The translations under genes and the position numbers were made by a program. The notes beneath the pieces are model-generated. The model was given only the letters and a program-made list of their open reading frames with translations, had not been told where the DNA came from and ran no database searches. A stretch of 64,000 bases of DNA, taken from the NCBI GenBank assembly GCA_052387675.1, contig JBQTIY010000007.1, positions 257,544-321,543 on the forward strand. The letters run 5' to 3'. Positions 1 through 64,000 of the stretch are shown here, piece after piece (position 1 is the stretch's first letter; each line of letters begins with the position of its first letter). The DNA comes from Planctomycetota bacterium (GTDB lineage: Bacteria > Planctomycetota > B15-G4).

Positions 1-506
1 TCCCCGGCATGCACGGCTGGGACGTGCTGGAGTCGCTGCGCAGCCGGCCCAACCCGCCGGCGGTGATCTTCGTCACGGCGCGCGACGCGCTCGAAGAGCG
101 GCTGCGCGGACTGCGCTCCGGCGGGGACGACTATCTCGTCAAGCCCTTCGCCTTCGAAGAGCTGCTGGCCCGCATCGAAGCCGTGCTGCGTCGCCGCGGC
201 GCCAGCACGCAGCACGTGGTCGGCGATCTCATCGTGGACCTGCTCGCCGGCACCGCCAGCCGCGCCGGCCGCCCGATCACGCTCACTCCCACGGAGTTCT
301 CGCTGCTCAAGGAGCTCGCCCGGGAGCCGGGCGCGGTGCGCTCGCGCGCTGAGCTGCTGAACGCCGTCTGGGGCATTCACTTCGACCCGGGCACCAATGT
401 TGTGGACGTGCACATTCGGCGCCTGCGCTCCAAGATCGACGACCCCTTCGCCTCCCCACTTCTCCAAACCGTCCGCGGAACAGGCTATGCCCTCCGAGCC
501 GGCTGA
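1..506 (+). CDS. OmpR/PhoB-family response regulator, 5'-truncated by the window edge
   Basis: The frame is open to base 1, and the sequence starts mid-receiver domain (PGMHGWDVL). The receiver C-terminal half is present (GGDDYLVKPFAFEELLARI), followed by a winged-helix output domain (LTPTEFSLLKEL, VDVHIRRLRSKID, TVRGTGYAL). Confidence 0.9.
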   Translation, partial: PGMHGWDVLESLRSRPNPPAVIFVTARDALEERLRGLRSGGDDYLVKPFAFEELLARIEAVLRRRGASTQHVVGDLIVDLLAGTASRAGRPITLTPTEFSLLKELAREPGAVRSRAELLNAVWGIHFDPGTNVVDVHIRRLRSKIDDPFASPLLQTVRGTGYALRAG

Positions 507-2010
507 ACTGCGCTGGTCGCTCACGCGGCGGCTGGCCACCAACTTCGCGGTCATCACGAGCTTGCTGCTGGCCTTCATGGCCTTGGGCACGAGCTGGGCG
601 CTGTACTCGTCGCTGCAGTCCGAAGTGGAAGACTTCCTGCAGCACGAGATTGAAGAGTTCGTGCTGGACCTTCAAGAATCCGACGGCAGCCCGGCCGGGC
701 TGCAAGCCGCCGCCGACGAAATCGCCGGCATCTCGGAGGAGATCGTGTGCGCCTTCCGCGTGCGTGACTCCGCCGGCCGCATCGTGGCGCAGGCCGGCGA
801 CTCGGCGCTGCTCGGTCATTCCGAAGTGCTCACGCCCTCCGGCACGGGTCACCGCACGGCCTCACTGTTCTTCCAAGAGATCTACCTCGTCACCCGGCCG
901 CTGGCCGACACGGACCTCACGGCAGAGATGCTGGCCAACGCCGCCGAGCAGCGCGAGCGCCTCTTCCGCATGCTCATGGGCGCCGGCCTTTGGCTCGGTC
1001 TCGCCGTGGCACTGGCCGGCTTCTTTGGCTGGCTGACCGCTTGGCGCGGCCTGCGCGAGCTGCGCGCGATGGTCAGCCAAGTGCGCGGCATCGCCCGTCC
1101 CACGCGCAACGGCATCCGCCTTGAGAATCCGCCGGTGGAACTGCAGGGCTTGAGCGACGAAGTCAACGCCATGCTCGAGCGCATTGAACAGGGCCTGCGT
1201 GAGATGCAGACCTTCACCGCGGGCTTGGCTCACGAGCTGCGCTCGCCCTTGCAGAACCTCCAGGGCGAAACAGAAGTGGCTCTGCTCGCGGAACGCTCGC
1301 CGGAGGCCTATCGCGACCTGCTGGCCAGCCATCTGGATGAGTTTGCCAGCCTCTCCGATGCCATCGACAACCTCATCGCCTGGTGCCGCACCTACGACCC
1401 CTCGCAACTGAGCGCCGCGCGCGAGCCCTTTGATTTAGCGCAGGCCGCCGAGCTGCGCCTGGCCCGCGAGCGCCGCAGTTCGGCGCGCGCCGGCGTCAGG
1501 CTGGAGCTGACCCGCTCGGGCGACACCGTGCTGCTTGGCGATCGCGAAGGCTGCCTACGCGTGGTGCGCAACCTCGTCGCCAATGCGCTCAACTGGAGCC
1601 CACGCGGCGAGGCCGTGGAAGTCCATGTGGACGGCCTGCCCGGCGTCGTGCGCCTGCGCGTGGACGATCGCGGCCCTGGCATTCCGCCCGCACTCGGCGA
1701 ACGCATCTTCGAGCCCTTCGTGACCACCGCGCCGCGGGTCGGACAGCGCGGCGGCTACGGTCTGGGCCTGGCGATCTGCCGCACGATTGTCGCGCAGCAC
1801 GGCGGACGGCTCTGGTACGAGGCGCGTCCGGGCGGCGGCACCAGCTTCTTCGCCGAGTTCCCGCGCGCAGACTCAGCGCCAGCGCGCCGGCCGGTAAGCC
1901 CAGAGCAGCGGCAGCAGCAGCAGCAGGCTCACCACAGCCGCGAGCGCCTGCACGGGCGGATCGAAGCGCAGATGCGTCACGATCGCTCCGACGAGCAGGC
2001 CCGTGAGTAG
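487..2010 (+). CDS. Sensor histidine kinase (two-TM sensor, HAMP-like linker, HisKA + HATPase_c)
   Basis: An in-frame ATG at 487 overlaps the regulator stop by 20 nt. The H-box is FTAGLAHELRSPL, the N-box is VVRNLVANALNWS and the G-boxes are DDRGPGIP and GGYGLGLAI. The ORF-track start at 397 lies inside the upstream gene. The last ~45 aa are low-complexity (QQQQQ) and antisense to the next gene. Confidence 0.85.
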   Translation: MPSEPAELRWSLTRRLATNFAVITSLLLAFMALGTSWALYSSLQSEVEDFLQHEIEEFVLDLQESDGSPAGLQAAADEIAGISEEIVCAFRVRDSAGRIVAQAGDSALLGHSEVLTPSGTGHRTASLFFQEIYLVTRPLADTDLTAEMLANAAEQRERLFRMLMGAGLWLGLAVALAGFFGWLTAWRGLRELRAMVSQVRGIARPTRNGIRLENPPVELQGLSDEVNAMLERIEQGLREMQTFTAGLAHELRSPLQNLQGETEVALLAERSPEAYRDLLASHLDEFASLSDAIDNLIAWCRTYDPSQLSAAREPFDLAQAAELRLARERRSSARAGVRLELTRSGDTVLLGDREGCLRVVRNLVANALNWSPRGEAVEVHVDGLPGVVRLRVDDRGPGIPPALGERIFEPFVTTAPRVGQRGGYGLGLAICRTIVAQHGGRLWYEARPGGGTSFFAEFPRADSAPARRPVSPEQRQQQQQAHHSRERLHGRIEAQMRHDRSDEQARE

Positions 2011-2253
2011 TGCAGCGCCGAGAAACGCGAGTCCCGGCACGAGCAGCGCCGCGGCGCCCACGAGCTGGCTGATGCCCACCAGCATTCGAAAGCCGTCGGA
2101 GTAGCCCCAGCGACGGAAGTCCTCGGCCATGCGCACGTCGCCGCTGAGGTTCTTAATCGCCAGGAAGACGAAGAAGGCCGCCAGCAGAAGGCGCAAGGCC
2201 AGCAGCGCGCGCGAGGTGCCCAGGCCCTGCTCGGGAGTCAGATGCGTGAGCAT
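1873..2253 (-). CDS. DoxX-family small integral membrane protein
   Basis: 126 aa with 4 predicted TM helices. The pattern LLALRLLLAAFFVFLAIKNL...GISQLVGAAALLVPG is typical of DoxX. The start overlaps the SDR stop by 16 nt. Confidence 0.65.
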   Translation of the reverse strand: MLTHLTPEQGLGTSRALLALRLLLAAFFVFLAIKNLSGDVRMAEDFRRWGYSDGFRMLVGISQLVGAAALLVPGLAFLGAALLTGLLVGAIVTHLRFDPPVQALAAVVSLLLLLPLLWAYRPARWR

Positions 2254-3050
2254 GCGGCCTCCACGGCGAAGGGCTTCATCTGGCGCGACTTGCCGGCCAG
2301 CGCGCGATCGACCAGACGCGGCAGCAGTGCGTTGAGTCGGACAAAAAACGGCTCGGCGCGCCCGAGATAACGGTCCTTGGCGTTGCGCTCGAGCGCTGAG
2401 ACAACCAGCCGCGCCACGACCTCGGGCCGATCGAGCGGCATGCCGGTGGCAGCGGCCATGCGGCCGAAGATCGTGGCCAGTGGCGTGGCGGTGGCGCGTG
2501 GCGCTACGTAGGTGACGCCGATGCCCGAACCTTGCAGCTCACGCCGCAAGGCCTCCGAGAAGCCGCGGATGGCGAACTTGCTGGCGCTGTAGCTCGCGAA
2601 CCAGGGGAAGGCGATCGAGCCGAAGATCGAACCCACATTGACGATGTGGCCCGAGCCCTGCGCCTGGAAGGTCGCCAGCACCTGCTGCGTGAGTAGCACC
2701 GGTGCGACGACGTTGATGCGAAAGGTGGCTTCGATGTCGGCTGGCCGTTCCAGCTCCAACGGTGCGAAGTCCAGCACGCCCGCGTTGTTCACCAGGATGT
2801 CGAGACCGCCCAAGGCCTCGACGGCGCGCCGCACCGTGCGCGGCAGTTCCTCGAGCCGCCCCAGATCGGCAGCCAGGGGCACAGCCTGGGCAGCCAGCGC
2901 GGGCGTCTCCTCGATGAGTCGGCGCAGCGCGGTCTCATCGCGATCGAGCAGCGCCAGGCGCGCCCCGCGTGCGGCCAGTTCGCGCGCCACGCATCGGCCG
3001 ATACCGCCGGCAGCGCCGGTCAAGAGGATCTTGGCTTGGTCGAGCTTCAT
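2238..3050 (-). CDS. Short-chain dehydrogenase/reductase (classical SDR)
   Basis: It has the TGAAGGIGR cofactor motif, NNAG, and the catalytic YSASKFAIRG (YxxxK). There is an ATGA overlap with the upstream ligase gene at 3047-3050. Confidence 0.9.
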   Translation of the reverse strand: MKLDQAKILLTGAAGGIGRCVARELAARGARLALLDRDETALRRLIEETPALAAQAVPLAADLGRLEELPRTVRRAVEALGGLDILVNNAGVLDFAPLELERPADIEATFRINVVAPVLLTQQVLATFQAQGSGHIVNVGSIFGSIAFPWFASYSASKFAIRGFSEALRRELQGSGIGVTYVAPRATATPLATIFGRMAAATGMPLDRPEVVARLVVSALERNAKDRYLGRAEPFFVRLNALLPRLVDRALAGKSRQMKPFAVEAACSRI

Positions 3051-5233
3051 GCACAGGCTCCCAGAGGTGCGCGGCTCGGCTGGGAGGCCGTCGGCAGCGC
3101 ACGGAAAACGTCGCCATAGAGGCGGAAGAAAACGCGGGCGGCATGCAGCACGGCCTGCCGGTCGGCCTCGCTGTCGAGGCGGTTCATGAGGGTTTCGAAG
3201 AAGGCCACGTGGCCTTGGTCGAGCGCACCGTGTGAGCTGAGGTAGCGCACGGCCCCATCCGGCAAGCCGAGTGAACGCTGCAGCCCAGCAGCAGCGCCGG
3301 TCGCGCCGCGCGCCGACACGCCTTCAAGCACATGGACCATGCCGAAGAAGCCCACCGGGTCGCCGCGCAGCACGGTGTCCCAGGCGTAGGCCACCATGAG
3401 TTCGCAGGGCAGGTCGGGCTTCCCGGCCGCGACAGCCTCTGCATCACCGCCGCACGCGGCGATGTCGTCCAGGATCCATTGCTGGTGGCCGGTCTCCTCG
3501 GCGATGTACTCGCCGATCGCGGCCCGCAGCCATTCGTGCCGGTCCGAGAGGCGCGCGCCCGTGGCCATGAGCAGCGGCACGGTGTGCTTCACGTGGTGAT
3601 AGGCCTGCGTGAGGAAGGCCACATAGGCCGGCAGGTCAAGCTCGCCGTGTACGGCGGCGCGCACGAAGGGAATGCGAAAGAAGTCCTCGCGCTGGGCGGC
3701 GGTTTCTGCGCAGAGACGGTCGTGAAAGGTCATGGGCGCTCTCGAGATGTGGGCGGGCAGGGGCGCGGGCAGAGTCAACAGGTGCGGGTAGGCGGTGGCC
3801 ACGGCCGCGCGACGGAGGCGACCGGCCACACTGAGCTGTCCATTGCTGGCGGAGAAGGGCGCGCTCGCCCGCACCCAGTACTCCACGCGGGCGTAATCGG
3901 GCAAACGGGCATTGGCCGAGTCGACGGCGGCCGCTAGCTCGTCATCCGTTGGACCAACATCCGCCGGCACAAGCACAGCGCGCGGTTGCGGCAAGCCATC
4001 CCCCAGCACGCAGGCCGCGGCGACCGCGGGGCTCGTGAGCAGTTCACGCTCCACCCACTCCGGCGAGAGCTTGCGACCGAAGGCTGTGCGCAGCACCGCG
4101 CTCTTGCGCCCGACCAGGCTCAGGTGACCGTGCTCGTCGAAGGCGCCCAGGTCACCTGTGGCCAGCCAGCCGTCACTGCGCAGCGGGGCGGGTTCGCCGC
4201 CCACATAGCCCAGCCACGCGGAACCACGCACGAGGACTTCGCGATCCTCAGCGAGCCGAACTTCCACGTGCGGCAGCGGCCGCCCGACTGTCCCTGCGTG
4301 CCGCGAGTCCGGGCGGTTGAGCGCAACGACTGAACCGGCCTCCGAGAGTCCGTAGCCTTCGAAGACCGGCAGTCCGAGGCGCTGCGCCCGCTCGAGCAGC
4401 TGCAGCGGCACCGGTGCGCCACCGACTCCTAGAAAGCGCAGCGCAGGCAAGCGCACGCCACGCTCAAGCTGCTCAACGATGAGCGCCAAGGTTTGCGGCA
4501 CGAGAATGGCGGTGGTCGCTTGCAGTTCAGCCAGAGAGGCCACGAGCAGGTCGCCGCGCTGCGCGCTGCTGCCGGCGAGGCCGATGCGCGAGGCGGGCGG
4601 CAGCACAACGCGTGCACCGGCCGACAGGCCCCGGTACAGCCCGCCGACGTTCTCGAGCAGCACGCTGAGTGGCAGCAGCGCGACGTGGACATCACTGGGC
4701 CCGATGCCGGTGGCCTGCACCAGCGAGCGGGTCACTTCGAGCAGGCCGACGTGCGACAGGCGCACGCCCTTCGGCTCGCCGGTCGTGCCGGATGTGAAGG
4801 TGACCTTCTCGCCGCCGCGCACCGCACTCGGCAGCGGCTCGGGCAGGCGGGCAAAGGCCAGCCCCTCCCGCAGAGAGACGAGTTCCGCGCCGGGGCCCAG
4901 CAGAGCCTCGGCGCGCGTGACCGCAGCGGCGTCCACGATGAGGCCGTTCAGGCCGGCGACGCCCAGCACATGGCGCAATTGAGCCGTCGTGAAGAAGTGC
5001 GGCAGCGGCACGAGCGCCGCGCCGAGCCGCTGAGCGGCGAGATCGGCCAGTGCCCAAGGCAGGCCATTGTCAGCCAACAAGCCGAGGGCGAGCCGGCCAG
5101 CCGCGAGTTCCTGGGTGCACAGCGTGGCCAGAGCGTCGGCGCACTCGGCAACGCGCCGCTCGCGCTCGGCGCGGTCCCAGACCTGGCCCACGCCGTCGTC
5201 GAGCAAGCCCTGCCAATCAGCCGAGGCGTTCAT
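3047..5233 (-). CDS. Fusion protein: acyl-CoA synthetase-like adenylating domain + C-terminal heme-oxygenase-like (Haem_oxygenas_2/TenA/PqqC-type) putative diiron domain
   Basis: The start is taken at ATG 5233 (MNASADWQ), which forms an ATGA overlap with the upstream stop at 5230; the ORF-track N-terminal 90 aa are Arg-rich shadow sequence. Adenylation motifs are FTSGTTGEPKG, FEGYGLSEAG and WLATGDLG..GHLSLVGRKS. The C-terminal ~220 aa (MTFHDRL...) carry His/carboxylate motifs AYHHVKH, IAEETGHQQW, MVHVLEGVS and HGALDQGHVAFF. There is no stop between the two domains. Confidence 0.8.
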   Translation of the reverse strand: MNASADWQGLLDDGVGQVWDRAERERRVAECADALATLCTQELAAGRLALGLLADNGLPWALADLAAQRLGAALVPLPHFFTTAQLRHVLGVAGLNGLIVDAAAVTRAEALLGPGAELVSLREGLAFARLPEPLPSAVRGGEKVTFTSGTTGEPKGVRLSHVGLLEVTRSLVQATGIGPSDVHVALLPLSVLLENVGGLYRGLSAGARVVLPPASRIGLAGSSAQRGDLLVASLAELQATTAILVPQTLALIVEQLERGVRLPALRFLGVGGAPVPLQLLERAQRLGLPVFEGYGLSEAGSVVALNRPDSRHAGTVGRPLPHVEVRLAEDREVLVRGSAWLGYVGGEPAPLRSDGWLATGDLGAFDEHGHLSLVGRKSAVLRTAFGRKLSPEWVERELLTSPAVAAACVLGDGLPQPRAVLVPADVGPTDDELAAAVDSANARLPDYARVEYWVRASAPFSASNGQLSVAGRLRRAAVATAYPHLLTLPAPLPAHISRAPMTFHDRLCAETAAQREDFFRIPFVRAAVHGELDLPAYVAFLTQAYHHVKHTVPLLMATGARLSDRHEWLRAAIGEYIAEETGHQQWILDDIAACGGDAEAVAAGKPDLPCELMVAYAWDTVLRGDPVGFFGMVHVLEGVSARGATGAAAGLQRSLGLPDGAVRYLSSHGALDQGHVAFFETLMNRLDSEADRQAVLHAARVFFRLYGDVFRALPTASQPSRAPLGACA

Positions 5234-5904
5234 GCGACGTGGCGTGCCAAAAGACGCCCCCGTGCGAAGGCCGCGTTCCACGCGGCCCCACAGGTGTCGA
5301 CCAAGCTTGCGTCGCGCGCGGCAACCGCTCGCATGGCCGCCACCGGCACGGCGGTGAGCCGCGGATCGGTTTCGTAGTAAGTGCCCCAGTCGGAGAGTCG
5401 GCCGCCCAAGCGCCGGCCATCGGCCTCGCCGAGATCTAGGAGTTGCAGGCCCATACGCAGGAAGGCCGCGCGCAGCGCGCGCGTGGCCGTGAATACGGAC
5501 CACTCGACTCCGGCGCCGTCGAGGAAGGCCGCCATGGTGCTGACGAGCGCGCGGCCCAAGCCGGGCGTCTGCCCACTGAGATTGCCGACCTCAGCCAGCA
5601 AACTGCGCGGCACCGCGCGGCCGAGCGCGCGCGAGAGAGCGCTCTCCACCGGCTCATCGAGATACTCCTCCAGAAACATGCGCGCCGGATCGCGGCCGAG
5701 CTGTGCGCCGATGACACCGGCCGGCACCTGGCGCGACACGCCGCTCGGCGCGGCAGCCTCCAGCCCGAGCAGAATCGGGAGCAGGTGCTCGATGCGGGCG
5801 CCGTAGCAGCGGGCGTAGACCTCTCGCACAGTGGCAGCCAGGACGTCGCGCTGCGAGGCGTGGTCAAGGCAGAGCTGCAGGCGCGGGCTTGGGGCGGGAG
5901 CCAT
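5230..5904 (-). CDS. Thermostable-hemolysin (T_hemolysin, GNAT-like fold) family protein
   Basis: It matches my recollection of the delta-VPH family signature: FLEEYLDEPVE, EVGNLSG, WSVFTAT..LRAAFLRMGLQLLDLGEAD, WGTYYETDP. The ATG at 5904 is preferred over the TTG ORF-track start at 5940. Confidence 0.7.
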   Translation of the reverse strand: MAPAPSPRLQLCLDHASQRDVLAATVREVYARCYGARIEHLLPILLGLEAAAPSGVSRQVPAGVIGAQLGRDPARMFLEEYLDEPVESALSRALGRAVPRSLLAEVGNLSGQTPGLGRALVSTMAAFLDGAGVEWSVFTATRALRAAFLRMGLQLLDLGEADGRRLGGRLSDWGTYYETDPRLTAVPVAAMRAVAARDASLVDTCGAAWNAAFARGRLLARHVA

Positions 5905-6007
5905 GGACGGCACTCGCGTGGGAGGCAGGACTGGTGACAACAGGTCTGGTCCTCTTGACGGCAGCAGGTGACACCAAGCTGAGTGACACCTTTGTCATGA
6001 GGCGCGG

Positions 6008-6676
6008 TCATGAGCGCAGCACCGCCAGCGCCGCCACCACGGCGACGGTCAGGAGCGCGCCGCGTTCCACGCGCAGCACGCGCCGCCAGGGATAGGCCGG
6101 CCGAGGCTGGACGGCCGTTTCAGGGGCCGGCGTCAGCGCGGAGGAGGGGCTGCGTGCAGGTCTGCCGCGCGGGATACGCGGCCACCAGCGCGGCACGCGC
6201 AGGCAATACGCTTGGTAGCTCGCGGGGTAGAGCCGTTCTAGCACTCCCTCTTCCCAGAGCACGATGCTGTGATACCAGGCCAGCGCCGCGACGCCGGCGC
6301 AGGGCGCGAGCCAAATCGGGCCGAGCATGAGCACCGTGCCCATCAAACCGCTGCAGTTGGCGAGGTAGAGCGGATTGCGCACGTAGGCGAAGGGACCGTC
6401 TTCGACGAGCACGCGTTGCTCCTGCGCCTTGAGGGCATGCACGCGGGCCGCGCCCCGGATGCTGCGGCAACTCCACAGGCGCACGGCGAGATAGGCGAAC
6501 AGCAGCACACCTCCCGCAGCAATTCCCCAGGCCTGAGCGCCGCCCAGCCACAGCGCCGTCAAGAAAAAAGGCGGGTGAATCCAGCGGCGGCGCTCGAAAA
6601 GGCCCGCGCCCCACTCGCTGGCTGCCGGCACTTCCACGGGAGATTCGGCGGGCGGTGGGCTGAACTGGCTGGGCAT
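6008..6676 (-). CDS. ICMT/PEMT-like membrane methyltransferase, paralog 1
   Basis: It is polytopic and carries GPFAYVRNPLYLAN and VLWEE..L...Y...Y..Y....PR, typical of the isoprenylcysteine carboxyl / phospholipid methyltransferase family. It has an extra C-terminal YPWRRV + TM tail. A paralog lies at 30186-30818. Confidence 0.75.
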   Translation of the reverse strand: MPSQFSPPPAESPVEVPAASEWGAGLFERRRWIHPPFFLTALWLGGAQAWGIAAGGVLLFAYLAVRLWSCRSIRGAARVHALKAQEQRVLVEDGPFAYVRNPLYLANCSGLMGTVLMLGPIWLAPCAGVAALAWYHSIVLWEEGVLERLYPASYQAYCLRVPRWWPRIPRGRPARSPSSALTPAPETAVQPRPAYPWRRVLRVERGALLTVAVVAALAVLRS

Positions 6677-6809
6677 CGGAGGCTCCGGCGTTTGGTCAGC
6701 GCCGGAAGTCCGGTGCTGACGTCACGCATTGAGCCCTGAATCCCCGCGCGAAGCCCGTTAAGGCTTCGTCATCTTCGAAGGGGCCGGCTCAGCCCGAGAG
6801 CGCGCCGCG

Positions 6810-7802
6810 TCAGCGCGAGAGCGCGCGCGTGATGTGCGGCAGCGAAGCCTCGTAGCGATAGCTCGTGCCGAAGTGGCCATCGTCGAACTCTTCGTGCAGC
6901 ACGGTGACGCCGACAGCGCGCAGCGCCGCTGCGAGTTGGCGCGCGCCGTAGTGCAACTGGTACTCGTCGCGCGTGCCGGCATCGAGGTAAACGAGACGGA
7001 AGTCGCGCAGGCCCGGGCCTTCGCGCGCAGCACGCTCCACCGGATCGCAAGCCAGCCAGCGCGCCCACGTCTGCGGCAGCAGCCGGCCGGTGCGCGGCTC
7101 GAAGGGCAGCGCCACGCCCAGCGGCTGCGCGGCGTCGGGCGAATACGCGGCCGCCATGGCGAGCACATTCATGGCCAAGACGAGCGGCGTCGTCTTGCGC
7201 GGCGCCGCTTCGAAGACTTCGACAAAGGCGCGCGCATCGCGGCAGTGTTCGAGCTGCGCGAGCAGCTTGGGGAAGTCGGGCTTGTAGCAGAGCTCGAAGC
7301 CCGCATCACCCGCGTGGCTCGCCAGTGCGGAGAAGAGCTCGGGATGCGCGAGGGAGAGATGCAGCGCGCCGTAGCCGCCCGAAGACTTGCCCATGAGCCC
7401 GCGCCGCTCGCGCCGGCCACCGGCACCGAACTCGGCCTCGACGCGCGGCAGGAGTTCCTGAAGCAGGTGGTCCTCGTAGCGACCCGTGGCTGGGCTGTTG
7501 CGGTACTGACTGCCTCCCAGCCGCGTGAAGGCGTCGGGGAAGGCGAAGACTGCCGGCGCGACGCGCCCGGCCGCCAACAGCCGCTCGTAGCGCTCCGGGA
7601 AGGACGGTTCCCAGGGCGTGCCCCGCAGTTGTCCGGCGCCCACCCCGGTGAAACCGGCCAGCACGAAGATGAGCGGCAGCCCGCGCGGATCGCGGTCCGG
7701 CGGCAGGTACACGGGCAGTTCACGGCGCGTCGGATCGCCCAGCGGATTGCCGGCCAGCACCGCACTGTCCACCACGAGCGTCTGCACGCGGCCTTCGATC
7801 AC
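6810..7802 (-). CDS. Alpha/beta-hydrolase of the putative-esterase family (enterochelin-esterase / S-formylglutathione-hydrolase-like)
   Basis: It has a GTG start, PVYLPPD...[11 protein letters not shown], the nucleophile elbow [10 protein letters not shown], and a C-terminal DDGHF histidine region. Confidence 0.75.
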
Positions 7803-7858
7803 GGCGCAGAGCCTACCCTCTTACCTTGTCAGGGATCCCCGGATATCCTGCCGCCGCC

Positions 7859-7888
7859 GACCGCCAACGTCTGGCGGTCACTTTTTTT
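7859..7888 (+). terminator. Intrinsic-terminator-like hairpin + T7 tract inside the csp leader (possible attenuator)
   Basis: The stem is GACCGCCA (7859-7866), the loop ACGTC, and the closing stem TGGCGGTC (7872-7879), followed by AC and TTTTTTT (7882-7888). It lies 25 nt upstream of the csp ATG. A T7 run is conspicuous in ~70% GC DNA. Confidence 0.4.
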
Positions 7889-7912
7889 CATCAGGTTGTT
7901 CAGGAGTTGTCC

Positions 7913-8125
7913 ATGCCAGTCGGACGTGTCAAGTGGTTCAGTGATGAGAAGGGTTACGGTTTCATCGAAGTTGAGGGTCGCGAGAAGGACGTGTTCGTCC
8001 ATTACAGCGACATCAAGGGCGATGGCTTCCGCACCCTCGATGAAGGTGCCAAGGTCGAGTTCAACATCGAGCCCGGCAAGAACGGCGACCGCGCCAAGGA
8101 CGTGATGAAGGTGGAGGCCGCCTGA
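7913..8125 (+). CDS. csp: Cold-shock protein (CspA family, S1-like CSD)
   Basis: [18 protein letters not shown] (RNP1) and DVFVHYS (RNP2) are present in a 70-aa protein. A CAGGAG RBS sits 6 nt upstream of the ATG at 7913. The ORF-track start at 7826 is an upstream extension. Confidence 0.95.
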
Positions 8126-8143
8126 CCACCGATTGCGCAGCGG

Positions 8144-8180
8144 GCCCCGGCGTCGCAAGACGCCGGGGCTCGCAGTGTTT
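8144..8180 (+). terminator. Probable csp terminator
   Basis: An 11-bp perfect stem GCCCCGGCGTC / GACGCCGGGGC with a GCAA tetraloop (8144-8169) is followed by the weak T-containing tail TCGCAGTGTTTCT. Confidence 0.5.
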
Positions 8181-8241
8181 CTGGGGTGCCCGCGGTACCG
8201 TGTCGGGCGCCTCAATCCCCCACCCCGCGTAGGAGCCCTCC

Positions 8242-8667
8242 ATGCCCATCGAGAATCTCGATCCGCCGGCCGCGCACAAGGCCATGAGTCAGGATGCCCG
8301 CCACGTCTTCCTCGACGTGCGCACGGTTCAGGAGTTTGAAGCCGGTCATCCGCGCGGCGCGCTCAACGTGCCCTGGTCAGAACTCGATCCGGCCACCGGC
8401 CAGATGAGCAAGAACCCGCACTTTCTGAGCACGGTGGCCAAGCACGTCGGCAAAGACCGCACCGTCTATGTGTCCTGCCAGGCCGGCGTGCGCTCGCTGA
8501 ACGCCTGCAACGCCCTCGAGCCCGCCGGCTACGCCAAGCTGGTCAACGTGACCTCGGGCTACGGCGGCCGCCGCGACCCGAGCGGCGGCATCGTGATTCC
8601 CGGCTGGCGCGACGCCGGCCTGCCCATCGAGCAAGGCCCGTCGGACTACCCCAAGCTCAAGGCCTGA
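8242..8667 (+). CDS. Single-domain rhodanese-like sulfurtransferase
   Basis: It has FLDVRTVQEFEAGHPRGALNVP and the active-site loop VSCQAGVRS (CxxGxR). An AGGAG RBS is at 8231. Confidence 0.85.
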   Translation: MPIENLDPPAAHKAMSQDARHVFLDVRTVQEFEAGHPRGALNVPWSELDPATGQMSKNPHFLSTVAKHVGKDRTVYVSCQAGVRSLNACNALEPAGYAKLVNVTSGYGGRRDPSGGIVIPGWRDAGLPIEQGPSDYPKLKA

Positions 8668-8671
8668 CCGC

Positions 8672-8845
8672 CTAGAAGTTGTCGTAGATGAAGGGCGAAT
8701 CCGCATCGCCCTCGGAGAACATCACCAGCCACACGACCAGGCCCGCCGCGAGGATCAAGGGCGCCAGCCACCAGATCCAGTTCTCCTTGAGAAAGGCGAA
8801 GAAGCCGCCTTGCTGGTCGTCGCCGGTCTGAGGTGCTTCGTTCAT
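8672..8845 (-). CDS. Small membrane protein resembling the DUF5989 family (57 aa; below the ORF-track cutoff)
   Basis: Hand translation gives MNEAPQTGDDQQGGFFAFLKENWIWWLAPLILAAGLVVWLVMFSEGDADSPFIYDNF*. It has one TM helix and the characteristic C-terminal PFIY..F ending. Confidence 0.6.
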   Translation of the reverse strand: MNEAPQTGDDQQGGFFAFLKENWIWWLAPLILAAGLVVWLVMFSEGDADSPFIYDNF

Positions 8846-8866
8846 GGCCTGATCATCTCCTGAAAC

Positions 8867-9892
8867 TCAGCGCGGCGGAAGGACGCCGGCGCGCGCCAGG
8901 GCCGCTTCCAGCTCTCGCGCTGCGATTTCATGGCCCAGCGGCGAAGGATGCGATTTGTCGGATTCGAGCAGCGCCGCCTCACCGGCCGCGGCGAAGGGCA
9001 AGAGCAGGTCCACCAAGATCATTCCTTCGGCGGCAGCCGTGGCCCGCAGCAGCTCCTGGGCCTCCGGCAGGGGCTGGGGCGCCTTCATTTGCGGCAGCGT
9101 GGGATAGACGATGAGCGCCACGGGCACTCCGCGCGCCTTGCACTCGCGCGCCAGCTCGGCGAGGCAGGCCATGGCCTCGTCCCAGTACTGCTTGGAGATC
9201 AGCGAGCCGGTGGGCCGGGTCTCGATGATGCCCCGGTGTCGCTCCACCTTCTCGCGCACCGACTTGGCTTCCGGGTCTTCGCCCAGGAGCTTCCACTTCT
9301 GGACGACGTGCCAGCGCATCCAGTGGTACAGCGGAAAACGCAGCATCCAGGCGCGCCCGGGAAACTCGCGTGGCGCGGTCGTCACGTGTGGAATGGCGTC
9401 GTTCATCACGAAGCCCACGGTGACGAGGTCGGGCTCGAGCGCCCAGCCGTAGTACTTGAGCCAGAGCCGTTCTTGGCAGGAGTTGTAGCCCGAGACGCCG
9501 GCGTTCCAGACCTCGACTTTGCGCGTGGGCAAGCGCGCCGTGAGCGAGCGCTCGAGCACCTGTGCTGTGACGTGCTCGTGCGGCACTTCGACGCCGAAGG
9601 TGAAGGAGTCGCCCAGGCAAACGAGGCGGTAGGTGCCCGCCGGCTTGGGCAGCGTGAGCTCGCGAGGGTCGCGCAGGCCGTAGGCATTGATGTCGAGCGG
9701 AAAGCCGTGCGCAGCCGACAGGTGCTGGTCGGGCAGCCAGCGAAAGAGCAGGTCCTTGGGCGGCGTGATGTTGTCGAAGACCAGCCGGCCGCCGAAGTCC
9801 TCACTGACCAGCGCATTGCCCACGGCCAGGAGCGCCAGGAGCAGGAGCAGGCCGAAACCCACGGCGAGGAGACGGCGGCGCGCACGCGACAT
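8867..9892 (-). CDS. Membrane-anchored SGNH/GDSL-type hydrolase
   Basis: An N-terminal TM helix (LLAVGFGLLLLLALLAV) is followed by the block I motif VCLGDSFTFG, NAGVSGYNS, and a C-terminal DKSHPSPLGHE (DxxH). Confidence 0.75.
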   Translation of the reverse strand: MSRARRRLLAVGFGLLLLLALLAVGNALVSEDFGGRLVFDNITPPKDLLFRWLPDQHLSAAHGFPLDINAYGLRDPRELTLPKPAGTYRLVCLGDSFTFGVEVPHEHVTAQVLERSLTARLPTRKVEVWNAGVSGYNSCQERLWLKYYGWALEPDLVTVGFVMNDAIPHVTTAPREFPGRAWMLRFPLYHWMRWHVVQKWKLLGEDPEAKSVREKVERHRGIIETRPTGSLISKQYWDEAMACLAELARECKARGVPVALIVYPTLPQMKAPQPLPEAQELLRATAAAEGMILVDLLLPFAAAGEAALLESDKSHPSPLGHEIAARELEAALARAGVLPPR

Positions 9893-9907
9893 GGGGCGGA
9901 AGATACC

Positions 9908-12115
<2,208 letters not shown>

Positions 12116-12209
12116 GATTGCTCCGAACGGAAGTGAATCGGCGATCATAGCAAGCTACGCGATGCCGCCTCGGCCATGCCGACCCGCTCCGCGCTGCAGT
12201 GCGCGGCCG

Positions 12210-13382
12210 CTAGATCCGAGCAGAGGCTCTCGCCGCGCGCTGAAAGGCCAGCGCCAGTCCCGCGCCAACCAGCGCGCAGACCGCGAGCACACCGAAGGCG
12301 ACCGCGCTGCCCTGCTTCTCGGCTACGGCTACGACGAGTGGCGGCGCGGCAGCGCCCACCACGAGCGCCAGCAGAAACTTCACCGCGTACGCCGAGCTGC
12401 GGCGCGCGGACGTGGTGTAGGCGGCCAGCAGCCGATTCTCCATCGGCTGCAGTCCGTAGTTGAGGAAGGCGAAGAGCCCGAAGAGAGCGAGTCCCGGGGC
12501 CGCGTTCACGGCGCGCAACGCCAAGGCCGTCGCCAGGAAGAGCAGCGGCTGCACGAGGATGAGGAGCACGTAGCGCGTTCGCTGGCGCGCCCCGCGGGCC
12601 AAGAGTCCGCCGACCCACTGCCCCACGCCGCCCAGCGCCAAAATCGTGGTCTCCGCTCCTGTGACGCTGAAGCCACTGCCCGCTGCTGCGCCACGGGCCT
12701 GCACCGCCTGCGGAAAGAGCACGCTGAAGCCATCGAGCAGAAAACCGTTGACCGACATGACTCCCAGGAAGAGCAGCAGATCGCGGCGGCGCAGCACACC
12801 GTCGGCCACCACGGCCGGCGGCGGCGTGGCGCCCGGCAGCAGGCGCGCGCGCGAGAGCGCCCACCCCACAAGCCCCGTGATGGCCGCGGCCGCGCCGAGC
12901 ACGAAGAAGGCACCGCGCCAGCCCACCCCGAGGAGCAGCGGCACCAGTGCGATACCGAGGCTGCCCGCCACGCCGTGCAGGCCGAGCGCCGGCCCCAGCC
13001 CTTCGCGGCTGGCGGTGTGCGAGATGAGCGCCATGCCGGGTGGGTGATAGAGCCCGGCCGCGACGCCGAGCACCGCATGCGCCGCGAGAAAACTCCCGTA
13101 GCTCTGCGAGAGCGCGCAGAGGCAGGCGCCCGCCGCGAGCAGCCAAAAGAAGGCCAGCAGGACCGGCGTCGTGCCGTAGCGATCCGCCAACAAGCCGGCC
13201 GGCAACGAGGCCAGCCCCATGGCGAGGCCGAAGACCGTTAGCGCCCAAGCCATGTCCACCAGGCCGACACCGAAATCCGCGGCAGCGAGCGCCAGCGCCA
13301 CCGGCAGGACGAGCTTGCTGCCGTGACACAGGAAGTGGCCCGTCGAGGCAAAGCCCAGGGCGAAGCGAGCCGGAGTGCTCAT
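12210..13382 (-). CDS. MFS transporter
   Basis: It is about 390 aa with 12 predicted TM segments and the loop motif LLADRYG (MFS motif A-like). The start is taken at the ATG at 13382 (MSTPARF). Confidence 0.8.
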   Translation of the reverse strand: MSTPARFALGFASTGHFLCHGSKLVLPVALALAAADFGVGLVDMAWALTVFGLAMGLASLPAGLLADRYGTTPVLLAFFWLLAAGACLCALSQSYGSFLAAHAVLGVAAGLYHPPGMALISHTASREGLGPALGLHGVAGSLGIALVPLLLGVGWRGAFFVLGAAAAITGLVGWALSRARLLPGATPPPAVVADGVLRRRDLLLFLGVMSVNGFLLDGFSVLFPQAVQARGAAAGSGFSVTGAETTILALGGVGQWVGGLLARGARQRTRYVLLILVQPLLFLATALALRAVNAAPGLALFGLFAFLNYGLQPMENRLLAAYTTSARRSSAYAVKFLLALVVGAAAPPLVVAVAEKQGSAVAFGVLAVCALVGAGLALAFQRAARASARI

Positions 13383-13515
13383 CGACACCGACTGAGCGTA
13401 CCCGCTCGCCAGTCGCGACGAGCGCCCGATGCGCTCGCCGAGTCCCAGGCCAATGAGTTGCACGAGATGACAAAAGCTTCACCCCGCGCTGAGTCAACGG
13501 CCCCGCATCCTTCCA

Positions 13516-15153
13516 GTGATGCAGGCCATGACTTCAAAAGCCCCGCTCCCCGGGCGAACAGGAGTGCGCAGCACGTGGGCAGCCTTTGCAGTCGCTGGCT
13601 ACCTGACGAGCGTCGGCAATCTGGCGCTGTGGCGCGCCGTGCACTCCGGGCCGGCAGCGCTTTCATGGCCGTCGATCGTGGCGCTCTTCCTCTCACTGCT
13701 GACGCTCTACACCGTGCTGCTGCAGTTCGTGGCTCTGCCCTGGCTCTTCAAACCCATCGCCGCTCTGCTGCTGCTCTTCTCCGGCCTGACCACCTTCGCC
13801 ATGCTCGAGTACGGCATCCTGATCGATGCAGAGATGTTCGCCAACGTTTTCCGAACAGACTCCGCCGAGGCCGGTGAATTCCTGACGGCGAAGAGCTTGC
13901 TCAGCGTACTCATCCTCGGCGGAGTGCCGGCCACACTGCTGACCTGCACACGACTTCGCCATGGCCGACCCTGGCCCGAGTTCGCCCTGCGCTCGGCACT
14001 CGCCGTCGGCCTGCTCGGGGCCTCGGTGGCGACTGTCTGGCCTAACTACAAGGAGCTCTCGATCACGGTGCGTGAGCACCCATCGCTCAAGCTCCTGGTC
14101 AATCCCATCAATCCGCTGACTGGCCTCTTTGTGCACTTGGGCGAGAGCCAGCCCGGACAGTCATCGCCCTTCGTGCAGATCGCTACGGATGCCACGCGGC
14201 CGCCAGGCAGCACCAACCAGCCCCGGCTCATCCTGGTCCTGGTGGTAGGAGAGACTGCCACCGCCAGCCACTTCTCGCTCAACGGCTATGCACGGCCAAC
14301 CAACCCAGAGCTTGAGCAACGCGACATCCTGAACTTCCCGGACGTCACCGCCTGCGGCACATCGACGGCCGTCAGCGTGCCGTGCCTCTTCTCCGCGCTC
14401 CCGCGTGCCGACTTCTCCCGCCAACAAGCAGCCCACTCGGAAAATCTGCTCGATGTGCTGCAACGCGTGGGAGTCAACGTGCTCTGGAGGGATAACAACT
14501 CAGGCAGCCAGGGAGTGGCTGACCGAGTCCCCTTCGAACGCATCGCTGGCCCGGAGTCCTTTCGCAACGAAGCCGAGTTCTACGACGAAGCTCTGCTCGA
14601 GGGTCTGCAGGAGCACTTCGACAGCCAGGCCGGAGACCTCCTCATCGTGCTGCATCAGAAGGGCAGTCACGGCCCGGCCTACTCCCGCCGTTCGCCTCCG
14701 GCATTCAAACGGTTTCTGCCGGAGTGCGCTGCGCTCGACGTTCAAGAATGCCCACAAGACGAACTCGTGAATGCCTACGACAACACCATTCTCTACACCG
14801 ACCACGTGCTTGCTCGGCTCATTGATCTGCTCGCGGCCAATAGCCTTGACGCGCGAGTCGCCATGCTCTACGTCTCCGACCACGGCGAGTCCCTGGGCGA
14901 AAAGGGAATCTATCTGCACGGCTTTCCGTACTGGCTGGCACCGGAACAACAGCGACAAGTGCCGATGGTCTTCTGGGCCTCGCCCGAACTCTATGCGTCG
15001 CTCGCTGCCTCGCGCGACGAGTTGCGCTCGCTAGCACTGCGAGCCTTCAGCCACGACAACATCTTCCACACACTCTTGGGGATCTTCGGCGTGCAATCTG
15101 CCAGCTATGACCCCGAGCTCGACATCTTTGCCGGATCGGCCGGCAAGCACTAG
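13516..15153 (+). CDS. eptA: Phosphoethanolamine transferase (EptA/PmrC/MCR-like: 5-TM N-domain + sulfatase-fold catalytic domain)
   Basis: The N-terminal TM region is followed by LVVGETATASHFSLNGYARPTNPEL (nucleophile Thr region), HQKGSHGPAY and YVSDHGESLGE. The start is among GTG 13516, ATG 13519 and ATG 13528. Confidence 0.85.
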   Translation: MMQAMTSKAPLPGRTGVRSTWAAFAVAGYLTSVGNLALWRAVHSGPAALSWPSIVALFLSLLTLYTVLLQFVALPWLFKPIAALLLLFSGLTTFAMLEYGILIDAEMFANVFRTDSAEAGEFLTAKSLLSVLILGGVPATLLTCTRLRHGRPWPEFALRSALAVGLLGASVATVWPNYKELSITVREHPSLKLLVNPINPLTGLFVHLGESQPGQSSPFVQIATDATRPPGSTNQPRLILVLVVGETATASHFSLNGYARPTNPELEQRDILNFPDVTACGTSTAVSVPCLFSALPRADFSRQQAAHSENLLDVLQRVGVNVLWRDNNSGSQGVADRVPFERIAGPESFRNEAEFYDEALLEGLQEHFDSQAGDLLIVLHQKGSHGPAYSRRSPPAFKRFLPECAALDVQECPQDELVNAYDNTILYTDHVLARLIDLLAANSLDARVAMLYVSDHGESLGEKGIYLHGFPYWLAPEQQRQVPMVFWASPELYASLAASRDELRSLALRAFSHDNIFHTLLGIFGVQSASYDPELDIFAGSAGKH

Positions 15154-15175
15154 CCGCTGTATCGTTCGCGTGGAA

Positions 15176-15358
15176 GCTGAGTGCGCCCGCGGATGGGCGC
15201 TCAGTGCGCCCGTGCGGGGCGCTCAGTGCGCCCGCGACGGGGGCTCGGCGGTGCCGCTCAGACACCTCGCCGACTCGGCCGATGCGGCCGAGAGGTCGGC
15301 TCGGAACTCGCGGCACACCGACCCCCGCCGCGTCGCACACCGCTGCATGGGTTGAAAG
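15176..15358 (+). repeat. Intergenic repeat element, copy 1 (three ~21-nt subrepeats + long imperfect hairpin core)
   Basis: A ~110-nt core (GGGGGCTCGGCGGTGCCGCTCAGACACCTCGCCGACTCGGCCGATGCGGCCGAGAGGTCGGCTCGGAACTCGCGGCACACCGACCCCCGCCGCGTCGCACACCGCTGCA) is identical to the reverse complement of 37888-38000. The central perfect palindrome is CTCGGCCG-ATG-CGGCCGAG. Confidence 0.9.
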
Positions 15359-15401
15359 ACAGTTGGCGGCCGCAGAGCGGAGCCCCTAGCAGCAGTCGCG
15401 C

Positions 15402-17180
15402 TTAGCGAGCGCCGACGGAGAGCCGCTCCTCGAGCGCACGGAACTGCCGCCACATCTCGGCCGGCATGCGCTCCCCGAACTTCTCGAGGAACTCCTTCTG
15501 TCCGGCCAGCTCGGCCTGCCAGGCCTCGGGGTCCACGTCGAGCAGTTCGTCGAGCGCGGCCTTGGAGAGATCCAGGCCGGTGAGATCGAGCGAGCCGGGC
15601 GCGGGCACGTTGCCGATCGGCGTCTTGACCGCGTTCTTCTGCCCGGCGCAGCGATCGAGGATCCAGCGCAGCACGCGCATGTTGTCGCCGAAGCCCGGCC
15701 ACAGGAACTTGCCGTCCTTGTCGGTGCGGAACCAGTTCACGTGGAAAATCTTGGGCGCCTTGGGCGACTTCTCGCCGACGCTCAGCCAGTGCCCGAAGTA
15801 GTCGGCCATGTTGTAGCCACAGAAGGGCAGCATGGCCATCGGGTCGCGGCGCACGACGCCCACGGCGCCGGTGGCCGCCGCCGTGGTCTCGGACGCGACC
15901 ATGGCGCCGACGTAGGTGCCGTGCTTCCAGTCGAAGGTTTCGAAGACCAGCGGCGCGGTGCGCGCGCGACGGCCGCCGAAGATGATGGCCGAGATCGGCA
16001 CGCCCTGCGGGTCATCGAACTTGGGCGAGATGCTGGGGCACTGCGCGGCCGGCGAGGTGAAGCGGCTGTTGGGATGCGCCGCCTTCTCCTTGCTGGCCGG
16101 AGTCCAGGGCTGGCCCTTCCAGTCGGTGGCGGCGGCGGGCGGAGCCGAGAGACCTTCCCACCAGGGCTGGCCGTCGGCGGTGACCGCCGTGTTGGTGAAG
16201 ATGCTGTTCTTGCGCAGCGAAGCCAGCGCATTGGGATTGGTCTTCTCGCTCGTGCCCGGCGCCACGCCGAAGAAGCCGCTCTCGGGATTGATGGCCCAGA
16301 GGCGCCCATCGGGTCCGTACCTCATCCAGCAAATGTCATCGCCGACGGTCCAGATCTTCCAGCCCTTCTGCGCGGCCGGCGGCACGAGCATGGCGAGGTT
16401 GGTCTTGCCGCAGGCACTGGGGAAGGCCGCGGCGATGTAGTGAGTTTCGCCCTGCGGATTCTCGATGCCCAGGATGAGCATGTGCTCGGCGAGCCAGCCC
16501 TCGTCGCGGGCCTGCGCCGAGGCGATGCGCAGCGCATGGCACTTCTTGCCGAGGAGCGCGTTGCCGCCATAACCCGAACCGAAGGACCAAATCTCGCGCG
16601 TCTCGGGGAAGTGACAGATGTAGCGGCGGTCGGGATTGAGGTCGCCCGTGCTGTGCAGGCCCATCACGAAGTCCTTGCTGTCGCCGAGCTTCTCGAGCGC
16701 CTGCTTGCCCATGCGCGTCATGATGCGCATGTTGATCGTGACGTACGGGCTGTCGGTGATCTCGATGCCCACCTTGCTGTAGGGCGACTTGACCGGACCC
16801 ATGCAGTAGGGCACCACGTACATGGTGCGCCCCTTCATGCAGCCGTCGAACAGCGCGCCGAGCTTGGCCTTGGCCTCCTGCGGCGCGAGCCAGTTGTTGT
16901 TCGGACCGGCCGCTTCCTTCTTCTGGCTGCAGATGAAGGTGAGGTGCTCCACACGCGCGACATCGTTCACGCTGCTGCGGTGGTAGTAGCAGCCGGGCCA
17001 CTTGGCTTGGTCCAGTTTCTGCAGCACGCCCGCGGCGAGCATCTCGGCCACCAGCCGGTCGTACTCCGCCTGACTGCCGTCACACCAGTGCACGCGGTCG
17101 GGCTTGCAGCGGTCGACACACTGCTGGACATAGTCCTTGAGGGCCTGGTTGGTGGTGGGCGGAGACGCGGTGGTGGTCAT
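15402..17180 (-). CDS. pckG: Phosphoenolpyruvate carboxykinase (GTP)
   Basis: 592 aa. It carries [13 protein letters not shown] (kinase-1a P-loop), [35 protein letters not shown] and an overall GTP-PEPCK layout. Confidence 0.95.
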
Positions 17181-17267
17181 GAGGAGAGCCCGAAGCGGCG
17201 AGTGTTGGCGAAAGGCGGCCCATTTTAGCGACGAAAGCGCGGGGCCCGCAACGGGCCGCGTCCGGCT

Positions 17268-19974
17268 TCAGGGCTGCGTGCCGCGCACCGCATTGCTGGC
17301 CGAGAGGCCGCTCTCCAGCGCCGGATCGGTGATCCAGTACTGCATGTAGACCGCAAAGCCTGGCGGCAGTCCGGCCGGCCACGCGGCCCAGCCCAGCGGC
17401 ATGCTGCCGTCGGGCAAGGTGACGAGAGCGATGGAGAGCGTCCACGGCACCGGGACGAGCACGCCGCCCTTGAAGGGCACATTGCCCGCCACGAAGCCCG
17501 CGAAGAGCAAGGCCAGCGCCGACGGCCGGGCGCGCGAGAGCGTGAGCGTGCCGACGCTGTCCACTTCCAGGCTTCCGGCGCCGACGAGGCGCGGCAACAA
17601 GCCGTTGCTGCCCAGCTTGGCGAAGCCCAAGTTGGCCCAGGGCGGCAGTTCGAGGCAGGTCACGAAGCCTTCGCCCGCATCGCCGGGCAGTCCGGCGTAG
17701 CTCGGATCGGCCGCGCCCTGCGTCGTGGCCCAGCCGCTCGAGGTCGTGCGGCCGACGATCTGCGCCGCGCCGTGCGCGTCGACGGATAGCGCGAGCGGTG
17801 TGTCGTCGCCGGCGGCGCCGAGATAGCTGGCGTACCGACGCGCGGTGCCCTCGGGCGACCAGCGCGCGAGGTAGCCGTCCTCACCGCCTGCAAGCGAGGC
17901 CTGATAGGCACCGCTCGTCACCGGCAGAGCGGCCGAGCGCGTTGCGGCCAGCACGGTGACGGCGCCCAAAGTGTCAACGGCCAGGCCCTGCACGGCCTCG
18001 TCACCAGCGCCGCCCAGGAAGCTCGACCACATCAGGCTGCTTCCGTCGGCGGAGAGCCGCGTGACGAATCCGTCCGCGGCGCCGCCGGGGGCCGGCGGCC
18101 GGGTGGCGGCCCGCGGGGGGGAGTGCCGACCCACCACCCCCCCCCCCACAAACACAAAACCCCCCCGCCCCGCCCCGGTCGCCCCCCCACTCGGGGATCC
18201 CCCCGTCGCCGGAGCCCCCCCTTACCCCCCCCCCCGCGCCGCCGCCGGCGGCCGGCTGCAGAGTGCCGGCCGTCGTGGGGAAGTCCGTACCGACGACGCG
18301 CCCGCCGACAAGCACATCACCGCCCGGCGCGAGCGCCAAGCAGCGTGCTTCCTCGACACCGGCGCCGCCCAGCAGCGTGGACCACTCCAAGTTCGCGCCA
18401 TCGGCCGAGGCGCGGCACACGAAGGCGTCGGTTTCATCCGCCGAGGGGCCGCCATAGCTCTCGTCGTAGGCGCCGGCCGTCGTGGGGAAATCAACGCTGC
18501 CCGTCAGGCCCGCGACATGCGCACGGCCGGCGGCATCCGCGACCAGGGCCTGCGGCTCATCGCGCAGCACGCCGCCCAGCAACGTGGACCAGGGCAGCGC
18601 GCTCCCATCGAGCGAGAGCTTGGAGAGAAAGCCATCGGGCGTGAAGAAGATGGAGTTGAAGCTGGTATCGAAGGCGCCGGCCGTCGCGGGAAAGGGCAGC
18701 AAGCCGTTGGAGTAGGTGCGCCCGGTGACGAGCACGCCGCTGGGCGTGAGGGCCAGCGCGGCCGCACGATCTTCCTTGTCGCCGCCGAGGAAGGTACTCC
18801 AGCTCAACGCGCCCGTTGAAGTGAAGCGCGCGACGAAGCCGTCGACGCCGCCGCGCGCGGTGGGCTGATAGCTGCCGGCCGTCGCCGGAAAATCCGCCGA
18901 GTTCGACCAGCCACAGACAAAGACCGAGCCGGCGGCATCCACGGCCACGCCGCTCGCGCCCTCCCCCACAAAGAAGCCGCTGTCGGTGCCGCCCAGATAG
19001 GTCACCCACTGCGTGCTGCCCGGCAAGCTCTCGCCGCCCAGGCCGCTGTTCACGAGCAGGCGCGCCACGAAGGCATCGCCGTATCCGAGCAGTCCACGCT
19101 GCACGCTGCCGGGTGTCGCCGGGAAGTTGCCGGAAGTGGTCAGCCCCGCGACGACGAGCGCGCCATCACCGGCATCGGCCACGGCCAGGATTTCGTCGCG
19201 CAGCGAGCCGCCGAGATAGCTCTGGTACTGGAGCACGGGATCCACGACGAGGGGCAGCGCGAGGTGGCGCCCCGGCGCCTCGAAGCCGACGCGTCCGCCG
19301 CCGAGCAGGCGGAAGTGCGCGGTGACCGGCACCCGCGCGCCGCCGGGCAGTTCTTGCCAAGCCGCAGGAATGTGCTGCAGCAGGCGGCCCGTGCCGAGCT
19401 CGGCGACGAGACGGCCCTGCTCATCGATGTTCAGCGACTCGGCGCCGTGCAGTTGCAGCGCGACCACATCTAGCGGTGTGCCCGCCGGCAGCAGCAGGTC
19501 GTACTCGAGCGCGCCGTGCAGGCGCACGGCGGCACCGCCCGGCAGCCCGCTCCATTGCAGACTCGAGTAGGCCGGCACGCCAAGCAGCCAGCCCTCGGCC
19601 GATGAACCGCGCAGAAAGTTCAGGTGGCCGAGCGGCTCGCCGACCGCGTGGACACGCGCCTGCCCGCTGGCGAAGCCCGGCGCGCCGCTCGCCGTCGAGG
19701 AGGACGCTCCGTCGAAGCGCAACTCCACGCTGCCGCGCTCATGGCCCAGCACCAGGCCCGCATCGGTGGCAAAGACCGACAGCGCGCCCTGCTCGGCGAC
19801 AAAACGAGCCCGCCCATCGGCTTGCCCACGGTTCTCGGCGAAGGCCTCGAGCAGGGTCTGCGCCTCGGCCTCCGGCTGGGCCACGACACCACTCACCACG
19901 AGCAGCAACGCCGGCAGGAGCCAGCGACGAAGGGACCATGGGCCGGAATTGGGGCGGTGCATGACAGCGGGCAT
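17268..19974 (-). pseudogene. Secreted SBBP (beta-propeller) repeat protein, reading frame broken at ~18113-18240 (ORFs 18001..19974 and 17268..18155)
   Basis: It has a signal peptide (LLPALLLVVSGVVAQPEAEAQ). Repeats of the type DAFV.R......L.WST.LGG continue seamlessly in both ORFs (DGFVARFTSTGALSWSTFLGG and DGFVTRLSADGSSLMWSSFLGG). The frames differ across a block of C/G homopolymer runs. Confidence 0.7.
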
Positions 19975-20068
19975 AACGACAGGCCGGGCGAGAGCGAGGG
20001 CGGGCGGACGCGAGAGACATCGGGCGAGAGGTGATCAGGTCGCTCACCTGATCGGCCTATAGCCTAGC

Positions 20069-20953
20069 TCAACCGGAGGGGAGCCACTCGGCCTCCGCAG
20101 CAGCCTTCCAGGTAGCGGGGTCCTCATCGAGGTCGGCCGCCTCAAGCAGCACGGCATACGAAACCTCCGTCTGGCCCGCAGCGAGAGCTTCAATGCACAA
20201 AGCCCGCAATCCGGCCAGCCCCCTGCGCGCCACGATGCGCCGCACGAGCAGGTAGCCCGCGCCGTAGCGCGATCCCTCCAGAAAGATCCATCGGCGCGAG
20301 TGGAGTTGCACCCGGCCGTCCTCCAGCAGACTGCCGAACCCCTCGCGTCCCCGATCGTCGACCGGCGCGATTTGCACGGAGATCGTCGCGCCGGGCACGT
20401 TCGAATACGGGAGTTGCACCTCGCGGCAGCCCAGTCCGAGCAGCAGGCTTCCCAGTCGCATCTGATGATCTACGGCGAGTAGGCTCGAATCGACGAGAGT
20501 TGGCCCGAGGTCAGCCAAGCCCTCGGACGCCGCCTTCGGTAAGGCGTTCCAGGTCTGATCCTGAAGGAGATGGACCAACTCGTGCAGCATCGCCGAACGC
20601 ATTTCCGCGTCGGTTGGCAGGACGAGCACATGCACGCGGTCATGCGAGTGGCGCGCGATACCGAGGGCCTCATCCCCAAGCGAAATGCCAAGCACCCTCA
20701 GCGCCGGCTCGATCCAAACCTCCACCGGCTGACCGGTGAGTCCTGGCACCAACTCGCGCAGCCGCGGCAAGTCTTGGTCGAGATGGCGCGCGAGCCGCGC
20801 CGCCAACTCGGGATCGTGCGCGCGCACTACGCCCAGCCGCGCCTGCACGGCTGCCGGCGGAACCGCCAGGCAGCCGTGCAGGCAGAGCAGCGCGACCAGA
20901 ACCATGCCGTGCGACCACGACTGCCAAGGCTTGATGTTCGGGCTGCGCAGCAC
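20069..20953 (-). CDS. Putative lipoprotein with an MA-clan zinc-peptidase-like HExxH motif
   Basis: It has a GTG start and the lipobox-like LLCLHGC. The motif HELVH is followed 15 aa later by EGLAD, a gluzincin-like third-ligand spacing. No other recognisable family was seen. Confidence 0.5.
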   Translation of the reverse strand: MLRSPNIKPWQSWSHGMVLVALLCLHGCLAVPPAAVQARLGVVRAHDPELAARLARHLDQDLPRLRELVPGLTGQPVEVWIEPALRVLGISLGDEALGIARHSHDRVHVLVLPTDAEMRSAMLHELVHLLQDQTWNALPKAASEGLADLGPTLVDSSLLAVDHQMRLGSLLLGLGCREVQLPYSNVPGATISVQIAPVDDRGREGFGSLLEDGRVQLHSRRWIFLEGSRYGAGYLLVRRIVARRGLAGLRALCIEALAAGQTEVSYAVLLEAADLDEDPATWKAAAEAEWLPSG

Positions 20954-20955
20954 GC

Positions 20956-21840
20956 TCAGAACTTCACCGTCACCGTCACGGGCTCATCCTGGCTGCGGCC
21001 CGCCTGGCTCAACAGGAGCTCGATGCCCGGCTGCAGTGCCGTGGCGTGCAACTCGGCCACGAGCGTCACCCAGCCGTTCCCCTCGGACACCACGTGGACA
21101 TTGAGCCCGGTGCTGAGGTCCGCCAGCAGATCGCCCTCATGGCTGATAGAGAAGGTGTCGAAGCGCTCGGGCAGCGACGAACGCACCTGCAGCATCCCGC
21201 TGACCACCTCGGTCTCGATGAGGTAGCCCACCGTCACGGCCTCAGGCAACGGCGCCCCCGACCCCGCCTCCAGCACGGCGTGCGTCAGAGACTCGGCGGA
21301 GTACATCGAGTTTGCTTCGCAGCGTAGAAGACTCATGCCTGGCAAACCCAGATTCGGCTCAGGCACCCACAGGCGATGCACGTCGTAGACCTGCGCCTGC
21401 AGCTCGATGTACCCAGGTCCGAGACCGAAGCCACCCAAGCCGGCCGCACCGGGCGCGGCGGTCACATCTCCAGTGAACAGCGTGGGCGCCGGCGGCGAAC
21501 TCTCCGCTGTTGTGGCGTCGAAGCCAGAGGCCGTCGCCGGCACAGGAATGGTGTAAGTGCCCGGCCCCGAAAGCTGCGAGCGCTTACCGACCGGCTCGCC
21601 CGCGGAGTTCTTGGGCTGGAAGTGTGTGGTGTAGCCGGCCGGGATCACGACCGTGGCCGTGCCGCTCTGAATGCTGAGTTCGTAACCAGGTGCCTTGATC
21701 GTGACCGTCGGCGTCTGGCAGCCCACCGTCAGGCTGGCCGCCAACACCAGAATGGCCAGCGTGCCTCGCCTCCCCCAGCGCGCTCCGGCCCAAGCTTGCA
21801 CCTTGCTGCACAGATCCTGCTTGTCTCTGTTCATCATCAT
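20956..21840 (-). CDS. Hypothetical lipoprotein
   Basis: The start ATGATGATG at 21840 is preceded by AGGGGAGA. The lipobox is LAASLTVGC. It is beta-rich with no recognisable domain, and only 2 nt separate it from the downstream gene. Confidence 0.55.
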   Translation of the reverse strand: MMMNRDKQDLCSKVQAWAGARWGRRGTLAILVLAASLTVGCQTPTVTIKAPGYELSIQSGTATVVIPAGYTTHFQPKNSAGEPVGKRSQLSGPGTYTIPVPATASGFDATTAESSPPAPTLFTGDVTAAPGAAGLGGFGLGPGYIELQAQVYDVHRLWVPEPNLGLPGMSLLRCEANSMYSAESLTHAVLEAGSGAPLPEAVTVGYLIETEVVSGMLQVRSSLPERFDTFSISHEGDLLADLSTGLNVHVVSEGNGWVTLVAELHATALQPGIELLLSQAGRSQDEPVTVTVKF

Positions 21841-22024
21841 TCTCCCCTGAAGCCCCAGTTCCGGCGGCGGCGGCCGCCCTCGGCCGCCAGACTCCGCCAC
21901 GGGCAGGAGTCGGCGCGCAGCGGACTTCGTTACGGCTCAACAGCGACACAGCGCGGCTCGGCCTGGGCTGGCCGACTCGGCGCGCACCAAGCCAAAACAC
22001 CAACACGCGGCGTAGGCGGCCTGC

Positions 22025-22519
22025 CTAGTAACGGCCGGCGGCGTTGGCGAAGCCGGCCTCATCGAAGCGCACCCAGTAACGGGCGTGCCACAGACCCTGC
22101 GGCTCCCAGATCAAGGTGTGCCCACCGGGCGGACCCTGATCGCGCACGCGCGTGGGGTGCGACAAGAAGCACCAGATGACTTCGCGCACGCTCATGCCCA
22201 CCACCACTTGATGCGCGAGCAGGCGCTCGTGCCGGCCCGGCGGCAAAGCCTCCACGCCGAGCGCGGCGCCCTGACCGGCCAGTTCCAGCTCGAGCTCCCT
22301 GACGAGCGTGTGACTCGCCAGGGCATCGACCGCGCGCTGCGGCACCTCCAACAGCAGCGTGTCCACCACTTGATTGGGCGGCGGATCGTGCGGCGGCAGG
22401 CGCGGCTCGTAGAGCGAACAGCCTGCGAGCGTGCAGATCGGGAGCAAAATCAGGGCCCGGCCGAGGCTCAGAGCTCGCCAGGGCGAGCGACCAGCAGACT
22501 GTCTTCGAGGGGGACTCAT
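22025..22519 (-). CDS. Hypothetical lipoprotein (164 aa)
   Basis: An internal ATG at 22519 gives MSPPRRQSAGRSPWRALSLGRALILLPICTLAGC (lipobox). The upstream part of ORF 22025..22930 is shadow sequence opposite the IMPase gene. Confidence 0.55.
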   Translation of the reverse strand: MSPPRRQSAGRSPWRALSLGRALILLPICTLAGCSLYEPRLPPHDPPPNQVVDTLLLEVPQRAVDALASHTLVRELELELAGQGAALGVEALPPGRHERLLAHQVVVGMSVREVIWCFLSHPTRVRDQGPPGGHTLIWEPQGLWHARYWVRFDEAGFANAAGRY

Positions 22520-22546
22520 GCTGCGCGCATCATAGAATCGCCGGCG

Positions 22547-23422
22547 ATGACCGCCACGCCTCTCCTGCCGCCCGACCACACCTCTCTCTATGACATCGAG
22601 GAGCAGGCGGTCGCGATCGTGCAGCGCGTGGCCCGCCAACTCGTGCTGCCCAGCTTCGGGGGCCTGGGCGCCCACCACTGGGTCAGCCACACCCAGGTGC
22701 ATACGGCCGCCGACGAAATCGCCGGCAGCGCGCTGCATGAGGCCTTCTCGGCCGCCTTCCCCGAACACGGCTTGGTCATCGAGGACCGCCCCACCATCGC
22801 GGGCAGCGGGCGCTGGGAGTGGTTTATCGATCCGATCGACGGCAGCGCGAACCACTTGCGCGGCATCCCTTATGTCTCCGTGTCGGCCGGGCTGTGCTGC
22901 GACGGCGAGCCGGTCGTGGGCGTCGTGCACGACCTGCTGCGCGACCAGACGCTCTCGGCGTGCCGCGGCGGCGGTGCACGCCTGCGCCTAGCTTCCGGCG
23001 ACACGCGCCCGGCACGCGTCGCGCGCACGAGCGGCCTGCGCAACGCGATGATCATCGCGCACCTCTCGCGCCGCGGGCCCTTGGTCAACATCCCCGGCGC
23101 GCTGCATCGCATCCTCTGGCAGACGCGCAAGATCCGCTGCATGGGTTCGATCGCGCTGGACTTGGCGCTGCTCGCCGCCGGTGAAGCCGACTTGCTCATC
23201 GTGGGGCGCGGCGGTCCGCAGCGCATGCTCGACATCCAGGGCGGGCTGGTCGTGCTGGCCGAGGCCGGCGGCGTGGTCATGACCGCCGCCGGCGGCCCGA
23301 TCTCGGCGCAAACTCGCACTCTGCTCGCCGGCCCGCCTGATCTGTGCCGGCTCTTCGTGGAGCAGATGTCGGCTTACGACCTCGAGGGCTGGCGGCAGGA
23401 ACAGGCGCAAGCGCCGGACTGA
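22547..23422 (+). CDS. Inositol monophosphatase-family phosphatase
   Basis: The start is ATG 22547 (MTATPLL). Motifs are WFIDPIDGSANHLRG and GSIALDLALLAAGEAD. The upstream part of ORF 22085.. is antisense shadow. Confidence 0.85.
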   Translation: MTATPLLPPDHTSLYDIEEQAVAIVQRVARQLVLPSFGGLGAHHWVSHTQVHTAADEIAGSALHEAFSAAFPEHGLVIEDRPTIAGSGRWEWFIDPIDGSANHLRGIPYVSVSAGLCCDGEPVVGVVHDLLRDQTLSACRGGGARLRLASGDTRPARVARTSGLRNAMIIAHLSRRGPLVNIPGALHRILWQTRKIRCMGSIALDLALLAAGEADLLIVGRGGPQRMLDIQGGLVVLAEAGGVVMTAAGGPISAQTRTLLAGPPDLCRLFVEQMSAYDLEGWRQEQAQAPD

Positions 23423-23540
23423 GGCTGCGCGGAGGCCGGCCGAGCGCAAACGGTGCCGGGGCCGCGTCACCACCGCGCCATGGTCTTCGGCGGCCGCAAC
23501 GCTCCCGCGCGCAAGCCCCTTTCCAGTATCGTGGGCCGCC

Positions 23541-26500
23541 ATGGAACGTCGCGGCACTTTGCTACTGGTTGCTCTGGGAATGCTGCTCGTCCTGGGACTC
23601 GGCCTCTGGCTGATCCTCGACGGCAGCGCCGACTCCGCCGACGACAATTCGTCGGCCACCTCCCTCTCCGCGGGCGACACCGCGGCGACTCCGGCCATGG
23701 CGCTGCCAGCGGTTGGCGCGCGCCCGGTGGAGTCGCATGCCGGTCTGCCCGATTTGGCAGCCGCCGTACCGGACGCCACGGCGCGCAGCGGCCCGCCGGA
23801 GAGCTACAAGCGCGCGCTCGGCGGCCTCAAGGGCCGCGTGCTGCAGGCCGTCGAAGGCAGCGCGGACGGCGGCTCCCCCGTCGTCGGCATGACGGTGGCC
23901 GTCGCCGGCGCTCGCGAGTCGAGCTTCCTGCTGCCGCAGGACGCGTTGCTCAATCCTGAACGCCTCGAGATGAATCTCATCGCCGGTGAGGCTGTCACCG
24001 ACCACGAAGGCCGCTTCCTGATCGAGAGCCTGGATCCGCGCACGCTGGGCGCGCTGATGCTCGATCCGGGCGGGCCGCGCGCCAGCTTCCGCATGCTGGA
24101 GATCACGCCGGCCAGCGGCATCGTCTTGGATCTGGGCGACATCATCCTGCCGCGCTGCGCGACGCTGGTCGGGCTCGTCGTGGACGAGCGCAGCAAGCCG
24201 ATTCGCAATGCGCGCGTGCGCGTCCTCGAGTTGCCGCCGCTGCCGATCCCCAGCGACATCGTGGCCACGGTGGCGGACTACCGCGCCGGCAGCGCCATTG
24301 TCGTGCCAGAAGGCACCGATGGGCTGGACGAGACGGTGATTTTCCAGCCGCCCGCTTCGCTCGCCCGCCACGAACGCCTGCTTCCCGTGCCCACGACCTT
24401 CACCGACGCCGAAGGGCGCTTCGTGCTGCCCGGCGTGCCCCCGGGGCTGGTGGCACTGGCCATCGACCACATTTCCTTTTTGCCCTTCGCGCAGCTCTCG
24501 GTGCCCACAGGCGCAGCCGGCGGCGAGCGCGACCTGGGCCAGCTCATGCTGGGCGATGGCCTCACGCTGTCGATCACCACGGAGGACGACCGCGGTCAGC
24601 AAGTGATGTGCGCCGAGGTCCTCGCCGGCAACCGCCTGAGCATCGCGCCCGTAGGCTTGCTGCGCGGCACCGCTCTGCAGCAGGCGGCTGATCGCCACGA
24701 AGTGCGCGGCCTCAAGCCCGGCGATGGCTGGGTCGCCGCGCGGCGCAGCACCCAAGACGACTTCGTCGTGGTGGAAGTCCCGGACATGTCCGCGGGCAAG
24801 GCCGTGGTGCGCTTCCCCACTCCGCGCCAAGCCACCTTCACCGTGCTGGACGAGAGCGGCGCGCCGATCCAAAGCGCGCGCATCTTCGGCCGGCCGCTCA
24901 GCGCCGAGGGCGATGATGCGCCCGACTTCATCGTGCCGCCGCAGTCACTGGAGAAGCGCAGCTCGCAGCCCAAGCCCGGCCAGTACGTCCTGACTGGCCT
25001 GCGCCCGGGCGGCTGGCAGCTCGTGGCGATCGCGCCCGGCTACGGGCAGCGCCGGGCCTGGGTGGATCTGGCCACGGAAGATGGCAGCGTCGAAGTGCGC
25101 CTGCCGATTGGCCTGGGCGTCTCAGCGCGCGTCGTGCGTGCCGCCGACAACACGCCGGTAGAGCACTGCCGCGTGGATGCCTTCGTGCAGGGCGAGGACT
25201 GGAATCCGATCGGCCGGGCTCCGCTCACCTCAGCGATGACGGATGCCGAAGGGCGCGTGCGCCTGCCCGACCTGCCCGCCGGCACGATCCGGCTGCAGGC
25301 CACGTACCCCGGCCTCGCCGTGGGCAGCCATCGCGTCGAACTCGCCGCGGACGGGAAACTGACCGCCAGCACGACGACCGTGGGCGCGACCAGCACCGTC
25401 AGCGCCGTGCAGGAGGTCATGCTCCCGCTGGTCGGCGGCGGCAGTCTCTTTGGCGTCGTGCTGGAGCAAGGCCGTGCGCCCGAAGAGCCGCTGCTCGTCA
25501 TCCTGAACCAGGGCGACTCCTCAGGTGACGGTGAGATGCCGCGCTTCACGCTCACCGACCTCGACGGCGAGTTCCGCTTCGAAGACCTCGAACCCGGCGA
25601 AGCGGAAATCGAAGTGCGGCCGCGCCTGAATCTCAGCGGCGGCGCCGGCATGATGATGTTCGCCAGCTTCTTTGAATCGCCGCTCGCGGAAGGGGAAGTG
25701 GAGATTGAAGAGGACCGCGAATCCTCCATCACGCTCACGCTCGGCGACCAGTTGGCCGGCAAAGAGGTCGCCCAGGTTTCGGGCCAGCTCTTCGTGAACG
25801 GACGCGCCACCGAGGGCTGGACCGTGGCGGTGTGGGGCGACGTGCGCCGCATGGAGACCACCGACAGCTCCGGACGCTTCGACCTCGGCAAGATCGTGGC
25901 CGGCGACGCCCATCTGTGGATCAACGCGGCCGGCTCGAACTTCGGCAGTCCCGTGCATTCGGTCCAGCTCAAGCTGGAGCCCGATGAACATCGCGTGCTC
26001 GACCTGCACCTGGAAGTCGGCAGCCTCTCGGGGCGCGTGCTCTCGGCGCTGGATGGACAGCCGCTGGTGGGCATCTCGGTAAATGCCCAAGAGGAAGGCG
26101 CGGAGCAGGGCTGGTTCGGCGGACCGGACACGTCCACGGATGCCGAGGGCCGCTTCCGGATCGAACCCGTGAAGGCGGGCAGCTATCGCCTCAGTGCGAG
26201 CGGCCAGGGCTGGGCCCAGGCTCGCACCGAGGTTTTCTCGCTGAGCGGCCTGCAAGAACGCTCGGGACTGGAGTTGCGCCTCACGCGCGCGCTGAAGCTC
26301 GCCGGCACAGTGAGCTTCGAGGGACTCGTCGAGGAGCCGCGCTGGGTTTGGATGACCGCCCAATCCAAGAACGGCGGCAGCGAAACCAACGCCGAAGTGG
26401 ACCGCATCCAGGGCACGCAGGATTGGCGCTTCAGCTTCGATGAACTGGACGCGGGCGTGTGGATCATTGAGGCCCACGTGGCCAACAGCCCGCACGCCTT

Positions 26501-26630
26501 CGCGAGCCAAGAGCTCTCGGTGAGCGCCGACAACAGCAACCTGCGGCTGCATTTCGTGCCCGCGCCTCCGCCGCCCCCGCCGCCGCCGGAAGCAGAAGAG
26601 GCGCTCAAGAGCGCCGGCTACATCAAGTAG
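23541..26630 (+). CDS. N-terminally anchored giant protein with ~8-9 carboxypeptidase-regulatory-like (CarboxypepD_reg) beta-sandwich repeats and a poly-proline tail
   Basis: It has the TM segment LLLVALGMLLVLGLGLWLIL. The signature (T/S)D..GRF....L..G recurs (TDHEGRFLIESL, TDAEGRFVLPGVPPG, TDAEGRVRLPDLPAG, TDLDGEFRFEDLEPG, TDSSGRFDLGKIVAG, TDAEGRFRIEPVKAGSYRL). The C-terminus is PAPPPPPPPPEAEEALKSAGYIK. Confidence 0.75.
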   Translation: MERRGTLLLVALGMLLVLGLGLWLILDGSADSADDNSSATSLSAGDTAATPAMALPAVGARPVESHAGLPDLAAAVPDATARSGPPESYKRALGGLKGRVLQAVEGSADGGSPVVGMTVAVAGARESSFLLPQDALLNPERLEMNLIAGEAVTDHEGRFLIESLDPRTLGALMLDPGGPRASFRMLEITPASGIVLDLGDIILPRCATLVGLVVDERSKPIRNARVRVLELPPLPIPSDIVATVADYRAGSAIVVPEGTDGLDETVIFQPPASLARHERLLPVPTTFTDAEGRFVLPGVPPGLVALAIDHISFLPFAQLSVPTGAAGGERDLGQLMLGDGLTLSITTEDDRGQQVMCAEVLAGNRLSIAPVGLLRGTALQQAADRHEVRGLKPGDGWVAARRSTQDDFVVVEVPDMSAGKAVVRFPTPRQATFTVLDESGAPIQSARIFGRPLSAEGDDAPDFIVPPQSLEKRSSQPKPGQYVLTGLRPGGWQLVAIAPGYGQRRAWVDLATEDGSVEVRLPIGLGVSARVVRAADNTPVEHCRVDAFVQGEDWNPIGRAPLTSAMTDAEGRVRLPDLPAGTIRLQATYPGLAVGSHRVELAADGKLTASTTTVGATSTVSAVQEVMLPLVGGGSLFGVVLEQGRAPEEPLLVILNQGDSSGDGEMPRFTLTDLDGEFRFEDLEPGEAEIEVRPRLNLSGGAGMMMFASFFESPLAEGEVEIEEDRESSITLTLGDQLAGKEVAQVSGQLFVNGRATEGWTVAVWGDVRRMETTDSSGRFDLGKIVAGDAHLWINAAGSNFGSPVHSVQLKLEPDEHRVLDLHLEVGSLSGRVLSALDGQPLVGISVNAQEEGAEQGWFGGPDTSTDAEGRFRIEPVKAGSYRLSASGQGWAQARTEVFSLSGLQERSGLELRLTRALKLAGTVSFEGLVEEPRWVWMTAQSKNGGSETNAEVDRIQGTQDWRFSFDELDAGVWIIEAHVANSPHAFASQELSVSADNSNLRLHFVPAPPPPPPPPEAEEALKSAGYIK

Positions 26631-26676
26631 CGCCAAGTAGCGCCAAGTAGCGCCGGACGCGCGCCCGGCGCCGCGC

Positions 26677-28524
26677 CTAGATCGGCTGCAAGCGCGGGAA
26701 GAGCCGGCGCAGCGCCTCGCGCAGCCAGCCGTCGCTGCTCTCATCCACAACCGGCGGCTCATCGTCGTCGCCGCCGTCGCGCCGGTCGCGGCTGATGATC
26801 AGGATGCGTGCCCGCGAAATGGCGTTGTGCGCCAAGGGGCTGTCCACGCCGCGGATGCCTTCGCTCTCCGGCGTCACGTCGTGCAGCACGATGTGCACGC
26901 CCTGCACGCCGAGGAAGTCCTGCTCGGCCACGGCCGCCGGCTCGGTCCGCCGCACGTGCCGCTCCACCAAGCGCTCAAGCACGTCACGCACCTGCTGGGC
27001 GGTCACCGCGTCTTCGATGTAGAAGACATCGATGCCGGCGCGCGCCATGACTTCGTGCAGAAAGCGGCGTAGGCGCGTGCCGAGCACGGACTGATAGGAC
27101 TGGCCATAAGTCATCGCAGGCGGGCGGTCGCCCTCGCTGCGATCGTCGTCACGGGTGAGCCCCACCACCATCCAGCATTGCGGCACCAGAAAGGTGCCTT
27201 CGCCGCGGTCGCCGAAGCGCGGCCGCGCGGCGGCCAGCAGCCGCTCGATCGCCGCGATCGCGCGCCGGCCCTTGTCGCGCTCATCGGCCTCATCCAGCAC
27301 CAGAGCCGGGTCAGGAGCGAGCAGGAAGAGCGCGGCCGGCACACGCGCCAGTGGCACCGGGCAGGGCGGCATGAGGCCGGCCGGAATGCCGACGAGCAGA
27401 TCAGCATCCTCAGCCGAGGGCATGCTCTCGGAGACGATCAGCCGCCAGCCGGCGCGTTCGATCGCAAGGTGTTCGGCCTGCAGGCTGCCGCCCTCGGGAC
27501 CGGGCGCTGCCCAGAGCACGCGACTGCGCTCGAAGGCTGGATCGAAAAGCCGCCGGCGCCGGTTGAACTCCGCCGTGGCCAGCACCATGCCGCCAGTGAA
27601 GAGCCAGGCCGCCGACCAGCCGTAGACGGCCACCAGCAGATCGGTGAGCGGCGTGGCGCTGAGCTCGCCGGCCGCGGCGCGCGGCGGCGCGAGCAGGGCC
27701 ACGACGAGCAGCGCCAAAAGAGCCAGCAGCCGGTGCGTGTCGCGAATGAGTTCGCCCACCGGCGCGGTGCGCGGCCGGCTGTCCTTGCCGAAAGCAATGT
27801 TCAGCCACGGCGCGCCCGGCGGGTCCACGGCGCGCAGCACCGTGGGCAGCACGGCCGCGAAACCCAGCGCGGCGAGGCAACCCTGAATCCCCGCGGCCCG
27901 ATGCAGCGCCATGAGCAAAAGCGTGAGCAGCACGAGGCCGCCGGCCACCCTGCTGGCCCGCCAGAGCCCGCGCAGGCGCGTGCGCCCCTTGATGACCTCG
28001 AGCAGTCCGAGCAGGATCGCCGGCGTCTGCACCAGAATGCCGGTCAGCAGCAGCACCCACACCGCGCCGAGCAGCAGCACGTGTGCGGTGTACAGGCCGG
28101 GCCGGCGCAGCGCGAGGAGCAAGTCGCGCAGCAGGCCGTCGGCGGGCAGCAGCACCACCGCCGCAAGCAGGGCGGTGATGACCGCGCGGCGCAGCGTCGT
28201 GAAGGCCGGCAGGCGCGGATGCCGCTGCGGATGGAAGTCCAGCCCCAGGCTGAGCACGAGCCGGCCGCGCAGCCGCTGCACTGCGCCCAGCACCGTCTCC
28301 AGCAGGCCGCTGGTGAGCGGCAGGCTGCGGCGCCTCAGCAGCGAGCAGCCCACCAGGAAGAGTCCCGGCAGCAGCAGCACCAAGAGCACCGCATCCACGT
28401 CATCCGTGGCACGCGGTCCGGCCAGCTCGATGATCGCCACCGCCAGCAGCAGCAGCAGGATCTCCCCGTTGCCCGCCAGAGAGCGCAGGCGTGAGAGGAC
28501 CGGCGAGCGAAGCAGGGCGCGCAT
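26677..28524 (-). CDS. Polytopic membrane protein with a ~300-aa C-terminal soluble domain of unknown function
   Basis: 615 aa. The N-terminal ~310 aa hold at least 8 hydrophobic segments. The C-terminal domain (FLVPQCWMVVGLTRDDD, GIDVFYIEDAVTAQQVRDVLERL) matches nothing I recognise. Codon usage and length support a real gene. Confidence 0.6.
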   Translation of the reverse strand: MRALLRSPVLSRLRSLAGNGEILLLLLAVAIIELAGPRATDDVDAVLLVLLLPGLFLVGCSLLRRRSLPLTSGLLETVLGAVQRLRGRLVLSLGLDFHPQRHPRLPAFTTLRRAVITALLAAVVLLPADGLLRDLLLALRRPGLYTAHVLLLGAVWVLLLTGILVQTPAILLGLLEVIKGRTRLRGLWRASRVAGGLVLLTLLLMALHRAAGIQGCLAALGFAAVLPTVLRAVDPPGAPWLNIAFGKDSRPRTAPVGELIRDTHRLLALLALLVVALLAPPRAAAGELSATPLTDLLVAVYGWSAAWLFTGGMVLATAEFNRRRRLFDPAFERSRVLWAAPGPEGGSLQAEHLAIERAGWRLIVSESMPSAEDADLLVGIPAGLMPPCPVPLARVPAALFLLAPDPALVLDEADERDKGRRAIAAIERLLAAARPRFGDRGEGTFLVPQCWMVVGLTRDDDRSEGDRPPAMTYGQSYQSVLGTRLRRFLHEVMARAGIDVFYIEDAVTAQQVRDVLERLVERHVRRTEPAAVAEQDFLGVQGVHIVLHDVTPESEGIRGVDSPLAHNAISRARILIISRDRRDGGDDDEPPVVDESSDGWLREALRRLFPRLQPI

Positions 28525-28562
28525 GCCGGCATCTTAGCGGCGCAGCCTAGAATGCGCCGCTG

Positions 28563-29252
28563 ATGCCCACGCCCCGCGCCATCTTGCTCGATCTCGATGG
28601 CACCCTCATCGATGCCACCGACGCGCTCGCGGCCGGCATTCTCGAGCTGGCCGCGGAGGAAGGCCTCACCCCGCCGGGAGCCGCGGGCGGGCCAGGCGCT
28701 GCAGCCGCCGCTCAGGCTTGGGCGCGCGGCCGCGTGGGTTTTTCGCCTTACGAAACCTGGGCGCTGCTCGGCGCACGCGACCCCGAGGCGCTCGTCGGCC
28801 GCTTTCGCGCGCGCTACTTGCCGGGTCTGCCGGCGCGCACGCGCGTGATGGACGGGGCCCTCGCAGCACTCACGGCGCTCTCGGACGCCGGTCACCTGCT
28901 CGCCGTCGCCACCACACGGACCACCGACAGCGCCCGCGACACGCTGGCCCACGCGCAGTTGCTGCCCTTCATACGTTTCGTGGGCGGCGGCGATCTCGTT
29001 GAGCGCCACAAGCCGGCCCCCGATGTGCTGCTGCTGGCCCTGCGCGCGCTGAATTGCGCACCGCACGAGGCGCTCATGGTGGGCGATACGGCCGCCGACG
29101 TCTTGGCCGCCCGCGCGGCCGGCTGCCCCTGCTGGGCGGTGCTGGGCGGCACCCACGACGAGCAGACATTGCGCGAATCGGGCGCTGACCGCATCCTGTT
29201 TGGCGGGATCGCGGATCTGCCCGCGGCCCTCGCACGCCACGGGAGAGAGTGA
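28563..29252 (+). CDS. HAD-superfamily hydrolase (phosphoglycolate-phosphatase-like)
   Basis: Motif I is LLDLDGTLID, motif II is VATTR and motif IV is MVGDTAADVLAARAAG. Confidence 0.85.
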   Translation: MPTPRAILLDLDGTLIDATDALAAGILELAAEEGLTPPGAAGGPGAAAAAQAWARGRVGFSPYETWALLGARDPEALVGRFRARYLPGLPARTRVMDGALAALTALSDAGHLLAVATTRTTDSARDTLAHAQLLPFIRFVGGGDLVERHKPAPDVLLLALRALNCAPHEALMVGDTAADVLAARAAGCPCWAVLGGTHDEQTLRESGADRILFGGIADLPAALARHGRE

Positions 29253-29255
29253 CCT

Positions 29256-29723
29256 ATGTTTTGGAAAAAGAAGAGTGGAATGCTGAAGGTGGGCGACAAG
29301 GCCCCCGACTTTCATGTGCTGGATCACGAGGGCCGGCCGGTGAGCTTGGCAAGCTTCGCCGGCCAGCGCGTCTTGGTGTGGTTCTATCCCAAGGCCGACA
29401 CGCCGGGCTGCACGCTGGAGGGGCAGGGCTTCCGCGACCGCAGCGCGCAGATGCGCGCCGTCGGCGAGATCGTAGGCGTCTCTTTCGATGAGCCGGCCGC
29501 GAACAAGGCCTTCGTGGAGAAGCATCGCTTCCCCTTCCGGCTGCTCTGCGATCCGAGCAAGGCCATGAGCATGGCCTACGGCGCCTGCGCCGACGCCAGC
29601 GCCAAGTATCCCGACCGCATCACCTACATCATCGACAAGGACGGCGTCATTGAGTACGCCGAGAAAGTCACCGACATTGCGGCGCACGTTGATGCGGCCA
29701 CTGCACGGATGTGCGACGTATGA
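29256..29723 (+). CDS. bcp: Peroxiredoxin, Bcp type
   Basis: It has KVGDKAPDF, WFYPKADTPGCTLE (peroxidatic Cys) and GVSFDEPAANKAF. Confidence 0.9.
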   Translation: MFWKKKSGMLKVGDKAPDFHVLDHEGRPVSLASFAGQRVLVWFYPKADTPGCTLEGQGFRDRSAQMRAVGEIVGVSFDEPAANKAFVEKHRFPFRLLCDPSKAMSMAYGACADASAKYPDRITYIIDKDGVIEYAEKVTDIAAHVDAATARMCDV

Positions 29724-30229
29724 GCGCGGCGCTGCTCGCTCAACTCGAGGCGCCGATGCGGGCCGCGGCCGGCGCCAAGCTGGCCGATCCGGCCGCCGCG
29801 CGCGCAGCTCTGGCACGCGCCTTTCCGCACGATGGACCCGAGGGCCGCGCGCTGCGCGCGACGCTGCTCGCCGCGGTGCAGGCCGGCACGATCTGCGATC
29901 GCGGCAAGGACGCCATTCGCTACTCGCGCTTGGCGAAGCCCGAGGCCACGCCGCACGCGCTCTCGGTAGATTTTGTGTGGATGACCGGCCCGGGCATTTC
30001 GCACCGGCATCCGCGCGGCGAAGTGAACCTCTGTTACGCCGTGGAAGGCGATCCGCGCTTCGATGGACAGCCCGAGGGCTGGGTGGTTTTCCCGCCGGGC
30101 AGCGAGCACGTGCCCACGGTGAGCGGCGGACGCATGCTCATCGTTTACTTCCTGCCGGGCGGCGCCGTGGAATGGACGGCAGCCCCTACGAGCCCAGCGT
30201 CTGCCGGGCCCAAGCCAGAAGCGCGATGA
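29720..30229 (+). CDS. Cupin-like protein resembling the DUF4863 family
   Basis: There is an ATGA overlap with the bcp stop. HRHPRGEVNLCYAVEGDPRFDG...VFPPGSEHVPTVSGGRMLIVYFLPGG looks like a cupin metal site. The family name is from memory. Confidence 0.55.
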   Translation: MSAALLAQLEAPMRAAAGAKLADPAAARAALARAFPHDGPEGRALRATLLAAVQAGTICDRGKDAIRYSRLAKPEATPHALSVDFVWMTGPGISHRHPRGEVNLCYAVEGDPRFDGQPEGWVVFPPGSEHVPTVSGGRMLIVYFLPGGAVEWTAAPTSPASAGPKPEAR

Positions 30230-30818
30230 CCGCGACGAGCAGCACGGCGCTGCGCTCGGTCTTGAAGACCTTCTTCCAAGGGTAGGGCGGACGCTCGGCT
30301 GACCCGCTCGGTCGCGGGGGGCGCGGCAGGAAGCGCGGCACCGCGGCGCAGTAGGCGCGGAACTCGTCACCGTAGAGCCGCTGCAAGACGCGCTCCTCCC
30401 AGGCCACGACAGCGGCGTACCAAGCGAGGCAGGTCAGTGCGGCGAGGCTCGCCAGCCAGGCCGGCCCGAGCGCGAGGCAGGCGCCCGCCAGGCCGAGCGC
30501 ATTGGCGAGGTAGAGCGGATTGCGCACCCAGGCGAAGGGCCCGCTGGTGACGAGGACCTTGCGCTCTTGCGCCTTGCGCGAGTGCACGCGCACCGAGCCG
30601 CGTAAATGCCGACAGCACCACAGGCGCAGCAGCAGATGCAGCACAAGCAGGACCAGGCCTGCGGCGAGGCCCAGCGGTCGCGCACCGCCGAGCAAGGCTG
30701 CTGCCAGCACGAAGGGCAGATGCACCAAGCGCCGGTTGTCAAAGAGCCAGCCGCTTTCGCGCTCCGCTGCGCTGCCGGCAGGCGCGGCCGCGTCGGGTTC
30801 GACGAGCGGTGCGCTCAC
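30186..30818 (-). CDS. ICMT/PEMT-like membrane methyltransferase, paralog 2
   Basis: The GTG start at 30818 forms a GTGA overlap with the upstream stop at 30815. It carries GPFAWVRNPLYLAN, VAWEERVLQRLYGDEFRAYCAAVPRF, and a YPWKKV + TM tail like paralog 1. The ORF-track N-terminal 195 aa are shadow sequence. Confidence 0.75.
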   Translation of the reverse strand: MSAPLVEPDAAAPAGSAAERESGWLFDNRRLVHLPFVLAAALLGGARPLGLAAGLVLLVLHLLLRLWCCRHLRGSVRVHSRKAQERKVLVTSGPFAWVRNPLYLANALGLAGACLALGPAWLASLAALTCLAWYAAVVAWEERVLQRLYGDEFRAYCAAVPRFLPRPPRPSGSAERPPYPWKKVFKTERSAVLLVAVIALLAWARQTLGS

Positions 30819-32596
30819 GAGCGCCCCCGCGCGCCGGGCCCGGTCGCCTCGCCAGCGGCCGCCGCGGTGGCCGCGGCGCCGCCTGCTAGCACCGCTTCCA
30901 GTTGCTCCAAGACTTCGTACTTGCCGAGTCGCGGCGACGCACCACGCCTCGCGCGGCGACGCTGCTCGCGCCGCCGATCCAGCCGCCACATGAGGCGCCA
31001 GAAGGCCGAGCGCGGGTGCAGGTAACGGCGCACAGTTTCCTCGAGCAGTTCGCGCGCGCCATAGGCCTGCACGAAGAGGCGCAGATCCTCGGCGAAGTGG
31101 ACACCTGCGCCGATGCGCGCCAGCGAGCGCAAGCACTCGGCGACTTCCTTGGCCACGAGCGGGCGCAAGTCGCCGCGGCGCACATAAGCATTCTCCAAGT
31201 CGAAGCTCACCAGCCGCTCGCCGCTGACCAGGACGTGGTCGAGACTGCCGTGCTCCTGGATGAGGCCCGACTCTTGCCGCTCCAGCGCGAGCCGGTGCCG
31301 CTGGGCGAGCGTGCGCGCGAAGCGCCCCAGCAAAGTGCGGCGCGTGGCCGCGGACAGGCCGGGCTCTTCGAGTGCGGCGTGCAGCGAGCGGCCCTCGATC
31401 CACTCCAGGATCCGTGTGCGGGGATTGACGAGGCCGGGGTGCTGGTCCGCGAGTTCGCGCGGCACGTCGAAACCCGCCGCGCGCCAGAGCGCCAGCAGCC
31501 GCCCCTCAGTGGCCCGCCGCGCCGCGCCGGAGGGCCGGCTCTTGCCGCCACGCAGCGCGTAGCCGAGTTCGCGCACGCAGCGCGTGACGAAGGGACCGCG
31601 CTCACCGTAGTACTTCTGCACCACCGGGCCGCGCGCCGTCTCCACGCGCCACACGCGATTGCCTTGCAGCGCTCCGGTGGGCAGCACTCCGGTGGGCACG
31701 CTGCGCCGCCCGCCGGTCAGCGAGGCCGCGTCCAGGCGCCGGCGCAGATCCAGCGCCACGGCGTATTTGCTCCAGCGACTCTGGTGCTTGGGCTTGAGCC
31801 GGTAATCGAGCCGGCGCCCCAAGCGAATGAACAGATTCCCGTTGCGGAAGGCGTGCTCCCAGGCCGCGAGCAGCAGCGTCTTGTCGGGGTAGTGCGCCAC
31901 GAGTTCATCGAGCAGCTCTGCGTACTTCTCGGCGCCGAAAAACTTTCCGCAGGAGCGCAAGTAGGCCAAGAGCTCGCGCCCCACCAGGTCGCGGACCTTG
32001 CGCGAAGTGAAGCAGATCTCGAAATCAAAGTACGTGAAGCCGCCCTGCCAGAGCATGACGTGCTTCATGTCGCCGTTCTCGTGGATCAGGCGCGGCTCAC
32101 CCAGCGCCACGGCCAGTTCGTGCCGACGGTGCCACTCGCCGACGAAGCGCCGCCACGTGGCGAGGCGCTCGGGCCAGGGCACGCTTTCGTCCACGAAGTA
32201 CTCGCGGAAGTGCCGGCCGGGCGTCCAGTCGTAGAGCATGTAGCCCTGCTCGGGCAGCCCCTCCACGCGCACTTCGGGATGCATCCCGAAGCAGCGAAAG
32301 CCGTGGCGCTCCCAGAGCCGGATGCACTCGGTCTCTTGGCGGAAGCGCGCGCGCGGCATGTGCGAGCTGCGCCCGGTGAGCAGCCGATTGCCGAGCGTCT
32401 TCTTCCAGTGCAAGAGCGCGCCGCGGCTGCCGAAATAGACCTTGAGCACGGCGGCGCCGTCGGTGCCGCCGGCGAAGGGAATCTTCCAGACGAAGTTGCC
32501 TTCGCCGGCCAGCGCCTCGCGCGGCAATTCGCTGAGACGCAAGCTCCGAGGCGCGGGAGCGGGCGCAGCGGGGTCCGACGCGACACCTGTCGTCAT
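30815..32596 (-). CDS. Protein with two tandem protein-kinase-like (Kdo/WaaP lipopolysaccharide-kinase / RIO-like) domains
   Basis: The start ATG 32596 forms an ATGA overlap with the upstream stop. Domain 1 has AAVLKVYFG (beta3 Lys), LIHENGDMKHVML and YFDFE. Domain 2 has PVVQKYYGE, LIQEHGSLDHVLV and SFDLENA. The tail is basic, Arg-rich and Ala-rich. Confidence 0.65.
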   Translation of the reverse strand: MTTGVASDPAAPAPAPRSLRLSELPREALAGEGNFVWKIPFAGGTDGAAVLKVYFGSRGALLHWKKTLGNRLLTGRSSHMPRARFRQETECIRLWERHGFRCFGMHPEVRVEGLPEQGYMLYDWTPGRHFREYFVDESVPWPERLATWRRFVGEWHRRHELAVALGEPRLIHENGDMKHVMLWQGGFTYFDFEICFTSRKVRDLVGRELLAYLRSCGKFFGAEKYAELLDELVAHYPDKTLLLAAWEHAFRNGNLFIRLGRRLDYRLKPKHQSRWSKYAVALDLRRRLDAASLTGGRRSVPTGVLPTGALQGNRVWRVETARGPVVQKYYGERGPFVTRCVRELGYALRGGKSRPSGAARRATEGRLLALWRAAGFDVPRELADQHPGLVNPRTRILEWIEGRSLHAALEEPGLSAATRRTLLGRFARTLAQRHRLALERQESGLIQEHGSLDHVLVSGERLVSFDLENAYVRRGDLRPLVAKEVAECLRSLARIGAGVHFAEDLRLFVQAYGARELLEETVRRYLHPRSAFWRLMWRLDRRREQRRRARRGASPRLGKYEVLEQLEAVLAGGAAATAAAAGEATGPGARGRS

Positions 32597-34515
32597 GGCC
32601 GACCGCTGTCGAGGAGCCGCACGAACTCGCTCGGCTCGGCCTTGAGCACGAGCAGATCGTCGTGCTGCTCGAGCAGGCCGCGCACGCGTAGCGGCTCGGC
32701 CACGCGATCCAGGATCTCGGCGTTGAGGGCGCGGCCGTCGCGCCCAACCAAGAGCAAGCCCGCCTCGCCGCCCTCCGACAGACGCACGAGCAGCAGCACC
32801 GGCAGGCCGCCACTCAGACAGCGCACGGCGCAGGCGCGATGCGTGCGCGTGTCCGCCGGCACCATGACACCGAAGTGGCACTTGCTGTCCACGATCTCGC
32901 CGACCACTTCGATCTCGCCCAGGACCAGCGCCGCAGGCGGCGGCTCGGCGGGCGCGCCGGCAGCGGCGGCCGACAGCTCTAGCGCCGACGTTTCGGCAGA
33001 GGCCGGCAGCACCATCGGCGCGTCGGCAAGTTCGAGCATGACCTGACCCTGGCGATGGACGAGTGAGCCGCGCAGGCGCACAGTCTGCCCGTCGAGGCCG
33101 GCCACAAGCGACTCGGCGCCGTGCTTGCCCGGCGCCACGAGCAGATAACGCGACACGAGCGGCACCGCGTGGCCGGCCACGAGTCCTGGCCGCCGCACGC
33201 GCAGCGAGGGCGTCGGCTGCTCGGCGAGCTGGCCCTCAAAGTCGCGCACGATCCCAAACTCGAAGTCTGCGGGTTGGAAGGGTCCCAGCGCGGCGGCCAG
33301 GCCGGCCGCGAGCAGGGACACCACGAGCAAGAGCAGAAGCGAGCTGCGTCGCAGCGCGCGCGCCACCGAGGCCGCCGCCGGCAGGTAGCCGATGTAGAAG
33401 GGCTCCACGCCCTTCGCGCGCGTTTGCTCGGACGCGCAGCGCGCCGGCTCTTGCGGCGTGCCCGCCGGCGCCGGGCGGGGGTCCACCTGCACGCGTCCCT
33501 CCACGAGCCGCACGCGATAGGTCGCCACGCGCTCGGTGAAAGGCGGCGGCGAGCAGCCGTCTTCGGGGCGGTACTGGTAACCATGCCAGGGGCACGTCAC
33601 GCAGCCGTCCACGATGCGTCCCTCGCCGAGCGGTCCGCCTTGATGCCGGCAGACATTGCTCAGTGCGGCGACGCGGCCCTGCCAGCGAAAGATCGCCACG
33701 CGCTCGCCGGAAAGCAGCACGACTCGCGCTCGGTCCTCGGGAATCTCCGACGCGAGGCCGGTGTCCACCCAGTCGACTTCGGCGGCGGCAGGCGTCGGCC
33801 GCTGTGCACCAGCACCGCCCGCGCCCGCCGCAGCGCGCTCTGTGCCGCTCCGGTCGCCTCGGCGCTCCCGCAGTCCCGCAGCGAGGTGCCAGCCGCCCAC
33901 CCAGAGCACACCAAGGCCGAGCAGAGCCGCGCGCGTCCATCCGACTTCATCTTGCAGCACGCCGAAGCCCACATGGAGCACGAGCAAGAGCCAGGCCACG
34001 TAGACCAGCATGTGCAGCGCCTTCCACAGCGGGGCGCCGAGATTCGCGAGCCAGAAGTCATGGCTCGTGGCGGCCATGAGGGACAGGATGAGCAGCGCCG
34101 CCGCACCGAAGATCTGGAAGGGCAGGCGTTGCAAACTGTCCCAGGCCGACTCGGCTGTGAGCAGCGAGACGAGCGGGTTCACGTCGCCGAGGGCGTGATA
34201 TTGGAAGAGCGCGAATGCGCCGTGCAGGGCCGCCAGGCAGAACATCGCCACGCCGAGGTGGCGGCGGTTGTAGAGCAGCGGCAGCCAGCGCGGCTGGAAG
34301 CGACAGAGCGGGCCGAGCGTGAGAATCAGGTGCAGCAGGATGATGGCGCCGCTGCCGGTGGCGCGCAGGATCAGCGTCTCGGCGGTGGCCTGCGGATGCA
34401 GCGCCGCGCCGACGCCCAGAAACACGCCGAGATAGAGCAAAGCGCCGGCGAGCAGCACCAAGTCATAGCGCTGCTTGTTGCGGTTCCAGCTCACCGCGCG
34501 ATAGCCGACGCTCAC
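32593..34515 (-). CDS. Fusion: ferric-reductase-like di-heme TM domain + Rieske [2Fe-2S] domain + TM + Cys/His-containing C-terminal domain
   Basis: The GTG start at 34515 forms a GTGA overlap. The 6-TM N-domain has conserved His residues (LLHLILTLGP, NRRHLGVAMFCLAALHG, WKALHMLVYVAWLLLVLH). The Rieske motif is CRHQGGPLGEGRIVDGCVTCPWHGY (CxH-x16-CxxH). An extra TM segment (LLLLLVVSLLAAGLAAAL) follows, and the C-terminal domain contains GEIVDSKCHFGVM...HRACAVRCLSGG. Confidence 0.8.
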   Translation of the reverse strand: MSVGYRAVSWNRNKQRYDLVLLAGALLYLGVFLGVGAALHPQATAETLILRATGSGAIILLHLILTLGPLCRFQPRWLPLLYNRRHLGVAMFCLAALHGAFALFQYHALGDVNPLVSLLTAESAWDSLQRLPFQIFGAAALLILSLMAATSHDFWLANLGAPLWKALHMLVYVAWLLLVLHVGFGVLQDEVGWTRAALLGLGVLWVGGWHLAAGLRERRGDRSGTERAAAGAGGAGAQRPTPAAAEVDWVDTGLASEIPEDRARVVLLSGERVAIFRWQGRVAALSNVCRHQGGPLGEGRIVDGCVTCPWHGYQYRPEDGCSPPPFTERVATYRVRLVEGRVQVDPRPAPAGTPQEPARCASEQTRAKGVEPFYIGYLPAAASVARALRRSSLLLLLVVSLLAAGLAAALGPFQPADFEFGIVRDFEGQLAEQPTPSLRVRRPGLVAGHAVPLVSRYLLVAPGKHGAESLVAGLDGQTVRLRGSLVHRQGQVMLELADAPMVLPASAETSALELSAAAAGAPAEPPPAALVLGEIEVVGEIVDSKCHFGVMVPADTRTHRACAVRCLSGGLPVLLLVRLSEGGEAGLLLVGRDGRALNAEILDRVAEPLRVRGLLEQHDDLLVLKAEPSEFVRLLDSGRP

Positions 34516-35075
34516 GGTTGGTCGTCGAGCCTCTCGACGCCGCGCGGGAAGAAGGCCCGCGCGATCTCCTCGGCCTGCGCGAGGCTGTACAGGATGAGGT
34601 GTCCGGCCTCGCCGACTCGCTCCTTGGGCAGGCGGAAGTGCCCGGCGCCATCGCCGCGCAGCGCGCCGAGCAAGTAGGCCGAGCCGAGCCGGGCCTCCAG
34701 ATCGCCCGCGCGCGACGTCACGCCTGTCTCGTCGGGCAGCCAGTAGAGCAGCACGTCCGGCCGGCGCAGCGCCGTCAGCGGGGTCAACTCCAGCCAGAAG
34801 CCGTCATCGCCACTCTGCGCCTCGGGCCGCCAGAGCCGGGTACGAATCGCCGCGCCCTCCCAAAGATCGTCGCGCTCCCAGGCCGGCGGCGCCGCAGACG
34901 AGGCCTTGAGCTCAATCGCTCCGAGCGTTTCGAGTGCAGCGCGCGGCTGGACTCCGTCCCACACCTCATCGTTGTTGCGAGAACGCGCGTCCAGCGCCAA
35001 GAGCAGGCCCACGAAGGCCAGCGGCGCGATGACCGCGAGCGTGCGCAGATGCCGGCGGCGCAGACGGAAGTTCAT
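34512..35075 (-). CDS. N-terminally anchored hypothetical protein (187 aa)
   Basis: The start ATG 35075 forms an ATGA overlap with the upstream stop. It has the TM segment LAVIAPLAFVGLLLAL and then a soluble domain with no recognisable motif. Confidence 0.55.
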   Translation of the reverse strand: MNFRLRRRHLRTLAVIAPLAFVGLLLALDARSRNNDEVWDGVQPRAALETLGAIELKASSAAPPAWERDDLWEGAAIRTRLWRPEAQSGDDGFWLELTPLTALRRPDVLLYWLPDETGVTSRAGDLEARLGSAYLLGALRGDGAGHFRLPKERVGEAGHLILYSLAQAEEIARAFFPRGVERLDDQP

Positions 35076-35296
35076 CGCGCCGAATCCGTTGCCGGCGCGT
35101 TGACCGCGCGCCACCAGCGCATCAGCAGCAGAGGCCAGAAGGCGGCGGCGCCGGGCAGGATGAGCAGGCGGAAGCCCCAGGTTGCAGAACGCGCTCCCGC
35201 GTCCACTCGCTGCACGCCGATCGCTACGAAGACCAGCGCGAACACCAGCCCCGCCAAGGCGTAGGCAGCCAGCACCGCCACGAATCCCTCGACCAT
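35072..35296 (-). CDS. Small two-TM membrane protein (74 aa), first gene of the operon
   Basis: The ATG at 35296 is preceded by a GGAGG RBS. The sequence is MVEGFVAVLAAYALAGLVFALVFVAIGV...WGFRLLILPGAAAFWPLLLMRWW. The ORF-track upstream extension is not supported. Confidence 0.45.
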   Translation of the reverse strand: MVEGFVAVLAAYALAGLVFALVFVAIGVQRVDAGARSATWGFRLLILPGAAAFWPLLLMRWWRAVNAPATDSAR

Positions 35297-35459
35297 CGCG
35301 AAGCCTCCGTTCACCGTCGCGAATGATAACGAGGACGCTAGCGCGAAATCGCCCGCTCCCTTAGGCTGGCCAGCCCTTTGCATCTCGGCCCCGAGGACTC
35401 GGCCCTCACCGCTTGGGCCGACCTCGACCGACCTCGGCCCCACCACGGAGATCCTCGGC

Positions 35460-36611
35460 ATGAAGACCCTGCTCGCCTGCGCCTTCGCTGTCTCGATGCT
35501 CGCCACCACCGCATTCGGTCAGGTGCGCTATCGCGCCGACCTTGACGGCTTCCAGGAAGCACCCGTGGCCGTGCCCGGCACGCTCGCCGGCGGCTGGGGC
35601 ACCTTCGATCTCAACACGACCACCAATCGCATCACCTACTCGGTGCGCACCTGGGGCCTCACCGCCACCATGGCGCACGTGCACCTCGGCGCGCCGGGCG
35701 TGGCCGGCGGCATCGTCTTCGCACTCAGTGGCGGCCCGGTGAACTTCTCCGGCCTCTCGCCCGTGCTCACGGCCGCTCAGTTGTCCGCGCTGGAGGCGGG
35801 CAACCTCTACGTGAACGTGCACACCGCAGCGAACCCCGCCGGTGAAATCCGCGGACAGCTCTACCTGAACCCGCGTGTCTTCGGCACGGTGCTGGATCAG
35901 GCGCAGGAAACGCCGGTCCCGCTGCCCTCGGCCGCCACCGGCACCGGCAACTTCTCGCTCAACGCGGGCAACACGCTCAATTACTCCGTGAACACGGCGG
36001 GACTCTCCGGCCCAGCCTTCGCTGCGCACTTGCACGGCGCTCTCTTCGGCGTGCCAGGCGGCATCGAGGTCAACATGACGCCCGGCCCCACCTCCTGGAA
36101 CGGCACCTCGCTCGCTCTGTCACTGGGACAGATCGAGGAGCTGCAGAACAAAGGCTGGTACGCCAACGTGCACACCGCGTTGAACCCCGGCGGTGAGATC
36201 CGCGGCCAACTCGTGCCGAGCGGCATTCCCTACGGCCCGCCGAGCGACCCGCCCACCGGCACGATCACGCTGCGCTCCACCGGCGCGCCCACCGACCTCG
36301 GCGGCGGCGGCGTCTTCAACGTAGACATCACCAAGGCCAAGCCCTTCGGCCTCGGCTACATCTTTGTTGGCCTCGCCCCGGACTCGCTGATGTTCAAGGA
36401 CGAGCCGATGCTGGTGAACCTCGGCACCGTCTTCAGCACGGTCTTGGTTCCCTTCAACGGTGTCGGCGAACTGCACGGCAGCGCGCTGACGCCGCCGCTG
36501 AGCGGCTCGGTGGACCTCTGCCTGCAGGTCTTCGGTCTCGATGTGACCGCGCCGAACGGCAAGTTCAACGTGAGCAACGGACTCATCATCCCGTTCTCGC
36601 ACTTCCCGTAA
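35460..36611 (+). CDS. Secreted protein with two CHRD domains + the recurrent C-terminal module
   Basis: The signal peptide is MKTLLACAFAVSMLATTAFGQ. CHRD signatures are AHVHLGAPGVAGGIVFAL...NVHTAANPAGEIRGQL and AHLHGALFGVPGG...NVHTALNPGGEIRGQL. For the C-terminal ~100 aa, see findings. Confidence 0.8.
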   Translation: MKTLLACAFAVSMLATTAFGQVRYRADLDGFQEAPVAVPGTLAGGWGTFDLNTTTNRITYSVRTWGLTATMAHVHLGAPGVAGGIVFALSGGPVNFSGLSPVLTAAQLSALEAGNLYVNVHTAANPAGEIRGQLYLNPRVFGTVLDQAQETPVPLPSAATGTGNFSLNAGNTLNYSVNTAGLSGPAFAAHLHGALFGVPGGIEVNMTPGPTSWNGTSLALSLGQIEELQNKGWYANVHTALNPGGEIRGQLVPSGIPYGPPSDPPTGTITLRSTGAPTDLGGGGVFNVDITKAKPFGLGYIFVGLAPDSLMFKDEPMLVNLGTVFSTVLVPFNGVGELHGSALTPPLSGSVDLCLQVFGLDVTAPNGKFNVSNGLIIPFSHFP

Positions 36612-36615
36612 GGGC

Positions 36616-36760
36616 AGCGCCCGCGGCGAGCGCTCAGTGCGCCCGCGGCGGGGGCTCGGCGGCGCCGCTCAGACACCTCGCCGACTCGGCCGATGCGGCC
36701 GAGAGGTCGGCTCGGAACTCGCGGTCCGCCGACACCCCGACGCGTCGCACACCGACGCAT
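36616..36760 (+). repeat. Intergenic repeat element, copy 2
   Basis: It starts 5 nt after the CHRD gene stop. It has the same core as copy 1, with a few substitutions and a 1-nt indel in the distal part. The central palindrome CTCGGCCGATGCGGCCGAG is intact. Confidence 0.9.
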
Positions 36761-36865
36761 CTATAGGAAGGCAGTGGGCAGCCGTGGAGCGCTGAGTACG
36801 CCCCTCGCGCCGGAGAGGCCTCAACGGTTATCCTCGCCAGATTCCGGCTCTCCCCTGAGGCTGCC

Positions 36866-37873
36866 ATGCCGTCGTCCGCCTTCGAATCCACTGACAGCCC
36901 CTCGGCCGATCCCGCAGCCGACACCCGAACGGCCGGCACTCAGTCGGCCGGTGCGATTCCGAACGGCGCCGTCCCGGCCTCGGCGGCCACGATGACGGCC
37001 GAGGAGCGCGCGCAGACCTATCGCGGCCTGATCGTGCTCAACAAGGGGCCGGGCCTCACCTCTCGCAAGGTGCTGAACCTGGTCGAGAAGCAGATCGACG
37101 CCGGGCCGCTCGGCCACTGCGGCAGCCTCGATCCGCTCGCCACCGGCGTTCTCGTGCTGGTGGTCGGCAAGGCCCGCAAGGTGCAGGACCTCATCGTGCG
37201 CGGCGAAAAGGTCTACGACATGACCGTGGTCTTCGGCGCGACGAGCGACACTGATGACGCTGAGGGGCAGGTCGTGCCAAACCCCGCAGCGCAGGCGCCC
37301 ACGCGCGAGGCGCTGCTCGCAGCGCTGCCCACCTTCACGGGCGAGATCCTGCAGGTGCCACCGACCTACAGTGCCGTGAAGGTGGATGGCCGCCGCATGC
37401 ACCGCGAGGCGCGCAAGGGTCGCCCGGTTGTCGCTGAGGCGCGGCCGGTGACGGTGCACGAGCTGCGCCTCGACCGCTACGAGTGGCCCGAGGCCGACCT
37501 GCACCTGCGCTGCACCTCCGGCACTTACGCGCGCGGCATTGCCCGCGACCTGGGCGCCCTGCTCGGCGTCGGCGGCTACATGTCGCGGCTGGTGCGCACG
37601 CGCGTCGGCGCGCTGACGCTCGATCAGGCCGTGCGTCCCGAAGAGGCCGGCGTGCAGCACATCGTCGGCATTGAAGCCGCGCTCAAGGTCTTCCCGCGCA
37701 TCAACGTGCCGCTGCAGCAGCGCAGCCGTCTGCTGCGCGGCCAGGCCCTGCGCACGCCGCCGGGCTTTCTCCCGCAAGATCCTTGCTTTGCCTGGGTCGA
37801 CGGCGAGGTCGTGGCCAGCGTGGCCTTCGTCGAGGACGGCAGCCACTTCCGGACCAAGAAGCTCCTCGTCTGA
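36866..37873 (+). CDS. truB: tRNA pseudouridine(55) synthase
   Basis: It has GLIVLNKGPGLTSRKV, GHCGSLDPLATGVLVLVVG (catalytic Asp) and QVPPTYSAVKVDGRR. The true start may be ATG 36992, because the first ~42 aa are low-complexity. Confidence 0.9.
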   Translation: MPSSAFESTDSPSADPAADTRTAGTQSAGAIPNGAVPASAATMTAEERAQTYRGLIVLNKGPGLTSRKVLNLVEKQIDAGPLGHCGSLDPLATGVLVLVVGKARKVQDLIVRGEKVYDMTVVFGATSDTDDAEGQVVPNPAAQAPTREALLAALPTFTGEILQVPPTYSAVKVDGRRMHREARKGRPVVAEARPVTVHELRLDRYEWPEADLHLRCTSGTYARGIARDLGALLGVGGYMSRLVRTRVGALTLDQAVRPEEAGVQHIVGIEAALKVFPRINVPLQQRSRLLRGQALRTPPGFLPQDPCFAWVDGEVVASVAFVEDGSHFRTKKLLV

Positions 37874-37879
37874 ACGAGG

Positions 37880-38042
37880 CCTTTCACTCGTGCAGCGGTG
37901 TGCGACGCGGCGGGGGTCGGTGTGCCGCGAGTTCCGAGCCGACCTCTCGGCCGCATCGGCCGAGTCGGCGAGGTGTCTGAGCGGCACCGCCGAGCCCCCG
38001 CCGCGGGCGCACTCAGCGCCCATCCGCGGGCGCACTCAGCGC
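37880..38042 (-). repeat. Intergenic repeat element, copy 3 (inverted relative to copies 1 and 2)
   Basis: Its reverse complement is near-identical to copy 1 and includes two subrepeats. It fills the whole gap between the truB stop (37873) and the convergent M14 peptidase stop (38042-38044). Confidence 0.9.
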
Positions 38043-39823
38043 TACAACGACCCAGCGAGCGTCAGAGTCCCAGCCTTCTCGGTTTGCACGGTGACGCGGA
38101 AGGGCCCGCGTCCCGAGACGAGCCAGCGCAGGCGCACGAGGCCGTGACCCGGCACGCCTTGCTCGAGCTGCAAGCGCGCCGGCTCGTGCTCGACGGCATC
38201 GAAGCGCGAGAGTTCGAAGCGCTCGGCGTCATCGCCGCCGGCGACGACGACGAGGCCCGTGCCCTCGAGCGTGACGAGATCGGGGCGGCCGATGCCGTGC
38301 TCGGCGGCCAGCGCGCTGCGCGTGGGGATCCAGCGCTCGTTGCGCAGTTCCGCCGTGACGTAATGCAGCGCTGAGCCGGGCGCGGTGCCGGCCACCGGGT
38401 CCACGCGCAGCGAGCCGGAGAGCTTGGGCATCTGCTCGGCGTGGAAGAGGCAGAAGGCCGCGTTGCGGTGCAGCATCTCCTCGATCATGAAGGCCGGCGG
38501 CACGCGCCCGGTCATCTTGCGGAAGCCGCCCACCTCGATCGGGCCGTACTGCGGATGCTCGACGGGGTGCCAGTCCACGTAGGTCTCGCCGAACATGAGC
38601 CGCCGGTCGAAGAGCAGGCGCTGGCGCTGCGAGTCGTCGCCCACCACCGCGTCCACATCGGCGCTCGCGAAGTACTGCTCGTCGTTCCACATCTCATTCG
38701 TGAAGGAGATGATGCCGAGGCCTTCGGCGGTCCAGTTCACGAAGCCGCCGTGCACGTCGTAGAGATCCTTCCAGATCACCATCGAGCGGTAGAAGGGCAG
38801 CATGGCCGCGCCCTCGTTGGCGATGGCGTCGTAGGTGCGCCGGTCGCTGCTGCCGTAGAGGCCCTCGCGCGCGGCGGTGCCCGGGCCGCGCAGGATCATG
38901 CCGCCGCTATTGTGGAAGGACTGCACGGCCGCGACGTGCGGACGCGCCCGGAGAAAGGCGCCGATCGCCGCGGTCTCGGGATAGCTGAAGGGGAAATCGC
39001 CCGCGCCGAACTGAATGTGATTCGGCTGCCAATCGCTGGGCCAGTTGCGGTTCATGTCGTAGCCGCCGGGCCCGTCCTCGTTCACGCGGCCGTCGCCGTC
39101 ATTGTCGAGGCCCTCTTGGCCGAGCATCACGTAATCCGCGCCCCACTCCGCGCGCTTCTCGGCTGGCACCGACTCCAGGACCCGCGCATCCGTCGGCGAG
39201 AGACGGTGGGTGCCTGTGCCCGGCTCCACGCGCTTGCGCATCGAGAGCAGCTCGCCGTCGCCGTCCAGATCGTCGGCGCCGTCCTCGTCGGCGCGCCCGT
39301 CGCGGTCGCTGTCGAGCGGCCGCGTGCCGCTGCGCGAACTGCTTGGCGTGTTCGGCTCATCGAACCAGTGCTGACGCCCGTCGGGGTTCACCATCGGCAA
39401 GATGTAGAAGACGCGCTCATCGAGCAGTTCGGTGAGCTGCGGCAGTTCGCCGTGCCGTTCGAGCAAGAGCCACGCCAGGTACACGGCGGCTTCGGCGCCC
39501 TGCACTTCGTTGCCGTGCACATTGCCGTCCACCCACATGGCCGACTTGCCGCTCTCGGGGCCGGTGGCCGGATTGCTGAGCGTGAGCAGCGGCATCGGCC
39601 GGCCTTCCCAGCTCGGGCCGATGTACTCCAGGCGGCACAGCTCCGGACGGCTGGCGGCCAGCCGCTCGCAGAGCTCGACGATGCCGTGATAGTCGTAGAA
39701 GCGATCCCAGGTGATCGCCACGCGGGGCACACGCGTGCTCTGCGCCGCAGCCGGCGCGGACAGGCCGAGCAGCAACAGACCCGCCGACAACCAAAGTCTC
39801 GGAGCACAGTTGGCAATGGTCAT
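38042..39823 (-). CDS. Secreted M14-family zinc carboxypeptidase with DxDxDG calcium-binding-type inserts
   Basis: It has a signal peptide and the zinc/catalytic motifs VDGNVHGNEVQG (HxxE), YDMNRNW, SFHNSGG and FTNEMW. The inserts are DSDRDGRADEDGADDLDGDG and DNDGDGRVNEDGPGG. Confidence 0.85.
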   Translation of the reverse strand: MTIANCAPRLWLSAGLLLLGLSAPAAAQSTRVPRVAITWDRFYDYHGIVELCERLAASRPELCRLEYIGPSWEGRPMPLLTLSNPATGPESGKSAMWVDGNVHGNEVQGAEAAVYLAWLLLERHGELPQLTELLDERVFYILPMVNPDGRQHWFDEPNTPSSSRSGTRPLDSDRDGRADEDGADDLDGDGELLSMRKRVEPGTGTHRLSPTDARVLESVPAEKRAEWGADYVMLGQEGLDNDGDGRVNEDGPGGYDMNRNWPSDWQPNHIQFGAGDFPFSYPETAAIGAFLRARPHVAAVQSFHNSGGMILRGPGTAAREGLYGSSDRRTYDAIANEGAAMLPFYRSMVIWKDLYDVHGGFVNWTAEGLGIISFTNEMWNDEQYFASADVDAVVGDDSQRQRLLFDRRLMFGETYVDWHPVEHPQYGPIEVGGFRKMTGRVPPAFMIEEMLHRNAAFCLFHAEQMPKLSGSLRVDPVAGTAPGSALHYVTAELRNERWIPTRSALAAEHGIGRPDLVTLEGTGLVVVAGGDDAERFELSRFDAVEHEPARLQLEQGVPGHGLVRLRWLVSGRGPFRVTVQTEKAGTLTLAGSL

Positions 39824-41697
39824 GGCAGCCTCAGGTCCTGCTCGAGCAAGGGAAAGCCGGGGCGCTCAACGCGCACGCGCAGCGCGGCACCGGCCGGGGC
39901 CGCAATGACCCAGCGCAATTCCTGCCGGCCACCGCCGCCCGCCAAGCGGTCCACGAGAGTTTGCGGCGGGCCGTGCAAGCGCACCGCTCCCTCGGGCAGT
40001 TCGAGCGCGACGCGCAGCGGCAGCATCGTGCGCGCTGCGGCCGCGAGCTGCGGCACGCTGGGCAGCACGCCCTGGTTGGCGAGGACCGCCCGCACCGTGT
40101 AGGCGCCATCGGCCTGGCGCTCGGCGACGAACTCCTCCACCACGAGCAGCGGCAGGCAGCGCAGAAGTTCTTCCAGGAAGGGAGCGAGCCGGCGGCCCAT
40201 CCCGAGCGCCACTTCATAAGACGGATTCACGAGCACGCCCGGCAGCAGGCCGCCGATCTCCACGCGCCCAAACTCGGGATGTTCGAACTCGTGCCAGGGC
40301 ACAAAGCCCTCGCCGTCACGCTCGCGATCGAGCCAAGCGAGCACCGCCGCCGGCACCGGACTGCTCGCGTCGCTGCTGGGCGCGTCGGCGCCCGGCGCGG
40401 GTTTGGTCTCAGGCTTGGCCTCGGGCTCCCCCTCCGGCTTGGGCAGATCCTTGGGCGGCGCCCAGAGCTTGAGCGCCAGCGGCCAGCGTCCGGCCTGGTG
40501 GTAGGCCCACGCCAAGAAGCTGCCATCGCTCAGGCCCTCGCCGCTCACCTTGTGTTCGGCGGGTTTCTCAGCGGGCGGCTCGGCCGGAGGCCCGGCGCCC
40601 GGCTGCGCCCCGGACGCGCTTGCGCCGAGCTGAAAGCGCCGCTGCAACTCCTTGAGCGCGGCGACATCGTCGCTGTGTACGCCATCGAGTGGCGCGCTGA
40701 AGTTGCCGCCGCGCGGCGCATTGCCGGCCGCCTTGGGCAGATCCACGAGCGTGTCCTGCGCGCCGACGACGAAGACACCGAGCAGGCGCGGCCGCGTGTG
40801 CAAATAGTCGAGCAGCGCACGTGCCTCGGGCTCGCTCAGCGGATAGGCCCCCGCTCCGGGCGCATGCTCGGGCCAGCGGTGCGGGAAATTCCGGTCGGGC
40901 TCCTGGCCCTCGGCGCCGTCCTCGCCATGTTCACCATCGCCGTCATCGTCGAGGCCCTCGATGAGCAGCCGATGAGTGCCGCGCTCGCCGCGCTCGGGCT
41001 TGGCCTTGCGCAGCGCGCGCGGATCGTGCGCGTCGAGCACCCATTCACCCTCGCTGTCCGGCACGCGCATCCAGGTGATGTAACCGTCGCCATCCAGGTC
41101 ATTGGGCCCGTCCTCGTCGACGCGGCCGTCGCGGTCGCGGTCATCGGAGCGGCTGTTGCCGGCCTGTTCATGGATCGGTCCGGCCGCGCCGAGCAGCCGT
41201 TCGGTCCCGTCGGGAGCGGCGCGCGGCACGATGACCAAGACGTGTTCCGCCAAGAGCGCGTGCAGGTTCGCGCCGGTGTCCGGCGCGGTCTGGCCGAGCA
41301 GCGCCTGCACGGCTTCGATCAAGACCGCGGAGTCGAGCAGGCGACGGCCGTCGAGCCCGGCGACGACGAGCCAGCCCGTGCGCTCTTCGATGGGCAGCGC
41401 GCCGGGCGCGGCGAGCACGAGCGCCTCGATGGCCCGGCCGCCCAGCGAACTCCCCAGCGTCTCGACGCGGGCCAGCTCCGGGTGCGCGGCGGCCAGTTCC
41501 CGCAGGCGCAGGCTGAGTGCCTGGTGATCAAGCGGCCGCGCGGGCGCCGCGGGCGCAGCGGCGGCGTCGGCCGCATCGGCAGCGGCGCCAGCCTTCTCGG
41601 CCGCGGCCTCCTGCGACAGCGCCGGGCGCGCCGCGACGCTCACCATGAACAGGGCCAAGCTGCAACGCAGCAGGATCGAAGGCTTCGGCTGGGACAC
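39820..41697 (-). CDS. M14-like paralog, apparently lacking the HxxE zinc site (putative pseudo-peptidase)
   Basis: The GTG start at 41697 has an AGGAG RBS 6 nt upstream, followed by a signal peptide (LRCSLALFMVSVAARPALSQE). The architecture matches the neighbour (DDRDRDGRVDEDGPNDLDGDG, EPDRNFPHRW), but the HxxE position reads VAGLDGRRLLDS. There is an ATGA overlap with the downstream M14 gene. Confidence 0.65.
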   Translation of the reverse strand: MSQPKPSILLRCSLALFMVSVAARPALSQEAAAEKAGAAADAADAAAAPAAPARPLDHQALSLRLRELAAAHPELARVETLGSSLGGRAIEALVLAAPGALPIEERTGWLVVAGLDGRRLLDSAVLIEAVQALLGQTAPDTGANLHALLAEHVLVIVPRAAPDGTERLLGAAGPIHEQAGNSRSDDRDRDGRVDEDGPNDLDGDGYITWMRVPDSEGEWVLDAHDPRALRKAKPERGERGTHRLLIEGLDDDGDGEHGEDGAEGQEPDRNFPHRWPEHAPGAGAYPLSEPEARALLDYLHTRPRLLGVFVVGAQDTLVDLPKAAGNAPRGGNFSAPLDGVHSDDVAALKELQRRFQLGASASGAQPGAGPPAEPPAEKPAEHKVSGEGLSDGSFLAWAYHQAGRWPLALKLWAPPKDLPKPEGEPEAKPETKPAPGADAPSSDASSPVPAAVLAWLDRERDGEGFVPWHEFEHPEFGRVEIGGLLPGVLVNPSYEVALGMGRRLAPFLEELLRCLPLLVVEEFVAERQADGAYTVRAVLANQGVLPSVPQLAAAARTMLPLRVALELPEGAVRLHGPPQTLVDRLAGGGGRQELRWVIAAPAGAALRVRVERPGFPLLEQDLRLP

Positions 41698-41786
41698 CCG
41701 AGACTCCTGGGCCGGAGAGCGTTGTGCCTGCCGACTGGATGCCGAGCAGCAAGCCGGGCATTCTACGGAGCCCCACACGGACCGCC

Positions 41787-43853
41787 ATGGCCTACCTCGT
41801 CGACACACTTCCGCCCGAACATCAGGACGTGCCCGAGCCGCTGCACCGGCTCCTCGATCTGGCCTACAACCTCTGGTGGACATGGCATCGCGAGGCGCGC
41901 CAGCTCTTCGAGCGCATCGACCCCGATCTCTGGTCGCGCTATCGCAATCCCGTGCGCCTGCTGCTCCTGGCGCGGCGCCAGCGCCTGGCCGAGCTCTCCG
42001 GCGACGCGGCCTTTCTCGCCGAGATGCAGCGCGTGCTGCAGCGCTTCGACGCCCAGACGCGCGCACCCGTCGGAAAGCAAGCGCCGGTGGCCTATGTCTC
42101 GGCTGAGTACGCGCTGAGCGAGTCCTTGCCGATTTACTCCGGCGGACTGGGCGTGCTGTCCGGCGATCACCTCAAGGAAGCGGCCGACATGGGCCTGCCG
42201 CTGCTGGGCATCGGCCTGTTCTACCGGCGCGGCTACTTCGAGCAGATCGTGGACGCCGACGGCCACCAGCAGCACCACTATCCCGACCTCGACGCCATGC
42301 GCCTGCCCATGCTGCGCGTGCGCGGCGCCGACGGGCGCACGCTGCGCGTGAAGGTCGAGATGGGCGCCCGCGAAGTGAGCTTGCGCGTGTGGGTGACCTT
42401 CGTCGGGCACGTGCCGCTGTTGCTGCTGGACAGCTTCACCACGCACAACGCCCCCGAAGACCGCTACATCACCAGCCAGCTCTACGTGCGCGGCCGAGAA
42501 ATGCGCCTGGAGCAGGAAGTCGTGCTGGGCCGCGGCGCCGTGGCAGTGCTCGAGGCCTTGGGCATCGCGCCGCGCGTCTGGCACATGAATGAGGGCCATT
42601 CGGCCTTCCTCGCGCTGGAAAATCTGCGCCGCCTGGGCCGTGCGGCCGGGGCGCCGCGCGAGCTGCGCGAAAGCGTGGCGGCTGTACGGGCGCAGCATGT
42701 CTTCACCACACACACCCCCGTGCCCGCCGGCAACGAGACCTTCGACACCGGACTGGTAAGGCCCTTCCTGGGCGCCACCGCGCGCGACCTCGGCGTGGAC
42801 GTGGACAGCCTGATCGCCCTCGGCGATGCCGGCCAGGCCTTCCCGGCGGGCTTCAACCTCACGGCGCTCGCGCTGCGCCTCTCACGCCGCAGCAATGGCG
42901 TGAGCAAGTTGCACGCGCGCGTGAGCGGCGAGATGTGGCCCGGCCACGAGATCAGCGCCATCACCAACGGCGTACACATGCCGAGCTGGCTCGGGCGCGA
43001 GATGCAGCTCGTGCTGCGCTGCACGGACGGCGAGGACCCCGGGCAGCTCGCCACGCGCGCGGCGGCGCTGGAGGACGGCGCACTGTGGGCGGCGCACGTG
43101 GCCCAAAAGCACCGGCTCATGCGCTTCGTGCGCGTGCGCGCGCTGCGCCAGGCCGCGCGTCACGGCCAGGCCCCGGCCGCGCTGCGCCGTATCGAGACGC
43201 TGCTCAACGCCTCGGCGCTCACGCTCGGCTTCGCGCGCCGCTTTGCGCCCTACAAGCGCGCCGATCTGCTCTTCCAGGATTCCGCGCGGCTCGAACGCCT
43301 GCTCTGCGATCCCACGCGCCCGGTGCAACTACTCATCGCCGGCAAGGCTCACCCCGCCGACCGCCCCGGCCAGGAAATCATCCGGCGCATCTGGGAATTG
43401 GCCGGCAGCGATCGGCTGCGCGGCCGCATCGTCTTCGCCGAGGACTACGACCTCGCCACGGCACGGCTCATGGTGCGCGGCGTGGACGCTTGGCTCAACA
43501 CGCCCACTTGGCCGCTGGAGGCCAGCGGCACGAGCGGCATGAAGGCCGTCGCCAACGGCGTGATCCACGTCTCCGTGCCCGACGGCTGGTGGGCGGAGGC
43601 GCACGCGCCGGGCTTGGGCTTCTCACTGGGCGAGGAGCGTCCGCCGGAGGAGCGTGACGGCGCGCTGCTGCTTGACCTCATCGAGAAGCAGCTCGTGCCG
43701 CTCTTCTACGAGCGCGGCGCCGACGGCCTGCCGCGCGGCTGGATCGCCGTGATGCGTGCGTCGATGGCGGCCTTCCTGGGACAATTCTCCTCGCGCCGCA
43801 TGCTGCGCGAGTACGCCGCCCAACTCTACGAGCTGCCCGGCTACGAGGGCTGA
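41787..43853 (+). CDS. glgP: Alpha-glucan (glycogen/maltodextrin) phosphorylase, GT35, DUF3417-type N-terminus
   Basis: The start is ATG 41787 (MAYLVDTLP). It has LAYNLWWTWH, YVSAEYALSESLPIYSGGLGVLSGDHLK, and PLEASGTSGMKAVANGV (PLP Lys). Confidence 0.9.
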   Translation: MAYLVDTLPPEHQDVPEPLHRLLDLAYNLWWTWHREARQLFERIDPDLWSRYRNPVRLLLLARRQRLAELSGDAAFLAEMQRVLQRFDAQTRAPVGKQAPVAYVSAEYALSESLPIYSGGLGVLSGDHLKEAADMGLPLLGIGLFYRRGYFEQIVDADGHQQHHYPDLDAMRLPMLRVRGADGRTLRVKVEMGAREVSLRVWVTFVGHVPLLLLDSFTTHNAPEDRYITSQLYVRGREMRLEQEVVLGRGAVAVLEALGIAPRVWHMNEGHSAFLALENLRRLGRAAGAPRELRESVAAVRAQHVFTTHTPVPAGNETFDTGLVRPFLGATARDLGVDVDSLIALGDAGQAFPAGFNLTALALRLSRRSNGVSKLHARVSGEMWPGHEISAITNGVHMPSWLGREMQLVLRCTDGEDPGQLATRAAALEDGALWAAHVAQKHRLMRFVRVRALRQAARHGQAPAALRRIETLLNASALTLGFARRFAPYKRADLLFQDSARLERLLCDPTRPVQLLIAGKAHPADRPGQEIIRRIWELAGSDRLRGRIVFAEDYDLATARLMVRGVDAWLNTPTWPLEASGTSGMKAVANGVIHVSVPDGWWAEAHAPGLGFSLGEERPPEERDGALLLDLIEKQLVPLFYERGADGLPRGWIAVMRASMAAFLGQFSSRRMLREYAAQLYELPGYEG

Positions 43854-43927
43854 GACGGCGCCGCGCGTGTGAACAGCGGGCTCCGCGAGCGCGGTTAGTT
43901 CGGCGCCTCAGGAACGTCCGTGCGTGT

Positions 43928-44365
43928 ATGCGCACTGAGGCGGCTCGGCTCGACGAACGCTACCGCCGCGTCTGGAACGACGCGCAGCTTCCACGCCTCG
44001 CCGACTTCGACGCGTCCAATGATCTGCACCTCGAAGAGCTGGCCGACTTGCTCTTGCAGCGCGTGCAAGATCTGCGCGATGCGGAAGCTTTCGCACTGCT
44101 CATCGAACTCACCCGGGCACGGCTCGAGCGGATGGCGGCTCGGCTCGTGAACCGGCTCCCGGCGCGGGCGCCCGCCCCGCAGCACTTGGTCCAGGCGGTC
44201 TTGCGCCGCCTGTGGCGCGAGTTGCGCGGCCGGCGGGCACCCGCTCTGGGTTTTCTGCTCCTCAGCCACGGCCTCATGGAGCAAGAACTCCGCCGGCTGC
44301 CGACTTCTCCGCAATTCTCGCGGGCCCCAACTTTGCCGAATTCCGACAGCAAAGCCCGGTTCTGA
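43928..44365 (+). CDS. Sigma-70 region-2-only paralog of the two downstream ECF-like sigma factors
   Basis: 145 aa. DAEAFALLIELTRARLERMAARLV...HLVQAVLRRLWRELR aligns with DSQAFALLVELTQPRLSRLARLIT...DLVAGFFARIFVDTR of 46843.. and with DSAVFTQLFELAHERLLRSARSIT of 44374... There is no region 4 HTH. It could be a gene remnant. Confidence 0.45.
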   Translation: MRTEAARLDERYRRVWNDAQLPRLADFDASNDLHLEELADLLLQRVQDLRDAEAFALLIELTRARLERMAARLVNRLPARAPAPQHLVQAVLRRLWRELRGRRAPALGFLLLSHGLMEQELRRLPTSPQFSRAPTLPNSDSKARF

Positions 44366-44373
44366 GCCAGAGC

Positions 44374-46071
44374 ATGGTCCGGTTCTCCACATTGCTCTCC
44401 CGGGCTCGGTTACATTCCCGCCCCTCCGCCGTCCGGCACCTTGCCCCATGCGGGGTCAACCAACGGGCGGTTGGTGGGCGGGCCAGGAGAGAGCTTTTGG
44501 ACGAGGTCGGGCCGCCGGGCAACCAGTCCCTGCCGCGTCACGCGGCGCGGCTCCCACTTGCCCTCGCCGAAGAGGCGCAGTTCGACACCGACGCGCGGCT
44601 GTTGCTTGAACGTTTTTGGCGCGACGGCGACAGCGCAGTCTTCACGCAACTTTTCGAACTCGCTCACGAACGCCTGCTGCGTTCGGCGCGCAGCATCACC
44701 CGCCGCATCGCACCGCAGCTCGAGCCCGAAGACCTCGTGGCAAACTTCATGGCGCGCCTCTTCACTGACTTGCGCCGGCGCACGGAGTTCGCCACGCAGC
44801 AGAGCGAGACCGCCTCGGTGCGCAGCCTGCTGGCGCTGGCGCACACCTCCATGCGCAACGACGCACTCGACCAGTTGCGCATGCTGCGCCGCGCCGCCGC
44901 GAATGCGCGCGTGTTCCAGGCCACGTGCGATGAACCGATCGATCCCTCCTGCGAAGTCCTGGCCACGGAAGTCGAAGAGCGCCTCGCCTGCCTCGATGCC
45001 GAAGTGCTGCGGCTCTGCCAGGAAAGTTTTGCGGCGCTCGAGCCGCGCGACCAGCAAGTGCTCGTCGCGCGCGAACTCGTGGGCCTCTCCTACGAGCGTG
45101 TCGCCGCGCTGCTGCAGCGCTCGCCGGGCCAAGTGGGCATGGTCATTCGGCGCGCGCGCCTGCACTTGTTGCAGGGCCTCGGCCAGCGCCTGCCGCGCCT
45201 GCGCAGCCCGGACCGCGAGGAGCAGTTGCTGCTGAACAGCCTGCAGTCCGGACTCGACCTGGAACAGGGCCCGCGGCATGTGCCGGCCCTGCTGCAGCGC
45301 ATGCTCGAACGCTCGGCCGCAGCGGCCCGGCGCACACTGGCCGACCTGATTTATGAGATGGCCAAGGCCTGCCTCGTGGAGGCTCCGGGCTTCTCAGAGC
45401 GCATGCTCATCCAGCGCGAGCCGCGCGACGGCCGCGAAGTGGGCCTGGACTTGCAGCGCCTGGCCAGCCGGCTGAGTGGTCAACGCGAGGCCGGAAGCGG
45501 CGCAACGGACGGCCTCGGTCTGGGGTCCATCGCCAGCACGCGCCCCGCCCCGGCCACCGCGCTGGACGATGCACGCGCCTGTCTCGACAAGCTCCACGAA
45601 GTGGAAGGCCCCTCCGGACGCCAGCAGGTGGCGCTGGCGCTTTGCTACATCCACGCCGGCCAGCCGGCCGTGGCCGAGCCGCTGCTGCGCGCCCTGCTCG
45701 AGCGTCCGCTGCCCGTGATCACGCGGCAAAACGCCGCGCGCAACCTCACGCTGTCGCTGCTGCGCCAAGAGCGCCACGCCGAGGCCTTGGACTTCGCCGA
45801 GGCCGGGGCGGACGAGTGGCCCGACGATCCAGTGCGTGTGATGAACGTGGCCTATGCCGCCGCACGCCTCGGGGAGCGCGAGCGCTTCGTCCGCGCGGCC
45901 GCACGGCTCGCCGCTCTGCACGCTGCCGAGCCCTCGCCGCGCGTGCGGGCTTGGCTGCGCGACGACCTGCCGCGCCTGGCACGCGAGTGTCGGCTCGAGA
46001 TGGCGCTCCCGAGTTCTTCCGATCCGCAGCCCGAACTGCAGAAACCCGACCAGCAGAAAGTAGCCTCCTGA
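44374..46071 (+). CDS. ECF-like sigma factor with a ~300-aa C-terminal (TPR-like helical) extension
   Basis: Sigma2 is AVFTQLFELAHERLLRSARSITRRIAPQLEPEDLVANFMARLF. Sigma4 is LEPRDQQVLVARELVGLSYERVAALLQRSPGQVGMVIRRARLHL. A helical repeat-like tail follows. The start is uncertain; 44374 is the first ATG after the upstream stop. Confidence 0.65.
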   Translation: MVRFSTLLSRARLHSRPSAVRHLAPCGVNQRAVGGRARRELLDEVGPPGNQSLPRHAARLPLALAEEAQFDTDARLLLERFWRDGDSAVFTQLFELAHERLLRSARSITRRIAPQLEPEDLVANFMARLFTDLRRRTEFATQQSETASVRSLLALAHTSMRNDALDQLRMLRRAAANARVFQATCDEPIDPSCEVLATEVEERLACLDAEVLRLCQESFAALEPRDQQVLVARELVGLSYERVAALLQRSPGQVGMVIRRARLHLLQGLGQRLPRLRSPDREEQLLLNSLQSGLDLEQGPRHVPALLQRMLERSAAAARRTLADLIYEMAKACLVEAPGFSERMLIQREPRDGREVGLDLQRLASRLSGQREAGSGATDGLGLGSIASTRPAPATALDDARACLDKLHEVEGPSGRQQVALALCYIHAGQPAVAEPLLRALLERPLPVITRQNAARNLTLSLLRQERHAEALDFAEAGADEWPDDPVRVMNVAYAAARLGERERFVRAAARLAALHAAEPSPRVRAWLRDDLPRLARECRLEMALPSSSDPQPELQKPDQQKVAS

Positions 46072-46760
46072 TGAGACTGACCCGCCTGCATGCCCGAGCC
46101 GCGTCGGTACTGCGACTCAGCGCGGCACTTCTGATTCTCGCCGGACTCGTCGCTGCCCAGTCCGGGTCGCGCGTCGGCGGCGTCCAGGCCGGCACCGATG
46201 GAGTGGGCGGCATTGAGAAGACGGCCGGCAACACGCCCAGCGCGCTGCCCGCCGGCAGCACGGCCGGTCCGACCAATACACCGCCGCCGGCCTTGGCCCA
46301 CCTCCGCACGCCGCTGGGCCACCAGTCCACGGCCTGGTTCAACCTCGGTCACAGCCTGCCGGGCAGCAGCTCGCCCGTCCTGCTTGGGCTCCTCAACCCT
46401 GAGTCCGAAGCCGACTCTCGGGAGAGCCTCCCGCGACTCGTCGACGGCGCAACCGGGACAACGTTACACACCACCTTGCATGTCTCGGGCGCGCTGCCCG
46501 GCGCACCGGCGCTGCTGATCATCGGCACGCAGGCGGCAAACCTGCCCTTCCGTGGCGGAGTCCTGGCTCCCTTGCCGCAGATCGTGCTCGGCGGTCTTGC
46601 CGCGGACAGCGCCGGAGAAATCCGCCTCAGCGGCCCGCTGCCCCTGCAGCTCGCGCCGGAGGCGCAGTTCGTGGTCCAGTTCTGGCTCGCCGATCCGGGC
46701 GCACCGCAGGGCTTGGCCGCGAGCAATGCTCTCGTGTTGCTGGCGGGCCACCCGCGCTGA
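46071..46760 (+). CDS. Small secreted protein consisting mostly of the recurrent C-terminal module
   Basis: The ATG at 46071 shares one base with the sigma gene stop (TGATG). The signal/anchor is LRLSAALLILAGLVAAQSG. The C-terminus is ALLIIGTQAANLPFRGGVLAPLP...DSAGEIRLSGPLPLQLAPEAQFVVQFWLADPGAPQGLAASNAL. Confidence 0.6.
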   Translation: MRLTRLHARAASVLRLSAALLILAGLVAAQSGSRVGGVQAGTDGVGGIEKTAGNTPSALPAGSTAGPTNTPPPALAHLRTPLGHQSTAWFNLGHSLPGSSSPVLLGLLNPESEADSRESLPRLVDGATGTTLHTTLHVSGALPGAPALLIIGTQAANLPFRGGVLAPLPQIVLGGLAADSAGEIRLSGPLPLQLAPEAQFVVQFWLADPGAPQGLAASNALVLLAGHPR

Positions 46761-46842
46761 GCGGTAGGCTCGCCGCCCGAACACAGCCGGGATTTGCGGT
46801 GCGCCGGGCAGGCCGCCGCGCAACGCAGGACTTCACGCAGAC

Positions 46843-47637
46843 ATGGCCGGTCCGTCCGACGAACTCGTCGATCGCATCGCCGCGTTGCTCGGCCTCGCCG
46901 CCGACAGCGAGGACCCGAGCGTCGGCCGCCCCGATCTCTCGCGCGACGAGCATGTGGATGAGCTCGCCGGCCGGCTGCTGCAGCACTTCCGCGAACGCGA
47001 CGACTCGCAGGCCTTCGCCCTGCTGGTCGAGCTGACTCAGCCGCGCCTCTCGCGTCTGGCGCGGCTCATCACGCGCCAGATCGGCCTGGCCGTGGATTCC
47101 GAGGATCTCGTGGCCGGCTTCTTCGCGCGCATCTTTGTGGACACGCGCAAGCGGCAGCCCTACGTGGCGCGTTTTGTGGGCCTCGCGCGCACCGCGATGC
47201 GCAACGATGCCTTGGGCCAGCTCCGCCAGTACAAGCGCGCGGCCGCGCGCCACGAGATCTGGGGGCGGCGGCGCCTCTCGGAGCCGGGCAGCGATCCCGC
47301 GCATTCGGCCGAGCAAGCGGAGCAAGACGCCCGCCTGCCGCGCCTCGGCACGCTCTTCCTCGCCGTCGTCGGGCAGTGCTTCCACGAACTGGCCGAGCGC
47401 GAGCGCCGCGTGCTGCTGGCGCGCGAAGTGGACAAGCTCAGTTACGACGGCATCGCCGAAGACATGTCCCTGCCGCGCGGTCAGGTCGGCATGATCGTGA
47501 AGCGCGCGCGCGAGCGGCTGCGCCTGCGCATCGACGCGACCTTCTCAAGGCTCGGCCAGCCGCATCCACTGCTGGAGGAGCCACGCGTCGCCGTAGAATC
47601 CCCCTCTCGCCATCACGAGGCTCGCAGCGCTCCATGA
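46843..47637 (+). CDS. ECF-type RNA polymerase sigma factor (divergent)
   Basis: Sigma2 is QAFALLVELTQPRLSRLARLITRQIGLAVDSEDLVAGFFARIF. Sigma4 is LAERERRVLLAREVDKLSYDGIAEDMSLPRGQVGMIVKRARERL. Confidence 0.75.
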   Translation: MAGPSDELVDRIAALLGLAADSEDPSVGRPDLSRDEHVDELAGRLLQHFRERDDSQAFALLVELTQPRLSRLARLITRQIGLAVDSEDLVAGFFARIFVDTRKRQPYVARFVGLARTAMRNDALGQLRQYKRAAARHEIWGRRRLSEPGSDPAHSAEQAEQDARLPRLGTLFLAVVGQCFHELAERERRVLLAREVDKLSYDGIAEDMSLPRGQVGMIVKRARERLRLRIDATFSRLGQPHPLLEEPRVAVESPSRHHEARSAP

Positions 47638-48065
47638 GCGGCAAGAAGCACAAGCCCAAGTCACGCCGGCGGAGCGGTGCGGCGCTCGTTGCCTTGTCGG
47701 CGCTCGCGGCGCCGGCCACGCAGCCCGTGCAGGCCAATCTGAACGTTGCGGTCGCGACGGCGCAGCGGCTGCTGGCCGACCTGCTGCACGACGCGGCGCA
47801 AGCACGCCTCGCTCCGGCAGCGACCGCCGCCGGCCCCGCGCGCGAGCGGCAGTTGCGCACACTCTGCGCGCGTCTGCAGGGCCTCGGTGTGCCCATCGCC
47901 CTGCGCGAACTGCCGCGCCCCGGCAGCCACGCGGCCGGCACAGCCGCCCGGCGCGCCGACAACCGCCGCGCGGCCAAGCGCTTCGCGCAGCTCTTGCAGC
48001 GCCTGGAAGGGCCCACGGCTCGCAGCGCCAAGCTCCTCGCCGACTGCGCGGCGCGCCAGCTCTGA
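47634..48065 (+). CDS. Hypothetical helical protein translationally coupled to the sigma factor (possible non-canonical partner)
   Basis: There is an ATGA overlap at 47634-47637. A basic N-terminus and signal-like segment (KSRRRSGAALVALSALAAPATQPVQA) precede Ala/Leu/Arg-rich helices. There is no ZAS or other known anti-sigma motif. Confidence 0.45.
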   Translation: MSGKKHKPKSRRRSGAALVALSALAAPATQPVQANLNVAVATAQRLLADLLHDAAQARLAPAATAAGPARERQLRTLCARLQGLGVPIALRELPRPGSHAAGTAARRADNRRAAKRFAQLLQRLEGPTARSAKLLADCAARQL

Positions 48066-48110
48066 AGGGGTGAAGCGCTCGCCGCGCCGCTCTTAGACCT
48101 CCGCCACCAG

Positions 48111-49238
48111 CTAGACCTCCGGCAGCAGGCCGCGCTCGGCGAGATCTTCGGCCAAGAGCACCGCGCCGCCCGCCGCGCCCAGCACGGCGTTGTGCGACAG
48201 CACGACGTACTTCACGCCGCCCAGCACGGGCTCGGGCCGCAGGCGTCCGACCACGGTCGTGAGTCCGCGGCCTTCGTCGCGATCGAGCAGCGGCTGCGGA
48301 CGATCAGGCTCGCTGCGCACCAGGATCCAGCGTGCCGGCCGGCTCGGCAGCGCGCGCCCGCGCCAGGGATCCTCGGCCGCGAAGAGCGCGGCGACTTCGG
48401 CCGGCTCGGCCGGGCGCTCCAGTCCCACGCTCACGGCGAGCGTGTGCCCATGCTCCACCGGCACGCGCGTACACGTGCCCGAGATCGCAAAGTGGGCTCC
48501 CAAGATCTTGCGCGTCTCGGCCTCGACCTTCTCCTCTTCCTCGGCGATGAAGGGCAGGATGTTGCCGGCCACGGCGGCGGCCACCTGCGGCGCGCGCGAG
48601 CCGACGCCCGAGACCGCCTGCAGCGAGGTGAAGCTCACGGCGCGCACACCAAAGACGCGCTGCAGCGGAGCTAGCGTGACGGCCAGACCCACGGCCGTGC
48701 AGTTGGGGCCCGGAGCCAGAAAGCCACGCCAGCCGTGCGCACGCTGCTGGCGCGCCAACAAGGCCGCATGCTCGCCATTGACGCCGGCCAGCAGCAGCGG
48801 CGAGTCGGCGTCCATGCGCCAGGCGGAGGCCGTGGAGAAAACCGGCGTCGTCTCGGCGAGCCGCGCTTCGATCTCGCGCGCCGGTCCCGAGGGCAGCGTG
48901 GAGAAGACGGCGGCGAGGCCGCGCGGATCGAACTCGGCGGCATCACCGAGAACCAGATCGAGCAGGGCCGCGGGCAGCGCCGCGGAAGGCGCCCCGGAAG
49001 GCGTTTGCCCGGCGGCGCGCGCCGCTGACGGCGGCGCGGCAATGGTCGCGGCCCAAGCCTCGCCGTCGGCCTGGCGTTCGGCGAGCACATCTCCCAGCCG
49101 CCGCCCCACCGCGGCGGAGGAAGCTGCCACGGCGGTGATCTCGAACCAGGGATGGTGCGCGAGCGCTGCGAGAGCCTGCCGCCCCGCCACACCACTCGCT
49201 CCGACGATGCCGACCGGGCGGCGCTCAGCCACGCTCAC
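48111..49238 (-). CDS. asd: Aspartate-semialdehyde dehydrogenase
   Basis: It has VGIVGASGVAGR (NADP fold), PGPNCTAVGL (active-site Cys) and TCTRVPVEHGHTLAVSV. The GTG start is at 49238 or 49232, overlapping the lysC stop. The ORF-track start at 49352 is an extension. Confidence 0.85.
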   Translation of the reverse strand: MSVAERRPVGIVGASGVAGRQALAALAHHPWFEITAVAASSAAVGRRLGDVLAERQADGEAWAATIAAPPSAARAAGQTPSGAPSAALPAALLDLVLGDAAEFDPRGLAAVFSTLPSGPAREIEARLAETTPVFSTASAWRMDADSPLLLAGVNGEHAALLARQQRAHGWRGFLAPGPNCTAVGLAVTLAPLQRVFGVRAVSFTSLQAVSGVGSRAPQVAAAVAGNILPFIAEEEEKVEAETRKILGAHFAISGTCTRVPVEHGHTLAVSVGLERPAEPAEVAALFAAEDPWRGRALPSRPARWILVRSEPDRPQPLLDRDEGRGLTTVVGRLRPEPVLGGVKYVVLSHNAVLGAAGGAVLLAEDLAERGLLPEV

Positions 49239-50691
49239 GGCTCGCGCGTGCGGCGGGCCGCGCGGGCACCGGCTCGCCGAAGAACTCTGCATGCAGCGCG
49301 GTGAGCGCGCGGGCGAGATCGCCCTCGGCCAGCGCGCAGGACAGGCCCACATCGCCCGGCCCGTGGCTGAGCAGCCGCGATTCCACGCCGAGCCGGCCCA
49401 GACAGCCGAGCACGCGGCCGAGGATGGCCGGATCGCCGGTCACGCCATCGCCGACAATGCCCAACAGCGCCAGCGGCTCGTGCACGCTCACGTGCGCCGA
49501 CTCGCCGCCCGGACCAGGCATGAGCTTCAGCGTGCGGCGCACGAGCGCGGCGTCAGTGCGATCAATGCTGAAGGAGAGCGAGGCCATCGAGCTGGAAACG
49601 GCGTCCACATTCACGCCCGCCGCGCCGACGGCGCTGAGGATGCGGCCGGCCACGCCGGGCTCGTTGATCATGGCGGCGTCTTCCACGCGCACGACGGCCA
49701 CGCCGCGCCGGGCCGCGAGCGCCGCCACAGCACCGCCCGAGCGCTGGCCTCCGCCTGGCCGCCCAAGCGCCGCGGCGGGCCGCTCGACGAGCCGCGTGCC
49801 CGGCGCATCGACATCCTCGATGCAGCGCACGCTCACGGCCACCGGCAGTCCGCGCAGCGGGTCGAGGCAGCGCGGGTGCAGGATGCGCGCACCGTAGAGT
49901 CCGAGTTCGCAGGCTTCGTCGAAGGAGAGCTCGGGGAGTAGGCGCGCCGAGGGCACTTCGCGCGGATCGGCGGTCATGAAACCCGGCACGTCCTTCCACA
50001 ACTCCAGGCCCTGCGCGTTCAGACAGGCCGCGGCGACACCGGCGGTGTAATCACTGCCGCCGCGGCCGAAGAGCAGCACGTCGCCGTCGGTATTGATGCC
50101 GTAAAAGCCGGTGAGCACCAGCACGCGATCGTGGAGTTCATGCTGCAGCGCGGCGAGGCGCTCGGTGGTGGCGGGCAGGTCGCAGGAGGCGACGCGGTAG
50201 CCGCCCATCGCCACGATGCCGGCCTCTTCAGCGGTCACGGCGCGGGCATCGGCGCCGGCGGCCAGCACGGCCGCGGCCACGAGCGGCGCTGCCAGGCGCT
50301 CGCCGTGCGCCATGACCAGGTCGCGCGAGCGCGGCGTGAGTTCCCCGGTGAGGCGAATGCCGGTGAGCAGGCGTTCGGCGCCGTCGAGCAGCGGGCGGAG
50401 GCGGAAGCGCACCGCCTCGGCGTCGGGCAGAGCCGCGCAGGCCGCCTCGTGCTGGCGCTGCAAGCGCTCCATCGCATCGCGCACCATCTCGTGACCGGAG
50501 CGCGGATCGAGCGCGAGGAGTGCGGCTTGCTCCAGCGCGTCGGTGACGCCGCGCAGCGCCGAGACCACCACCAGCAATCGCTCGCCGCGGGCGCGCCGCT
50601 GCGCCAGCGCCGCGGCCACGCGCGTGAGACCGGCCGCATCGCCCAGAAGACCGCCGCCCACCTTGACGACGGTGAGGGTTGGCGCGTTCAC
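49225..50691 (-). CDS. lysC: Aspartate kinase with C-terminal ACT domains
   Basis: It has a GTG start, VVKVGGG, LLVVVSALRGVTDAL and FGRGGSDYTAGVAAACLNA, plus two ACT-like repeats. There is a GTGA overlap with the dapA stop. Confidence 0.9.
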   Translation of the reverse strand: MNAPTLTVVKVGGGLLGDAAGLTRVAAALAQRRARGERLLVVVSALRGVTDALEQAALLALDPRSGHEMVRDAMERLQRQHEAACAALPDAEAVRFRLRPLLDGAERLLTGIRLTGELTPRSRDLVMAHGERLAAPLVAAAVLAAGADARAVTAEEAGIVAMGGYRVASCDLPATTERLAALQHELHDRVLVLTGFYGINTDGDVLLFGRGGSDYTAGVAAACLNAQGLELWKDVPGFMTADPREVPSARLLPELSFDEACELGLYGARILHPRCLDPLRGLPVAVSVRCIEDVDAPGTRLVERPAAALGRPGGGQRSGGAVAALAARRGVAVVRVEDAAMINEPGVAGRILSAVGAAGVNVDAVSSSMASLSFSIDRTDAALVRRTLKLMPGPGGESAHVSVHEPLALLGIVGDGVTGDPAILGRVLGCLGRLGVESRLLSHGPGDVGLSCALAEGDLARALTALHAEFFGEPVPARPAARASRERG

Positions 50692-51701
50692 CCCGCCGCC
50701 GTCTCGAGCGCCGTGACGGGCGTGAAGGCCGCGCGCAGCGCCGACAGTGGCGAGGGCTGGCGCCGCTCGACCAAACGCAGCACCTCGCGCACGCGGGCCA
50801 AGCTGGCCGGCCCCATCGCGGCCAGCGGGGCGCGCACGTCGCCGGACATGACGCTGAGCAGCCCGAGGGCCGCCTTGACCGGCACCGGATTCTTGCTGCG
50901 CTGCGGCACTTTGACCACGTCCCCGCGCAGCAGGATCTGCTCCTCGGCCGTCACGCCCATGAGTTCGAAGAGCGGCTGGAGGCTGTCGTGCAGTTCGCGC
51001 GCGCGCGCTGCCTGCAGCGCCGCCGCGGCGTCGTGCAGAGCGCGCATGGCCGTGGGTGCGAGGTTGCTCGTCACCGTGCAGCCGCCGTGGGCGCGGATGT
51101 GCGGATCGATCATCGCGTCGCGCAGCAGCGCGTCATCGCCGCAAAGCAACAGGAAGTCTTCGCCGCAGAGCGCGCGCACGCGCTCCATGCGGGCCAGTCG
51201 GCCGGTGGCGTCCTTGACGCCGACGACATTGGGATGTTCCTCGACCAGCCGGGCTAGGTCATCGGGCAAGAGTTCGGTGCCCGTGCGCGCGGGGACGGCA
51301 TAGGGGAAGAGGCGCGCCTCGGGCAGGGCCGCGGCCACGGCGCCGTGCCAACTCTCGCGCAGCGCCGCGCTGCTCGCGCCGCTGTAGGGCGCATCGACGA
51401 GCAAGAGGTCGCGCACGCCGAGCTGCAGGGCCCGGCGGCCGCGCGCGATGACCTCGGGCAGAGCGCCCGGCCCGATGGCCAGCATGATCTGCTCGGGCCG
51501 CGCCTGTTCGAGCGCGGCATCGAGCAGTGCATGCCGCTCGGCCTCACTGAGAGCTGTCGCCTCGCCCGTCGTGCCGGCGACCAGCACCTGATCGGTGCCG
51601 TGATCGAGTTGAAAACGCACCAGCCTCGCGTAGCACGCGAGGTCCGGCGCCATCCCGCCCTTTGTGAAGGGCGTCACCAGAGCCGTCACCAACATCGCCA
51701 T
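50688..51701 (-). CDS. dapA: 4-hydroxy-tetrahydrodipicolinate synthase
   Basis: The start is ATG 51701 (MAMLVTALVTPF). It has VAGTTGEATALS and VVGVKDATG (Schiff-base Lys). A ~40-aa C-terminal extension goes beyond typical DapA. Confidence 0.85.
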   Translation of the reverse strand: MAMLVTALVTPFTKGGMAPDLACYARLVRFQLDHGTDQVLVAGTTGEATALSEAERHALLDAALEQARPEQIMLAIGPGALPEVIARGRRALQLGVRDLLLVDAPYSGASSAALRESWHGAVAAALPEARLFPYAVPARTGTELLPDDLARLVEEHPNVVGVKDATGRLARMERVRALCGEDFLLLCGDDALLRDAMIDPHIRAHGGCTVTSNLAPTAMRALHDAAAALQAARARELHDSLQPLFELMGVTAEEQILLRGDVVKVPQRSKNPVPVKAALGLLSVMSGDVRAPLAAMGPASLARVREVLRLVERRQPSPLSALRAAFTPVTALETAAG

Positions 51702-51799
51702 TGCCTCCCACGCCGTCTGCCGAATCGCGCGGGGCCGGCCGCCAGCCGTCACCCGCCGCGAGGCGCCACTCTAGCAGTCCGAGCGCGACGGTTCAGGAG

Positions 51800-54058
51800 T
51801 CACTGTTTGTGGAACTCCAGGGGAGCAATTCGCCAGGGCCATTGGGCCTCGTGCACCAGGATGCGATTGTCGATGCCGAGCGAGACGAGGCGCCGGCCGT
51901 CGGGCGTAAAGGCCAGGTCGTAAAGACCCATTTCGTTGGTGGTGAAGCTCAGCAGCGGCGTACCGCTCGCCGACTCCCAGATCACGATCTCGCCGCCGCA
52001 GGTCGCGAAGCGCCGACCGTCCGGCGTGAAGGCGATGCGCGAGATCGCGCTGGGATGACCGTCCACGATCCAAAGCGGCAGGATTGATGCGGCCGGCGTG
52101 GCCGCTGCGCCTGGCGTGGCCGATGCGGCGGACGTGCCCGCTGCGGCGGACGTGCCCGCTGCGGCCGACGTGATTGCAGAAATCTCCCAGCAGACCACTT
52201 CGCCGCGAGCGGTCGTGCCGAGCACGCGCCGGCCATCGGGTGCAAAGCACACCGCGGCCACGCGCGAGCCCGCGCCGGAGAGCACGGCCACCTCACGTCC
52301 CGTGTCACTCGCAAACACGCGCGCGCCCGTGCCGCTCGGCGCCGCGAGGAGTTGTCCGTCCGGAGCAAAGCCCAAGCCTCCGAGACTGTTGCGGCTGCCC
52401 TCGGCACCGGGCGTGCTGGTCCAAAGCAGCGTCCGGGTGCGCGCATCCCAGCAGCGCGTCGTGTCGTCGTAGTGGCAGACGGCCAGCCGCACGCCATCGG
52501 CGCTCCAGCTCACGCCCGAAGAACCCTTGGGATAGTTGCCTAGTTCGGCCACGACGGCGCCGGTCAAACCATCGTGCAGGCGCGTGTCGCCGCCAAGGTT
52601 GCTCGTCGCAAGCAGCGTGCCGGCGGGATCGAAGGCCAGCACATTCACGCTGAGTCCTTCGGGCTCTTCCTCCAGCGACCGACTGCTGGCCACCTGAAAT
52701 TCCTTTTCCAGCACGCCGCGCTGGAGATCCCAGAGCCGCACTGCGCCGTAGTAGTCGCCCGTTGCCGCGCGGTAGCCGTCCGGCGCCAGAGTGATGGAGT
52801 AAGCGGCCTTGTGTTCAGGACTGCCCTGCGCGCCGCCCAGCGCGCGCGCAACATCCCACACGCGCACTGTGCCGTCGGCCGAGCCGCTGAAGAGCTGCGT
52901 CCCGTCCAAAGCAAAGCTCAGTCCGTGCACAAAGGCGCGATGCCCATGCAAGAGCGCCTGCTGACGGCCGTCCGCGGTGCGCCACAGACGGACGGTGCCG
53001 TCTTCGCCGCCGCTCGCCAGGAGCGCGCCGTCCGGACTGAAGGCCAGTCCTCCGAGCGAGCCGACGTGACCGCTGAGCGTGAAGCGCGTCGCGCCCGTCG
53101 CCAGATCGAAGAGCCGCACCCAGCCGTTCTTGGCGCCGACCGCGAGCAGCGCGCCGTCCGGGCTGAAGGCCAGCGCGTCCACCGCGCTGTAGAGCGACTC
53201 GTGCTCCATCGAGAGCACGAGTGCGGGAGCTGTCGCGGCTGCGTCCGTCAGATCCCAAACGTAGGCGTGCCCGTCCCAGTTGGCGGCGGCGAGGCGCGTG
53301 CTGTCGGGACTGAAACGGATGAGCGCGATGGGCTTGCGCCCCCCCACGAGCAGGCGCTGCTTTTCCAGCGAGTCCGCATCGAAGAGTTGGACTTGGCCGT
53401 CGAGGCCATCGCTCCGCGTCTCACGCCACTGGTAGCTGGAGGCGGCCAAGAGCTCTCCATCGGGCGAGGCGTCACTGCAGGACACGGGCACTTTCGATTC
53501 CCACAGCGTGCTGAGCGGCTCTCCCGTCGCGGCATCCCAGAGGCGCGCGGTGCGATCGCCGGAGGCCGTGACGAGCCGTTTCCCATCCGGCGTGAAGACC
53601 GCCGACCAGAGTCCCTTGGTGTGCCCCTGCAGAGTGAGCAGGCGCTGGCCGGAGACTGCGTCCCAGATCGCCGCCGTGCCGTCGAAGCCGGCCGAGGCGA
53701 GGCGCTTGCCGTCGGGACTGAGCCGCAGGCCGAAGACGGTCTGGCCGCCGTGCGCCGCATCAATCGCGAGCCGGCTCTCGTCGGCACGGGCGGCGAGAAA
53801 CTCCCACTCCCAGCCGCGCAGATCGCCGGGCGCGCCCTCCAGCCAGTTCCAGGCAGCCGCCGTCTCGTGGTGGCGCAGCGTGGCCTCTGCCGCCCCGAGG
53901 TGAGCTCGGTAAGAAGCCAGTCGCTCTGCCGGGGCCGCAGCCGGCAATTGATTCGCATTCTGGCTTTGAATACAGGCCATCGCACCCGCAGCCAGCGGGC
54001 AGCACAGGACGAGTGCAAGACGGAAAGGCGCGGGGCGGAGAGAGGAAGGCAGGGTCAT
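51800..54058 (-). CDS. Exported/lipoprotein-like WD40 repeat protein (two propeller-sized blocks of WD repeats)
   Basis: The N-terminus is LALVLCCPLAAGAMAC. Many WD units are present (SPDGKRLASAGFDGTAAIWD, TPDGKRLVTASGDRTARLWD, SPDGALLASGGEDGTVRLW and others). There is an internal Ala/Ser/Thr hexapeptide repeat linker. Confidence 0.85.
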   Translation of the reverse strand: MTLPSSLRPAPFRLALVLCCPLAAGAMACIQSQNANQLPAAAPAERLASYRAHLGAAEATLRHHETAAAWNWLEGAPGDLRGWEWEFLAARADESRLAIDAAHGGQTVFGLRLSPDGKRLASAGFDGTAAIWDAVSGQRLLTLQGHTKGLWSAVFTPDGKRLVTASGDRTARLWDAATGEPLSTLWESKVPVSCSDASPDGELLAASSYQWRETRSDGLDGQVQLFDADSLEKQRLLVGGRKPIALIRFSPDSTRLAAANWDGHAYVWDLTDAAATAPALVLSMEHESLYSAVDALAFSPDGALLAVGAKNGWVRLFDLATGATRFTLSGHVGSLGGLAFSPDGALLASGGEDGTVRLWRTADGRQQALLHGHRAFVHGLSFALDGTQLFSGSADGTVRVWDVARALGGAQGSPEHKAAYSITLAPDGYRAATGDYYGAVRLWDLQRGVLEKEFQVASSRSLEEEPEGLSVNVLAFDPAGTLLATSNLGGDTRLHDGLTGAVVAELGNYPKGSSGVSWSADGVRLAVCHYDDTTRCWDARTRTLLWTSTPGAEGSRNSLGGLGFAPDGQLLAAPSGTGARVFASDTGREVAVLSGAGSRVAAVCFAPDGRRVLGTTARGEVVCWEISAITSAAAGTSAAAGTSAASATPGAAATPAASILPLWIVDGHPSAISRIAFTPDGRRFATCGGEIVIWESASGTPLLSFTTNEMGLYDLAFTPDGRRLVSLGIDNRILVHEAQWPWRIAPLEFHKQ
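52089..52172. repeat. Tandem 18-nt repeat (~4.7 units) inside the WD40 gene
   Basis: GCGGCGGACGTGCCCGCT is repeated perfectly at 52125-52142 and 52143-52160, flanked by degenerate units. It encodes (A/S)AAGTS hexapeptides. Confidence 0.75.
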
Positions 54059-54672
54059 GGCGTCGTTCCGGGAGAGCTGGCGTGCTGGAGAAGAAGCTGG
54101 AAGTAGCGGCGCAGGTGCGCGACGGATTGATCGAAGGGCGCCAGAGTTCCGCTGGCTCGGGCCTGCATGATTCCGCCCTCCATCGTGGTGAGGACGAAGC
54201 GCGCCAGTTCGCGGCGGTCGAGATCGGCGGGCAGGCGCTCGCCGGCGGCCTCGATCCAGCCGCCCACGACATCCAGCCAGTTCTCGAAGTTGGCGTGGAT
54301 GAGCGGCCGGATGTCGGGATGGCTGTCGGCCAGTTCAAGAGCCAGGTTGCCCACCGGGCAGCCCATCGTGCAGCCGGTCATTTCCAGCATCTGCCGGTAC
54401 TGGCCCAGCAGTTCGAAGACGCGCTCGACCGGATCGCCGGTGGCGGCCTCTACCGGATCGGTGACCTGCGGCCGCAGCTCGACGAGCCGCCACTCGAGCG
54501 TGCCGCGCAGCAGGTCTTCCTTGTTCTTGAAGAAATGGTAGAGGCTGCCGGCGTTGACGCCGCTCTCACGGAGAATCGTGGAGATGCCCGTGGCCTCATA
54601 ACCCTGCTCATGGAAGAGCCGGGCGGCGGTCTCGAGGAGCTTGGCGCGGGTATCGCCGTCGGGCGGGGGCAT
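54055..54672 (-). CDS. TetR/AcrR-family transcriptional regulator
   Basis: The start is ATG 54672. The HTH is RAKLLETAARLFHEQGYEATGISTILRESGVNAGSLYHFFKNKEDLL. There is an ATGA overlap with the WD40 gene start. Confidence 0.85.
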   Translation of the reverse strand: MPPPDGDTRAKLLETAARLFHEQGYEATGISTILRESGVNAGSLYHFFKNKEDLLRGTLEWRLVELRPQVTDPVEAATGDPVERVFELLGQYRQMLEMTGCTMGCPVGNLALELADSHPDIRPLIHANFENWLDVVGGWIEAAGERLPADLDRRELARFVLTTMEGGIMQARASGTLAPFDQSVAHLRRYFQLLLQHASSPGTTP

Positions 54673-54702
54673 CTTTTGTCTCGGCTGCCTTGGCCAGCTA
54701 AG

Positions 54703-54739
54703 TTGAATGGTCACTCAAGCCTCTTGAGCGGTCATTCAA
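54703..54739. promoter_or_regulatory. Candidate TetR operator (imperfect 17-bp inverted repeat)
   Basis: TTGAATGGTCACTCAAG-CCT-CTTGAGCGGTCATTCAA pairs 13 of 17 positions. It also reads as a direct repeat GGTCA(C/T)TCAAGC. It lies 31 nt upstream of the tetR ATG. Confidence 0.4.
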
Positions 54740-54778
54740 GCGAGAGAGTGCCAGCCTGTCAAGCCCTAGGAAGCGGCC

Positions 54779-55336
54779 TCAAATTCCAGCGTAGGCGCGC
54801 ACCTTGGCCACCTGAACCGGCAGGGGCAGCTCGTCGGTGCGGACCACGAGCTTGGGCTGCGGAATCGACTCGGCGCCGGCCTTCAGCGAAAGGTAGAGCT
54901 CGAAGCTGCGGTTGCTGGCTGGGTGGGCCAGATCAAGGCGGCCGGCGGCGGCGGCGATTTCACGCGCGGTCATGTCCTCGGCGATGCGTCCGCGGGCCGA
55001 GTCATCCGAGCAGATGCATTCCACGACGATGAGCCGGCTCTCGGTTTGTGTCGCGGCGACGCGCAGCCGTTCCACGGTCACATTGCGAGTGAAGGTGCGG
55101 CCATCGAGGATCACCGGGCCGCGTCCGCGTCGCAGCAAGAAGCCCGCCGCGGCATAGAGCGACTCCATGACGAGGTCGTCCTGCTCGGAGGAGTACTCCA
55201 CATCCCGCGCACCAAAGAGCGCCGCGCGAACCAGATCCTTGTTCAGCACCGGGGCGTTCAGGGCCTCGCCGAGCGCGCGCGCCAGCGTGCTTTTGCCCGA
55301 GCCCGGCAGCCCGGCCATGGCAATGAGCCGTCTCAC
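54779..55336 (-). CDS. P-loop kinase-like ATPase (AAA_33 / gluconate-kinase-like fold)
   Basis: The GTG start at 55336 forms a GTGA overlap with the upstream stop. The Walker A is MAGLPGSGKSTLA and the Walker B-like segment is VILDGRTF. Confidence 0.7.
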   Translation of the reverse strand: MRRLIAMAGLPGSGKSTLARALGEALNAPVLNKDLVRAALFGARDVEYSSEQDDLVMESLYAAAGFLLRRGRGPVILDGRTFTRNVTVERLRVAATQTESRLIVVECICSDDSARGRIAEDMTAREIAAAAGRLDLAHPASNRSFELYLSLKAGAESIPQPKLVVRTDELPLPVQVAKVRAYAGI

Positions 55337-56595
55337 GCGTCGCGCAGCCTCACGACGCTGGCGACCTCCGCCGCTGGCAGCGCGTAGCTCAGGTGCTGAA
55401 CGGGAATGCCGTACTGCTTGAGGCGCGCAATCCAAGCCTCGCGGCCTTCCGACGCGGCATCGCCGGCAGCCGAAGAATCATGCACAGCCGCGTCACGCAT
55501 CTGCACCTGCCCGCCAGCCACCGCGTCCCAGCGCCCGATGACCGTGCGCGCTCCCGTGGTCCGCACCACGACGGTCTGGCCGTGCCACTCATCGTGACCG
55601 GGATGGAAGACGTGACCAGTGCCGTGCGCCGGGGGCATGGGCGAGATGATACGCGCGGCGATCTCGTCGAGAGGCCGGATTTGATAGCCGAGTTCGGCCT
55701 GCGCGCGGCTTGAGTCGAACCAGCCGTAGAGGCCCCACAGGCGAAAGCGCTCCGCCGCCCACGGCGGCCGGTCGAGACGCGCCCAGCCCAGCAGCGAGGC
55801 AGCGGGCACCAGGAGGTGCCGCAATCCGGCGGGCAGATCGCCTCGCGGTCCTGGCCTGCCCGCGGCTCGCGTGATGACCGCATAGAGCTCGCGCCAGGTG
55901 AGGTTGTGCCCCGCGAGGATGTAGCGCTCATTCGTCCGGCCGCGCGTCAGGGCCGCAACGATGGCCCGCGCCACGTCCTCGACGTCGGTCGCCGACGTGC
56001 CACCGGCCGGCGCCCAGCGCACTCGCCCCGCGAGGAGTCCGCGCACGAGCGAGGACGGCGGACCGCCGTCGCAGCGCGGGCCAAGCAGCAGGCCCGGATT
56101 GACCACCACCACCGGCACTTTGCCGCGCGCCGCCGCGAAGGCGCGGTCTTCGCCCTCGCGCTTGGAGCGTGCGTAGGCAATTCCGGAGGAGGCGCCGTTC
56201 CAGTGAGCCGACTCGTCGGCCACGCTGCGGTCGCGCCGCAGCGCGACGGCAGCCACTGTGGAGACATGCACGATGCGCGTGAGCCGCGCCGCCGTCGCCG
56301 CGCGCAGCAGTGCCGCTGTGCCCTCGACATTCACTGCGCGTTGCTCGGCGTCGCGGCGTGACCAAAGTCCCTTGTGCGCGGCCGCATGCACGAGTGCCTC
56401 GACGCCGTCGCAGGCGCGCTTGAGGCTCGCGGCCTCCAGCAGATCGCCAGGCGCCTGCTCGATGGGCAGTGAGTCGAGCCAGGGCCGGGCGCGCCCCGGG
56501 CGCACGAGCGCCCGGACCGAGTCGCCGCGACGCAAAAGCTCGGTCACGACGTGCTGGCCCAAAAAGCCCGTGGCACCGGTCACGAGGACGCGCAT
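55333..56595 (-). CDS. NAD-dependent epimerase/dehydratase (extended SDR) with an extra ~100-aa C-terminal domain
   Basis: The ATG at 56595 has a GGAGG RBS. It carries MRVLVTGATGFLG and YARSKREGE (YxxxK). The C-terminal tail (HVFHPGHDEWHGQTVVVRTTGARTVIGRWDAV...) is unassigned. The ORF-track N-terminal 288 aa are shadow sequence opposite the radical SAM gene. Confidence 0.8.
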   Translation of the reverse strand: MRVLVTGATGFLGQHVVTELLRRGDSVRALVRPGRARPWLDSLPIEQAPGDLLEAASLKRACDGVEALVHAAAHKGLWSRRDAEQRAVNVEGTAALLRAATAARLTRIVHVSTVAAVALRRDRSVADESAHWNGASSGIAYARSKREGEDRAFAAARGKVPVVVVNPGLLLGPRCDGGPPSSLVRGLLAGRVRWAPAGGTSATDVEDVARAIVAALTRGRTNERYILAGHNLTWRELYAVITRAAGRPGPRGDLPAGLRHLLVPAASLLGWARLDRPPWAAERFRLWGLYGWFDSSRAQAELGYQIRPLDEIAARIISPMPPAHGTGHVFHPGHDEWHGQTVVVRTTGARTVIGRWDAVAGGQVQMRDAAVHDSSAAGDAASEGREAWIARLKQYGIPVQHLSYALPAAEVASVVRLRDA

Positions 56596-56751
56596 CGACT
56601 GCCTCCGCGCGTCCGAGCCTAACAACTCTTCGCCGCGACGCTCCGCCTCGACTCTCCGCCCCCGGACTCTGGCGGGGCATGTTAGATTCGCGGCTCGCGG
56701 CGACCAGCGCGGACGATGGCCCCGCGCCTCGCGACTCGTGGAGGAGCGCCG

Positions 56752-57870
56752 ATGATCCTGCACCGACTGCGTCGCTTCACGCCACTCCAGCGCCTCGTGC
56801 AGCACACGCGCACGGTCCGCATCCGCAAGAGTCAGCCCGAGGGCCAGGCGCCGGCGCTGCCGGGCCGCATCATCGTCGAGCCCACCAATGCCTGCAATCT
56901 GAGCTGCGGCTATTGCGGCAACAAGGACATGGTGCGCCCGCGCACCTACTTGCCCATGGACGTGTTCGAGAAGTTGCTTGATGAGATGGTCGCGCTGGGC
57001 ATCCCGCGCATCACGCTGCACACGATCGGCGAACCCACACTGCACCCGCGCATCGCGGACATGCTCGCACTCGCCGTCGCGCGACAGCGCGTCGTGACCA
57101 TGAGCACCAATGGCACGCTGCTCACCGAGGAACTGGCCCGCTCGCTCGTGCGGGCCGGTCCGCACATGCTGCACGTTTCCGTGGACGCCGCGGACCAAGC
57201 GACGCTGGGCAAGACTCGGCAAGGCGCGGCGCTCGACGACATCATCACGGGGCTGCGCCGGCTGCGGCGCCTGCGCGACGCGGAAGGTCCGCTGCGCGAC
57301 AGCCCTTGGGGGCGCGTGCGCATGCCGACGCTCGCGGTCACTTGCGTCCTCACGCCGAACTTCACGCGGGCGGTCGAGCGCGAGTTCTTCCGCACCTTCT
57401 CGCCGATCGTCGACGACATCGTCTTTCACACCGCCAACAACCACGGCGACTATGTGCACACCGAGCCCTGGTATCAGCGCTCGCTCTTGCCGCGGCGCTG
57501 GCGCAAGGGCTTCTACAAGAGCCTGCGCGTGCCCTGCCCGTACCCGTGGGACACGCTCTATCTGCTGAGCGACCTCACCGTCTCAGCCTGCCGCTGGGAC
57601 TTCGATGCGCGCGTGCCGGTCGGACGTTTCCCCGAGACGAGCCTGCCTGAACTTTGGCACGGCCAGGCCATGCGCAGTCTGCGGCGCGCGCACATGCAGG
57701 CCGACTTTGGCGACTGGACGCTCTGCGAAGACTGCAGCGGCAACCTTTACGAGAACCGCTACGAGCACTTCCGGCTCACCAACAAGCTCAAGCGCAGAAA
57801 TGGCATGGTCTCGGTGCGCAACACCTGGCAGCCCGAGAATCCGATGGGTGTCCGCCCCGGGCAGGGCTGA
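56752..57870 (+). CDS. Radical SAM enzyme with a Cys-rich SPASM-like C-terminal region
   Basis: The cluster motif is EPTNACNLSCGYCGN (CxxxCxxC), with GEPTLHP and STNGTLL. C-terminal cysteines are CPYPWD...SACRWDF...LCEDCSG. The start is ATG 56752. Confidence 0.8.
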   Translation: MILHRLRRFTPLQRLVQHTRTVRIRKSQPEGQAPALPGRIIVEPTNACNLSCGYCGNKDMVRPRTYLPMDVFEKLLDEMVALGIPRITLHTIGEPTLHPRIADMLALAVARQRVVTMSTNGTLLTEELARSLVRAGPHMLHVSVDAADQATLGKTRQGAALDDIITGLRRLRRLRDAEGPLRDSPWGRVRMPTLAVTCVLTPNFTRAVEREFFRTFSPIVDDIVFHTANNHGDYVHTEPWYQRSLLPRRWRKGFYKSLRVPCPYPWDTLYLLSDLTVSACRWDFDARVPVGRFPETSLPELWHGQAMRSLRRAHMQADFGDWTLCEDCSGNLYENRYEHFRLTNKLKRRNGMVSVRNTWQPENPMGVRPGQG

Positions 57871-57903
57871 CCTCGCTGGGCCGGCGCAGCGCCGATCGTT
57901 AAA

Positions 57904-59712
57904 GTGGCGGCCATGATCTCTTCGGCACATTCAGACTTGCCGCCCCTGGGCGACAACCCGTCCAGCGAGCGCCAGGGCACCACACCCGGCAGCTTCGCCC
58001 AACGCGGACGCATCGGGACGCCGTGGAGCTTCGCCTCGCCGGACACGCCCGGCATGCCCGCGCCCAGCGCGCGCACGGCCTGGGACTTCATGCCCCAGGA
58101 CTGGACCTGCTTGGTGCCGGCGCTCGCCGCCGACGCCAGCGCGTTGGAGAACGAGGCCTTCTCGGCCGCTTGCCGCCGACCGGAGGCCTGGCGTGCTCCG
58201 CCGGGTTTTCAGCCGCGCACGCAGCTTGAACATGCGCGACTGGGCACGATCACGCCGCAGATGCAGCGCGTGGCCGAGCGCGAGCCGCACCTCACTCCGG
58301 TGCAAGTGCGCGACGAGGTCGCGGCCGGCCGCATGGTCATCCCGGCCAATGTGCGGCACTTGGCGCTGCAGCTCGACCCCATGGCCATTGGGCGCGCCAG
58401 CCTGACCAAGATCAACGCCAACCTGGGCGCCTCACCGGTGAGCAGCAGCACCGACGAAGAGGTTGAGAAGGTGCGCTGGGCCGTGCGCTGGGGCGCCGAC
58501 ACGGTCATGGACCTTTCCACCGGCGGCAACCTCGACGAGTGCCGCGCGGCGATCGTGCGCGCCAGCACGGTGCCCATCGGCACCGTGCCGATCTATTCCA
58601 TGATCATCGGCCGCAAGCTCGAGCAGCTCGACATCGCAGTGGTGCTGGCCACGCTGCGCCTGCAAGCCGAACAGGGCGTGGATTACTTCACCATCCACGC
58701 CGGCGTGCTGCGCGAGCATCTGCCCTTCGTGAAGGAGCGCCTCATCGGCATCGTGAGCCGCGGCGGCGCGCTCTTGGCCAAGTGGATGCTCCAGACCGGC
58801 CGCCAGAATCTCATGTACGAGCACTGGGAAGAGATCTGCGCACTCATGCGCGAGTTCGATGTCACCTTCTCCATCGGCGACGGCCTGCGGCCCGGCGGCC
58901 TGGCCGACGCCACCGACCGCGCGCAGCTCGCCGAGCTGTCCACGCTGGGCGAGCTGACCGAGCGCGCCTGGCGTCAGGGCGTGCAGGTCATGGTCGAGGG
59001 CCCCGGGCATGTGCCCTTCGATCAGATCGAGTTCAACATGAAGCTGCAGCGGCGCCTGTGCCACGGCGCACCTTTCTATGTGCTCGGGCCGCTGGTCACG
59101 GACATCTTTCCCGGCTACGACCACATCACGAGCTGCATCGGCGCCACGTCGGCCGGTTACCACGGCGCGGCCATGCTCTGCTACGTGACGCCCAAGGAGC
59201 ACGTCGGCCTGCCCAAGAAGGAAGACGTGAAGCAGGGCTGCGTGGCCTACAAGATCGCCGCGCACGCTGCAGACGTAGCGCTCGGCATCCCTGGCGCGCG
59301 CGACCGCGACGACGAGCTGACCAAGGCGCGCGCCGCGCTGAACTGGGAGCGGCACTTCGAGCTGAGCTTCGACCCCGAGCTGGCGCGCAGCTATCACGAC
59401 GAAGACTTGCAGGTCGACACCGACTTCTGCGCGATGTGCGGGCACGACTGGTGCAGCGTGCGCATCAGCAAGGAGATCAAGGAGTTTGGCAGCGGCAAGT
59501 CCGCCGAGGCCCAGCCGGCCCGGCGCACACAGCCCTCGCCAGCGGCGGCCGCGGCCGCGGCCAGTTCAGCTGCTGCGCCGAGCACCGTCGCCGAGCTGGC
59601 CGCGCGTGCACGCCTCGCCGCCGAGCATCACGAGAAGCTCGGCTGCCACAGCGACGTGGCGCCCGACGACGAGGCCGCGCGACGCGCGCAGCAGGAACTC
59701 GTTCAGCGCTGA
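57904..59712 (+). CDS. thiC: Phosphomethylpyrimidine synthase
   Basis: It has [47 protein letters not shown], and the cluster motif [11 protein letters not shown]. The start is uncertain (57904, or ATG 58090), and there is an Ala-rich C-terminal extension. Confidence 0.9.
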
Positions 59713-59752
59713 GTTCCCGCCGCGCGCGCCCTCATCGCGCAGCGGACCGGGT

Positions 59753-60472
59753 CTAGCAGTCGGGCTCGACGCACCAGAGCGTCAGCCCCACGATATGCAG
59801 GTTCACCGCATTGCCGAACTGCAGCGGCGGATTCGTGCTGCCGAAGCCGGTTGTCAGGCCAACCTCCTTGCGCGCTGCCTGAAAGTGCAGCGTGAGTCCG
59901 GTGAGCTGCGGCTCGAAGGGCACGGTGAAGTCGAAGGCCGCGCCCTCGGAGAAGTTGAGCGAGAAGGCCGTGCCGACCATGAAGAAGGGATCGGCCAGCA
60001 GGAAGCTGCCGCGCAACGGCGGCAACGGCACGAAGCCGGGCCCGAGCGAGACAAAGAGGGCGTGCTGAGCGAGCCCGCCCGGTCCCGAGCGCAGGCGCAC
60101 CGGGCAACCGAGGCCGCCGGTGCCGCAGATTTCGAGCGTGGCGGGCGGGGGCTCAGCGATCTCGAAGACCGTGAAGAACGGACACTCAAGCACGCTCTGC
60201 ACGGCGCTGATCTTGACGAGCTTGTCCACGTACTGCGCCAGATCGATCTCGCCGCCCAGCAAGTAGAGCGTGGTGCCGCCGGCCTCCAGGATGAACTCCG
60301 GCGGTGCGCAGATCGCGAGCGAGTCGGCGGCTTCGTTCAGCGAGTACGGACGCACGATGCCGGTCACGCCGATGGGCTGCGGCTCAGCGAAGGGCGGCTC
60401 GATCACGATCTGAGCCGTGAGCGGCGTGGCTATCGCCGTGAGCAGAAGAGCAGTGCACAGGGTCTTGATCAT
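59753..60472 (-). CDS. Secreted hypothetical protein carrying a divergent copy of the recurrent C-terminal module
   Basis: The signal peptide is MIKTLCTALLLTAIATPLTAQ. The C-terminal region is ALFVSLGPGFVPLPPLRGSFLLADPFFMVG...EGAAFDFTVPFEPQLTGLTLHFQA. Confidence 0.6.
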   Translation of the reverse strand: MIKTLCTALLLTAIATPLTAQIVIEPPFAEPQPIGVTGIVRPYSLNEAADSLAICAPPEFILEAGGTTLYLLGGEIDLAQYVDKLVKISAVQSVLECPFFTVFEIAEPPPATLEICGTGGLGCPVRLRSGPGGLAQHALFVSLGPGFVPLPPLRGSFLLADPFFMVGTAFSLNFSEGAAFDFTVPFEPQLTGLTLHFQAARKEVGLTTGFGSTNPPLQFGNAVNLHIVGLTLWCVEPDC

Positions 60473-60663
60473 CGAAGGCTCCAGGATTGCAGGGGAAGCT
60501 GGTTGGGCGCGTGAGGTTCTCGGGCGGCCCGGAATGGGCCGTGGCCACCTTCTAGTCTCGGGCCTCGGTCAGGTTCCAATCTTCAGCGACTCCGCCGCAC
60601 CAACGCCACATGCTGGGCCGAGTTGTCATGCTAGGAACGACACCTACTCAGGAGTTCAGCACG

Positions 60664-61044
60664 ATGCCTCGCCAGCCCACTCCGCTCACTGCCAAGCAGA
60701 TCGCAGCCCTCGCGCCCAAACTCCACGGCTGGCGCCTTATCCGACAGAGCCGCCTGTCCCGCGTGGAGCGTTTTCCCGATTTCGCCACGGCACTGACTTT
60801 TGTGAACGCTCTTGCCGCCGAGGCCGAGGCGCTGAACCACCATCCCGACCTGACGTTGAAGTGGGGGCAGGTCGGCATCGTGCTCACCACGCACTCGGCC
60901 GGCGGTCTCACGCGCAAAGACTTCACCTTGGCGGCACGGATCAGCCGGCTGGCAAACCAAAGGTCGGCTGCGCCGGGCGCGGTTGCTCGTGGGGCGAGAG
61001 TACGCCGCAGGTCTGCCACCCGGGCCTCCCGTCCGAAGCGGTAG
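60664..61044 (+). CDS. Pterin-4-alpha-carbinolamine dehydratase
   Basis: It has LHGWRL, FPDFATALTFVNALAAEAEALNHHPDL and VLTTHSAGGLT. The start is ATG 60664 with a CAGGAG RBS. A ~25-aa basic tail follows. Confidence 0.85.
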   Translation: MPRQPTPLTAKQIAALAPKLHGWRLIRQSRLSRVERFPDFATALTFVNALAAEAEALNHHPDLTLKWGQVGIVLTTHSAGGLTRKDFTLAARISRLANQRSAAPGAVARGARVRRRSATRASRPKR

Positions 61045-61054
61045 AGTGGCCGAC

Positions 61055-61447
61055 ATGAGCAAGCACCCTCACTTCGATGACCGTGGCACTTTGAGCTGGC
61101 ACACACGCTGGGAGGACGCCCTCGCCGCCGCCCGCCGCGATGGCAAGCTCATCTTCATCGAGATGGGCCGCGAGCAGTGCAGCAACTGCCGCACGCTCGT
61201 GCAGGGTGTCGTGCCGCAGCCCAGCATCGCCAAGTTGCTGCAAGAGCGCTTCGTCGCCCTGGCCTCCGACGTCGACGATCCCGAGCCGGCCGTGCTGGAC
61301 CTGGCCATGCAGAACCTGGCCGATGCCACCATGCTGCCCTTCGTGCTCTTCACGGACGCCGAAGGCAACTTCCTGGCCGGCGGCCACGGAGCGGTCCATC
61401 CCGACCGATTCCGCGAAACCCTCGAGGAATTGGCCGCTGCCGGCTGA
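61055..61447 (+). CDS. Thioredoxin-fold protein (Thioredoxin_7/DUF255-like, CxxC)
   Basis: The start is ATG 61055 (MSKHPHF). It has WEDALAAARRDGKLIFIEMGREQCSNCR (CxxC). Confidence 0.7.
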   Translation: MSKHPHFDDRGTLSWHTRWEDALAAARRDGKLIFIEMGREQCSNCRTLVQGVVPQPSIAKLLQERFVALASDVDDPEPAVLDLAMQNLADATMLPFVLFTDAEGNFLAGGHGAVHPDRFRETLEELAAAG

Positions 61448-61611
61448 GGCCGTGCCCGCACTGGAACCCGTCGCGAGCCGGCCCAATCGGCGGCTGGCGT
61501 CGAAAGAAACTTGTAAGCCGCGTCCCCACCGCGCCGAAGAGTGGATGTAGACTCCGGACCATCGGATGCACTCCTTTGTGGGTGCCACCCTGAGGGGCGG
61601 AGGCCCCCCTA

Positions 61612-61646
61612 AAAATGGCCCGGGACCGCGCATCCCGGGCCATTTT
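61612..61646. terminator. Perfect 14-bp hairpin flanked by A- and T-tracts (bidirectional-terminator-like)
   Basis: AAAATGGCCCGGGA-CCGCGCA-TCCCGGGCCATTTT lies 165 nt downstream of the thioredoxin-like gene and 50 nt upstream of the S8 peptidase start. Confidence 0.5.
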
Positions 61647-61696
61647 CTTCTCCCGACTGCCCCCCGACCTCCTCCCGACTTCCCAAAAGCCTCACG

Positions 61697-63733
61697 ATGT
61701 CTCCTCGCCATCTCACGTTCGGCCGACGCCCCGCCTCGCTGGTGGCGAGCTTGGCTCTCGTGGCGAACCCAAGTCTGGTGCTCGTGGCGATGATGGCGCT
61801 CGCGCCGCACGCCGCCGCGCAAGCTGACGGACAGCGCATCGCGCCCGAGCTGCGCGCTGCTATGGCGGCTGCCGCCCCGGGCGAACTCCTGCCGGCCTAT
61901 CTCGTGATGCAGTCGCAGCTCGATCTCGACACACTCGAGACGGCCGTGCGTCTGGCCGGCCCGCAGGCGCGGCGCACGACGGCGGCGCGTGCGACGGTCG
62001 TCGCACAGAGCCTGCGCGCCCACTCCGACGAGACACAAGTAGCGGCGCGACAGATCCTGCAGCAGGCGGTGAGTGTCGGCGCAGCGAGTGGCGTGCGCAC
62101 GCTGTGGATCGGCAACGCGCTCGTCTTCGCGGCCACTCCGGAGGTCATCGCGGAGTTGGTCGCGCTGCCGGGCGTTGCGCGTGTGGTTCTGCGTGTGACG
62201 CTCGAGGCCTCGGCCTACCAAGACGCCGTCGCACCACTTCCCGCTCCAGCCGTCCTGCCGGCTCCGGCGGCGGCGCCCCTCGCCGCTCCGGCCGCCTTGC
62301 CCTTCGCCGGCGGCCCGGCTCCCGAACCCAACCTCGTCGGCCACCAGGCGCCGGCGCTCTGGGATGTGGGCTTCGACGGCAGCGGCGTGCTGCTCGGCAG
62401 CATCGACTCCGGCGTTTGGTGGACGCATCCCGACCTGGTGAACCGCATCTGGGCCAATGCGGACGAGATCGCGGGCAACGGCCTCGACGATGACGGCAAC
62501 GGTCTCATCGATGACCTGCGCGGCTGGGACTTCCTCAGTGACAGCGCCGATGTCACGGCCGCCAACTTCGACACGCACGGCACCAAGTCGGTGGGCATCG
62601 CGGTCGGCGACGGCAGCAGCGGCGTGCGCCGCACCGGCATGGCGCCCGGCGCCTCGCTGCTCATCTGCGAAGTGCTCGATGAGCCGAGCTACTGGCTGGC
62701 GCAGCAGTACTGCCTCGACGAGGGCGTCGCGGTGATCACGTCGAGCTACAGCTACAAGTGGCTCGACTCGCCGAAGCCCGACTACGCCATGCACCGCCAA
62801 GTCTGCGACGCATTGCTCGCAGCCGGCATCGTGCAAGCCAACTCGATCGGCAATCAGGGCAACCTCACGGCCTTCTATCCCGTGCCCTTCAACATCGCCG
62901 CGCCGGGCAACTGCCCCTCGCCCTTCGTGCATCCGCAGGGCGCGAGCGGCGGACGCTCTGCGATTCTGGCCTGCGGCGGCATCGATCTGGCGAACGACAG
63001 CCTCTACATCCCGTCGGGGCGCGGACCGGCCGCCTGGGAAGACGTCACGCTCTACCAGCCCAGCTACCCGTGGCCTCAGAATCCCGCCTGGTGGGACTAC
63101 CCCTACGGCGGCTTCGGCGGCGGCGGGCCCGGACTGCTCAAGCCCGACCTCGCCGGCTACACCGTAAACATCCAGACCACCACCATCGGCCCCGGCTTCT
63201 CCACTTTCAGCGGCACGTCGGCGGCGACGCCGCACCTGGGCGGCGCGCTCTGCCTGCTGCGGCAAGTCCAGCCGGCGGCGGAGCCGCGGCATCTCGCGGC
63301 GGCGCTGGAGTTCACGGCCGCCGACCTCGGCGCGCCCGGCAAGGACGGCGATTTTGGCTCGGGCAAGATCCAGGTCTTCGACGCGGCGCGGCGGCTGCGC
63401 GTGCTCGGCCGTTTCGACGACATCACGCCCTCACTGGGCCAGCCGATCCTGCTCGAACTTTTCGGCCCGCCGAGCGCCACCGTCTACGCCTACCTGGGCC
63501 TGGCCATCGCCGACTCGCCGAGCCACTTCAATCTCGTGCCGCCCTTCCTGCCGCTCGCCGCCTTCGGCTTGGATGGCACCGGCGAGGCCAGCATCCCGCT
63601 GGTTATTCCCAGCGATCCGCTCTATGTCGGCCTGAACGTGTGGCTGCAGTTTGGCGCAGCGAATGATGATCCGGCCAACTGGGGTCCGGGCCCGATGCTC
63701 TCGGTGCCCGAGGGGCTTACGATCGGGACTTAG
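61697..63733 (+). CDS. Secreted subtilisin-like (S8) serine peptidase with N-terminal propeptide and the recurrent C-terminal module
   Basis: It has a signal peptide. The catalytic triad motifs are GSIDSGVWWTHPDL (Asp), HGTKSVGIAVG (His) and GTSAATPHLGGA (Ser). A DDDGNGLIDD insert is present. For the C-terminal ~100 aa, see findings. Confidence 0.85.
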   Translation: MSPRHLTFGRRPASLVASLALVANPSLVLVAMMALAPHAAAQADGQRIAPELRAAMAAAAPGELLPAYLVMQSQLDLDTLETAVRLAGPQARRTTAARATVVAQSLRAHSDETQVAARQILQQAVSVGAASGVRTLWIGNALVFAATPEVIAELVALPGVARVVLRVTLEASAYQDAVAPLPAPAVLPAPAAAPLAAPAALPFAGGPAPEPNLVGHQAPALWDVGFDGSGVLLGSIDSGVWWTHPDLVNRIWANADEIAGNGLDDDGNGLIDDLRGWDFLSDSADVTAANFDTHGTKSVGIAVGDGSSGVRRTGMAPGASLLICEVLDEPSYWLAQQYCLDEGVAVITSSYSYKWLDSPKPDYAMHRQVCDALLAAGIVQANSIGNQGNLTAFYPVPFNIAAPGNCPSPFVHPQGASGGRSAILACGGIDLANDSLYIPSGRGPAAWEDVTLYQPSYPWPQNPAWWDYPYGGFGGGGPGLLKPDLAGYTVNIQTTTIGPGFSTFSGTSAATPHLGGALCLLRQVQPAAEPRHLAAALEFTAADLGAPGKDGDFGSGKIQVFDAARRLRVLGRFDDITPSLGQPILLELFGPPSATVYAYLGLAIADSPSHFNLVPPFLPLAAFGLDGTGEASIPLVIPSDPLYVGLNVWLQFGAANDDPANWGPGPMLSVPEGLTIGT

Positions 63734-64000
63734 CGCGCACCGTGAGCACCGGCACGGAGCAGTGCCGGATCACGTGCTGCGCCGTGCTGCCGAGCAGCAG
63801 AGCGCCCAGGCCCGAGCGGCCGTGTGTCGCGACGACCACGAGGTCCGCTGAAAGCGAGGCCGCCAGAGCGCAGATTCGCGAGGCGGCATGGCCGGACTCG
63901 ACTTGCACGCGCACCTTCACGCCGCGCTGACGAATGGGCTCGATCAAGGCGGCTAGCGCCTTTTCGGCGCCTTTGCGGGCCACGCCCTCGTAATCGATCG
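63717..64000 (-). CDS. Universal stress protein (UspA family), 5' end beyond the window
   Basis: The C-terminal Usp signature is ADLVVVATHGRSGLGALLLGSTAQHVIRHCSVPVLTV. The frame remains open to base 64000. Confidence 0.75.
   Translation of the reverse strand, partial: IDYEGVARKGAEKALAALIEPIRQRGVKVRVQVESGHAASRICALAASLSADLVVVATHGRSGLGALLLGSTAQHVIRHCSVPVLTVRAKSRS

Follow-up and report, generated by a model that had tools for sequence, protein, structure and literature searches.

A widespread T_hemolysin operon in a planctomycete and its probable product, an oxidised, acylated small molecule

We analysed a window of 64,000 nucleotides of Planctomycetota DNA, in which five coupled open reading frames occupy the minus strand from 1873 to 6676 (Table 1). 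This five-gene chain had been proposed in the initial annotation and was borne out by the reading-frame coordinates and by direct reading of the overlaps. The T_hemolysin and ligase-HO frames overlap as ATGA (GCATGAAC) at 5233/5230, the ligase-HO and SDR frames overlap in the same way (GCATGAAG) at 3050/3047, and the SDR and DoxX_2 frames share 16 nt (ATGCTCACGCATCTGA) at 2253/2238. The motifs listed earlier for the central protein (TSGTTGEPKG, GYGLSE, GDLG, HHVKH, EETGH, HVLEG and HGALDQGH) are all present in its 728-aa translation, and the family assignments PF04191, PF04140, PF12261, PF00501, PF14518 and PF00106 were all matched above the Pfam cut-offs. The DoxX assignment stood for the related family DoxX_2, while PF07681 DoxX itself fell just under its cut-off. 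The 728-aa and 224-aa proteins have identical entries in NCBI, from a Planctomycetota MAG.

Table 1. Positions of the operon genes, their parts and the neighbouring genes in the window.
Feature	Position	Strand	Evidence and remarks
OmpR-type response regulator	9..506	+	Response_reg, Trans_reg_C; 5' end cut by window start
Sensor histidine kinase	487..2010	+	HisKA, HATPase_c; two TM segments flank a periplasmic region of ~130 aa
DoxX_2 small integral membrane protein, 126 aa	1873..2253	-	PF13564 2.9e-16
Classical SDR, 270 aa	2238..3050	-	PF00106 4.3e-51; NCBIfam NF006565 271 bits (cut-off 238); motifs TGAAGGIGR, NNAG, YSASK
HO-like predicted dimetal oxidase domain, fusion residues 501-728	3047..3733	-	PF14518 1e-29
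Ligase/HO junction	3730..3781	-	16-codon linker; in-frame internal ATG 3733-3731; relic ATGA
ANL adenylate-forming ligase part, fusion residues 1-500	3734..5233	-	PF00501 3.5e-42, PF23562 1.6e-05
T_hemolysin protein, 224 aa, predicted GNAT-fold acyl-transfer synthase	5230..5904	-	PF12261 6.9e-45
PEMT/ICMT-family membrane methyltransferase, 222 aa	6008..6676	-	PF04191 PEMT 2.9e-11, 44.2 bits (cut-off 25); PF04140 ICMT 4e-05, 24.4 bits (cut-off 24); motifs RNPLY, EEGVLERLY..Y..Y
'Putative esterase', upstream on the operon strand	6810..7802	-	PF00756 3.2e-17

The locus represents, in Planctomycetota, an operon that is very widespread among bacteria and whose core genes carry only generic RefSeq labels. 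The T_hemolysin, ligase, HO-like and SDR genes form a collinear core in 69/70 genome loci, with the SDR gene directly after the HO-like gene in 69/70, and members of the HO-like family are present in at least 509 species. Since the same order recurs in dozens of genomes, the arrangement lies far beyond chance, and the earlier statement that these four genes co-occur as separate genes in Proteobacteria held good. The outer genes are a different matter. Among the loci compared, DoxX_2 follows the SDR gene only in L001, L002, L003, L004 and L025; it is an accessory gene confined to Planctomycetota-type clusters, its slot in Proteobacteria being filled by a periplasmic TPR protein with a signal peptide. 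The methyltransferase gene sits between the esterase and T_hemolysin genes as a lineage-specific insertion, with no counterpart in 80 genome loci or in the syntenic locus L003, and no relative in a scan of metagenome contigs. Its proposed partnership in the pathway is thus not conserved, and since the protein also scored 31.4 bits against NCBIfam isopcys_mtase, far short of the equivalog cut-off of 160, the suggestion of a methyl-esterified product must be regarded as speculation only. The PEMT-like enzyme may conceivably methylate the product in this organism only, which we consider doubtful. The esterase gene lies outside the conserved core; synteny with the nearest relative extends to it, L003-L005 have it in the same position (70% identical), and the other loci lack it.

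The most informative context, missed in the initial annotation, is the adjacent two-component system. Kinase gene and operon are convergent, with an overlap of 138 nt at the 3' end of DoxX_2. An orthologous pair adjoins the cluster in another planctomycete (L025) in a different orientation, with 46% identity for the kinase and 61% for the regulator. Across 62 loci, a regulator gene adjoins the operon in 38 and a kinase gene in 39; in Variovorax the system is convergent with the operon, as in the window, and in Vibrio parahaemolyticus VP1729, VP1731 and VP1735 are linked. The presence of an OmpR-type two-component system beside this operon across phyla is new here. Two observations tell against a place for it in a common pathway: no two-component system lies within 9 kb in L001 and L003, the nearest relatives, and the window kinase has the kinase core in common with the proteobacterial ones, not the sensor domain.

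The T_hemolysin family (PF12261) comprises 2,250 representative clusters. The AF2 model of the window protein (pLDDT 90.1) found its best Foldseek matches in MesI, FeeM, TofI, LasI, BjaI and RpaI, with generic GNATs ranking lower, which agrees with the GNAT-like fold, akin to acyl-transfer signal synthases, that had been suggested earlier. The match is moderate (TM about 0.5, rmsd 4-6 Å), which counts against the pathway proposed below, and no sequence-level similarity to AHL synthases was found, PF00765 staying unmatched even at E up to 10. On its predicted fold, the so-called 'thermostable hemolysin' looks like an acyl-transfer synthase, not a toxin. For the ligase part, the closest solved relatives are CoA ligases throughout, including oxalate, o-succinylbenzoate and fatty-acid types. 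In an alignment of 22 fused homologues TSGTTGxPKG, GYGLSE, TGD and GR are invariant; the canonical A10 lysine is missing and a conserved Arg in NGRLRR stands there, so that the ligase chemistry may be atypical, a further point against the pathway. Since it hangs on the ligase substrate, the earlier label 'lipid-derived' for the product was overstated.

The model of the HO-like domain (pLDDT 92.2) superposed on CADD (TM 0.80), 3DDE (TM 0.78) and UndA (TM 0.76). Seven residues, H47, E80, H83, E137, H168, D172 and H175, are invariant among the aligned homologues, and E79/E80, E137, H168, D172 and H175 align with CADD E81, E142, H174, D178 and H181. Five of the six CADD ligands thus match invariant residues, and the sixth would be supplied by H83 of the invariant EExGH motif; against this, CADD H88 aligns to W86 and not to a His. 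The domain therefore appears to keep the full predicted 3-His/3-carboxylate ligand set, in agreement with the HDO fold and ligand pattern proposed in the initial annotation. The PF12261 and PF14518 matches, the predicted metal ligands and the conserved neighbourhood on which that proposal depended are all in place.

The fusion of ligase and HO-like parts had been pointed out as a feature of this locus. It is not special to it: we found such fusions in more than 100 protein clusters, one of them (P0194) a triple T_hemolysin-ligase-HO fusion, and Pseudoalteromonas shioyasakiensis also has a ligase-HO fusion (719 aa). The fusion status in the window hinges on a single reading-frame change. An out-of-frame relic TGA at 3732-3730 overlaps the internal ATG as ATGA, the alternative frame carries TGA at 3777-3775 and 3732-3730, and stand-alone HO-like homologues begin at the internal Met. 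With the relic one frameshift away, the fusion is either recent and real or an indel error. If the latter were the case, the gain or loss of one nucleotide in the C-rich 42-nt stretch that precedes the relic would have joined two normally coupled genes during assembly. The source is a MAG, CCC and CCCC runs lie within 3776-3735, and the TGA/ATG overlap is exact, matching the other junctions of the operon and L001; furthermore, the closest relatives of both halves are unfused (HO part 59-74% identical, ligase 62-64%) and clear same-frame fusions are scarce in the sampled loci (3 against 119 separate pairs). We nevertheless consider an artefact unlikely, because ligase-HO fusions are viable and common elsewhere and a relative in JGI 3300078620 (T_hemolysin 83% identical) has a downstream frame that runs for 606 aa or more and is still open where the contig ends, whereas stand-alone ligases measure 501-526 aa. 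The Logan assembly L006 is identical over its overlap with the window, which stops short of the junction. With its nearest relatives unfused, the window's fusion would have arisen separately from the proteobacterial ones. The operon is real whether or not the fusion is an artefact.

An oxidised, acylated small molecule is the probable product of the operon. We lean slightly towards viewing the locus as the Planctomycetota version of a 'delta-VPH/T_hemolysin operon' that makes a small amphiphile by acylation and oxidative tailoring. The best reading is acyl activation, acyl transfer and oxidation leading to an amphiphilic signal or envelope lipid. The ANL ligase would convert a carboxylic acid, probably fatty or otherwise hydrophobic, to acyl-AMP and then acyl-CoA; the T_hemolysin protein, resembling CoA-dependent AHL synthases and FeeM in its GNAT fold, would pass the acyl group on to an acceptor with an amine, for instance an amino acid; and the HO-like O2-activating dimetal oxidase and the SDR could tailor acyl chain or acceptor by hydroxylation, desaturation, N-oxygenation or alcohol/ketone interconversion. 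The product would then leave the cytoplasm or enter the membrane, where DoxX_2 here and the TPR protein in Proteobacteria may act on it, bind it or aid its sensing, and the periplasm-sensing two-component system may sense it or govern its synthesis. We infer these chemical steps, the substrates, export and signalling role from gene content and family matches, the conserved collinear core and its breadth, ATGA coupling, the Rosetta-stone evidence of the double and triple fusions, the fold matches and ligand alignment, the CoA-ligase relatives, the two-component linkage, the signal peptide of the TPR partner and a variant operon in Serratia. The recurrent fusions, in particular, suggest that the enzymes pass intermediates to one another. 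A literature search found no biochemical paper on any operon member, which weighs against the pathway.

A catabolic or detoxifying module, in which an exogenous acid is converted to its CoA ester and an amino-acid conjugate that the HO-like enzyme and SDR modify while the two-component system senses the substrate, is rather unlikely. CoA ligase and GNAT N-acyltransferase are described as an established conjugation pair, as in mammalian ACSM and glycine N-acyltransferase (PMC8003330); the CoA-ligase relatives would fit, and the genes flanking the core differ from genome to genome. However, the Serratia variant has an efflux pump and no importer, and shares RsmA control with secondary metabolites (PMC4046660). 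No transporter, thiolase, hydratase or other beta-oxidation or ring-cleavage gene is conserved with the core in the loci compared, the best fold matches of T_hemolysin are signal and lipid synthases and not detoxifying GNATs, and the strict four-gene core with its fusions across phyla suggests one fixed product. Quite improbable, in turn, is a metal-linked form of biosynthesis, yielding a metal-binding, amphiphilic lipid (such as an N-acyl hydroxamate, with N-oxygenation by the HDO followed by GNAT acylation) or an envelope change under an iron-responsive two-component system. Several HDOs are N-oxygenases (SznF, HrmI/BelK), but the present sequence does not tell such chemistry from that of other HDOs. 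In 18 loci, those of Microbulbifer, Methylophaga, Pseudoalteromonas and HTCC2207 among them, the kinase is followed by a trio of cupredoxin, FTR1 iron permease and hypothetical-protein genes, and L087 has ZnuA and ABC-3 genes upstream; the trio is nevertheless confined to a minority of loci and missing from the window. Many of the closest HO homologues belong to iron-oxidising Zetaproteobacteria and Gallionellaceae, yet these are the loci without the two-component system, and neither a TonB receptor nor siderophore-export genes are conserved with the core. Cloned delta-VPH genes of V. parahaemolyticus and V. cholerae are described as haemolytic, in lysates and supernatants, and the V. cholerae work is cited as reporting haemolysis from the protein itself, which tells against the biosynthetic pathway (PMC4046660). 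That the PF12261 protein is literally a heat-stable cytolysin among unrelated housekeeping genes is nonetheless very improbable, as it has no signal peptide and a confident cytoplasmic-type GNAT fold unlike pore-forming toxins, is coupled translationally to the ligase and fused to it in P0194, and occurs in organisms with no host to lyse, namely free-living iron oxidisers and methylotrophs as well as Planctomycetota. With a biosynthetic operon, the historical heat-stable haemolysis would stem from a lipid-like product.

The HO-like domain shares the seven-helix fold of the HDOs CADD (1RCW, 8VA9), UndA (6P5Q) and MboA (9YPI) and of the uncharacterised 3DDE (Sden_3740) at TM 0.76-0.80, with identity to characterised HDOs of at most about 20%. 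The EExGH motif is common to 3DDE, MboA and our domain, whose first-helix His (H83) lies one turn before that of CADD and which has an extra invariant pair, H46/H47; fusion or coupling to an ANL ligase is not described for characterised HDOs. The CoA-dependent LuxI-type AHL synthases BjaI, RpaI and MesI, which are among the best matches to the predicted T_hemolysin fold but at a TM of only about 0.5 and without sequence similarity, follow the same logic, in which a GNAT-fold synthase joins an amine to the unusual acyl-CoA supplied by a dedicated ligase; unlike AHL systems, the operon has no LuxR-type receptor and a two-component system in its place. FeeM (PDB 2G0B) gave the top rmsd (4.3-4.8 Å) and target-normalised TM (0.60-0.66) among the best matches to the T_hemolysin model. 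Its products are long-chain, surfactant-like N-acyl amino acids, and a product of this kind would account for heat-stable haemolysis; FeeM draws on acyl-ACP without a partner ligase, has no sequence similarity to the T_hemolysin protein and works with other accessory enzymes. Lipid-signal circuits such as Xanthomonas rpf (RpfB ligase, RpfF, RpfC/RpfG) and Ralstonia phc (PhcB methyltransferase, PhcS/PhcR) likewise place fatty-acid enzymes, including a CoA ligase or methyltransferase, beside a sensor kinase and regulator. Their protein families are not related to those of the operon, the likeness is an analogy only, and signalling by the present operon is put forward as a possibility. In Serratia sp. 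ATCC 39006, or1352-or1355 pair the T_hemolysin homologue and AMP-ligase with an oxygenase, are 184-fold up in an rsmA mutant and are RsmA-regulated together with secondary metabolites (PMC4046660); a TauD/TfdA-type oxygenase replaces the HO-like HDO, a Bcr/CflA efflux pump is added and no SDR is reported. The same operon occurs, under generic RefSeq annotation, in Variovorax boronicumulans (RZE79_RS33010-32980) and P. shioyasakiensis (KQP93_RS19345-19320), in the order T_hemolysin, AMP-binding, iron-containing redox enzyme and SDR; in the proteobacterial versions a TPR-like 'hypothetical protein' takes the place of DoxX_2 behind the SDR, and the PEMT-like methyltransferase is missing. The delta-VPH locus VP1729-VP1735 of V. 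parahaemolyticus and V. cholerae carries these four families in that order too, with an OmpR-type two-component system adjoining them.

The initial annotation had proposed five minus-strand open reading frames at the start of this G+C-rich window (~70%), and all five were found at exactly the proposed positions, with every family name attached to them recovered by hmmscan (see table). Translational coupling runs through the set: the T_hemolysin and fusion genes share an ATGA overlap (…GCATGAAC…), as do the fusion and SDR genes (…GCATGAAG…), and the SDR and DoxX genes overlap by 16 nt. The T_hemolysin protein scored 153.4 bits against a PF12261 cut-off of 27 and covered profile positions 5-172 of 174, and DoxX_2 (PF13564) scored 59.9 bits against 26.3; NCBIfam holds no model for either family. 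Proteins identical to two of the products are deposited in NCBI for a Planctomycetota bacterium, both from a 453,965-bp contig, the 728-aa fusion as "MAG: AMP-binding protein" and the 224-aa protein as "MAG: thermostable hemolysin". A promoter and terminator scan of window positions 1600-8300 returned no promoters and terminator-like sites at background rate, and neither a tRNA gene nor an Rfam family above its gathering threshold turned up anywhere in the 64-kb window.

Positions and assignments of the operon genes, their neighbours in the window and genes at related loci (L-numbers)
Feature	Sequence	Position	Strand	Assignment or context
PEMT-like methyltransferase	window	6676-6008	-	hmmscan: PEMT 2.9e-11, ICMT 4e-05
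T_hemolysin	window	5904-5230	-	hmmscan: T_hemolysin 6.9e-45
Ligase-HO fusion	window	5233-3047	-	hmmscan: AMP-binding 3.5e-42, AMP-binding_C_3 1.6e-05, Haem_oxygenas_2 1e-29 (residues 539-706)
SDR	window	3050-2238	-	hmmscan: adh_short 4.3e-51
DoxX_2	window	2253-1873	-	hmmscan: DoxX_2 2.9e-16
OmpR-type regulator	window	9-506		cut by window edge; adjoins operon
Kinase	window	487-2010	+	convergent with operon
PF00756 esterase	window	7802-6810	-	synteny block
Cold-shock protein	window	within 7826-8125	+	synteny block
Rhodanese	window	8242-8667	+	synteny block
~215-aa TPR-like gene	L088	10831-11469		after SDR
~215-aa TPR-like gene	L089	9510-10172		after SDR
~215-aa TPR-like gene	L087	11632-12273		after SDR
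~215-aa TPR-like gene	L137	7502-8122		after SDR
Cupredoxin/FTR1/hypothetical trio	L089	12252-14121		after kinase
Cupredoxin/FTR1/hypothetical trio	L137	10115-11860		after kinase
Cupredoxin/FTR1/hypothetical trio	16 further loci			after kinase

The operon proved to be one member of a widespread type. A scan of GTDB representative genomes showed relatives of the HO-like protein in at least 509 species, and we located the window proteins on the 80 loci that it returned. The initial annotation had stated that T_hemolysin, ligase, HO-like and SDR genes occur together as separate genes in several proteobacteria, and this held: the four-gene core was complete and collinear, on one strand and in the order of the window, at 69 of the 70 loci with enough flanking sequence. 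The single exception, L031 (a Zetaproteobacteria MAG, ~10001-11466), has the HO-like and SDR genes with no detectable T_hemolysin or ligase upstream. Carriers include Pseudomonas (nitroreducens, soli, oryzihabitans, jinjuensis), Microbulbifer, Massilia, Hahella, Marinobacterium, Methylophaga, Polynucleobacter, Zetaproteobacteria and Gallionellaceae. The T_hemolysin family itself comprises 2,250 representative clusters at 50% identity, the best-scoring 150 of which are ~180-300 aa long. Among 6,508 scored homologues of the HO-like part, the best 120 (58-74% identity) were all stand-alone proteins of 215-257 aa, and in the nearest relatives (loci L001 and L003-L005) T_hemolysin, AMP-binding, Haem_oxygenas_2, SDR and DoxX_2 are separate coupled genes. 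The operon type is already annotated, without function, in hundreds of genomes; what the window adds is a DoxX_2-bearing Planctomycetota variant, an independently derived ligase-HO fusion and a lineage-specific methyltransferase neighbour.

Alignment to two-gene relatives divided the fusion protein into a ligase (residues 1-500) and an HO-like domain (501-728) joined by a 16-residue linker, and stand-alone HO-like homologues start at the position of the in-frame Met501 (ATG at 3733-3731). The best 120 matches to the full 728-aa protein were almost all 644-754 aa long with PF00501 and PF14518, at 43-54% identity. Fused examples occur in Gallaecimonas, Bradyrhizobium, Ramlibacter and Modicisalibacter, a 719-aa ligase-HO fusion is annotated in Pseudoalteromonas shioyasakiensis, and in the homologous protein cluster P0194 (943 aa) T_hemolysin is included as well, giving a triple fusion. 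That the fusion might be unique to this locus was ruled out by these common fusions elsewhere. Fusion is nevertheless the minority state: at loci where the junction could be read, 119 had separate genes and 5 were flagged as fused, with the same frame in only 3 (L077, L087, L088). Since the nearest relatives of each half are unfused, the window fusion arose separately from the proteobacterial ones. When metagenomes were scanned with the fusion protein, no match exceeded ~60% identity.

The junction itself retains the form of a gene boundary. The internal ATG sits in an ATGA with an out-of-frame TGA, and the same stop-start overlap marks the other junctions of the window operon and, in L001, the boundary between ligase and HO genes. 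The fused and two-gene states differ by a net 1-nt frameshift within a C-rich stretch of 42 nt (3776-3735), so that the window fusion could be either a genuine mutation of recent date or the result of an indel error in the MAG. In a relative from a different sample with a T_hemolysin 83% identical, the downstream reading frame runs for at least 606 aa and is still open at the contig end, against 501-526 aa for stand-alone ligases, and on this comparison we consider an assembly artefact, a reading that concerns the fusion only, unlikely.

The AlphaFold2 model of the T_hemolysin protein is confident (pLDDT 90.1) and gave best Foldseek matches at E ~1e-5 and TM ~0.5-0.65, namely the CoA-dependent AHL synthases MesI, BjaI and RpaI, the N-acyl amino acid synthase FeeM and the LuxI-type TofI, LasI and EsaI; ordinary GNAT acetyltransferases ranked below these. 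PDB sequence searches, with the single sequence and with a profile, found no solved relative, and Pfam at E up to 10 returned nothing besides PF12261, including neither PF00765 (LuxI) nor PF13444 (FeeM/OlsB). The T_hemolysin gene is translationally coupled to the ligase and sometimes fused with it, and the protein lacks a signal peptide (PMC4046660). The predicted fold, the missing signal peptide and the coupling or fusion to a ligase together indicate that T_hemolysin is probably a cytoplasmic acyl-transfer enzyme.

The ligase carries motifs A3 (TSGTTGxPKG), A5 (GYGxSE), A7 (TGD) and A8 (GRxxD/K), all of them invariant in 22 homologues, and its solved relatives are all CoA ligases, of oxalyl, o-succinylbenzoate and fatty-acid types (E ~1e-24 to 1e-19). 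No substrate-specific NCBIfam equivalog was reached, the 94 matches lying far below their cut-offs (best 142 against 476 bits). Residues ~460-476 correspond to the segment that in long-chain acyl-CoA synthetases contains the catalytic A10 lysine. Here this slot, placed by reading the motif without structural alignment, reads NG(Q/x)…(A/N)GRLRR, with conserved G471/R472 and no conserved Lys; arginine appears to stand in place of the catalytic lysine in all 22 fused homologues examined.

The AlphaFold2 model of the HO-like domain, built with 32 homologues (pLDDT 92.2), matched the seven-helix HO-like fold in Foldseek, with CADD at TM 0.80, 3DDE at 0.78 and UndA at 0.76, and with heme oxygenases and TenA proteins also among the matches. 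CADD is a dimetal pABA synthase, and 3DDE is a structural-genomics protein with no assigned function. In the profile alignment E79, E137, H168, D172 and H175 of the domain fall on CADD E81, E142, H174, D178 and H181, which are metal ligands of CADD; counting along the alignment confirmed this numbering. CADD H88 aligns to W86, and the sixth ligand is presumably the invariant H83, which lies a helical turn before it; the EExGH motif containing H83 is common to 3DDE and MboA. E79/E80, H83, E137, H168, D172 and H175 do not vary across 32 stand-alone and 22 fused homologues, except that E79 is kept in at least 90% of the fused ones, and H46/H47 are likewise invariant or nearly so. The HDO-type ligand pattern noted in the initial annotation is thus supported, as are the HDO fold and a complete set of three histidines and three carboxylates. 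Fold and conserved ligand residues together support assignment to the HDOs, with a putative dimetal site.

The remaining members of the operon differ in how firmly they belong to it. The SDR contains the classical signatures TGAAGGIGR, NNAG and YSASK in translation and scored 271 bits against a cut-off of 238 for NF006565, an unnamed SDR equivalog in NCBIfam. A DoxX_2 gene after the SDR is confined to Planctomycetota-type loci (L001-L004, L025). The methyltransferase, proposed earlier as an operon partner, was not borne out in that role: its association with the operon is not conserved, the gene being absent from all other mapped loci among the 80 returned and without a relative on metagenome contigs. 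The one other copy, L006, has DNA 100% identical to the window and therefore comes from the same organism, so that it is not an independent comparison. The protein keeps the RNPLY and EE..L...Y..Y motifs; judged from its sequence it belongs only to the broad PEMT/ICMT superfamily. An ICMT ortholog was ruled out, with 31.4 bits against the NF040696 cut-off of 160, and the PDB ICMT 5V7P matched at E 0.8 only. Beyond it, the block of rhodanese, cold-shock protein and PF00756 esterase genes (window 6810-8667) is syntenic with the unfused relatives L003-L005, and compared with them the PEMT-like gene is the sole insertion between esterase and T_hemolysin.

A two-component system adjoins the operon in many lineages. 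In Gallaecimonas and Microbulbifer the SDR gene is followed by a ~215-aa protein, an OmpR-type regulator and then a 2CSK_N/HAMP/HisKA kinase. RefSeq names the ~215-aa protein "hypothetical protein"; it carries a signal peptide and the motif YTSLGSLYYQVPGWPIGFGDD and gives weak TPR hits. At the 62 genome loci with at least 4.6 kb of downstream sequence, this TPR-like gene was present in 54, a response regulator in 38, a kinase in 39 and all three in 34; on the triple-fusion contig L087 the 215-aa protein is present with no adjacent regulator or kinase. The 64-kb window has no TPR-like homologue, and DoxX_2 occupies that slot. The window kinase has a periplasmic region of ~130 aa and overlaps the 3' end of DoxX_2 by 138 nt (1873-2010), and its likeness to the proteobacterial kinases is confined to the kinase core. 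Its last ~45 residues, past HATPase_c, are of low complexity (…PEQRQQQQQAHHSRERL…), and this tail may have no function and may simply reflect reading on as far as the next stop. Variovorax shares the arrangement of the window, with two-component genes that converge on the operon; in the Planctomycetota locus L025, where regulator and kinase are 61% and 46% identical to those of the window, they lie on the other side of the cluster and are divergent. Since the orientations differ and the pair still adjoins the operon, adjacency has been kept through rearrangements. The closest relatives L001 and L003 have no two-component system within 9 kb. A two-component gene, VP1735, is also linked to delta-VPH of V. 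parahaemolyticus (PMC10469919).

A variant operon bears on how the parts may work together. In Serratia sp. ATCC 39006, or1352-or1355 encode a T_hemolysin homologue, an AMP-ligase, a TauD dioxygenase and a Bcr/CflA efflux pump, and this operon is the one most strongly induced in an rsmA mutant, 184-fold (PMC4046660). Since TauD there takes the oxygenase role, the oxygenase partner of the T_hemolysin-ligase pair would be interchangeable, and the arrangement suggests a core synthase pair, exchangeable oxygenases and an exported product. We somewhat favour reading the whole operon as a biosynthetic module. An acid would be activated first and its acyl group transferred to an amine-type acceptor; tailoring by the HDO and SDR would follow, and the resulting amphiphile would act in or beyond the membrane, tied to the two-component system. 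We regard a conjugation or catabolic pathway as quite unlikely. Within the biosynthetic-module reading, the sub-case of a metal-linked product seems less probable again. At 18 loci, mostly in marine Gammaproteobacteria, a cupredoxin-domain protein, an FTR1-type iron permease and a hypothetical protein lie directly after the kinase, and this trio suggests an iron link of the two-component system in some lineages. A literal haemolysin is highly improbable, the toxin role having been ruled out by fold, coupling, fusions and host range.

Returning to the biosynthetic module, "thermostable haemolysis" plausibly reflects, in our inference, a heat-stable amphiphilic product. We found no biochemical characterisation in the literature on PF12261, T_hemolysin, delta-VPH or VP1729-VP1734, and genome papers on Vibrio, Aeromonas and others count PF12261 proteins among the haemolysin virulence factors. 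If T_hemolysin is a cytoplasmic acyl-transfer enzyme, a virulence label in common use is misleading, and a widespread metabolite awaits identification, perhaps a signal or an envelope lipid to which a two-component system of its own is coupled. The species that carry the four-enzyme pathway range from pathogens to iron oxidisers and Planctomycetota. Three points are offered as leads, not as established facts: the probable role of "thermostable hemolysin" as a synthase, the coupling of an HDO subfamily with an ANL ligase, and the conserved two-component link. The natural ligase-HO and triple fusions are handy entry points for biochemical work.

A bolder and rather doubtful extension is a phylogenetically widespread chemical-signalling circuit that had gone unrecognised, in which a LuxI/FeeM-like synthase with its own acyl-CoA ligase and HDO/SDR enzymes would make an oxidised acyl-amide or acyl-ester autoinducer. 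A dedicated periplasm-sensing two-component system would detect it, with the periplasmic TPR protein as helper in Proteobacteria and DoxX_2 in that part in Planctomycetota, and the "hemolysin" activity for which the family was named would arise incidentally from the amphiphilic signal. The annotated neighbours of the operon loci showed no LuxR-type gene. To LuxI-type AHL synthases the likeness of T_hemolysin is one of fold only, at TM ~0.5 and without a sequence-profile match, and to FeeM/OlsB-type synthases it is likewise in fold only. The physical coupling of an HDO subfamily to an adenylating enzyme is a setting not described for characterised HDOs.

Follow-up and report, generated by a model that had tools for sequence, protein, structure and literature searches.

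The five-gene locus

The window analysed here, a stretch of 64,000 nucleotides from a Planctomycetota bacterium, carries five consecutive genes on its minus strand, termed A to E. According to the ORF map, gene A (74 aa) lies at 35072..35296, gene B (187 aa) at 34512..35075 and gene E (210 aa) at 30186..30818; genes C (640 aa) and D (593 aa) lie between B and E, and their coordinates are given with their domains below. A preliminary description of this DNA had reported five reading frames chained by 4-nt overlaps, and all of them were found exactly as positioned there: ATGA at 35072-35075 (A/B), GTGA at 34512-34515 (B/C), ATGA at 32593-32596 (C/D) and GTGA at 30815-30818 (D/E). The start codons proposed at the same time are supported by the codon-position GC content. 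Genes A to E show a GC3 of 0.83-0.87 and a GC2 of about 0.5. The D and E reading frames could be extended further upstream, but there GC3 amounts to 0.44-0.53, so the additional stretches do not code in that frame. For A, B and C, the starts match the N-termini of their families in the alignments, and a GGAGG motif is located 7 nt 5′ of gene A.

The operon promoter is presumably located in the intergenic region between gene A and a divergent CHRD-domain gene (35297..35459), in which neither a sigma-70-like promoter nor an Rfam element was found. The divergent CHRD/A layout is kept in the relatives at loci L090-L092. At the other end, the 3′ end of gene E shares 44 nt with a convergent PnbB-like gene.

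Domains of the encoded proteins

The small product of gene A contains two TM segments by hydropathy (residues 8-26 and 41-59), as originally described. G16, F19, F23, P48, W54 and P55 are invariant in its family, which is unannotated, and the protein has no meaningful match in Pfam or NCBIfam. For gene B, the description as an anchored protein without a recognised fold was likewise confirmed, with one TM helix and neither a Pfam match nor a significant PDB sequence match. The helix follows a conserved, cytoplasmic N-terminal motif (M-x4-R-x2-H) whose R6 and H9 are invariant, and the C-terminal part is a poorly conserved, beta-rich periplasmic domain. The protein of the window represents the long form; in the short forms, which measure 31-74 aa, the periplasmic domain is missing.

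Gene C belongs to a family with more than 3,700 matches, which is conserved over its full length and in which the haem, Rieske and Cys3-His residues are all invariant. Its first part (C1) had been described as a fusion of a di-haem ferric-reductase domain with a Rieske domain, and Pfam detects both: Ferric_reduct at residues 54-179 (PF01794, E 5e-13, above cut-off) and Rieske at residues 249-333 (PF00355, E 6e-16). Residues 1-216 (33868..34515) form the six-TM ferric-reductase-type domain. The His pairs H86/H98 in TM3 and H168/H181 in TM5 are invariant in the family alignment, as are H62, H107 and H152, and the spacing of the pairs is right for two b haems. Six TM helices with His pairs in TM3 and TM5 for two b haems are also the pattern of MsrQ (YedZ) and the NOX/FRE/STEAP superfamily. 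The canonical four-His rule of the ferric-reductase-domain (FRD) family has been stated before, and an architecture of FRD plus Rieske was already catalogued as model M4 (PMC3591440).

The electron-input module of C differs from that of the ferric-reductase superfamily, as it is a fused Rieske [2Fe-2S] domain instead of an FNR-type FAD/NADPH module. This domain (residues 247-345; 33481..33777) is of the ferredoxin/NirD type. It has the invariant ligands C289-x-H291 and C308-x2-H311 and lacks extra disulfide cysteines, and its best matches in NCBIfam and PDB are dioxygenase ferredoxins and NirD. Since it follows TM6, a cytoplasmic placement is predicted. The topology check proposed earlier gave the same picture: hydropathy and the positive-inside pattern put the Rieske domain on the cytoplasmic and the Cys-rich C-terminal part on the periplasmic side.

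This C-terminal part (C2; residues 375-640, 32596..33393) had been noted as an additional TM helix with a Cys/His domain. Both are upheld, with the correction that the "domain" consists of two OB-folds: in the AlphaFold2 model (pLDDT 88.5) a TM helix at about residues 384-410 is followed by two OB-fold barrels. The top Foldseek matches of the model are the two-OB Thermus SSB and PriB, and the OB-fold proteins among the matches listed include an archaeal RPA. No solved structure matches C2 in sequence, and its stand-alone homologues (about 255 aa) contain no Pfam domain. The second barrel bears a helical insert with an invariant K545-C546 ... M551-x-P553 ... H559-x2-C562-x3-C566 motif (32800-32883, minus strand; invariant alignment columns), comprising a Cys-x12-His-x2-Cys-x3-Cys site that is invariant in the family. 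An N-terminal TM anchor, OB barrels and ligand-type Cys, His and Met residues resemble the membrane-anchored periplasmic OB-fold proteins, of which CcmE and CusF are examples. C2 is set apart from these by its tandem OB-folds, the Cys/His insert and its best structural matches, SSB and PriB.

Gene D encodes two protein-kinase-like domains, D1 (residues 1-299; 31700..32596) and D2 (residues 300-593; 30818..31699), which by their alignment to each other are paralogues (hhalign probability 100%, E 6e-75). The preliminary description had seen two Kdo/WaaP-like kinase folds here. The structural side of this statement stands, given that all Foldseek matches listed from the PDB for the D2 model (AlphaFold2, pLDDT 90.7) are protein-kinase-like folds with WaaP as the best one (6dfl_A, E 3.8e-5), although TM-scores to known kinases reach only 0.4-0.5. 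The expected Pfam assignment has to be corrected: PF06293 does not match D, nothing exceeds the Pfam threshold, and the sole listed match, MmcB-like, lies below cut-off. Apart from the structure model, the kinase-like fold becomes visible only in relatives of D: among 59 family members, Pfam APH is detected in 6 and Kdo in 3, in each case weakly. The bilobal fold of the D2 model is shared with WaaP/Kdo-type LPS kinases and also with APH, MTR kinase, RIO and Bud32.

As in WaaP/Kdo kinases, the beta3 Lys, the alphaC Glu and the Asp at the DFG position are conserved in both halves (K52, E88 and D191-x-E193 in D1; K328, E364 and D466-x-E468, all invariant, in D2), and the retention of both beta3 lysines had been correctly noted before. 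Unlike these kinases, the domains of the D family come without exception in D1-D2 pairs, which are fused in gene D, and the canonical Asp of the catalytic loop is missing from them: instead of H-x-D...N, D1 has H-E-N...H179 and D2 has Q-E-H...H454. Its absence from both halves means that D may be no phosphotransferase. D could then be a dead pseudokinase scaffold, or use ATP for non-phosphoryl chemistry, and recruit or regulate the adjacent PEMT or sulfotransferase. The His at the Asn position in both halves and the heterodimer-like pairing agree with such a role. However, the invariant Lys, Glu and Asp residues and a conserved Glu beside the usual Asp position fit a protein that still binds nucleotide and metal and is possibly catalytic, and we consider the pseudokinase reading unlikely, albeit the most serious of the alternatives.

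Gene E encodes a small polytopic membrane protein. The proposed ICMT/PEMT-like methyltransferase was recognised by both Pfam families above cut-off (PEMT, PF04191, 53.3 bits, E 4e-14; ICMT, PF04140, 28.3 bits, E 2e-6), and size, topology and domains are those of the PEMT/ICMT methyltransferases (PmtA/PEMT, OlsG, LmtA, ICMT). It stays below cut-off for every curated NCBIfam equivalog, with 41 bits for isoprenylcysteine methyltransferase (cut-off 160) and 35 bits for LmtA (cut-off 325).

The A-B-C cassette and its proposed electron route

We surveyed the neighbours within 8 kb at 80 loci with a C-family homologue from more than ten phyla, including Planctomycetota, Acidobacteriota, Bacteroidota, Cyanobacteriota, Verrucomicrobiota, Gemmatimonadota and Alphaproteobacteria. 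All 80 have an A homologue directly upstream of the C homologue, and in about 70 a B homologue lies in between. The coupling inside A-B-C is conserved as well, since other phyla show the same 4-nt overlaps at 37 of 55 scorable A/B junctions and at 13 of 27 scorable B/C junctions. These patterns mark A-B-C as a self-contained, widespread and uncharacterised cassette, likely for membrane electron transfer.

The context of the cassette elsewhere gives weak hints to metal or redox stress, with genes for YHS, DoxX, DinB-like, Metal_resist and CopD-family proteins and an ECF sigma factor with NrsF, and with Rieske-fused TPP and GltS-type oxidoreductases directly upstream in other genomes. Since these neighbours are heterogeneous and each accessory gene is found at no more than about 30% of the loci, the link to metal stress is weak.

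As in NOX, the input module of C follows TM6 on the cytoplasmic side, and an outward electron flow is therefore expected. By analogy with MsrQ, NOX and STEAP, electrons are likely to pass from cytoplasm to periplasm via two haems. The ancient cassette of A, B and C (module 1) would encode a membrane redox complex of about ten TM helices altogether, built from the two-TM A, the single-pass B, the six-TM bis-haem and Rieske part C1 and the single-pass tandem-OB part C2, the last two being fused in the window. A cytoplasmic reductant would reduce the Rieske centre, predicted to be of the low-potential type, from which electrons would move to an inner haem (H86/H168), an outer haem (H98/H181) and an acceptor at or near periplasmic C2, for which a bound metal ion or a thiol/metal centre is the likeliest candidate.

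Alternatively, module 1 might be a Rieske-fed analogue of NOX whose outer haem passes electrons to O2 to give superoxide or peroxide, or might import electrons in the reverse direction, with a merely structural C2. Module 1 shares its bis-haem FRD core with NOX. Instead of an electron acceptor, the Cys3-His residues of the OB insert could form a zinc site with a purely structural role, of the kind present in some OB-folds; RPA-like OB-folds, some of which bear such a site, are represented among the Foldseek matches listed. On the other hand, C2 was found at all loci examined, fused to C1 or encoded by the next gene (it is a gene of its own in 50 of 80 other genomes), and this strict conservation, together with that of its invariant Cys/His/Met/Lys motif, argues for a dedicated periplasmic acceptor. 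Furthermore, the Rieske domain is of the ferredoxin type and has no disulfide cysteines, a signature that suits a low-potential donor and not an acceptor. We regard both variants as improbable and prefer outward transfer towards C2.

Relationship of the two modules

The D-E pair is rarer than the A-B-C cassette. About 20 loci encode D1 and D2 as two separate genes next to each other, D1 being a gene of 290-360 aa at L092, L087, L093, L003 and others, and judging from these loci gene D is a fusion of normally separate genes. A PEMT homologue follows D2 in five other loci (L086, L092, L096, L102, L103) and a sulfotransferase gene follows D1-D2 in four.

From the complete translational coupling, the preliminary description had concluded that the five proteins are one obligate stoichiometric envelope machine that jointly modifies an envelope lipid or glycolipid. 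The test it had set itself, whether the genes are neighbours in other genomes, turned out against it: within 8 kb of the C homologue, a D homologue occurs at none of the 80 loci and an E homologue at one, where it is unlinked. Most D1-D2 loci are without any FRD-Rieske gene, and neither D nor E is present downstream of A-B-C at L090 and L091. The C/D overlap recurs only at L094, a relative with 94% identity, and the D/E overlap is confined to the window. A loose lipid theme is provided by OlsB-type N-acyltransferase genes within 8 kb of the cassette in 17 of the 80 loci (directly downstream in eight, in other phyla) and PlsC-type acyltransferases in ten. Both modules are also neighbours in the Planctomycetota at L092 and L097, where a convergent pair of histidine kinase and response regulator genes (HK-RR) separates A-B-C from unfused D1 and D2. 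Taken together, we consider a single five-protein machine highly improbable.

Much more probably, and with good confidence, two independent modules, A-B-C and D-E, have been spliced together specifically in this lineage to give the five-gene chain. The HK-RR genes between C and D1 and the unfused D1 and D2 in relatives indicate that the chain arose by a recent deletion and fusion, an event that joined two co-directional operons; at L093, a divergent RR gene adjoins separate D1 and D2. In the ancestor of this Planctomycetota clade, the modules were adjacent co-directional operons with a convergent two-component system between them. When that system was lost, the operons merged into a single transcript with translational coupling throughout. 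In at least three related Planctomycetota, A-B-C and D1-D2 are at most about 2.5 kb apart, so some functional link in that clade is possible.

That module 1 is instead an MsrPQ variant, in which an MsrQ-like FRD feeds a periplasmic molybdoenzyme repairing oxidised proteins, is hardly credible: MsrQ is the best named NCBIfam match of the TM domain (E 1.5e-13) and metagenome annotators label homologues as YedZ/MsrQ haem subunit, but with 50.8 bits this match falls far short of the cut-off of 130, an MsrP-type gene is absent among the recurrent neighbours at the 80 loci, and the invariant partners are A, B and tandem-OB C2, all three obligate and unannotated, plus a fused Rieske domain. To our knowledge, none of these parts occurs in the described MsrPQ system, and the donor of MsrQ is of another kind, the flavin reductase Fre.

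Module 2, the cytoplasmic kinase-like tandem D followed by the membrane-bound PEMT-family methyltransferase E, probably modifies a membrane-bound acceptor, most likely at the inner leaflet. For example, a lipid or glycolipid might first be phosphorylated and then O- or N-methylated. A target of this kind in the envelope, suggested earlier for all five genes, is plausible for D-E only. E has neither an OlsH nor an OlsI gene at its side, unlike OlsG of S. acidiphila. A second PEMT gene of the window (6008-6676) has a more OlsG-like context than E.

Organisation and origin of the five-gene chain

Five genes of the minus strand, A (35072-35296, 74 aa), B (34512-35075, 187 aa), C (32593-34515, 640 aa), D (30815-32596, 593 aa) and E (30186-30818, 210 aa), follow each other, and the ORF map reproduced exactly the four 4-nt start/stop overlaps reported to link them (ATGA, GTGA, ATGA and GTGA). 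In the window, which has a GC content of 70%, the GC3 values of all five genes lie between 0.83 and 0.87, as is typical for coding sequence. Where the D and E ORFs extend further upstream, GC3 falls to 0.44-0.53, which supports the start codons chosen previously, and in alignments A, B and C begin at the same place as their families. An Rfam scan of the whole window detected no element and a promoter scan found none; the terminator scan delivered a single match on the plus strand, fewer than in shuffled sequence.

The preliminary description regarded this chain as one stoichiometric five-protein machine of the envelope. We surveyed the neighbourhood of C homologues in 80 genomic loci, drawn from ten or more phyla, by searching all ORFs with iterated profiles. 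Since longest-ORF calling gives spurious antisense ORFs in high-GC contigs, neighbour counts were taken from HMM matches to all ORFs. A homologue of A is located directly upstream of the C homologue in every one of the 80 loci and a homologue of B lies between them in about 70, whereas D was detected near this cassette in none and E in a single locus, 6 kb away and on the opposite strand. A machine of five proteins is therefore not supported: the chain results from a chance gene order, and no new pathway model should be built on it. C is present as two separate genes in 50 of the 80 loci, C1 (the ferric-reductase-type domain, FRD, with the Rieske domain; about 345 aa) and C2 (a TM helix with a tandem OB-fold; about 255 aa), and the 4-nt overlaps at A/B and B/C recur across phyla. 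Together with the partner counts, this argues for A-B-C1-C2 as a self-contained, ancient cassette.

Relatives of the window have TruB and the divergent order CHRD < > A-B-C in common. Two relatives (L092 and L097) have, behind C, a histidine kinase and a response regulator in convergent orientation and then separate genes for D1 and D2, the counterparts of the two halves of D; for L092 a PEMT gene is recorded behind these. A third relative (L093, D1 76% identical) carries a divergent response regulator beside separate D1 and D2 genes, and in two others (L090 and L091) neither D nor E lies downstream of C. Among the relatives compared, the ATGA junction between C and D is common only to the window and L094 (94% identity). 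These arrangements indicate that the five-gene chain arose recently, by loss of the two-component genes and fusion of D1 with D2.

Divergent from A, a plus-strand gene (35460-36611) encodes a secreted protein that carries two CHRD domains. The arrangement is kept in L090, L091 and L092; none of the 80 loci from other lineages has CHRD. Downstream of E, the region 26677-30229 encodes a PnbB-like protein (29711-30229, convergent with E and overlapping it by 44 nt at the 3' end), an AhpC/Bcp peroxiredoxin, a HAD phosphatase and a 615-aa membrane protein without Pfam domain. This block recurs behind the PEMT gene of L086 and, in part, of L092.

Architecture and possible function of the A-B-C cassette

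Residues 54-179 of C match the Ferric_reduct family (PF01794) with 49.5 bits at a cut-off of 28. In an alignment of 26 diverse homologues the pairs H86/H98 and H168/H181 are invariant, and they are located in the predicted TM3 and TM5. For FRDs with two haems, four His ligands are expected, two in TM3 and two in TM5, with a spacing of 12-14 residues (PMC3591440). All four were found in C, which by its sequence would accommodate two haems. The Rieske domain (PF00355, 58.5 bits versus 20.3) has the ligands C289, H291, C308 and H311 in the pattern C-x-H ... C-x2-H, invariant in the same alignment, and is closest to dioxygenase ferredoxins and NirD in comparisons with NCBIfam and the PDB; it is accordingly classed, by similarity, as ferredoxin/NirD type. 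A high-potential Rieske domain of the bc1/b6f type requires the disulfide pair of C-x-H-x-G-C ... C-x-C-H, whereas C reads CRHQGGP...CPWHGY with no extra Cys, and this type was rejected. A third invariant motif of the 26 sequences, K545-C546...H559-x2-C562-x3-C566, is located near the C-terminus.

Hydropathy and the positive-inside pattern predict a cytoplasmic N-terminus of C, with six TM helices ahead of the Rieske domain and a seventh behind it. This topology would place the Rieske domain in the cytoplasm and the remainder of C in the periplasm. In the AlphaFold2 model obtained for residues 375-640 (pLDDT 88.5), a TM helix is followed by two OB-fold barrels, the second of which has a helical insert that carries the Cys/His motif. 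The best PDB matches of this C2 model are the two-OB proteins SSB and PriB; a search of PDB sequences with the C2 profile gave no significant match.

For A and B no significant Pfam match was obtained. In the PDB the B-family profile matched nothing but antibody V domains, at noise level, and hhalign detected no relationship between B and C2. Homologues of B occur in a short (31-74 aa) and a long form (125-183 aa). A, B and C2 are listed as hypothetical proteins for Rhizobium plasmids in RefSeq. Three of the four components of the cassette are without family annotation.

By analogy, the cassette most likely works like MsrQ, NOX or STEAP. Electrons would enter at the cytoplasmic Rieske centre, pass the membrane via the two b haems of C and arrive at an acceptor in the periplasm, at the Cys3-His site of C2 or close to it. 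We tentatively propose, as a possibility that is still rather doubtful, that A, B, C1 and C2 form an unrecognised four-subunit transmembrane reductase, in which the Rieske domain passes cytoplasmic electrons on via two haems to the tandem-OB subunit and its periplasmic Cys3-His metal site. The cassette is a candidate cupric or ferric reductase for metal or redox homeostasis of the envelope. Such an enzyme would differ from MsrPQ, NOX and STEAP, and presumably also from the cupric reductase CcoG. Its identification with NOX itself was rejected because the C-terminal FAD-binding and NADPH-binding domains are absent, the Pfam scan of C giving Ferric_reduct and Rieske only. The same holds for MsrPQ: the MsrQ/YedZ model NF003831 scores 50.8 bits at a threshold of 130, and no MsrP-type gene occurs among the recurrent neighbour clusters.

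The combination of FRD and Rieske domain was catalogued without function in a domain-architecture survey of 2013 (PMC3591440). This catalogue was the only literature found on an FRD-Rieske system, and our search found no paper on the cassette or its partners. The proposed reductase occurs in thousands of bacteria of more than ten phyla. Should the cassette be a transmembrane reductase that has a defined acceptor in the periplasm, it would add a new design of input and output to the MsrQ/NOX/STEAP class and could account for part of the periplasmic handling of metals or redox equivalents in bacteria.

Genomic surroundings of the cassette

More than 3,700 protein clusters, from ten or more phyla, were matched by the C family, which is conserved over its full length and includes members from cultured Rhizobium and Flavobacteria; no homologue was found in a phage collection. 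Within 8 kb of the cassette we detected genes for DinB-like (26 of 80 loci), ATP-grasp (25), SDR (23) and TANGO2 proteins (19) as well as YHS, DoxX and OlsB-type acyltransferase genes (17 each). Rieske-fused TPP and GltS-type oxidoreductases are encoded directly upstream in seven to nine loci. An ECF sigma factor and Metal_resist are found nearby in Flagellimonas, and ECF sigma/NrsF or a CopD-family gene in Rhizobium. This heterogeneous neighbourhood leans towards redox or metal stress.

In Flavobacteria the cassette is embedded in a long cluster on one strand (L024 of Flagellimonas aquimarina, 759-13288; also L033, L036 and L081). It comprises an ECF sigma factor, a Spy/CpxP-like Metal_resist protein, a Rieske-GltS-type FMN oxidoreductase, a Na/H exchanger and a Rieske-TPP enzyme, followed by A-B-C1-C2, a periplasmic YHS protein, LysE, DinB-like, TANGO2/NRDE and ATP-grasp proteins, and could represent a stress-induced redox or biosynthetic island. 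On the plasmid NZ_CP071606.1 of Rhizobium binae (L110, 6905-10510) and in R. leguminosarum NZ_CP007050.1 (L111), the order is SDR-A-B-C1-C2 with a short B and a subsequent 70-aa membrane protein; adjoining are either a CopD-family protein or TetR, an ECF sigma factor and an NrsF-type anti-sigma factor. These cultured rhizobia are genetically tractable. In several genomes of Acidobacteriota, Gemmatimonadota and KSB1 an OlsB-type N-acyltransferase gene (Acetyltransf_5) stands directly behind C2 (L039, L043, L056, L066, L077 and others), often accompanied by a PlsC-type acyltransferase, a possible link of the cassette to aminolipids.

The kinase-like pair D1-D2 and the methyltransferase E

The earlier domain calls held on Pfam, conservation and structure models, except for the two PF06293 domains expected in D: D itself has no match to this family, no significant match in Pfam, and none to a kinase family in Pfam or NCBIfam. 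Among 59 members of the D family, PF06293 was matched weakly in three and APH weakly in six, and a PDB sequence search with D gave no match. The two halves of D are paralogous (hhalign probability 100%). For an AlphaFold2 model of the C-terminal half (pLDDT 90.7), all listed Foldseek matches are protein-kinase-like, comprising kinases and one pseudokinase, with WaaP as the best (E 3.8e-5). From this model and the homology of the halves, D is predicted to belong to the superfamily of protein-kinase-like folds. The beta3 Lys, the alphaC Glu and the Asp at the DFG position are invariant in both halves in the family alignments. The canonical catalytic loop H-x-D-x4-N is replaced by H-E-N...H in D1 (consensus H-E-x...H) and by Q-E-H...H in D2. 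D may be an active kinase.

With seven word-based and 294 HMMER matches the D family is much rarer than the C family. Nearly all matches are single-domain proteins of 270-300 aa, and in about 20 loci a D1-type gene immediately precedes a D2-type gene. The next gene encodes a PEMT in five loci besides the window (L086, L092, L096, L102 and L103) and a sulfotransferase (Sulfotransfer_1/3) in four (L002, L003, L005 and L089). In L003 a GT61 glycosyltransferase follows as well. These partners suggest that the group-transfer enzyme served by the D1-D2 pair differs between lineages. The target of the module of D and E is probably a membrane-bound acceptor, modified at the cytoplasmic leaflet. The D1-D2 genes make up a paired kinase-like family that lacks annotation and has an atypical catalytic loop, and its partnering with a membrane methyltransferase or sulfotransferase suggests a modification of the envelope or of a metabolite.

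E matches PEMT (PF04191, 53.3 bits versus 25) and ICMT (PF04140, 28.3 versus 24). Assignments to the lipid A 1-phosphate methyltransferase LmtA (34.8 bits versus 325) and to the isoprenylcysteine methyltransferase equivalog (41.2 versus 160) failed the NCBIfam thresholds. The ornithine-lipid N-methyltransferase OlsG is encoded by a PEMT-family gene in one operon with OlsH (GH3) and OlsI (alpha/beta hydrolase) (PMC12493201). E is set apart from it by gene context, its neighbours being D and the convergent PnbB-like gene, not OlsH and OlsI.

A second PEMT-family gene (6008-6676) is part of a tightly packed chain on the minus strand (2238-7802). There it follows an esterase gene (6810-7802) and precedes genes for a 191-aa protein (5436-6011), a fusion of AMP-binding and Haem_oxygenas_2 domains (3047-5503) and an SDR (2238-3050). 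The layout resembles the OlsI-OlsG-OlsH ornithine-lipid operon of Singulisphaera, and this paralogue, rather than E, may be the OlsG-like enzyme.

Follow-up and report, generated by a model that had tools for sequence, protein, structure and literature searches.

T9SS CTDs, represented by the type A (TIGR04183/PF18962) and type B (TIGR04131/PF13585) models, are domain-sized beta-sandwiches at the extreme C-terminus of diverse Sec-exported passengers, with one copy per protein, dozens of copies per genome, and a distribution over one phylum-level lineage. The solved CTDs are 7-stranded Ig-like sandwiches. To our knowledge, T9SS is confined to Bacteroidota and their relatives, and we know of no T9SS in Planctomycetota. 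The tripartite signals PEP-CTERM, LPXTG, GlyGly-CTERM, and MYXO-CTERM are also C-terminal, lineage-specific, and carried by many paralogues with diverse passengers; they are 25 to 40 residues long and consist of a short signature motif, a transmembrane helix, and a basic cluster. In Planctomycetota, which have an unusual cell envelope, the display and retention of surface proteins are poorly understood.

We analyzed a 64,000-nucleotide stretch of DNA from a Planctomycetota MAG (the window), for which a preliminary description had proposed that five unrelated secreted proteins, here called A to E, end in a common unnamed module. All five sequences were located in the window as described, and the N-terminus of each of the five proteins is signal-peptide-like. 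The canonical modules are those of A and C (Table 1). Their 40% identity over 104 residues (BLASTP E 3e-15), together with the E-values of both against a family HMM built from 150 members, bore out the proposal that they align significantly, and by this profile both proteins carry the module over about 120 positions, ending at the C-terminus. The A module reads WANLG...NVPFKGGVLVPVP...MQYWITDP...SASNAVRGTQP and extends to the last residue of the protein, while the C module has a 16-residue insertion after the first strands and the ending ASNALVLLAGHPR. A poly-G/C stretch at 18115-18235 splits gene A, which therefore reads as two ORFs that overlap. In protein C, Pfam and NCBIfam gave no match to any further domain; a homologue of the same length (P0001, 229 residues) is 93% identical and has the same start. 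The sigma-70 region-4 gene ahead of C shares 1 nt with it, between its stop codon and the start codon of C (TGATG), and a close relative (L083) has the same arrangement.

Table 1. Module-bearing genes of the window, their C-terminal domains, and the gene adjoining C (positions are those of the window).
Feature	Position	Strand	Content or evidence
Gene A (SBBP)	17268..19974	-	Signal peptide, DUF7948, SBBP beta-propeller repeats, module; Pfam: DUF7948 and SBBP
Canonical module in A, 123 aa	17271..17639	-	Family HMM E 4.8e-44
Protein B (CHRD) gene	35460-36611	+	Two CHRD domains (Pfam)
Divergent module, C-terminus of B	36294..36608	+	Family HMM E 3.6e-4, HMM positions 27-121, in register
Sigma-70 region-4 protein with long C-terminal extension (context)	44212..46071	+	Pfam Sigma70_r4_2
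Protein C, 229 aa	46071..46760	+	Signal peptide, ~55-aa low-complexity Gly/Thr/Pro linker, module
Canonical module in C, aa 89-229	46335..46757	+	Family HMM E 8.7e-31; BLASTP against A
Protein D, 239 aa	59753-60472	-	Conserved stand-alone family
Remote module-like second beta-sandwich of D	59792..60151	-	Profile links and AlphaFold2 strand pattern
S8 protease E gene	61697-63733	+	Peptidase_S8 (Pfam)
Remote module-like C-terminal domain of E	63422..63730	+	hhalign profile comparison

Word-indexed homologue searches gave only two matches for the C module and two for the E module, so an exhaustive profile search was needed. With a 3-sequence module profile as the query against 1.84 billion protein-cluster representatives (50% identity), 5,713 clusters matched at E<=1e-3 and 3,697 at E<=1e-10, which shows that the module constitutes a genuine family of homologues, with no fewer than 5,700 clusters at 50% identity. 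Paralogous modules are 40-50% identical. The module is about 120-125 residues long rather than about 100 as first estimated, and it starts with a W-x-D/N-L-G strand that had been overlooked. Its hallmarks are W-x-D-L-G ... PFKGG ... Q-x-W-x-x-D ... ASNAL-x-x-T-P, and about 25 positions are highly conserved, including W1, L4-G5, P55-F56-K57-G58-G59, V62-P63, P88, Q100, W102, D105, and A114-S115-N116. The aromatic residues W1, F56, W87, and W102 are conserved. So is the Lys of PFKGG, although some members have L, Y, Q, E, A, H, or F in its place.

The module had no match in Pfam, NCBIfam, or the PDB sequences, and the module region was without any Pfam family in all 83 full-length members. Against the T9SS CTD models of both types, the full window proteins gave nothing at E<=1, and the isolated modules and the family consensus gave nothing against either type even at E<=10. 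These searches agree with the earlier view that the module matches neither the T9SS CTD consensus nor a generic Ig-like family nor a named sorting domain, and the literature searched contained no description of it. The module is a domain unnamed in public databases. Its carriers are currently labeled as hypothetical or after their N-terminal parts alone, and a curated model of the family is therefore warranted.

The position of the module was inspected for the best 150 of the 5,713 matches. It was single-copy and C-terminal in every one of these 150, it reached the very last residue in 145, and this residue was Pro in 124, the usual ending being -T-P. In 79 genomic loci holding 116 modules, about 108 of the 116 ended 0-2 residues before the stop codon, so that the module, said to be always terminal, is nearly so. 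At least two module genes were present in 29 of the 79 loci, and module genes are often neighbors. As an exception, one orthologous family has a signal peptide, the module directly after it, and then a metallo-beta-lactamase (MBL) domain. Module-only proteins also exist, for example protein C and P0008. Upstream of the module, no conserved cleavage motif or linker was found beyond [GS]-P-W.

The passengers confirmed that single copies of the module are attached to unrelated proteins, since the passenger domains of the 83 full-length members are very diverse. FG-GAP was found in 24 members and DUF7948/SBBP, the architecture of A, in 10; the others include PKD, beta-helix, RCC1, C25 and reprolysin peptidases, PA-IL lectin, and CBM96. 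Overall, propellers, adhesin-like repeats, lectins, and proteases predominate. Carbohydrate-active enzymes are few among these partners, which argues against substrate targeting. By a crude regular-expression test of 110 full-length members, 93 have a signal-peptide-like N-terminus and only 4 a lipobox.

The remaining window proteins are more diverged. The B module keeps FK, LQ.F.LD, and VSNGL, and its comparison with the main family by hhalign gave Prob 81-84%, E about 1e-5, and a score of 35.8; B thus appears to be a divergent member that the family profile recognizes only weakly. The profile of the E domain (E with P0151 and P0152) aligned with the main family in register (Prob 53-60%, E about 1e-4, score 30.4), and the domain has no W-x-D-L-G, PFKGG, or ASNAL. 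The D profile (21 sequences) gave Prob 11-13%, E 2e-3, and a score of 23.7 when compared directly with the main family, and D has 12 extra residues beyond the module-like domain, ending C-x-x-P-D-C. Profile-profile comparison links the D family to the E family (Prob 87%, E 3.6e-6). Two further C-terminal modules, in L041 and L026, form a bridge: they score about 1e-18 against the main HMM and also hit the D-family HMM, with E 8.5e-7 and 5.6e-6, respectively, among 4,105 ORFs. In addition, the strand pattern that AlphaFold2 predicts for D residues 113-226 parallels that of the module.

Iterative HMM searches of the window, the loci, and the matches stabilized at 262 canonical domains with none of B, D, and E among them, so the membership of these three rests on the profile-profile scores, the controls, and the bridging sequences. 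By hhalign, B, E, and D each score above the highest of 100 column shuffles (12.3 +/- 2.4, max 20.9) and above the highest natural beta-rich control (19.7). In B, D, and E, the fold of the module recurs in increasingly diverged versions. The proposal that all five proteins share the module therefore holds for A, B, and C, which belong to the family proper, while D and E, which have neither PFKGG nor ASNAL, are remote, superfamily-level relatives outside it. Likewise, the idea that each of the five carries the module on a different domain does not extend to D, a conserved stand-alone family with no grafted module. A functional link between D and E by synteny was rejected, as their homologues are not neighbors elsewhere.

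A survey of 185,579 species genomes with one exact 9-residue motif, taken from an 11-sequence alignment subset, yielded 120 confirmed module copies. The best 80 of these 120 fall in 14 MAGs, 12 of which are labeled Planctomycetota or Phycisphaerales, and the top four MAGs hold 16, 12, 10, and 9 of these copies. The two off-phylum labels are Pseudohongiellaceae and Polyangiaceae; since all genomes are MAGs, these labels and the per-genome counts may reflect binning errors. The distribution, almost entirely a few Planctomycetota MAGs with many paralogues in each, is the taxonomic restriction that had been anticipated. Neighbor clustering over the 79 loci revealed no recurrent non-module neighbor, only shadow ORFs and abundant families such as Ser/Thr kinase-TPR and sulfatase. 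Within the 64-kb window and the 6-kb loci, no candidate sorting machinery, co-occurring transporter, or processing enzyme was found, and no T9SS component was present among the genes scanned.

The AlphaFold2 model of the A module (pLDDT 91, pTM 0.84) is an all-beta sandwich of 8-9 strands, from which the module is predicted to fold autonomously. Foldseek against the PDB gave no match at E<=1e-3, with TM-scores of 0.4-0.53 and 10-17% identity. The best match was 3aqx, the N-terminal beta-1,3-glucan-binding domain of beta-GRP/GNBP3 (TM 0.45-0.53, E 6e-3), other fold neighbors were the ester-bond adhesin Ig-like domains 8fha and 8f9l, and no solved T9SS CTD was among the 50 best matches. The modeled module thus resembles solved structures only as a member of the generic Ig-like class. 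An intramolecular isopeptide or ester bond was considered and rejected, as the Lys of PFKGG is replaced in some members and position 2 (Thr) is variable. No C-terminal hydrophobic helix was found in the model; the C-terminus (...AASNAL-x-x-T-T-P) is predicted to be a beta-strand, in line with the earlier remark that there is no terminal TM helix, and no NCBIfam CTERM model matched.

Because so many secreted proteins of one lineage, thousands in all and otherwise unrelated, end in the same domain, the C-terminal module probably docks or sorts its carriers to one common cell-surface partner. More specifically, we tentatively favor, as quite possible, a lineage-specific role in which the module is the last, self-folding domain that docks passengers to one common envelope or surface partner. 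The carriers would come from one uncultured, high-GC lineage of Planctomycetota and be exported by Sec; after export, the module would fold alone and dock its passenger non-covalently to this partner, for which a surface glycan or polymer, or a scaffold or receptor protein, is a candidate. Dozens of different proteins could in this manner be retained or displayed via one shared address, with a mode of action likened to that of dockerin, the SLH domain, or the attachment role of the T9SS CTD. The conservation of the approximately 25 positions across paralogues would then reflect the single shared partner, and the terminal Pro may, speculatively, shield the exposed C-terminus from carboxypeptidases. 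The sorting or anchoring role first proposed is an inference from sequence that is consistent with every in silico test run: its predictions hold for alignments, position, passengers, and lineage, while neither the machinery nor a conserved cleavage motif was found.

The strict end position and the conserved terminal Pro are equally expected of an export signal recognized by machinery. In such a mechanism, which resembles that of the T9SS CTD, the folded module would be recognized and its passenger moved across or onto the outer membrane by a dedicated outer-membrane translocon or a sortase-like enzyme, perhaps with cleavage of the module. The exact C-terminus with its -T-P end fits this, as do the single copy, the diverse passengers with signal peptides, the dozens of paralogues per genome, and the restriction to one lineage, features by which Haft-type analyses reportedly recognize C-terminal sorting domains such as the T9SS CTD and PEP-CTERM. 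We nevertheless consider it fairly unlikely: the family with an N-terminal module before an MBL domain and the module-only proteins both speak against it and are easier to reconcile with a domain for docking or binding than with an obligate secretion tag, the T9SS known to us is that of Bacteroidota and relatives, neither CTD models nor the top 50 Foldseek matches connect the module to a CTD, no conserved cleavage motif precedes it, no candidate machinery was seen in the window or loci, and paralogues of T9SS CTDs are usually less conserved than those of the module. It is somewhat unlikely, in our estimate, that the module is the address tag of an undescribed Planctomycetota sorting or display system, the folded C-terminal sandwich on dozens of proteins in each cell being recognized by a dedicated receptor, translocon, or attachment enzyme; if true, a functional counterpart of the T9SS CTD system would have arisen independently, beyond the Bacteroidota.

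The glucan-binding domain at the head of the Foldseek matches, the four conserved aromatics, and the occurrence of the module at either protein end and in stand-alone copies would also suit a lectin or CBM that directs its passengers to something external, a substrate or surface such as an algal or particle polysaccharide, and not to the envelope of the cell itself. This is distinctly unlikely, as the fold matches are weak and generic, propellers, adhesin-like repeats, and proteases, not glycoside hydrolases or lyases, make up most of the partners, and CBMs are commonly internal or tandem whereas the module is single and terminal in >93% of cases. Finally, the module might have no shared targeting role at all and be a stable Ig-like cap or spacer that recombination between paralogous genes for surface proteins has spread as a 3'-terminal cassette made up of the domain and its stop codon, with its terminal position a by-product of that spread. 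The clustering of module genes, the generic fold class, and the failure to find a partner are compatible with such a cassette, but approximately 25 near-invariant positions, loop motifs among them, are kept across thousands of clusters with very different passengers, which argues for selection on a specific shared interaction, and the module persists in module-only proteins, where there is nothing to cap. We therefore regard the cassette as very unlikely.

The module marks thousands of secreted proteins, which makes it a ready catalogue of the probable surface and secreted proteome of an uncultured lineage; in the window, it marks roughly one gene in ten. As a confidently modeled domain of 120 residues, it also offers a practical starting point in the search for the partner or machinery. 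A dedicated system, should there be one, would add a new case of domain-based protein sorting to those of diderm bacteria.

Among other known systems, PPC (PF04151) is likewise a beta-sandwich that ends secreted proteins, proteases among them, but it has ~70-90 residues and occurs mainly on peptidases, whereas the partners of the module are far broader and there is no HMM match between them. The Ig-like beta-sandwich class is shared with 3aqx, 8fha, and 8f9l, although the Thr/Gln ester-bond pair of the adhesins is not conserved in the module. Generic Ig-like repeat families (PKD, Big, FN3, CARDB, and FlgD_ig) gave no HMM match, and the module is neither tandem nor arbitrarily placed. The type I dockerin (PF00404) is also a single, usually C-terminal domain on many secreted proteins of one organism; however, it is a ~70-residue Ca-binding domain with a duplicated EF-hand-like loop-helix, while the module is all-beta and has no HMM match to it, and no cohesin-like partner was found. 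With the PEP-CTERM group of signals the module shares the C-terminal position, lineage specificity, many paralogues, and diverse passengers, but as a 120-residue soluble beta-sandwich with a strand and Pro at its end, it lacks the tripartite signature, as the preliminary description had held. From the T9SS CTD it differs in its greater length (~123 residues and 8-9 strands), its own motifs, and the existence of an N-terminal variant; it has no HMM match to the CTD models, and no solved CTD is among the 50 best Foldseek matches. It is nevertheless like the CTD in all the properties listed at the outset: a domain-sized beta-sandwich at the extreme C-terminus of diverse Sec-exported passengers, once per protein and dozens of times per genome, within one phylum-level lineage.

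All five proteins named in the preliminary description were found in the window (GC 69-73%), each with a signal-peptide-like N-terminus (Table). Pfam recognized DUF7948 and SBBP in the N-terminal part of the SBBP propeller protein (A), two CHRD domains in the CHRD protein (B), and Peptidase_S8 in the S8 protease (E), and neither Pfam nor NCBIfam recognized anything in the C-terminal ~120 residues of these proteins or of the 229-aa and 239-aa proteins (C and D). NCBI entries of a Planctomycetota MAG are identical to the tail of A (ACT4PU_06880) and to D (ACT4PU_07055). The A gene is split into two overlapping minus-strand ORFs by a stretch (18115-18235) whose ~120 bp contain six G or C homopolymers, each 7-11 long; the split looks like a poly-G sequencing or assembly artefact and not a real frameshift, and in the NCBI annotation the tail stands alone as a 254-aa protein (P0003). 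The window otherwise holds secreted proteins and housekeeping genes (PEPCK, ThiC, aspartate kinase, and aspartate-semialdehyde dehydrogenase). Two unusual architectures in it are unrelated to the module: an 818-aa protein in which an AMP-binding (adenylating) enzyme is fused to a haem-oxygenase-like iron redox domain (3047-5503, minus), and a WD40 protein of 752 aa in which the repeat occurs many times (51800-54058, minus).

Table. Genes encoding the module or its relatives in the window, and fusions with a metallo-beta-lactamase (MBL)-fold domain at other loci
Feature	Position	Strand
A, SBBP propeller, tail ORF	17268-18155	minus
A, N-terminal part	18001-19974	minus
B, protein with two CHRD domains	35460-36611	plus
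C, 229-aa protein	46071-46760	plus
D, 239-aa protein	59753-60472	minus
E, S8 protease	61697-63733	plus
MBL-fold fusion orthologue	L033:2815-4206	
MBL-fold fusion orthologue	L028:1588-2922	
MBL-fold fusion orthologue	L058:2869-4194	
MBL-fold fusion orthologue	L032:2836-4197	

The modules of A and C share 40% identity across 104 residues (BLASTP, E 3e-15), and their alignment with P0002, a metagenomic protein, delimits a module of ~121 positions running from W-x-D/N-L-G to ASNA-x-x-x-T-P. The shared C-terminal module proposed earlier holds, but it starts further upstream, at W-x-D/N-L-G. An exhaustive search of 1.84 billion representative proteins with this three-sequence profile returned 5,713 proteins at E<=1e-3, of which 3,697 reached E<=1e-10. 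When an HMM of 150 members was run on the six-frame ORFs of the window, A (4.8e-44) and C (8.7e-31) were matched, B was found in register at the C-terminus (3.6e-4), E scored an E-value of 1.9, and D gave no match.

B, D, and E were not picked up by a plain iterative HMM search, so their placement rests on more sensitive tests. In profile-profile comparison with the main family, B reached Prob 81-84% (E ~1e-5), E with its two homologues Prob 53-60% (E ~1e-4), and the D family (21 sequences) only Prob 11-13% (E 2e-3), while the D and E families matched each other at Prob 87% (E 3.6e-6). The hhalign scores to the main family of 35.8 (B), 30.4 (E), and 23.7 (D) exceeded every control: column shuffles (n=100; 12.3 +/- 2.4, maximum 20.9) and a natural beta-rich set made up of 40 segments from just upstream of modules (maximum 19.7), the N-terminal sandwich of D (7.8), and CHRD domains (11-14). 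C-terminal modules at two loci in other MAGs, L041 and L026, matched the main HMM at ~1e-18 each and the D-family HMM at 27 bits (E 8.5e-7) and 24 bits (E 5.6e-6) among 4,105 ORFs, and they bridge the two families. The strand pattern predicted by AlphaFold2 for D residues 113-226 parallels that of the module. On these comparisons, A and C are canonical members and B a divergent one; D and E, which have neither the PFKGG nor the ASNAL hallmark, are related to them at superfamily level, so the pattern once ascribed to all five proteins applies to A, C, and B but extends to D and E only at that level.

The D family (P0153-P0173) comprises conserved secreted proteins of ~220-240 aa with seven invariant or near-invariant cysteines (five invariant), a C-x-x-P-D-C terminus, two tandem beta-sandwiches (AlphaFold2 pLDDT 86.6), and no Pfam match; the four members with organism labels are all Planctomycetota. 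A variant subfamily (L079:4481-6304, L040:3009-4772, and L002:4431-6368; main HMM E 1e-11 to 1e-19) carries the motifs D-L-G-F-G-G-P-G-G, G-G-G-G-P, A-L-S-N-A, and L-P, and with the L041/L026 type it indicates several superfamily subtypes within single genomes.

Among the 150 best of the 5,713 matches, every protein has one module, which ends on the last residue in 145; that residue is proline in 124, and 83 proteins close with T-P. Some 25 positions are invariant or nearly so, including W1, L4-G5, G10, P16, P55-F56-K57-G58-G59, V62-P63, G78, P88, Q100, W102, D105, G111, and A114-S115-N116, with the lysine of PFKGG conserved but not invariant. By crude tests, the N-terminus is signal-peptide-like in 93 of the 110 full-length members, and only 4 have a lipobox. 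A terminal proline would resist carboxypeptidases, and we mention for this reason two adjacent M14 zinc-carboxypeptidase genes (593 and 748 aa; 38042-42066, minus) between the B gene and a glycogen-phosphorylase-like gene. In 83 full-length members, a search with Pfam bore out the variety of attached domains, with FG-GAP (24) and DUF7948/SBBP (10) the commonest, alongside PKD, beta-helix, RCC1, Chlamydia PMP repeats, C25 and reprolysin peptidases, CBM96, LamG, PA-IL lectin, and an endonuclease/phosphatase domain; no family covered the module itself.

One exception to the terminal position bears on mechanism: in four orthologues from four MAGs a signal peptide is followed by the module and then by an MBL-fold domain (HxHxDH motif), the only architecture seen with an N-terminal module. 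Some proteins, C and P0008 among them, consist of a signal peptide and the module with no other domain. From these architectures, the module is an autonomous domain, able to work at the N- or C-terminal end of a protein or alone. The start codon of C overlaps by 1 nt (TGATG) the stop of a 619-aa protein that combines a sigma-70 region-4 domain with a long C-terminal extension, and after C comes another sigma-70 region-4 protein, at 46843-47637 (cluster, 44212-47637). The same three-gene order recurs in a 93%-identical relative, L083; lying between two ECF-like sigma factors, C may have a signalling role.

When one genome per species was scanned across 185,579 species, the single motif [AV]PFKGGVLV yielded 120 copies that were confirmed. 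Of these, the best 80 come from 14 MAGs, of which 12 bear a Planctomycetota or Phycisphaerales label, in line with the restriction to a lineage that the preliminary description had asked about; the top four MAGs hold 16, 12, 10, and 9 loci. Both off-phylum MAGs, JBLIMM01 (Pseudohongiellaceae; L028, L049, L067, L069, and L074, five or more loci) and JBGTSH01 (Polyangiaceae; L064), carry canonical modules. We suspect mis-binned or mislabelled contigs, because JBLIMM01 holds an MBL fusion orthologue otherwise seen only in Planctomycetota MAGs. Across 79 loci of ~6 kb each we counted 116 modules, and 29 loci had two or more module genes.

The strictly terminal position, single copy, signal peptides, diverse passengers, paralogue expansion, and lineage restriction together mark a shared targeting domain and not a generic Ig-like repeat. 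High conservation among paralogues, the N-terminal variant, and the module-only proteins lead us to favour, tentatively, a docking or anchoring domain, by which many exported proteins would be held at one common envelope or surface partner. It is rather doubtful that the module is instead an export signal read by machinery, as the T9SS CTD is. No recognizable secretion machinery occurs among the window genes scanned, the neighbourhoods of the 79 loci were uninformative, and module junctions show no conserved upstream linker or cleavage motif; partner, machinery, and cleavage were identified in none of these places. A lectin- or CBM-like role in directing passengers to external substrates is unlikely, given that carbohydrate-active enzymes are scarce among the partners, and a functionless cap spreading as a 3' cassette is more improbable still, as conservation is strong. 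This is a real and large family, and a biologically suggestive one in a phylum whose surface biology is poorly understood, although its function we only infer.

At E<=10, Pfam and NCBIfam gave no meaningful match to isolated modules or the family consensus, the family profile matched no PDB sequence, and literature searches turned up no account of the module. Sources name the proteins hypothetical or by their N-terminal domain. AlphaFold2 with a 60-sequence alignment predicted an all-beta sandwich with confidence (pLDDT 91, pTM 0.84), although the region of the PFKGG loop was modelled less confidently. Foldseek gave no PDB match at E<=1e-3; its best matches (TM 0.4-0.53) were generic Ig-like domains, namely the beta-GRP N-terminal domain, ester-bond adhesin domains, reeler, FN3, and MG domains, and the T9SS CTD was absent from the best 50. 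The earlier impression of a likeness to the T9SS CTD without its consensus, and of a difference from short CTERM tags, agrees with what we found: in membership tests the module matched neither the T9SS CTD or dockerin nor short CTERM signals, PPC, or generic Ig-like families. It is a large, uncurated, new domain family of a known general kind, distributed much as the T9SS CTD and dockerin are.
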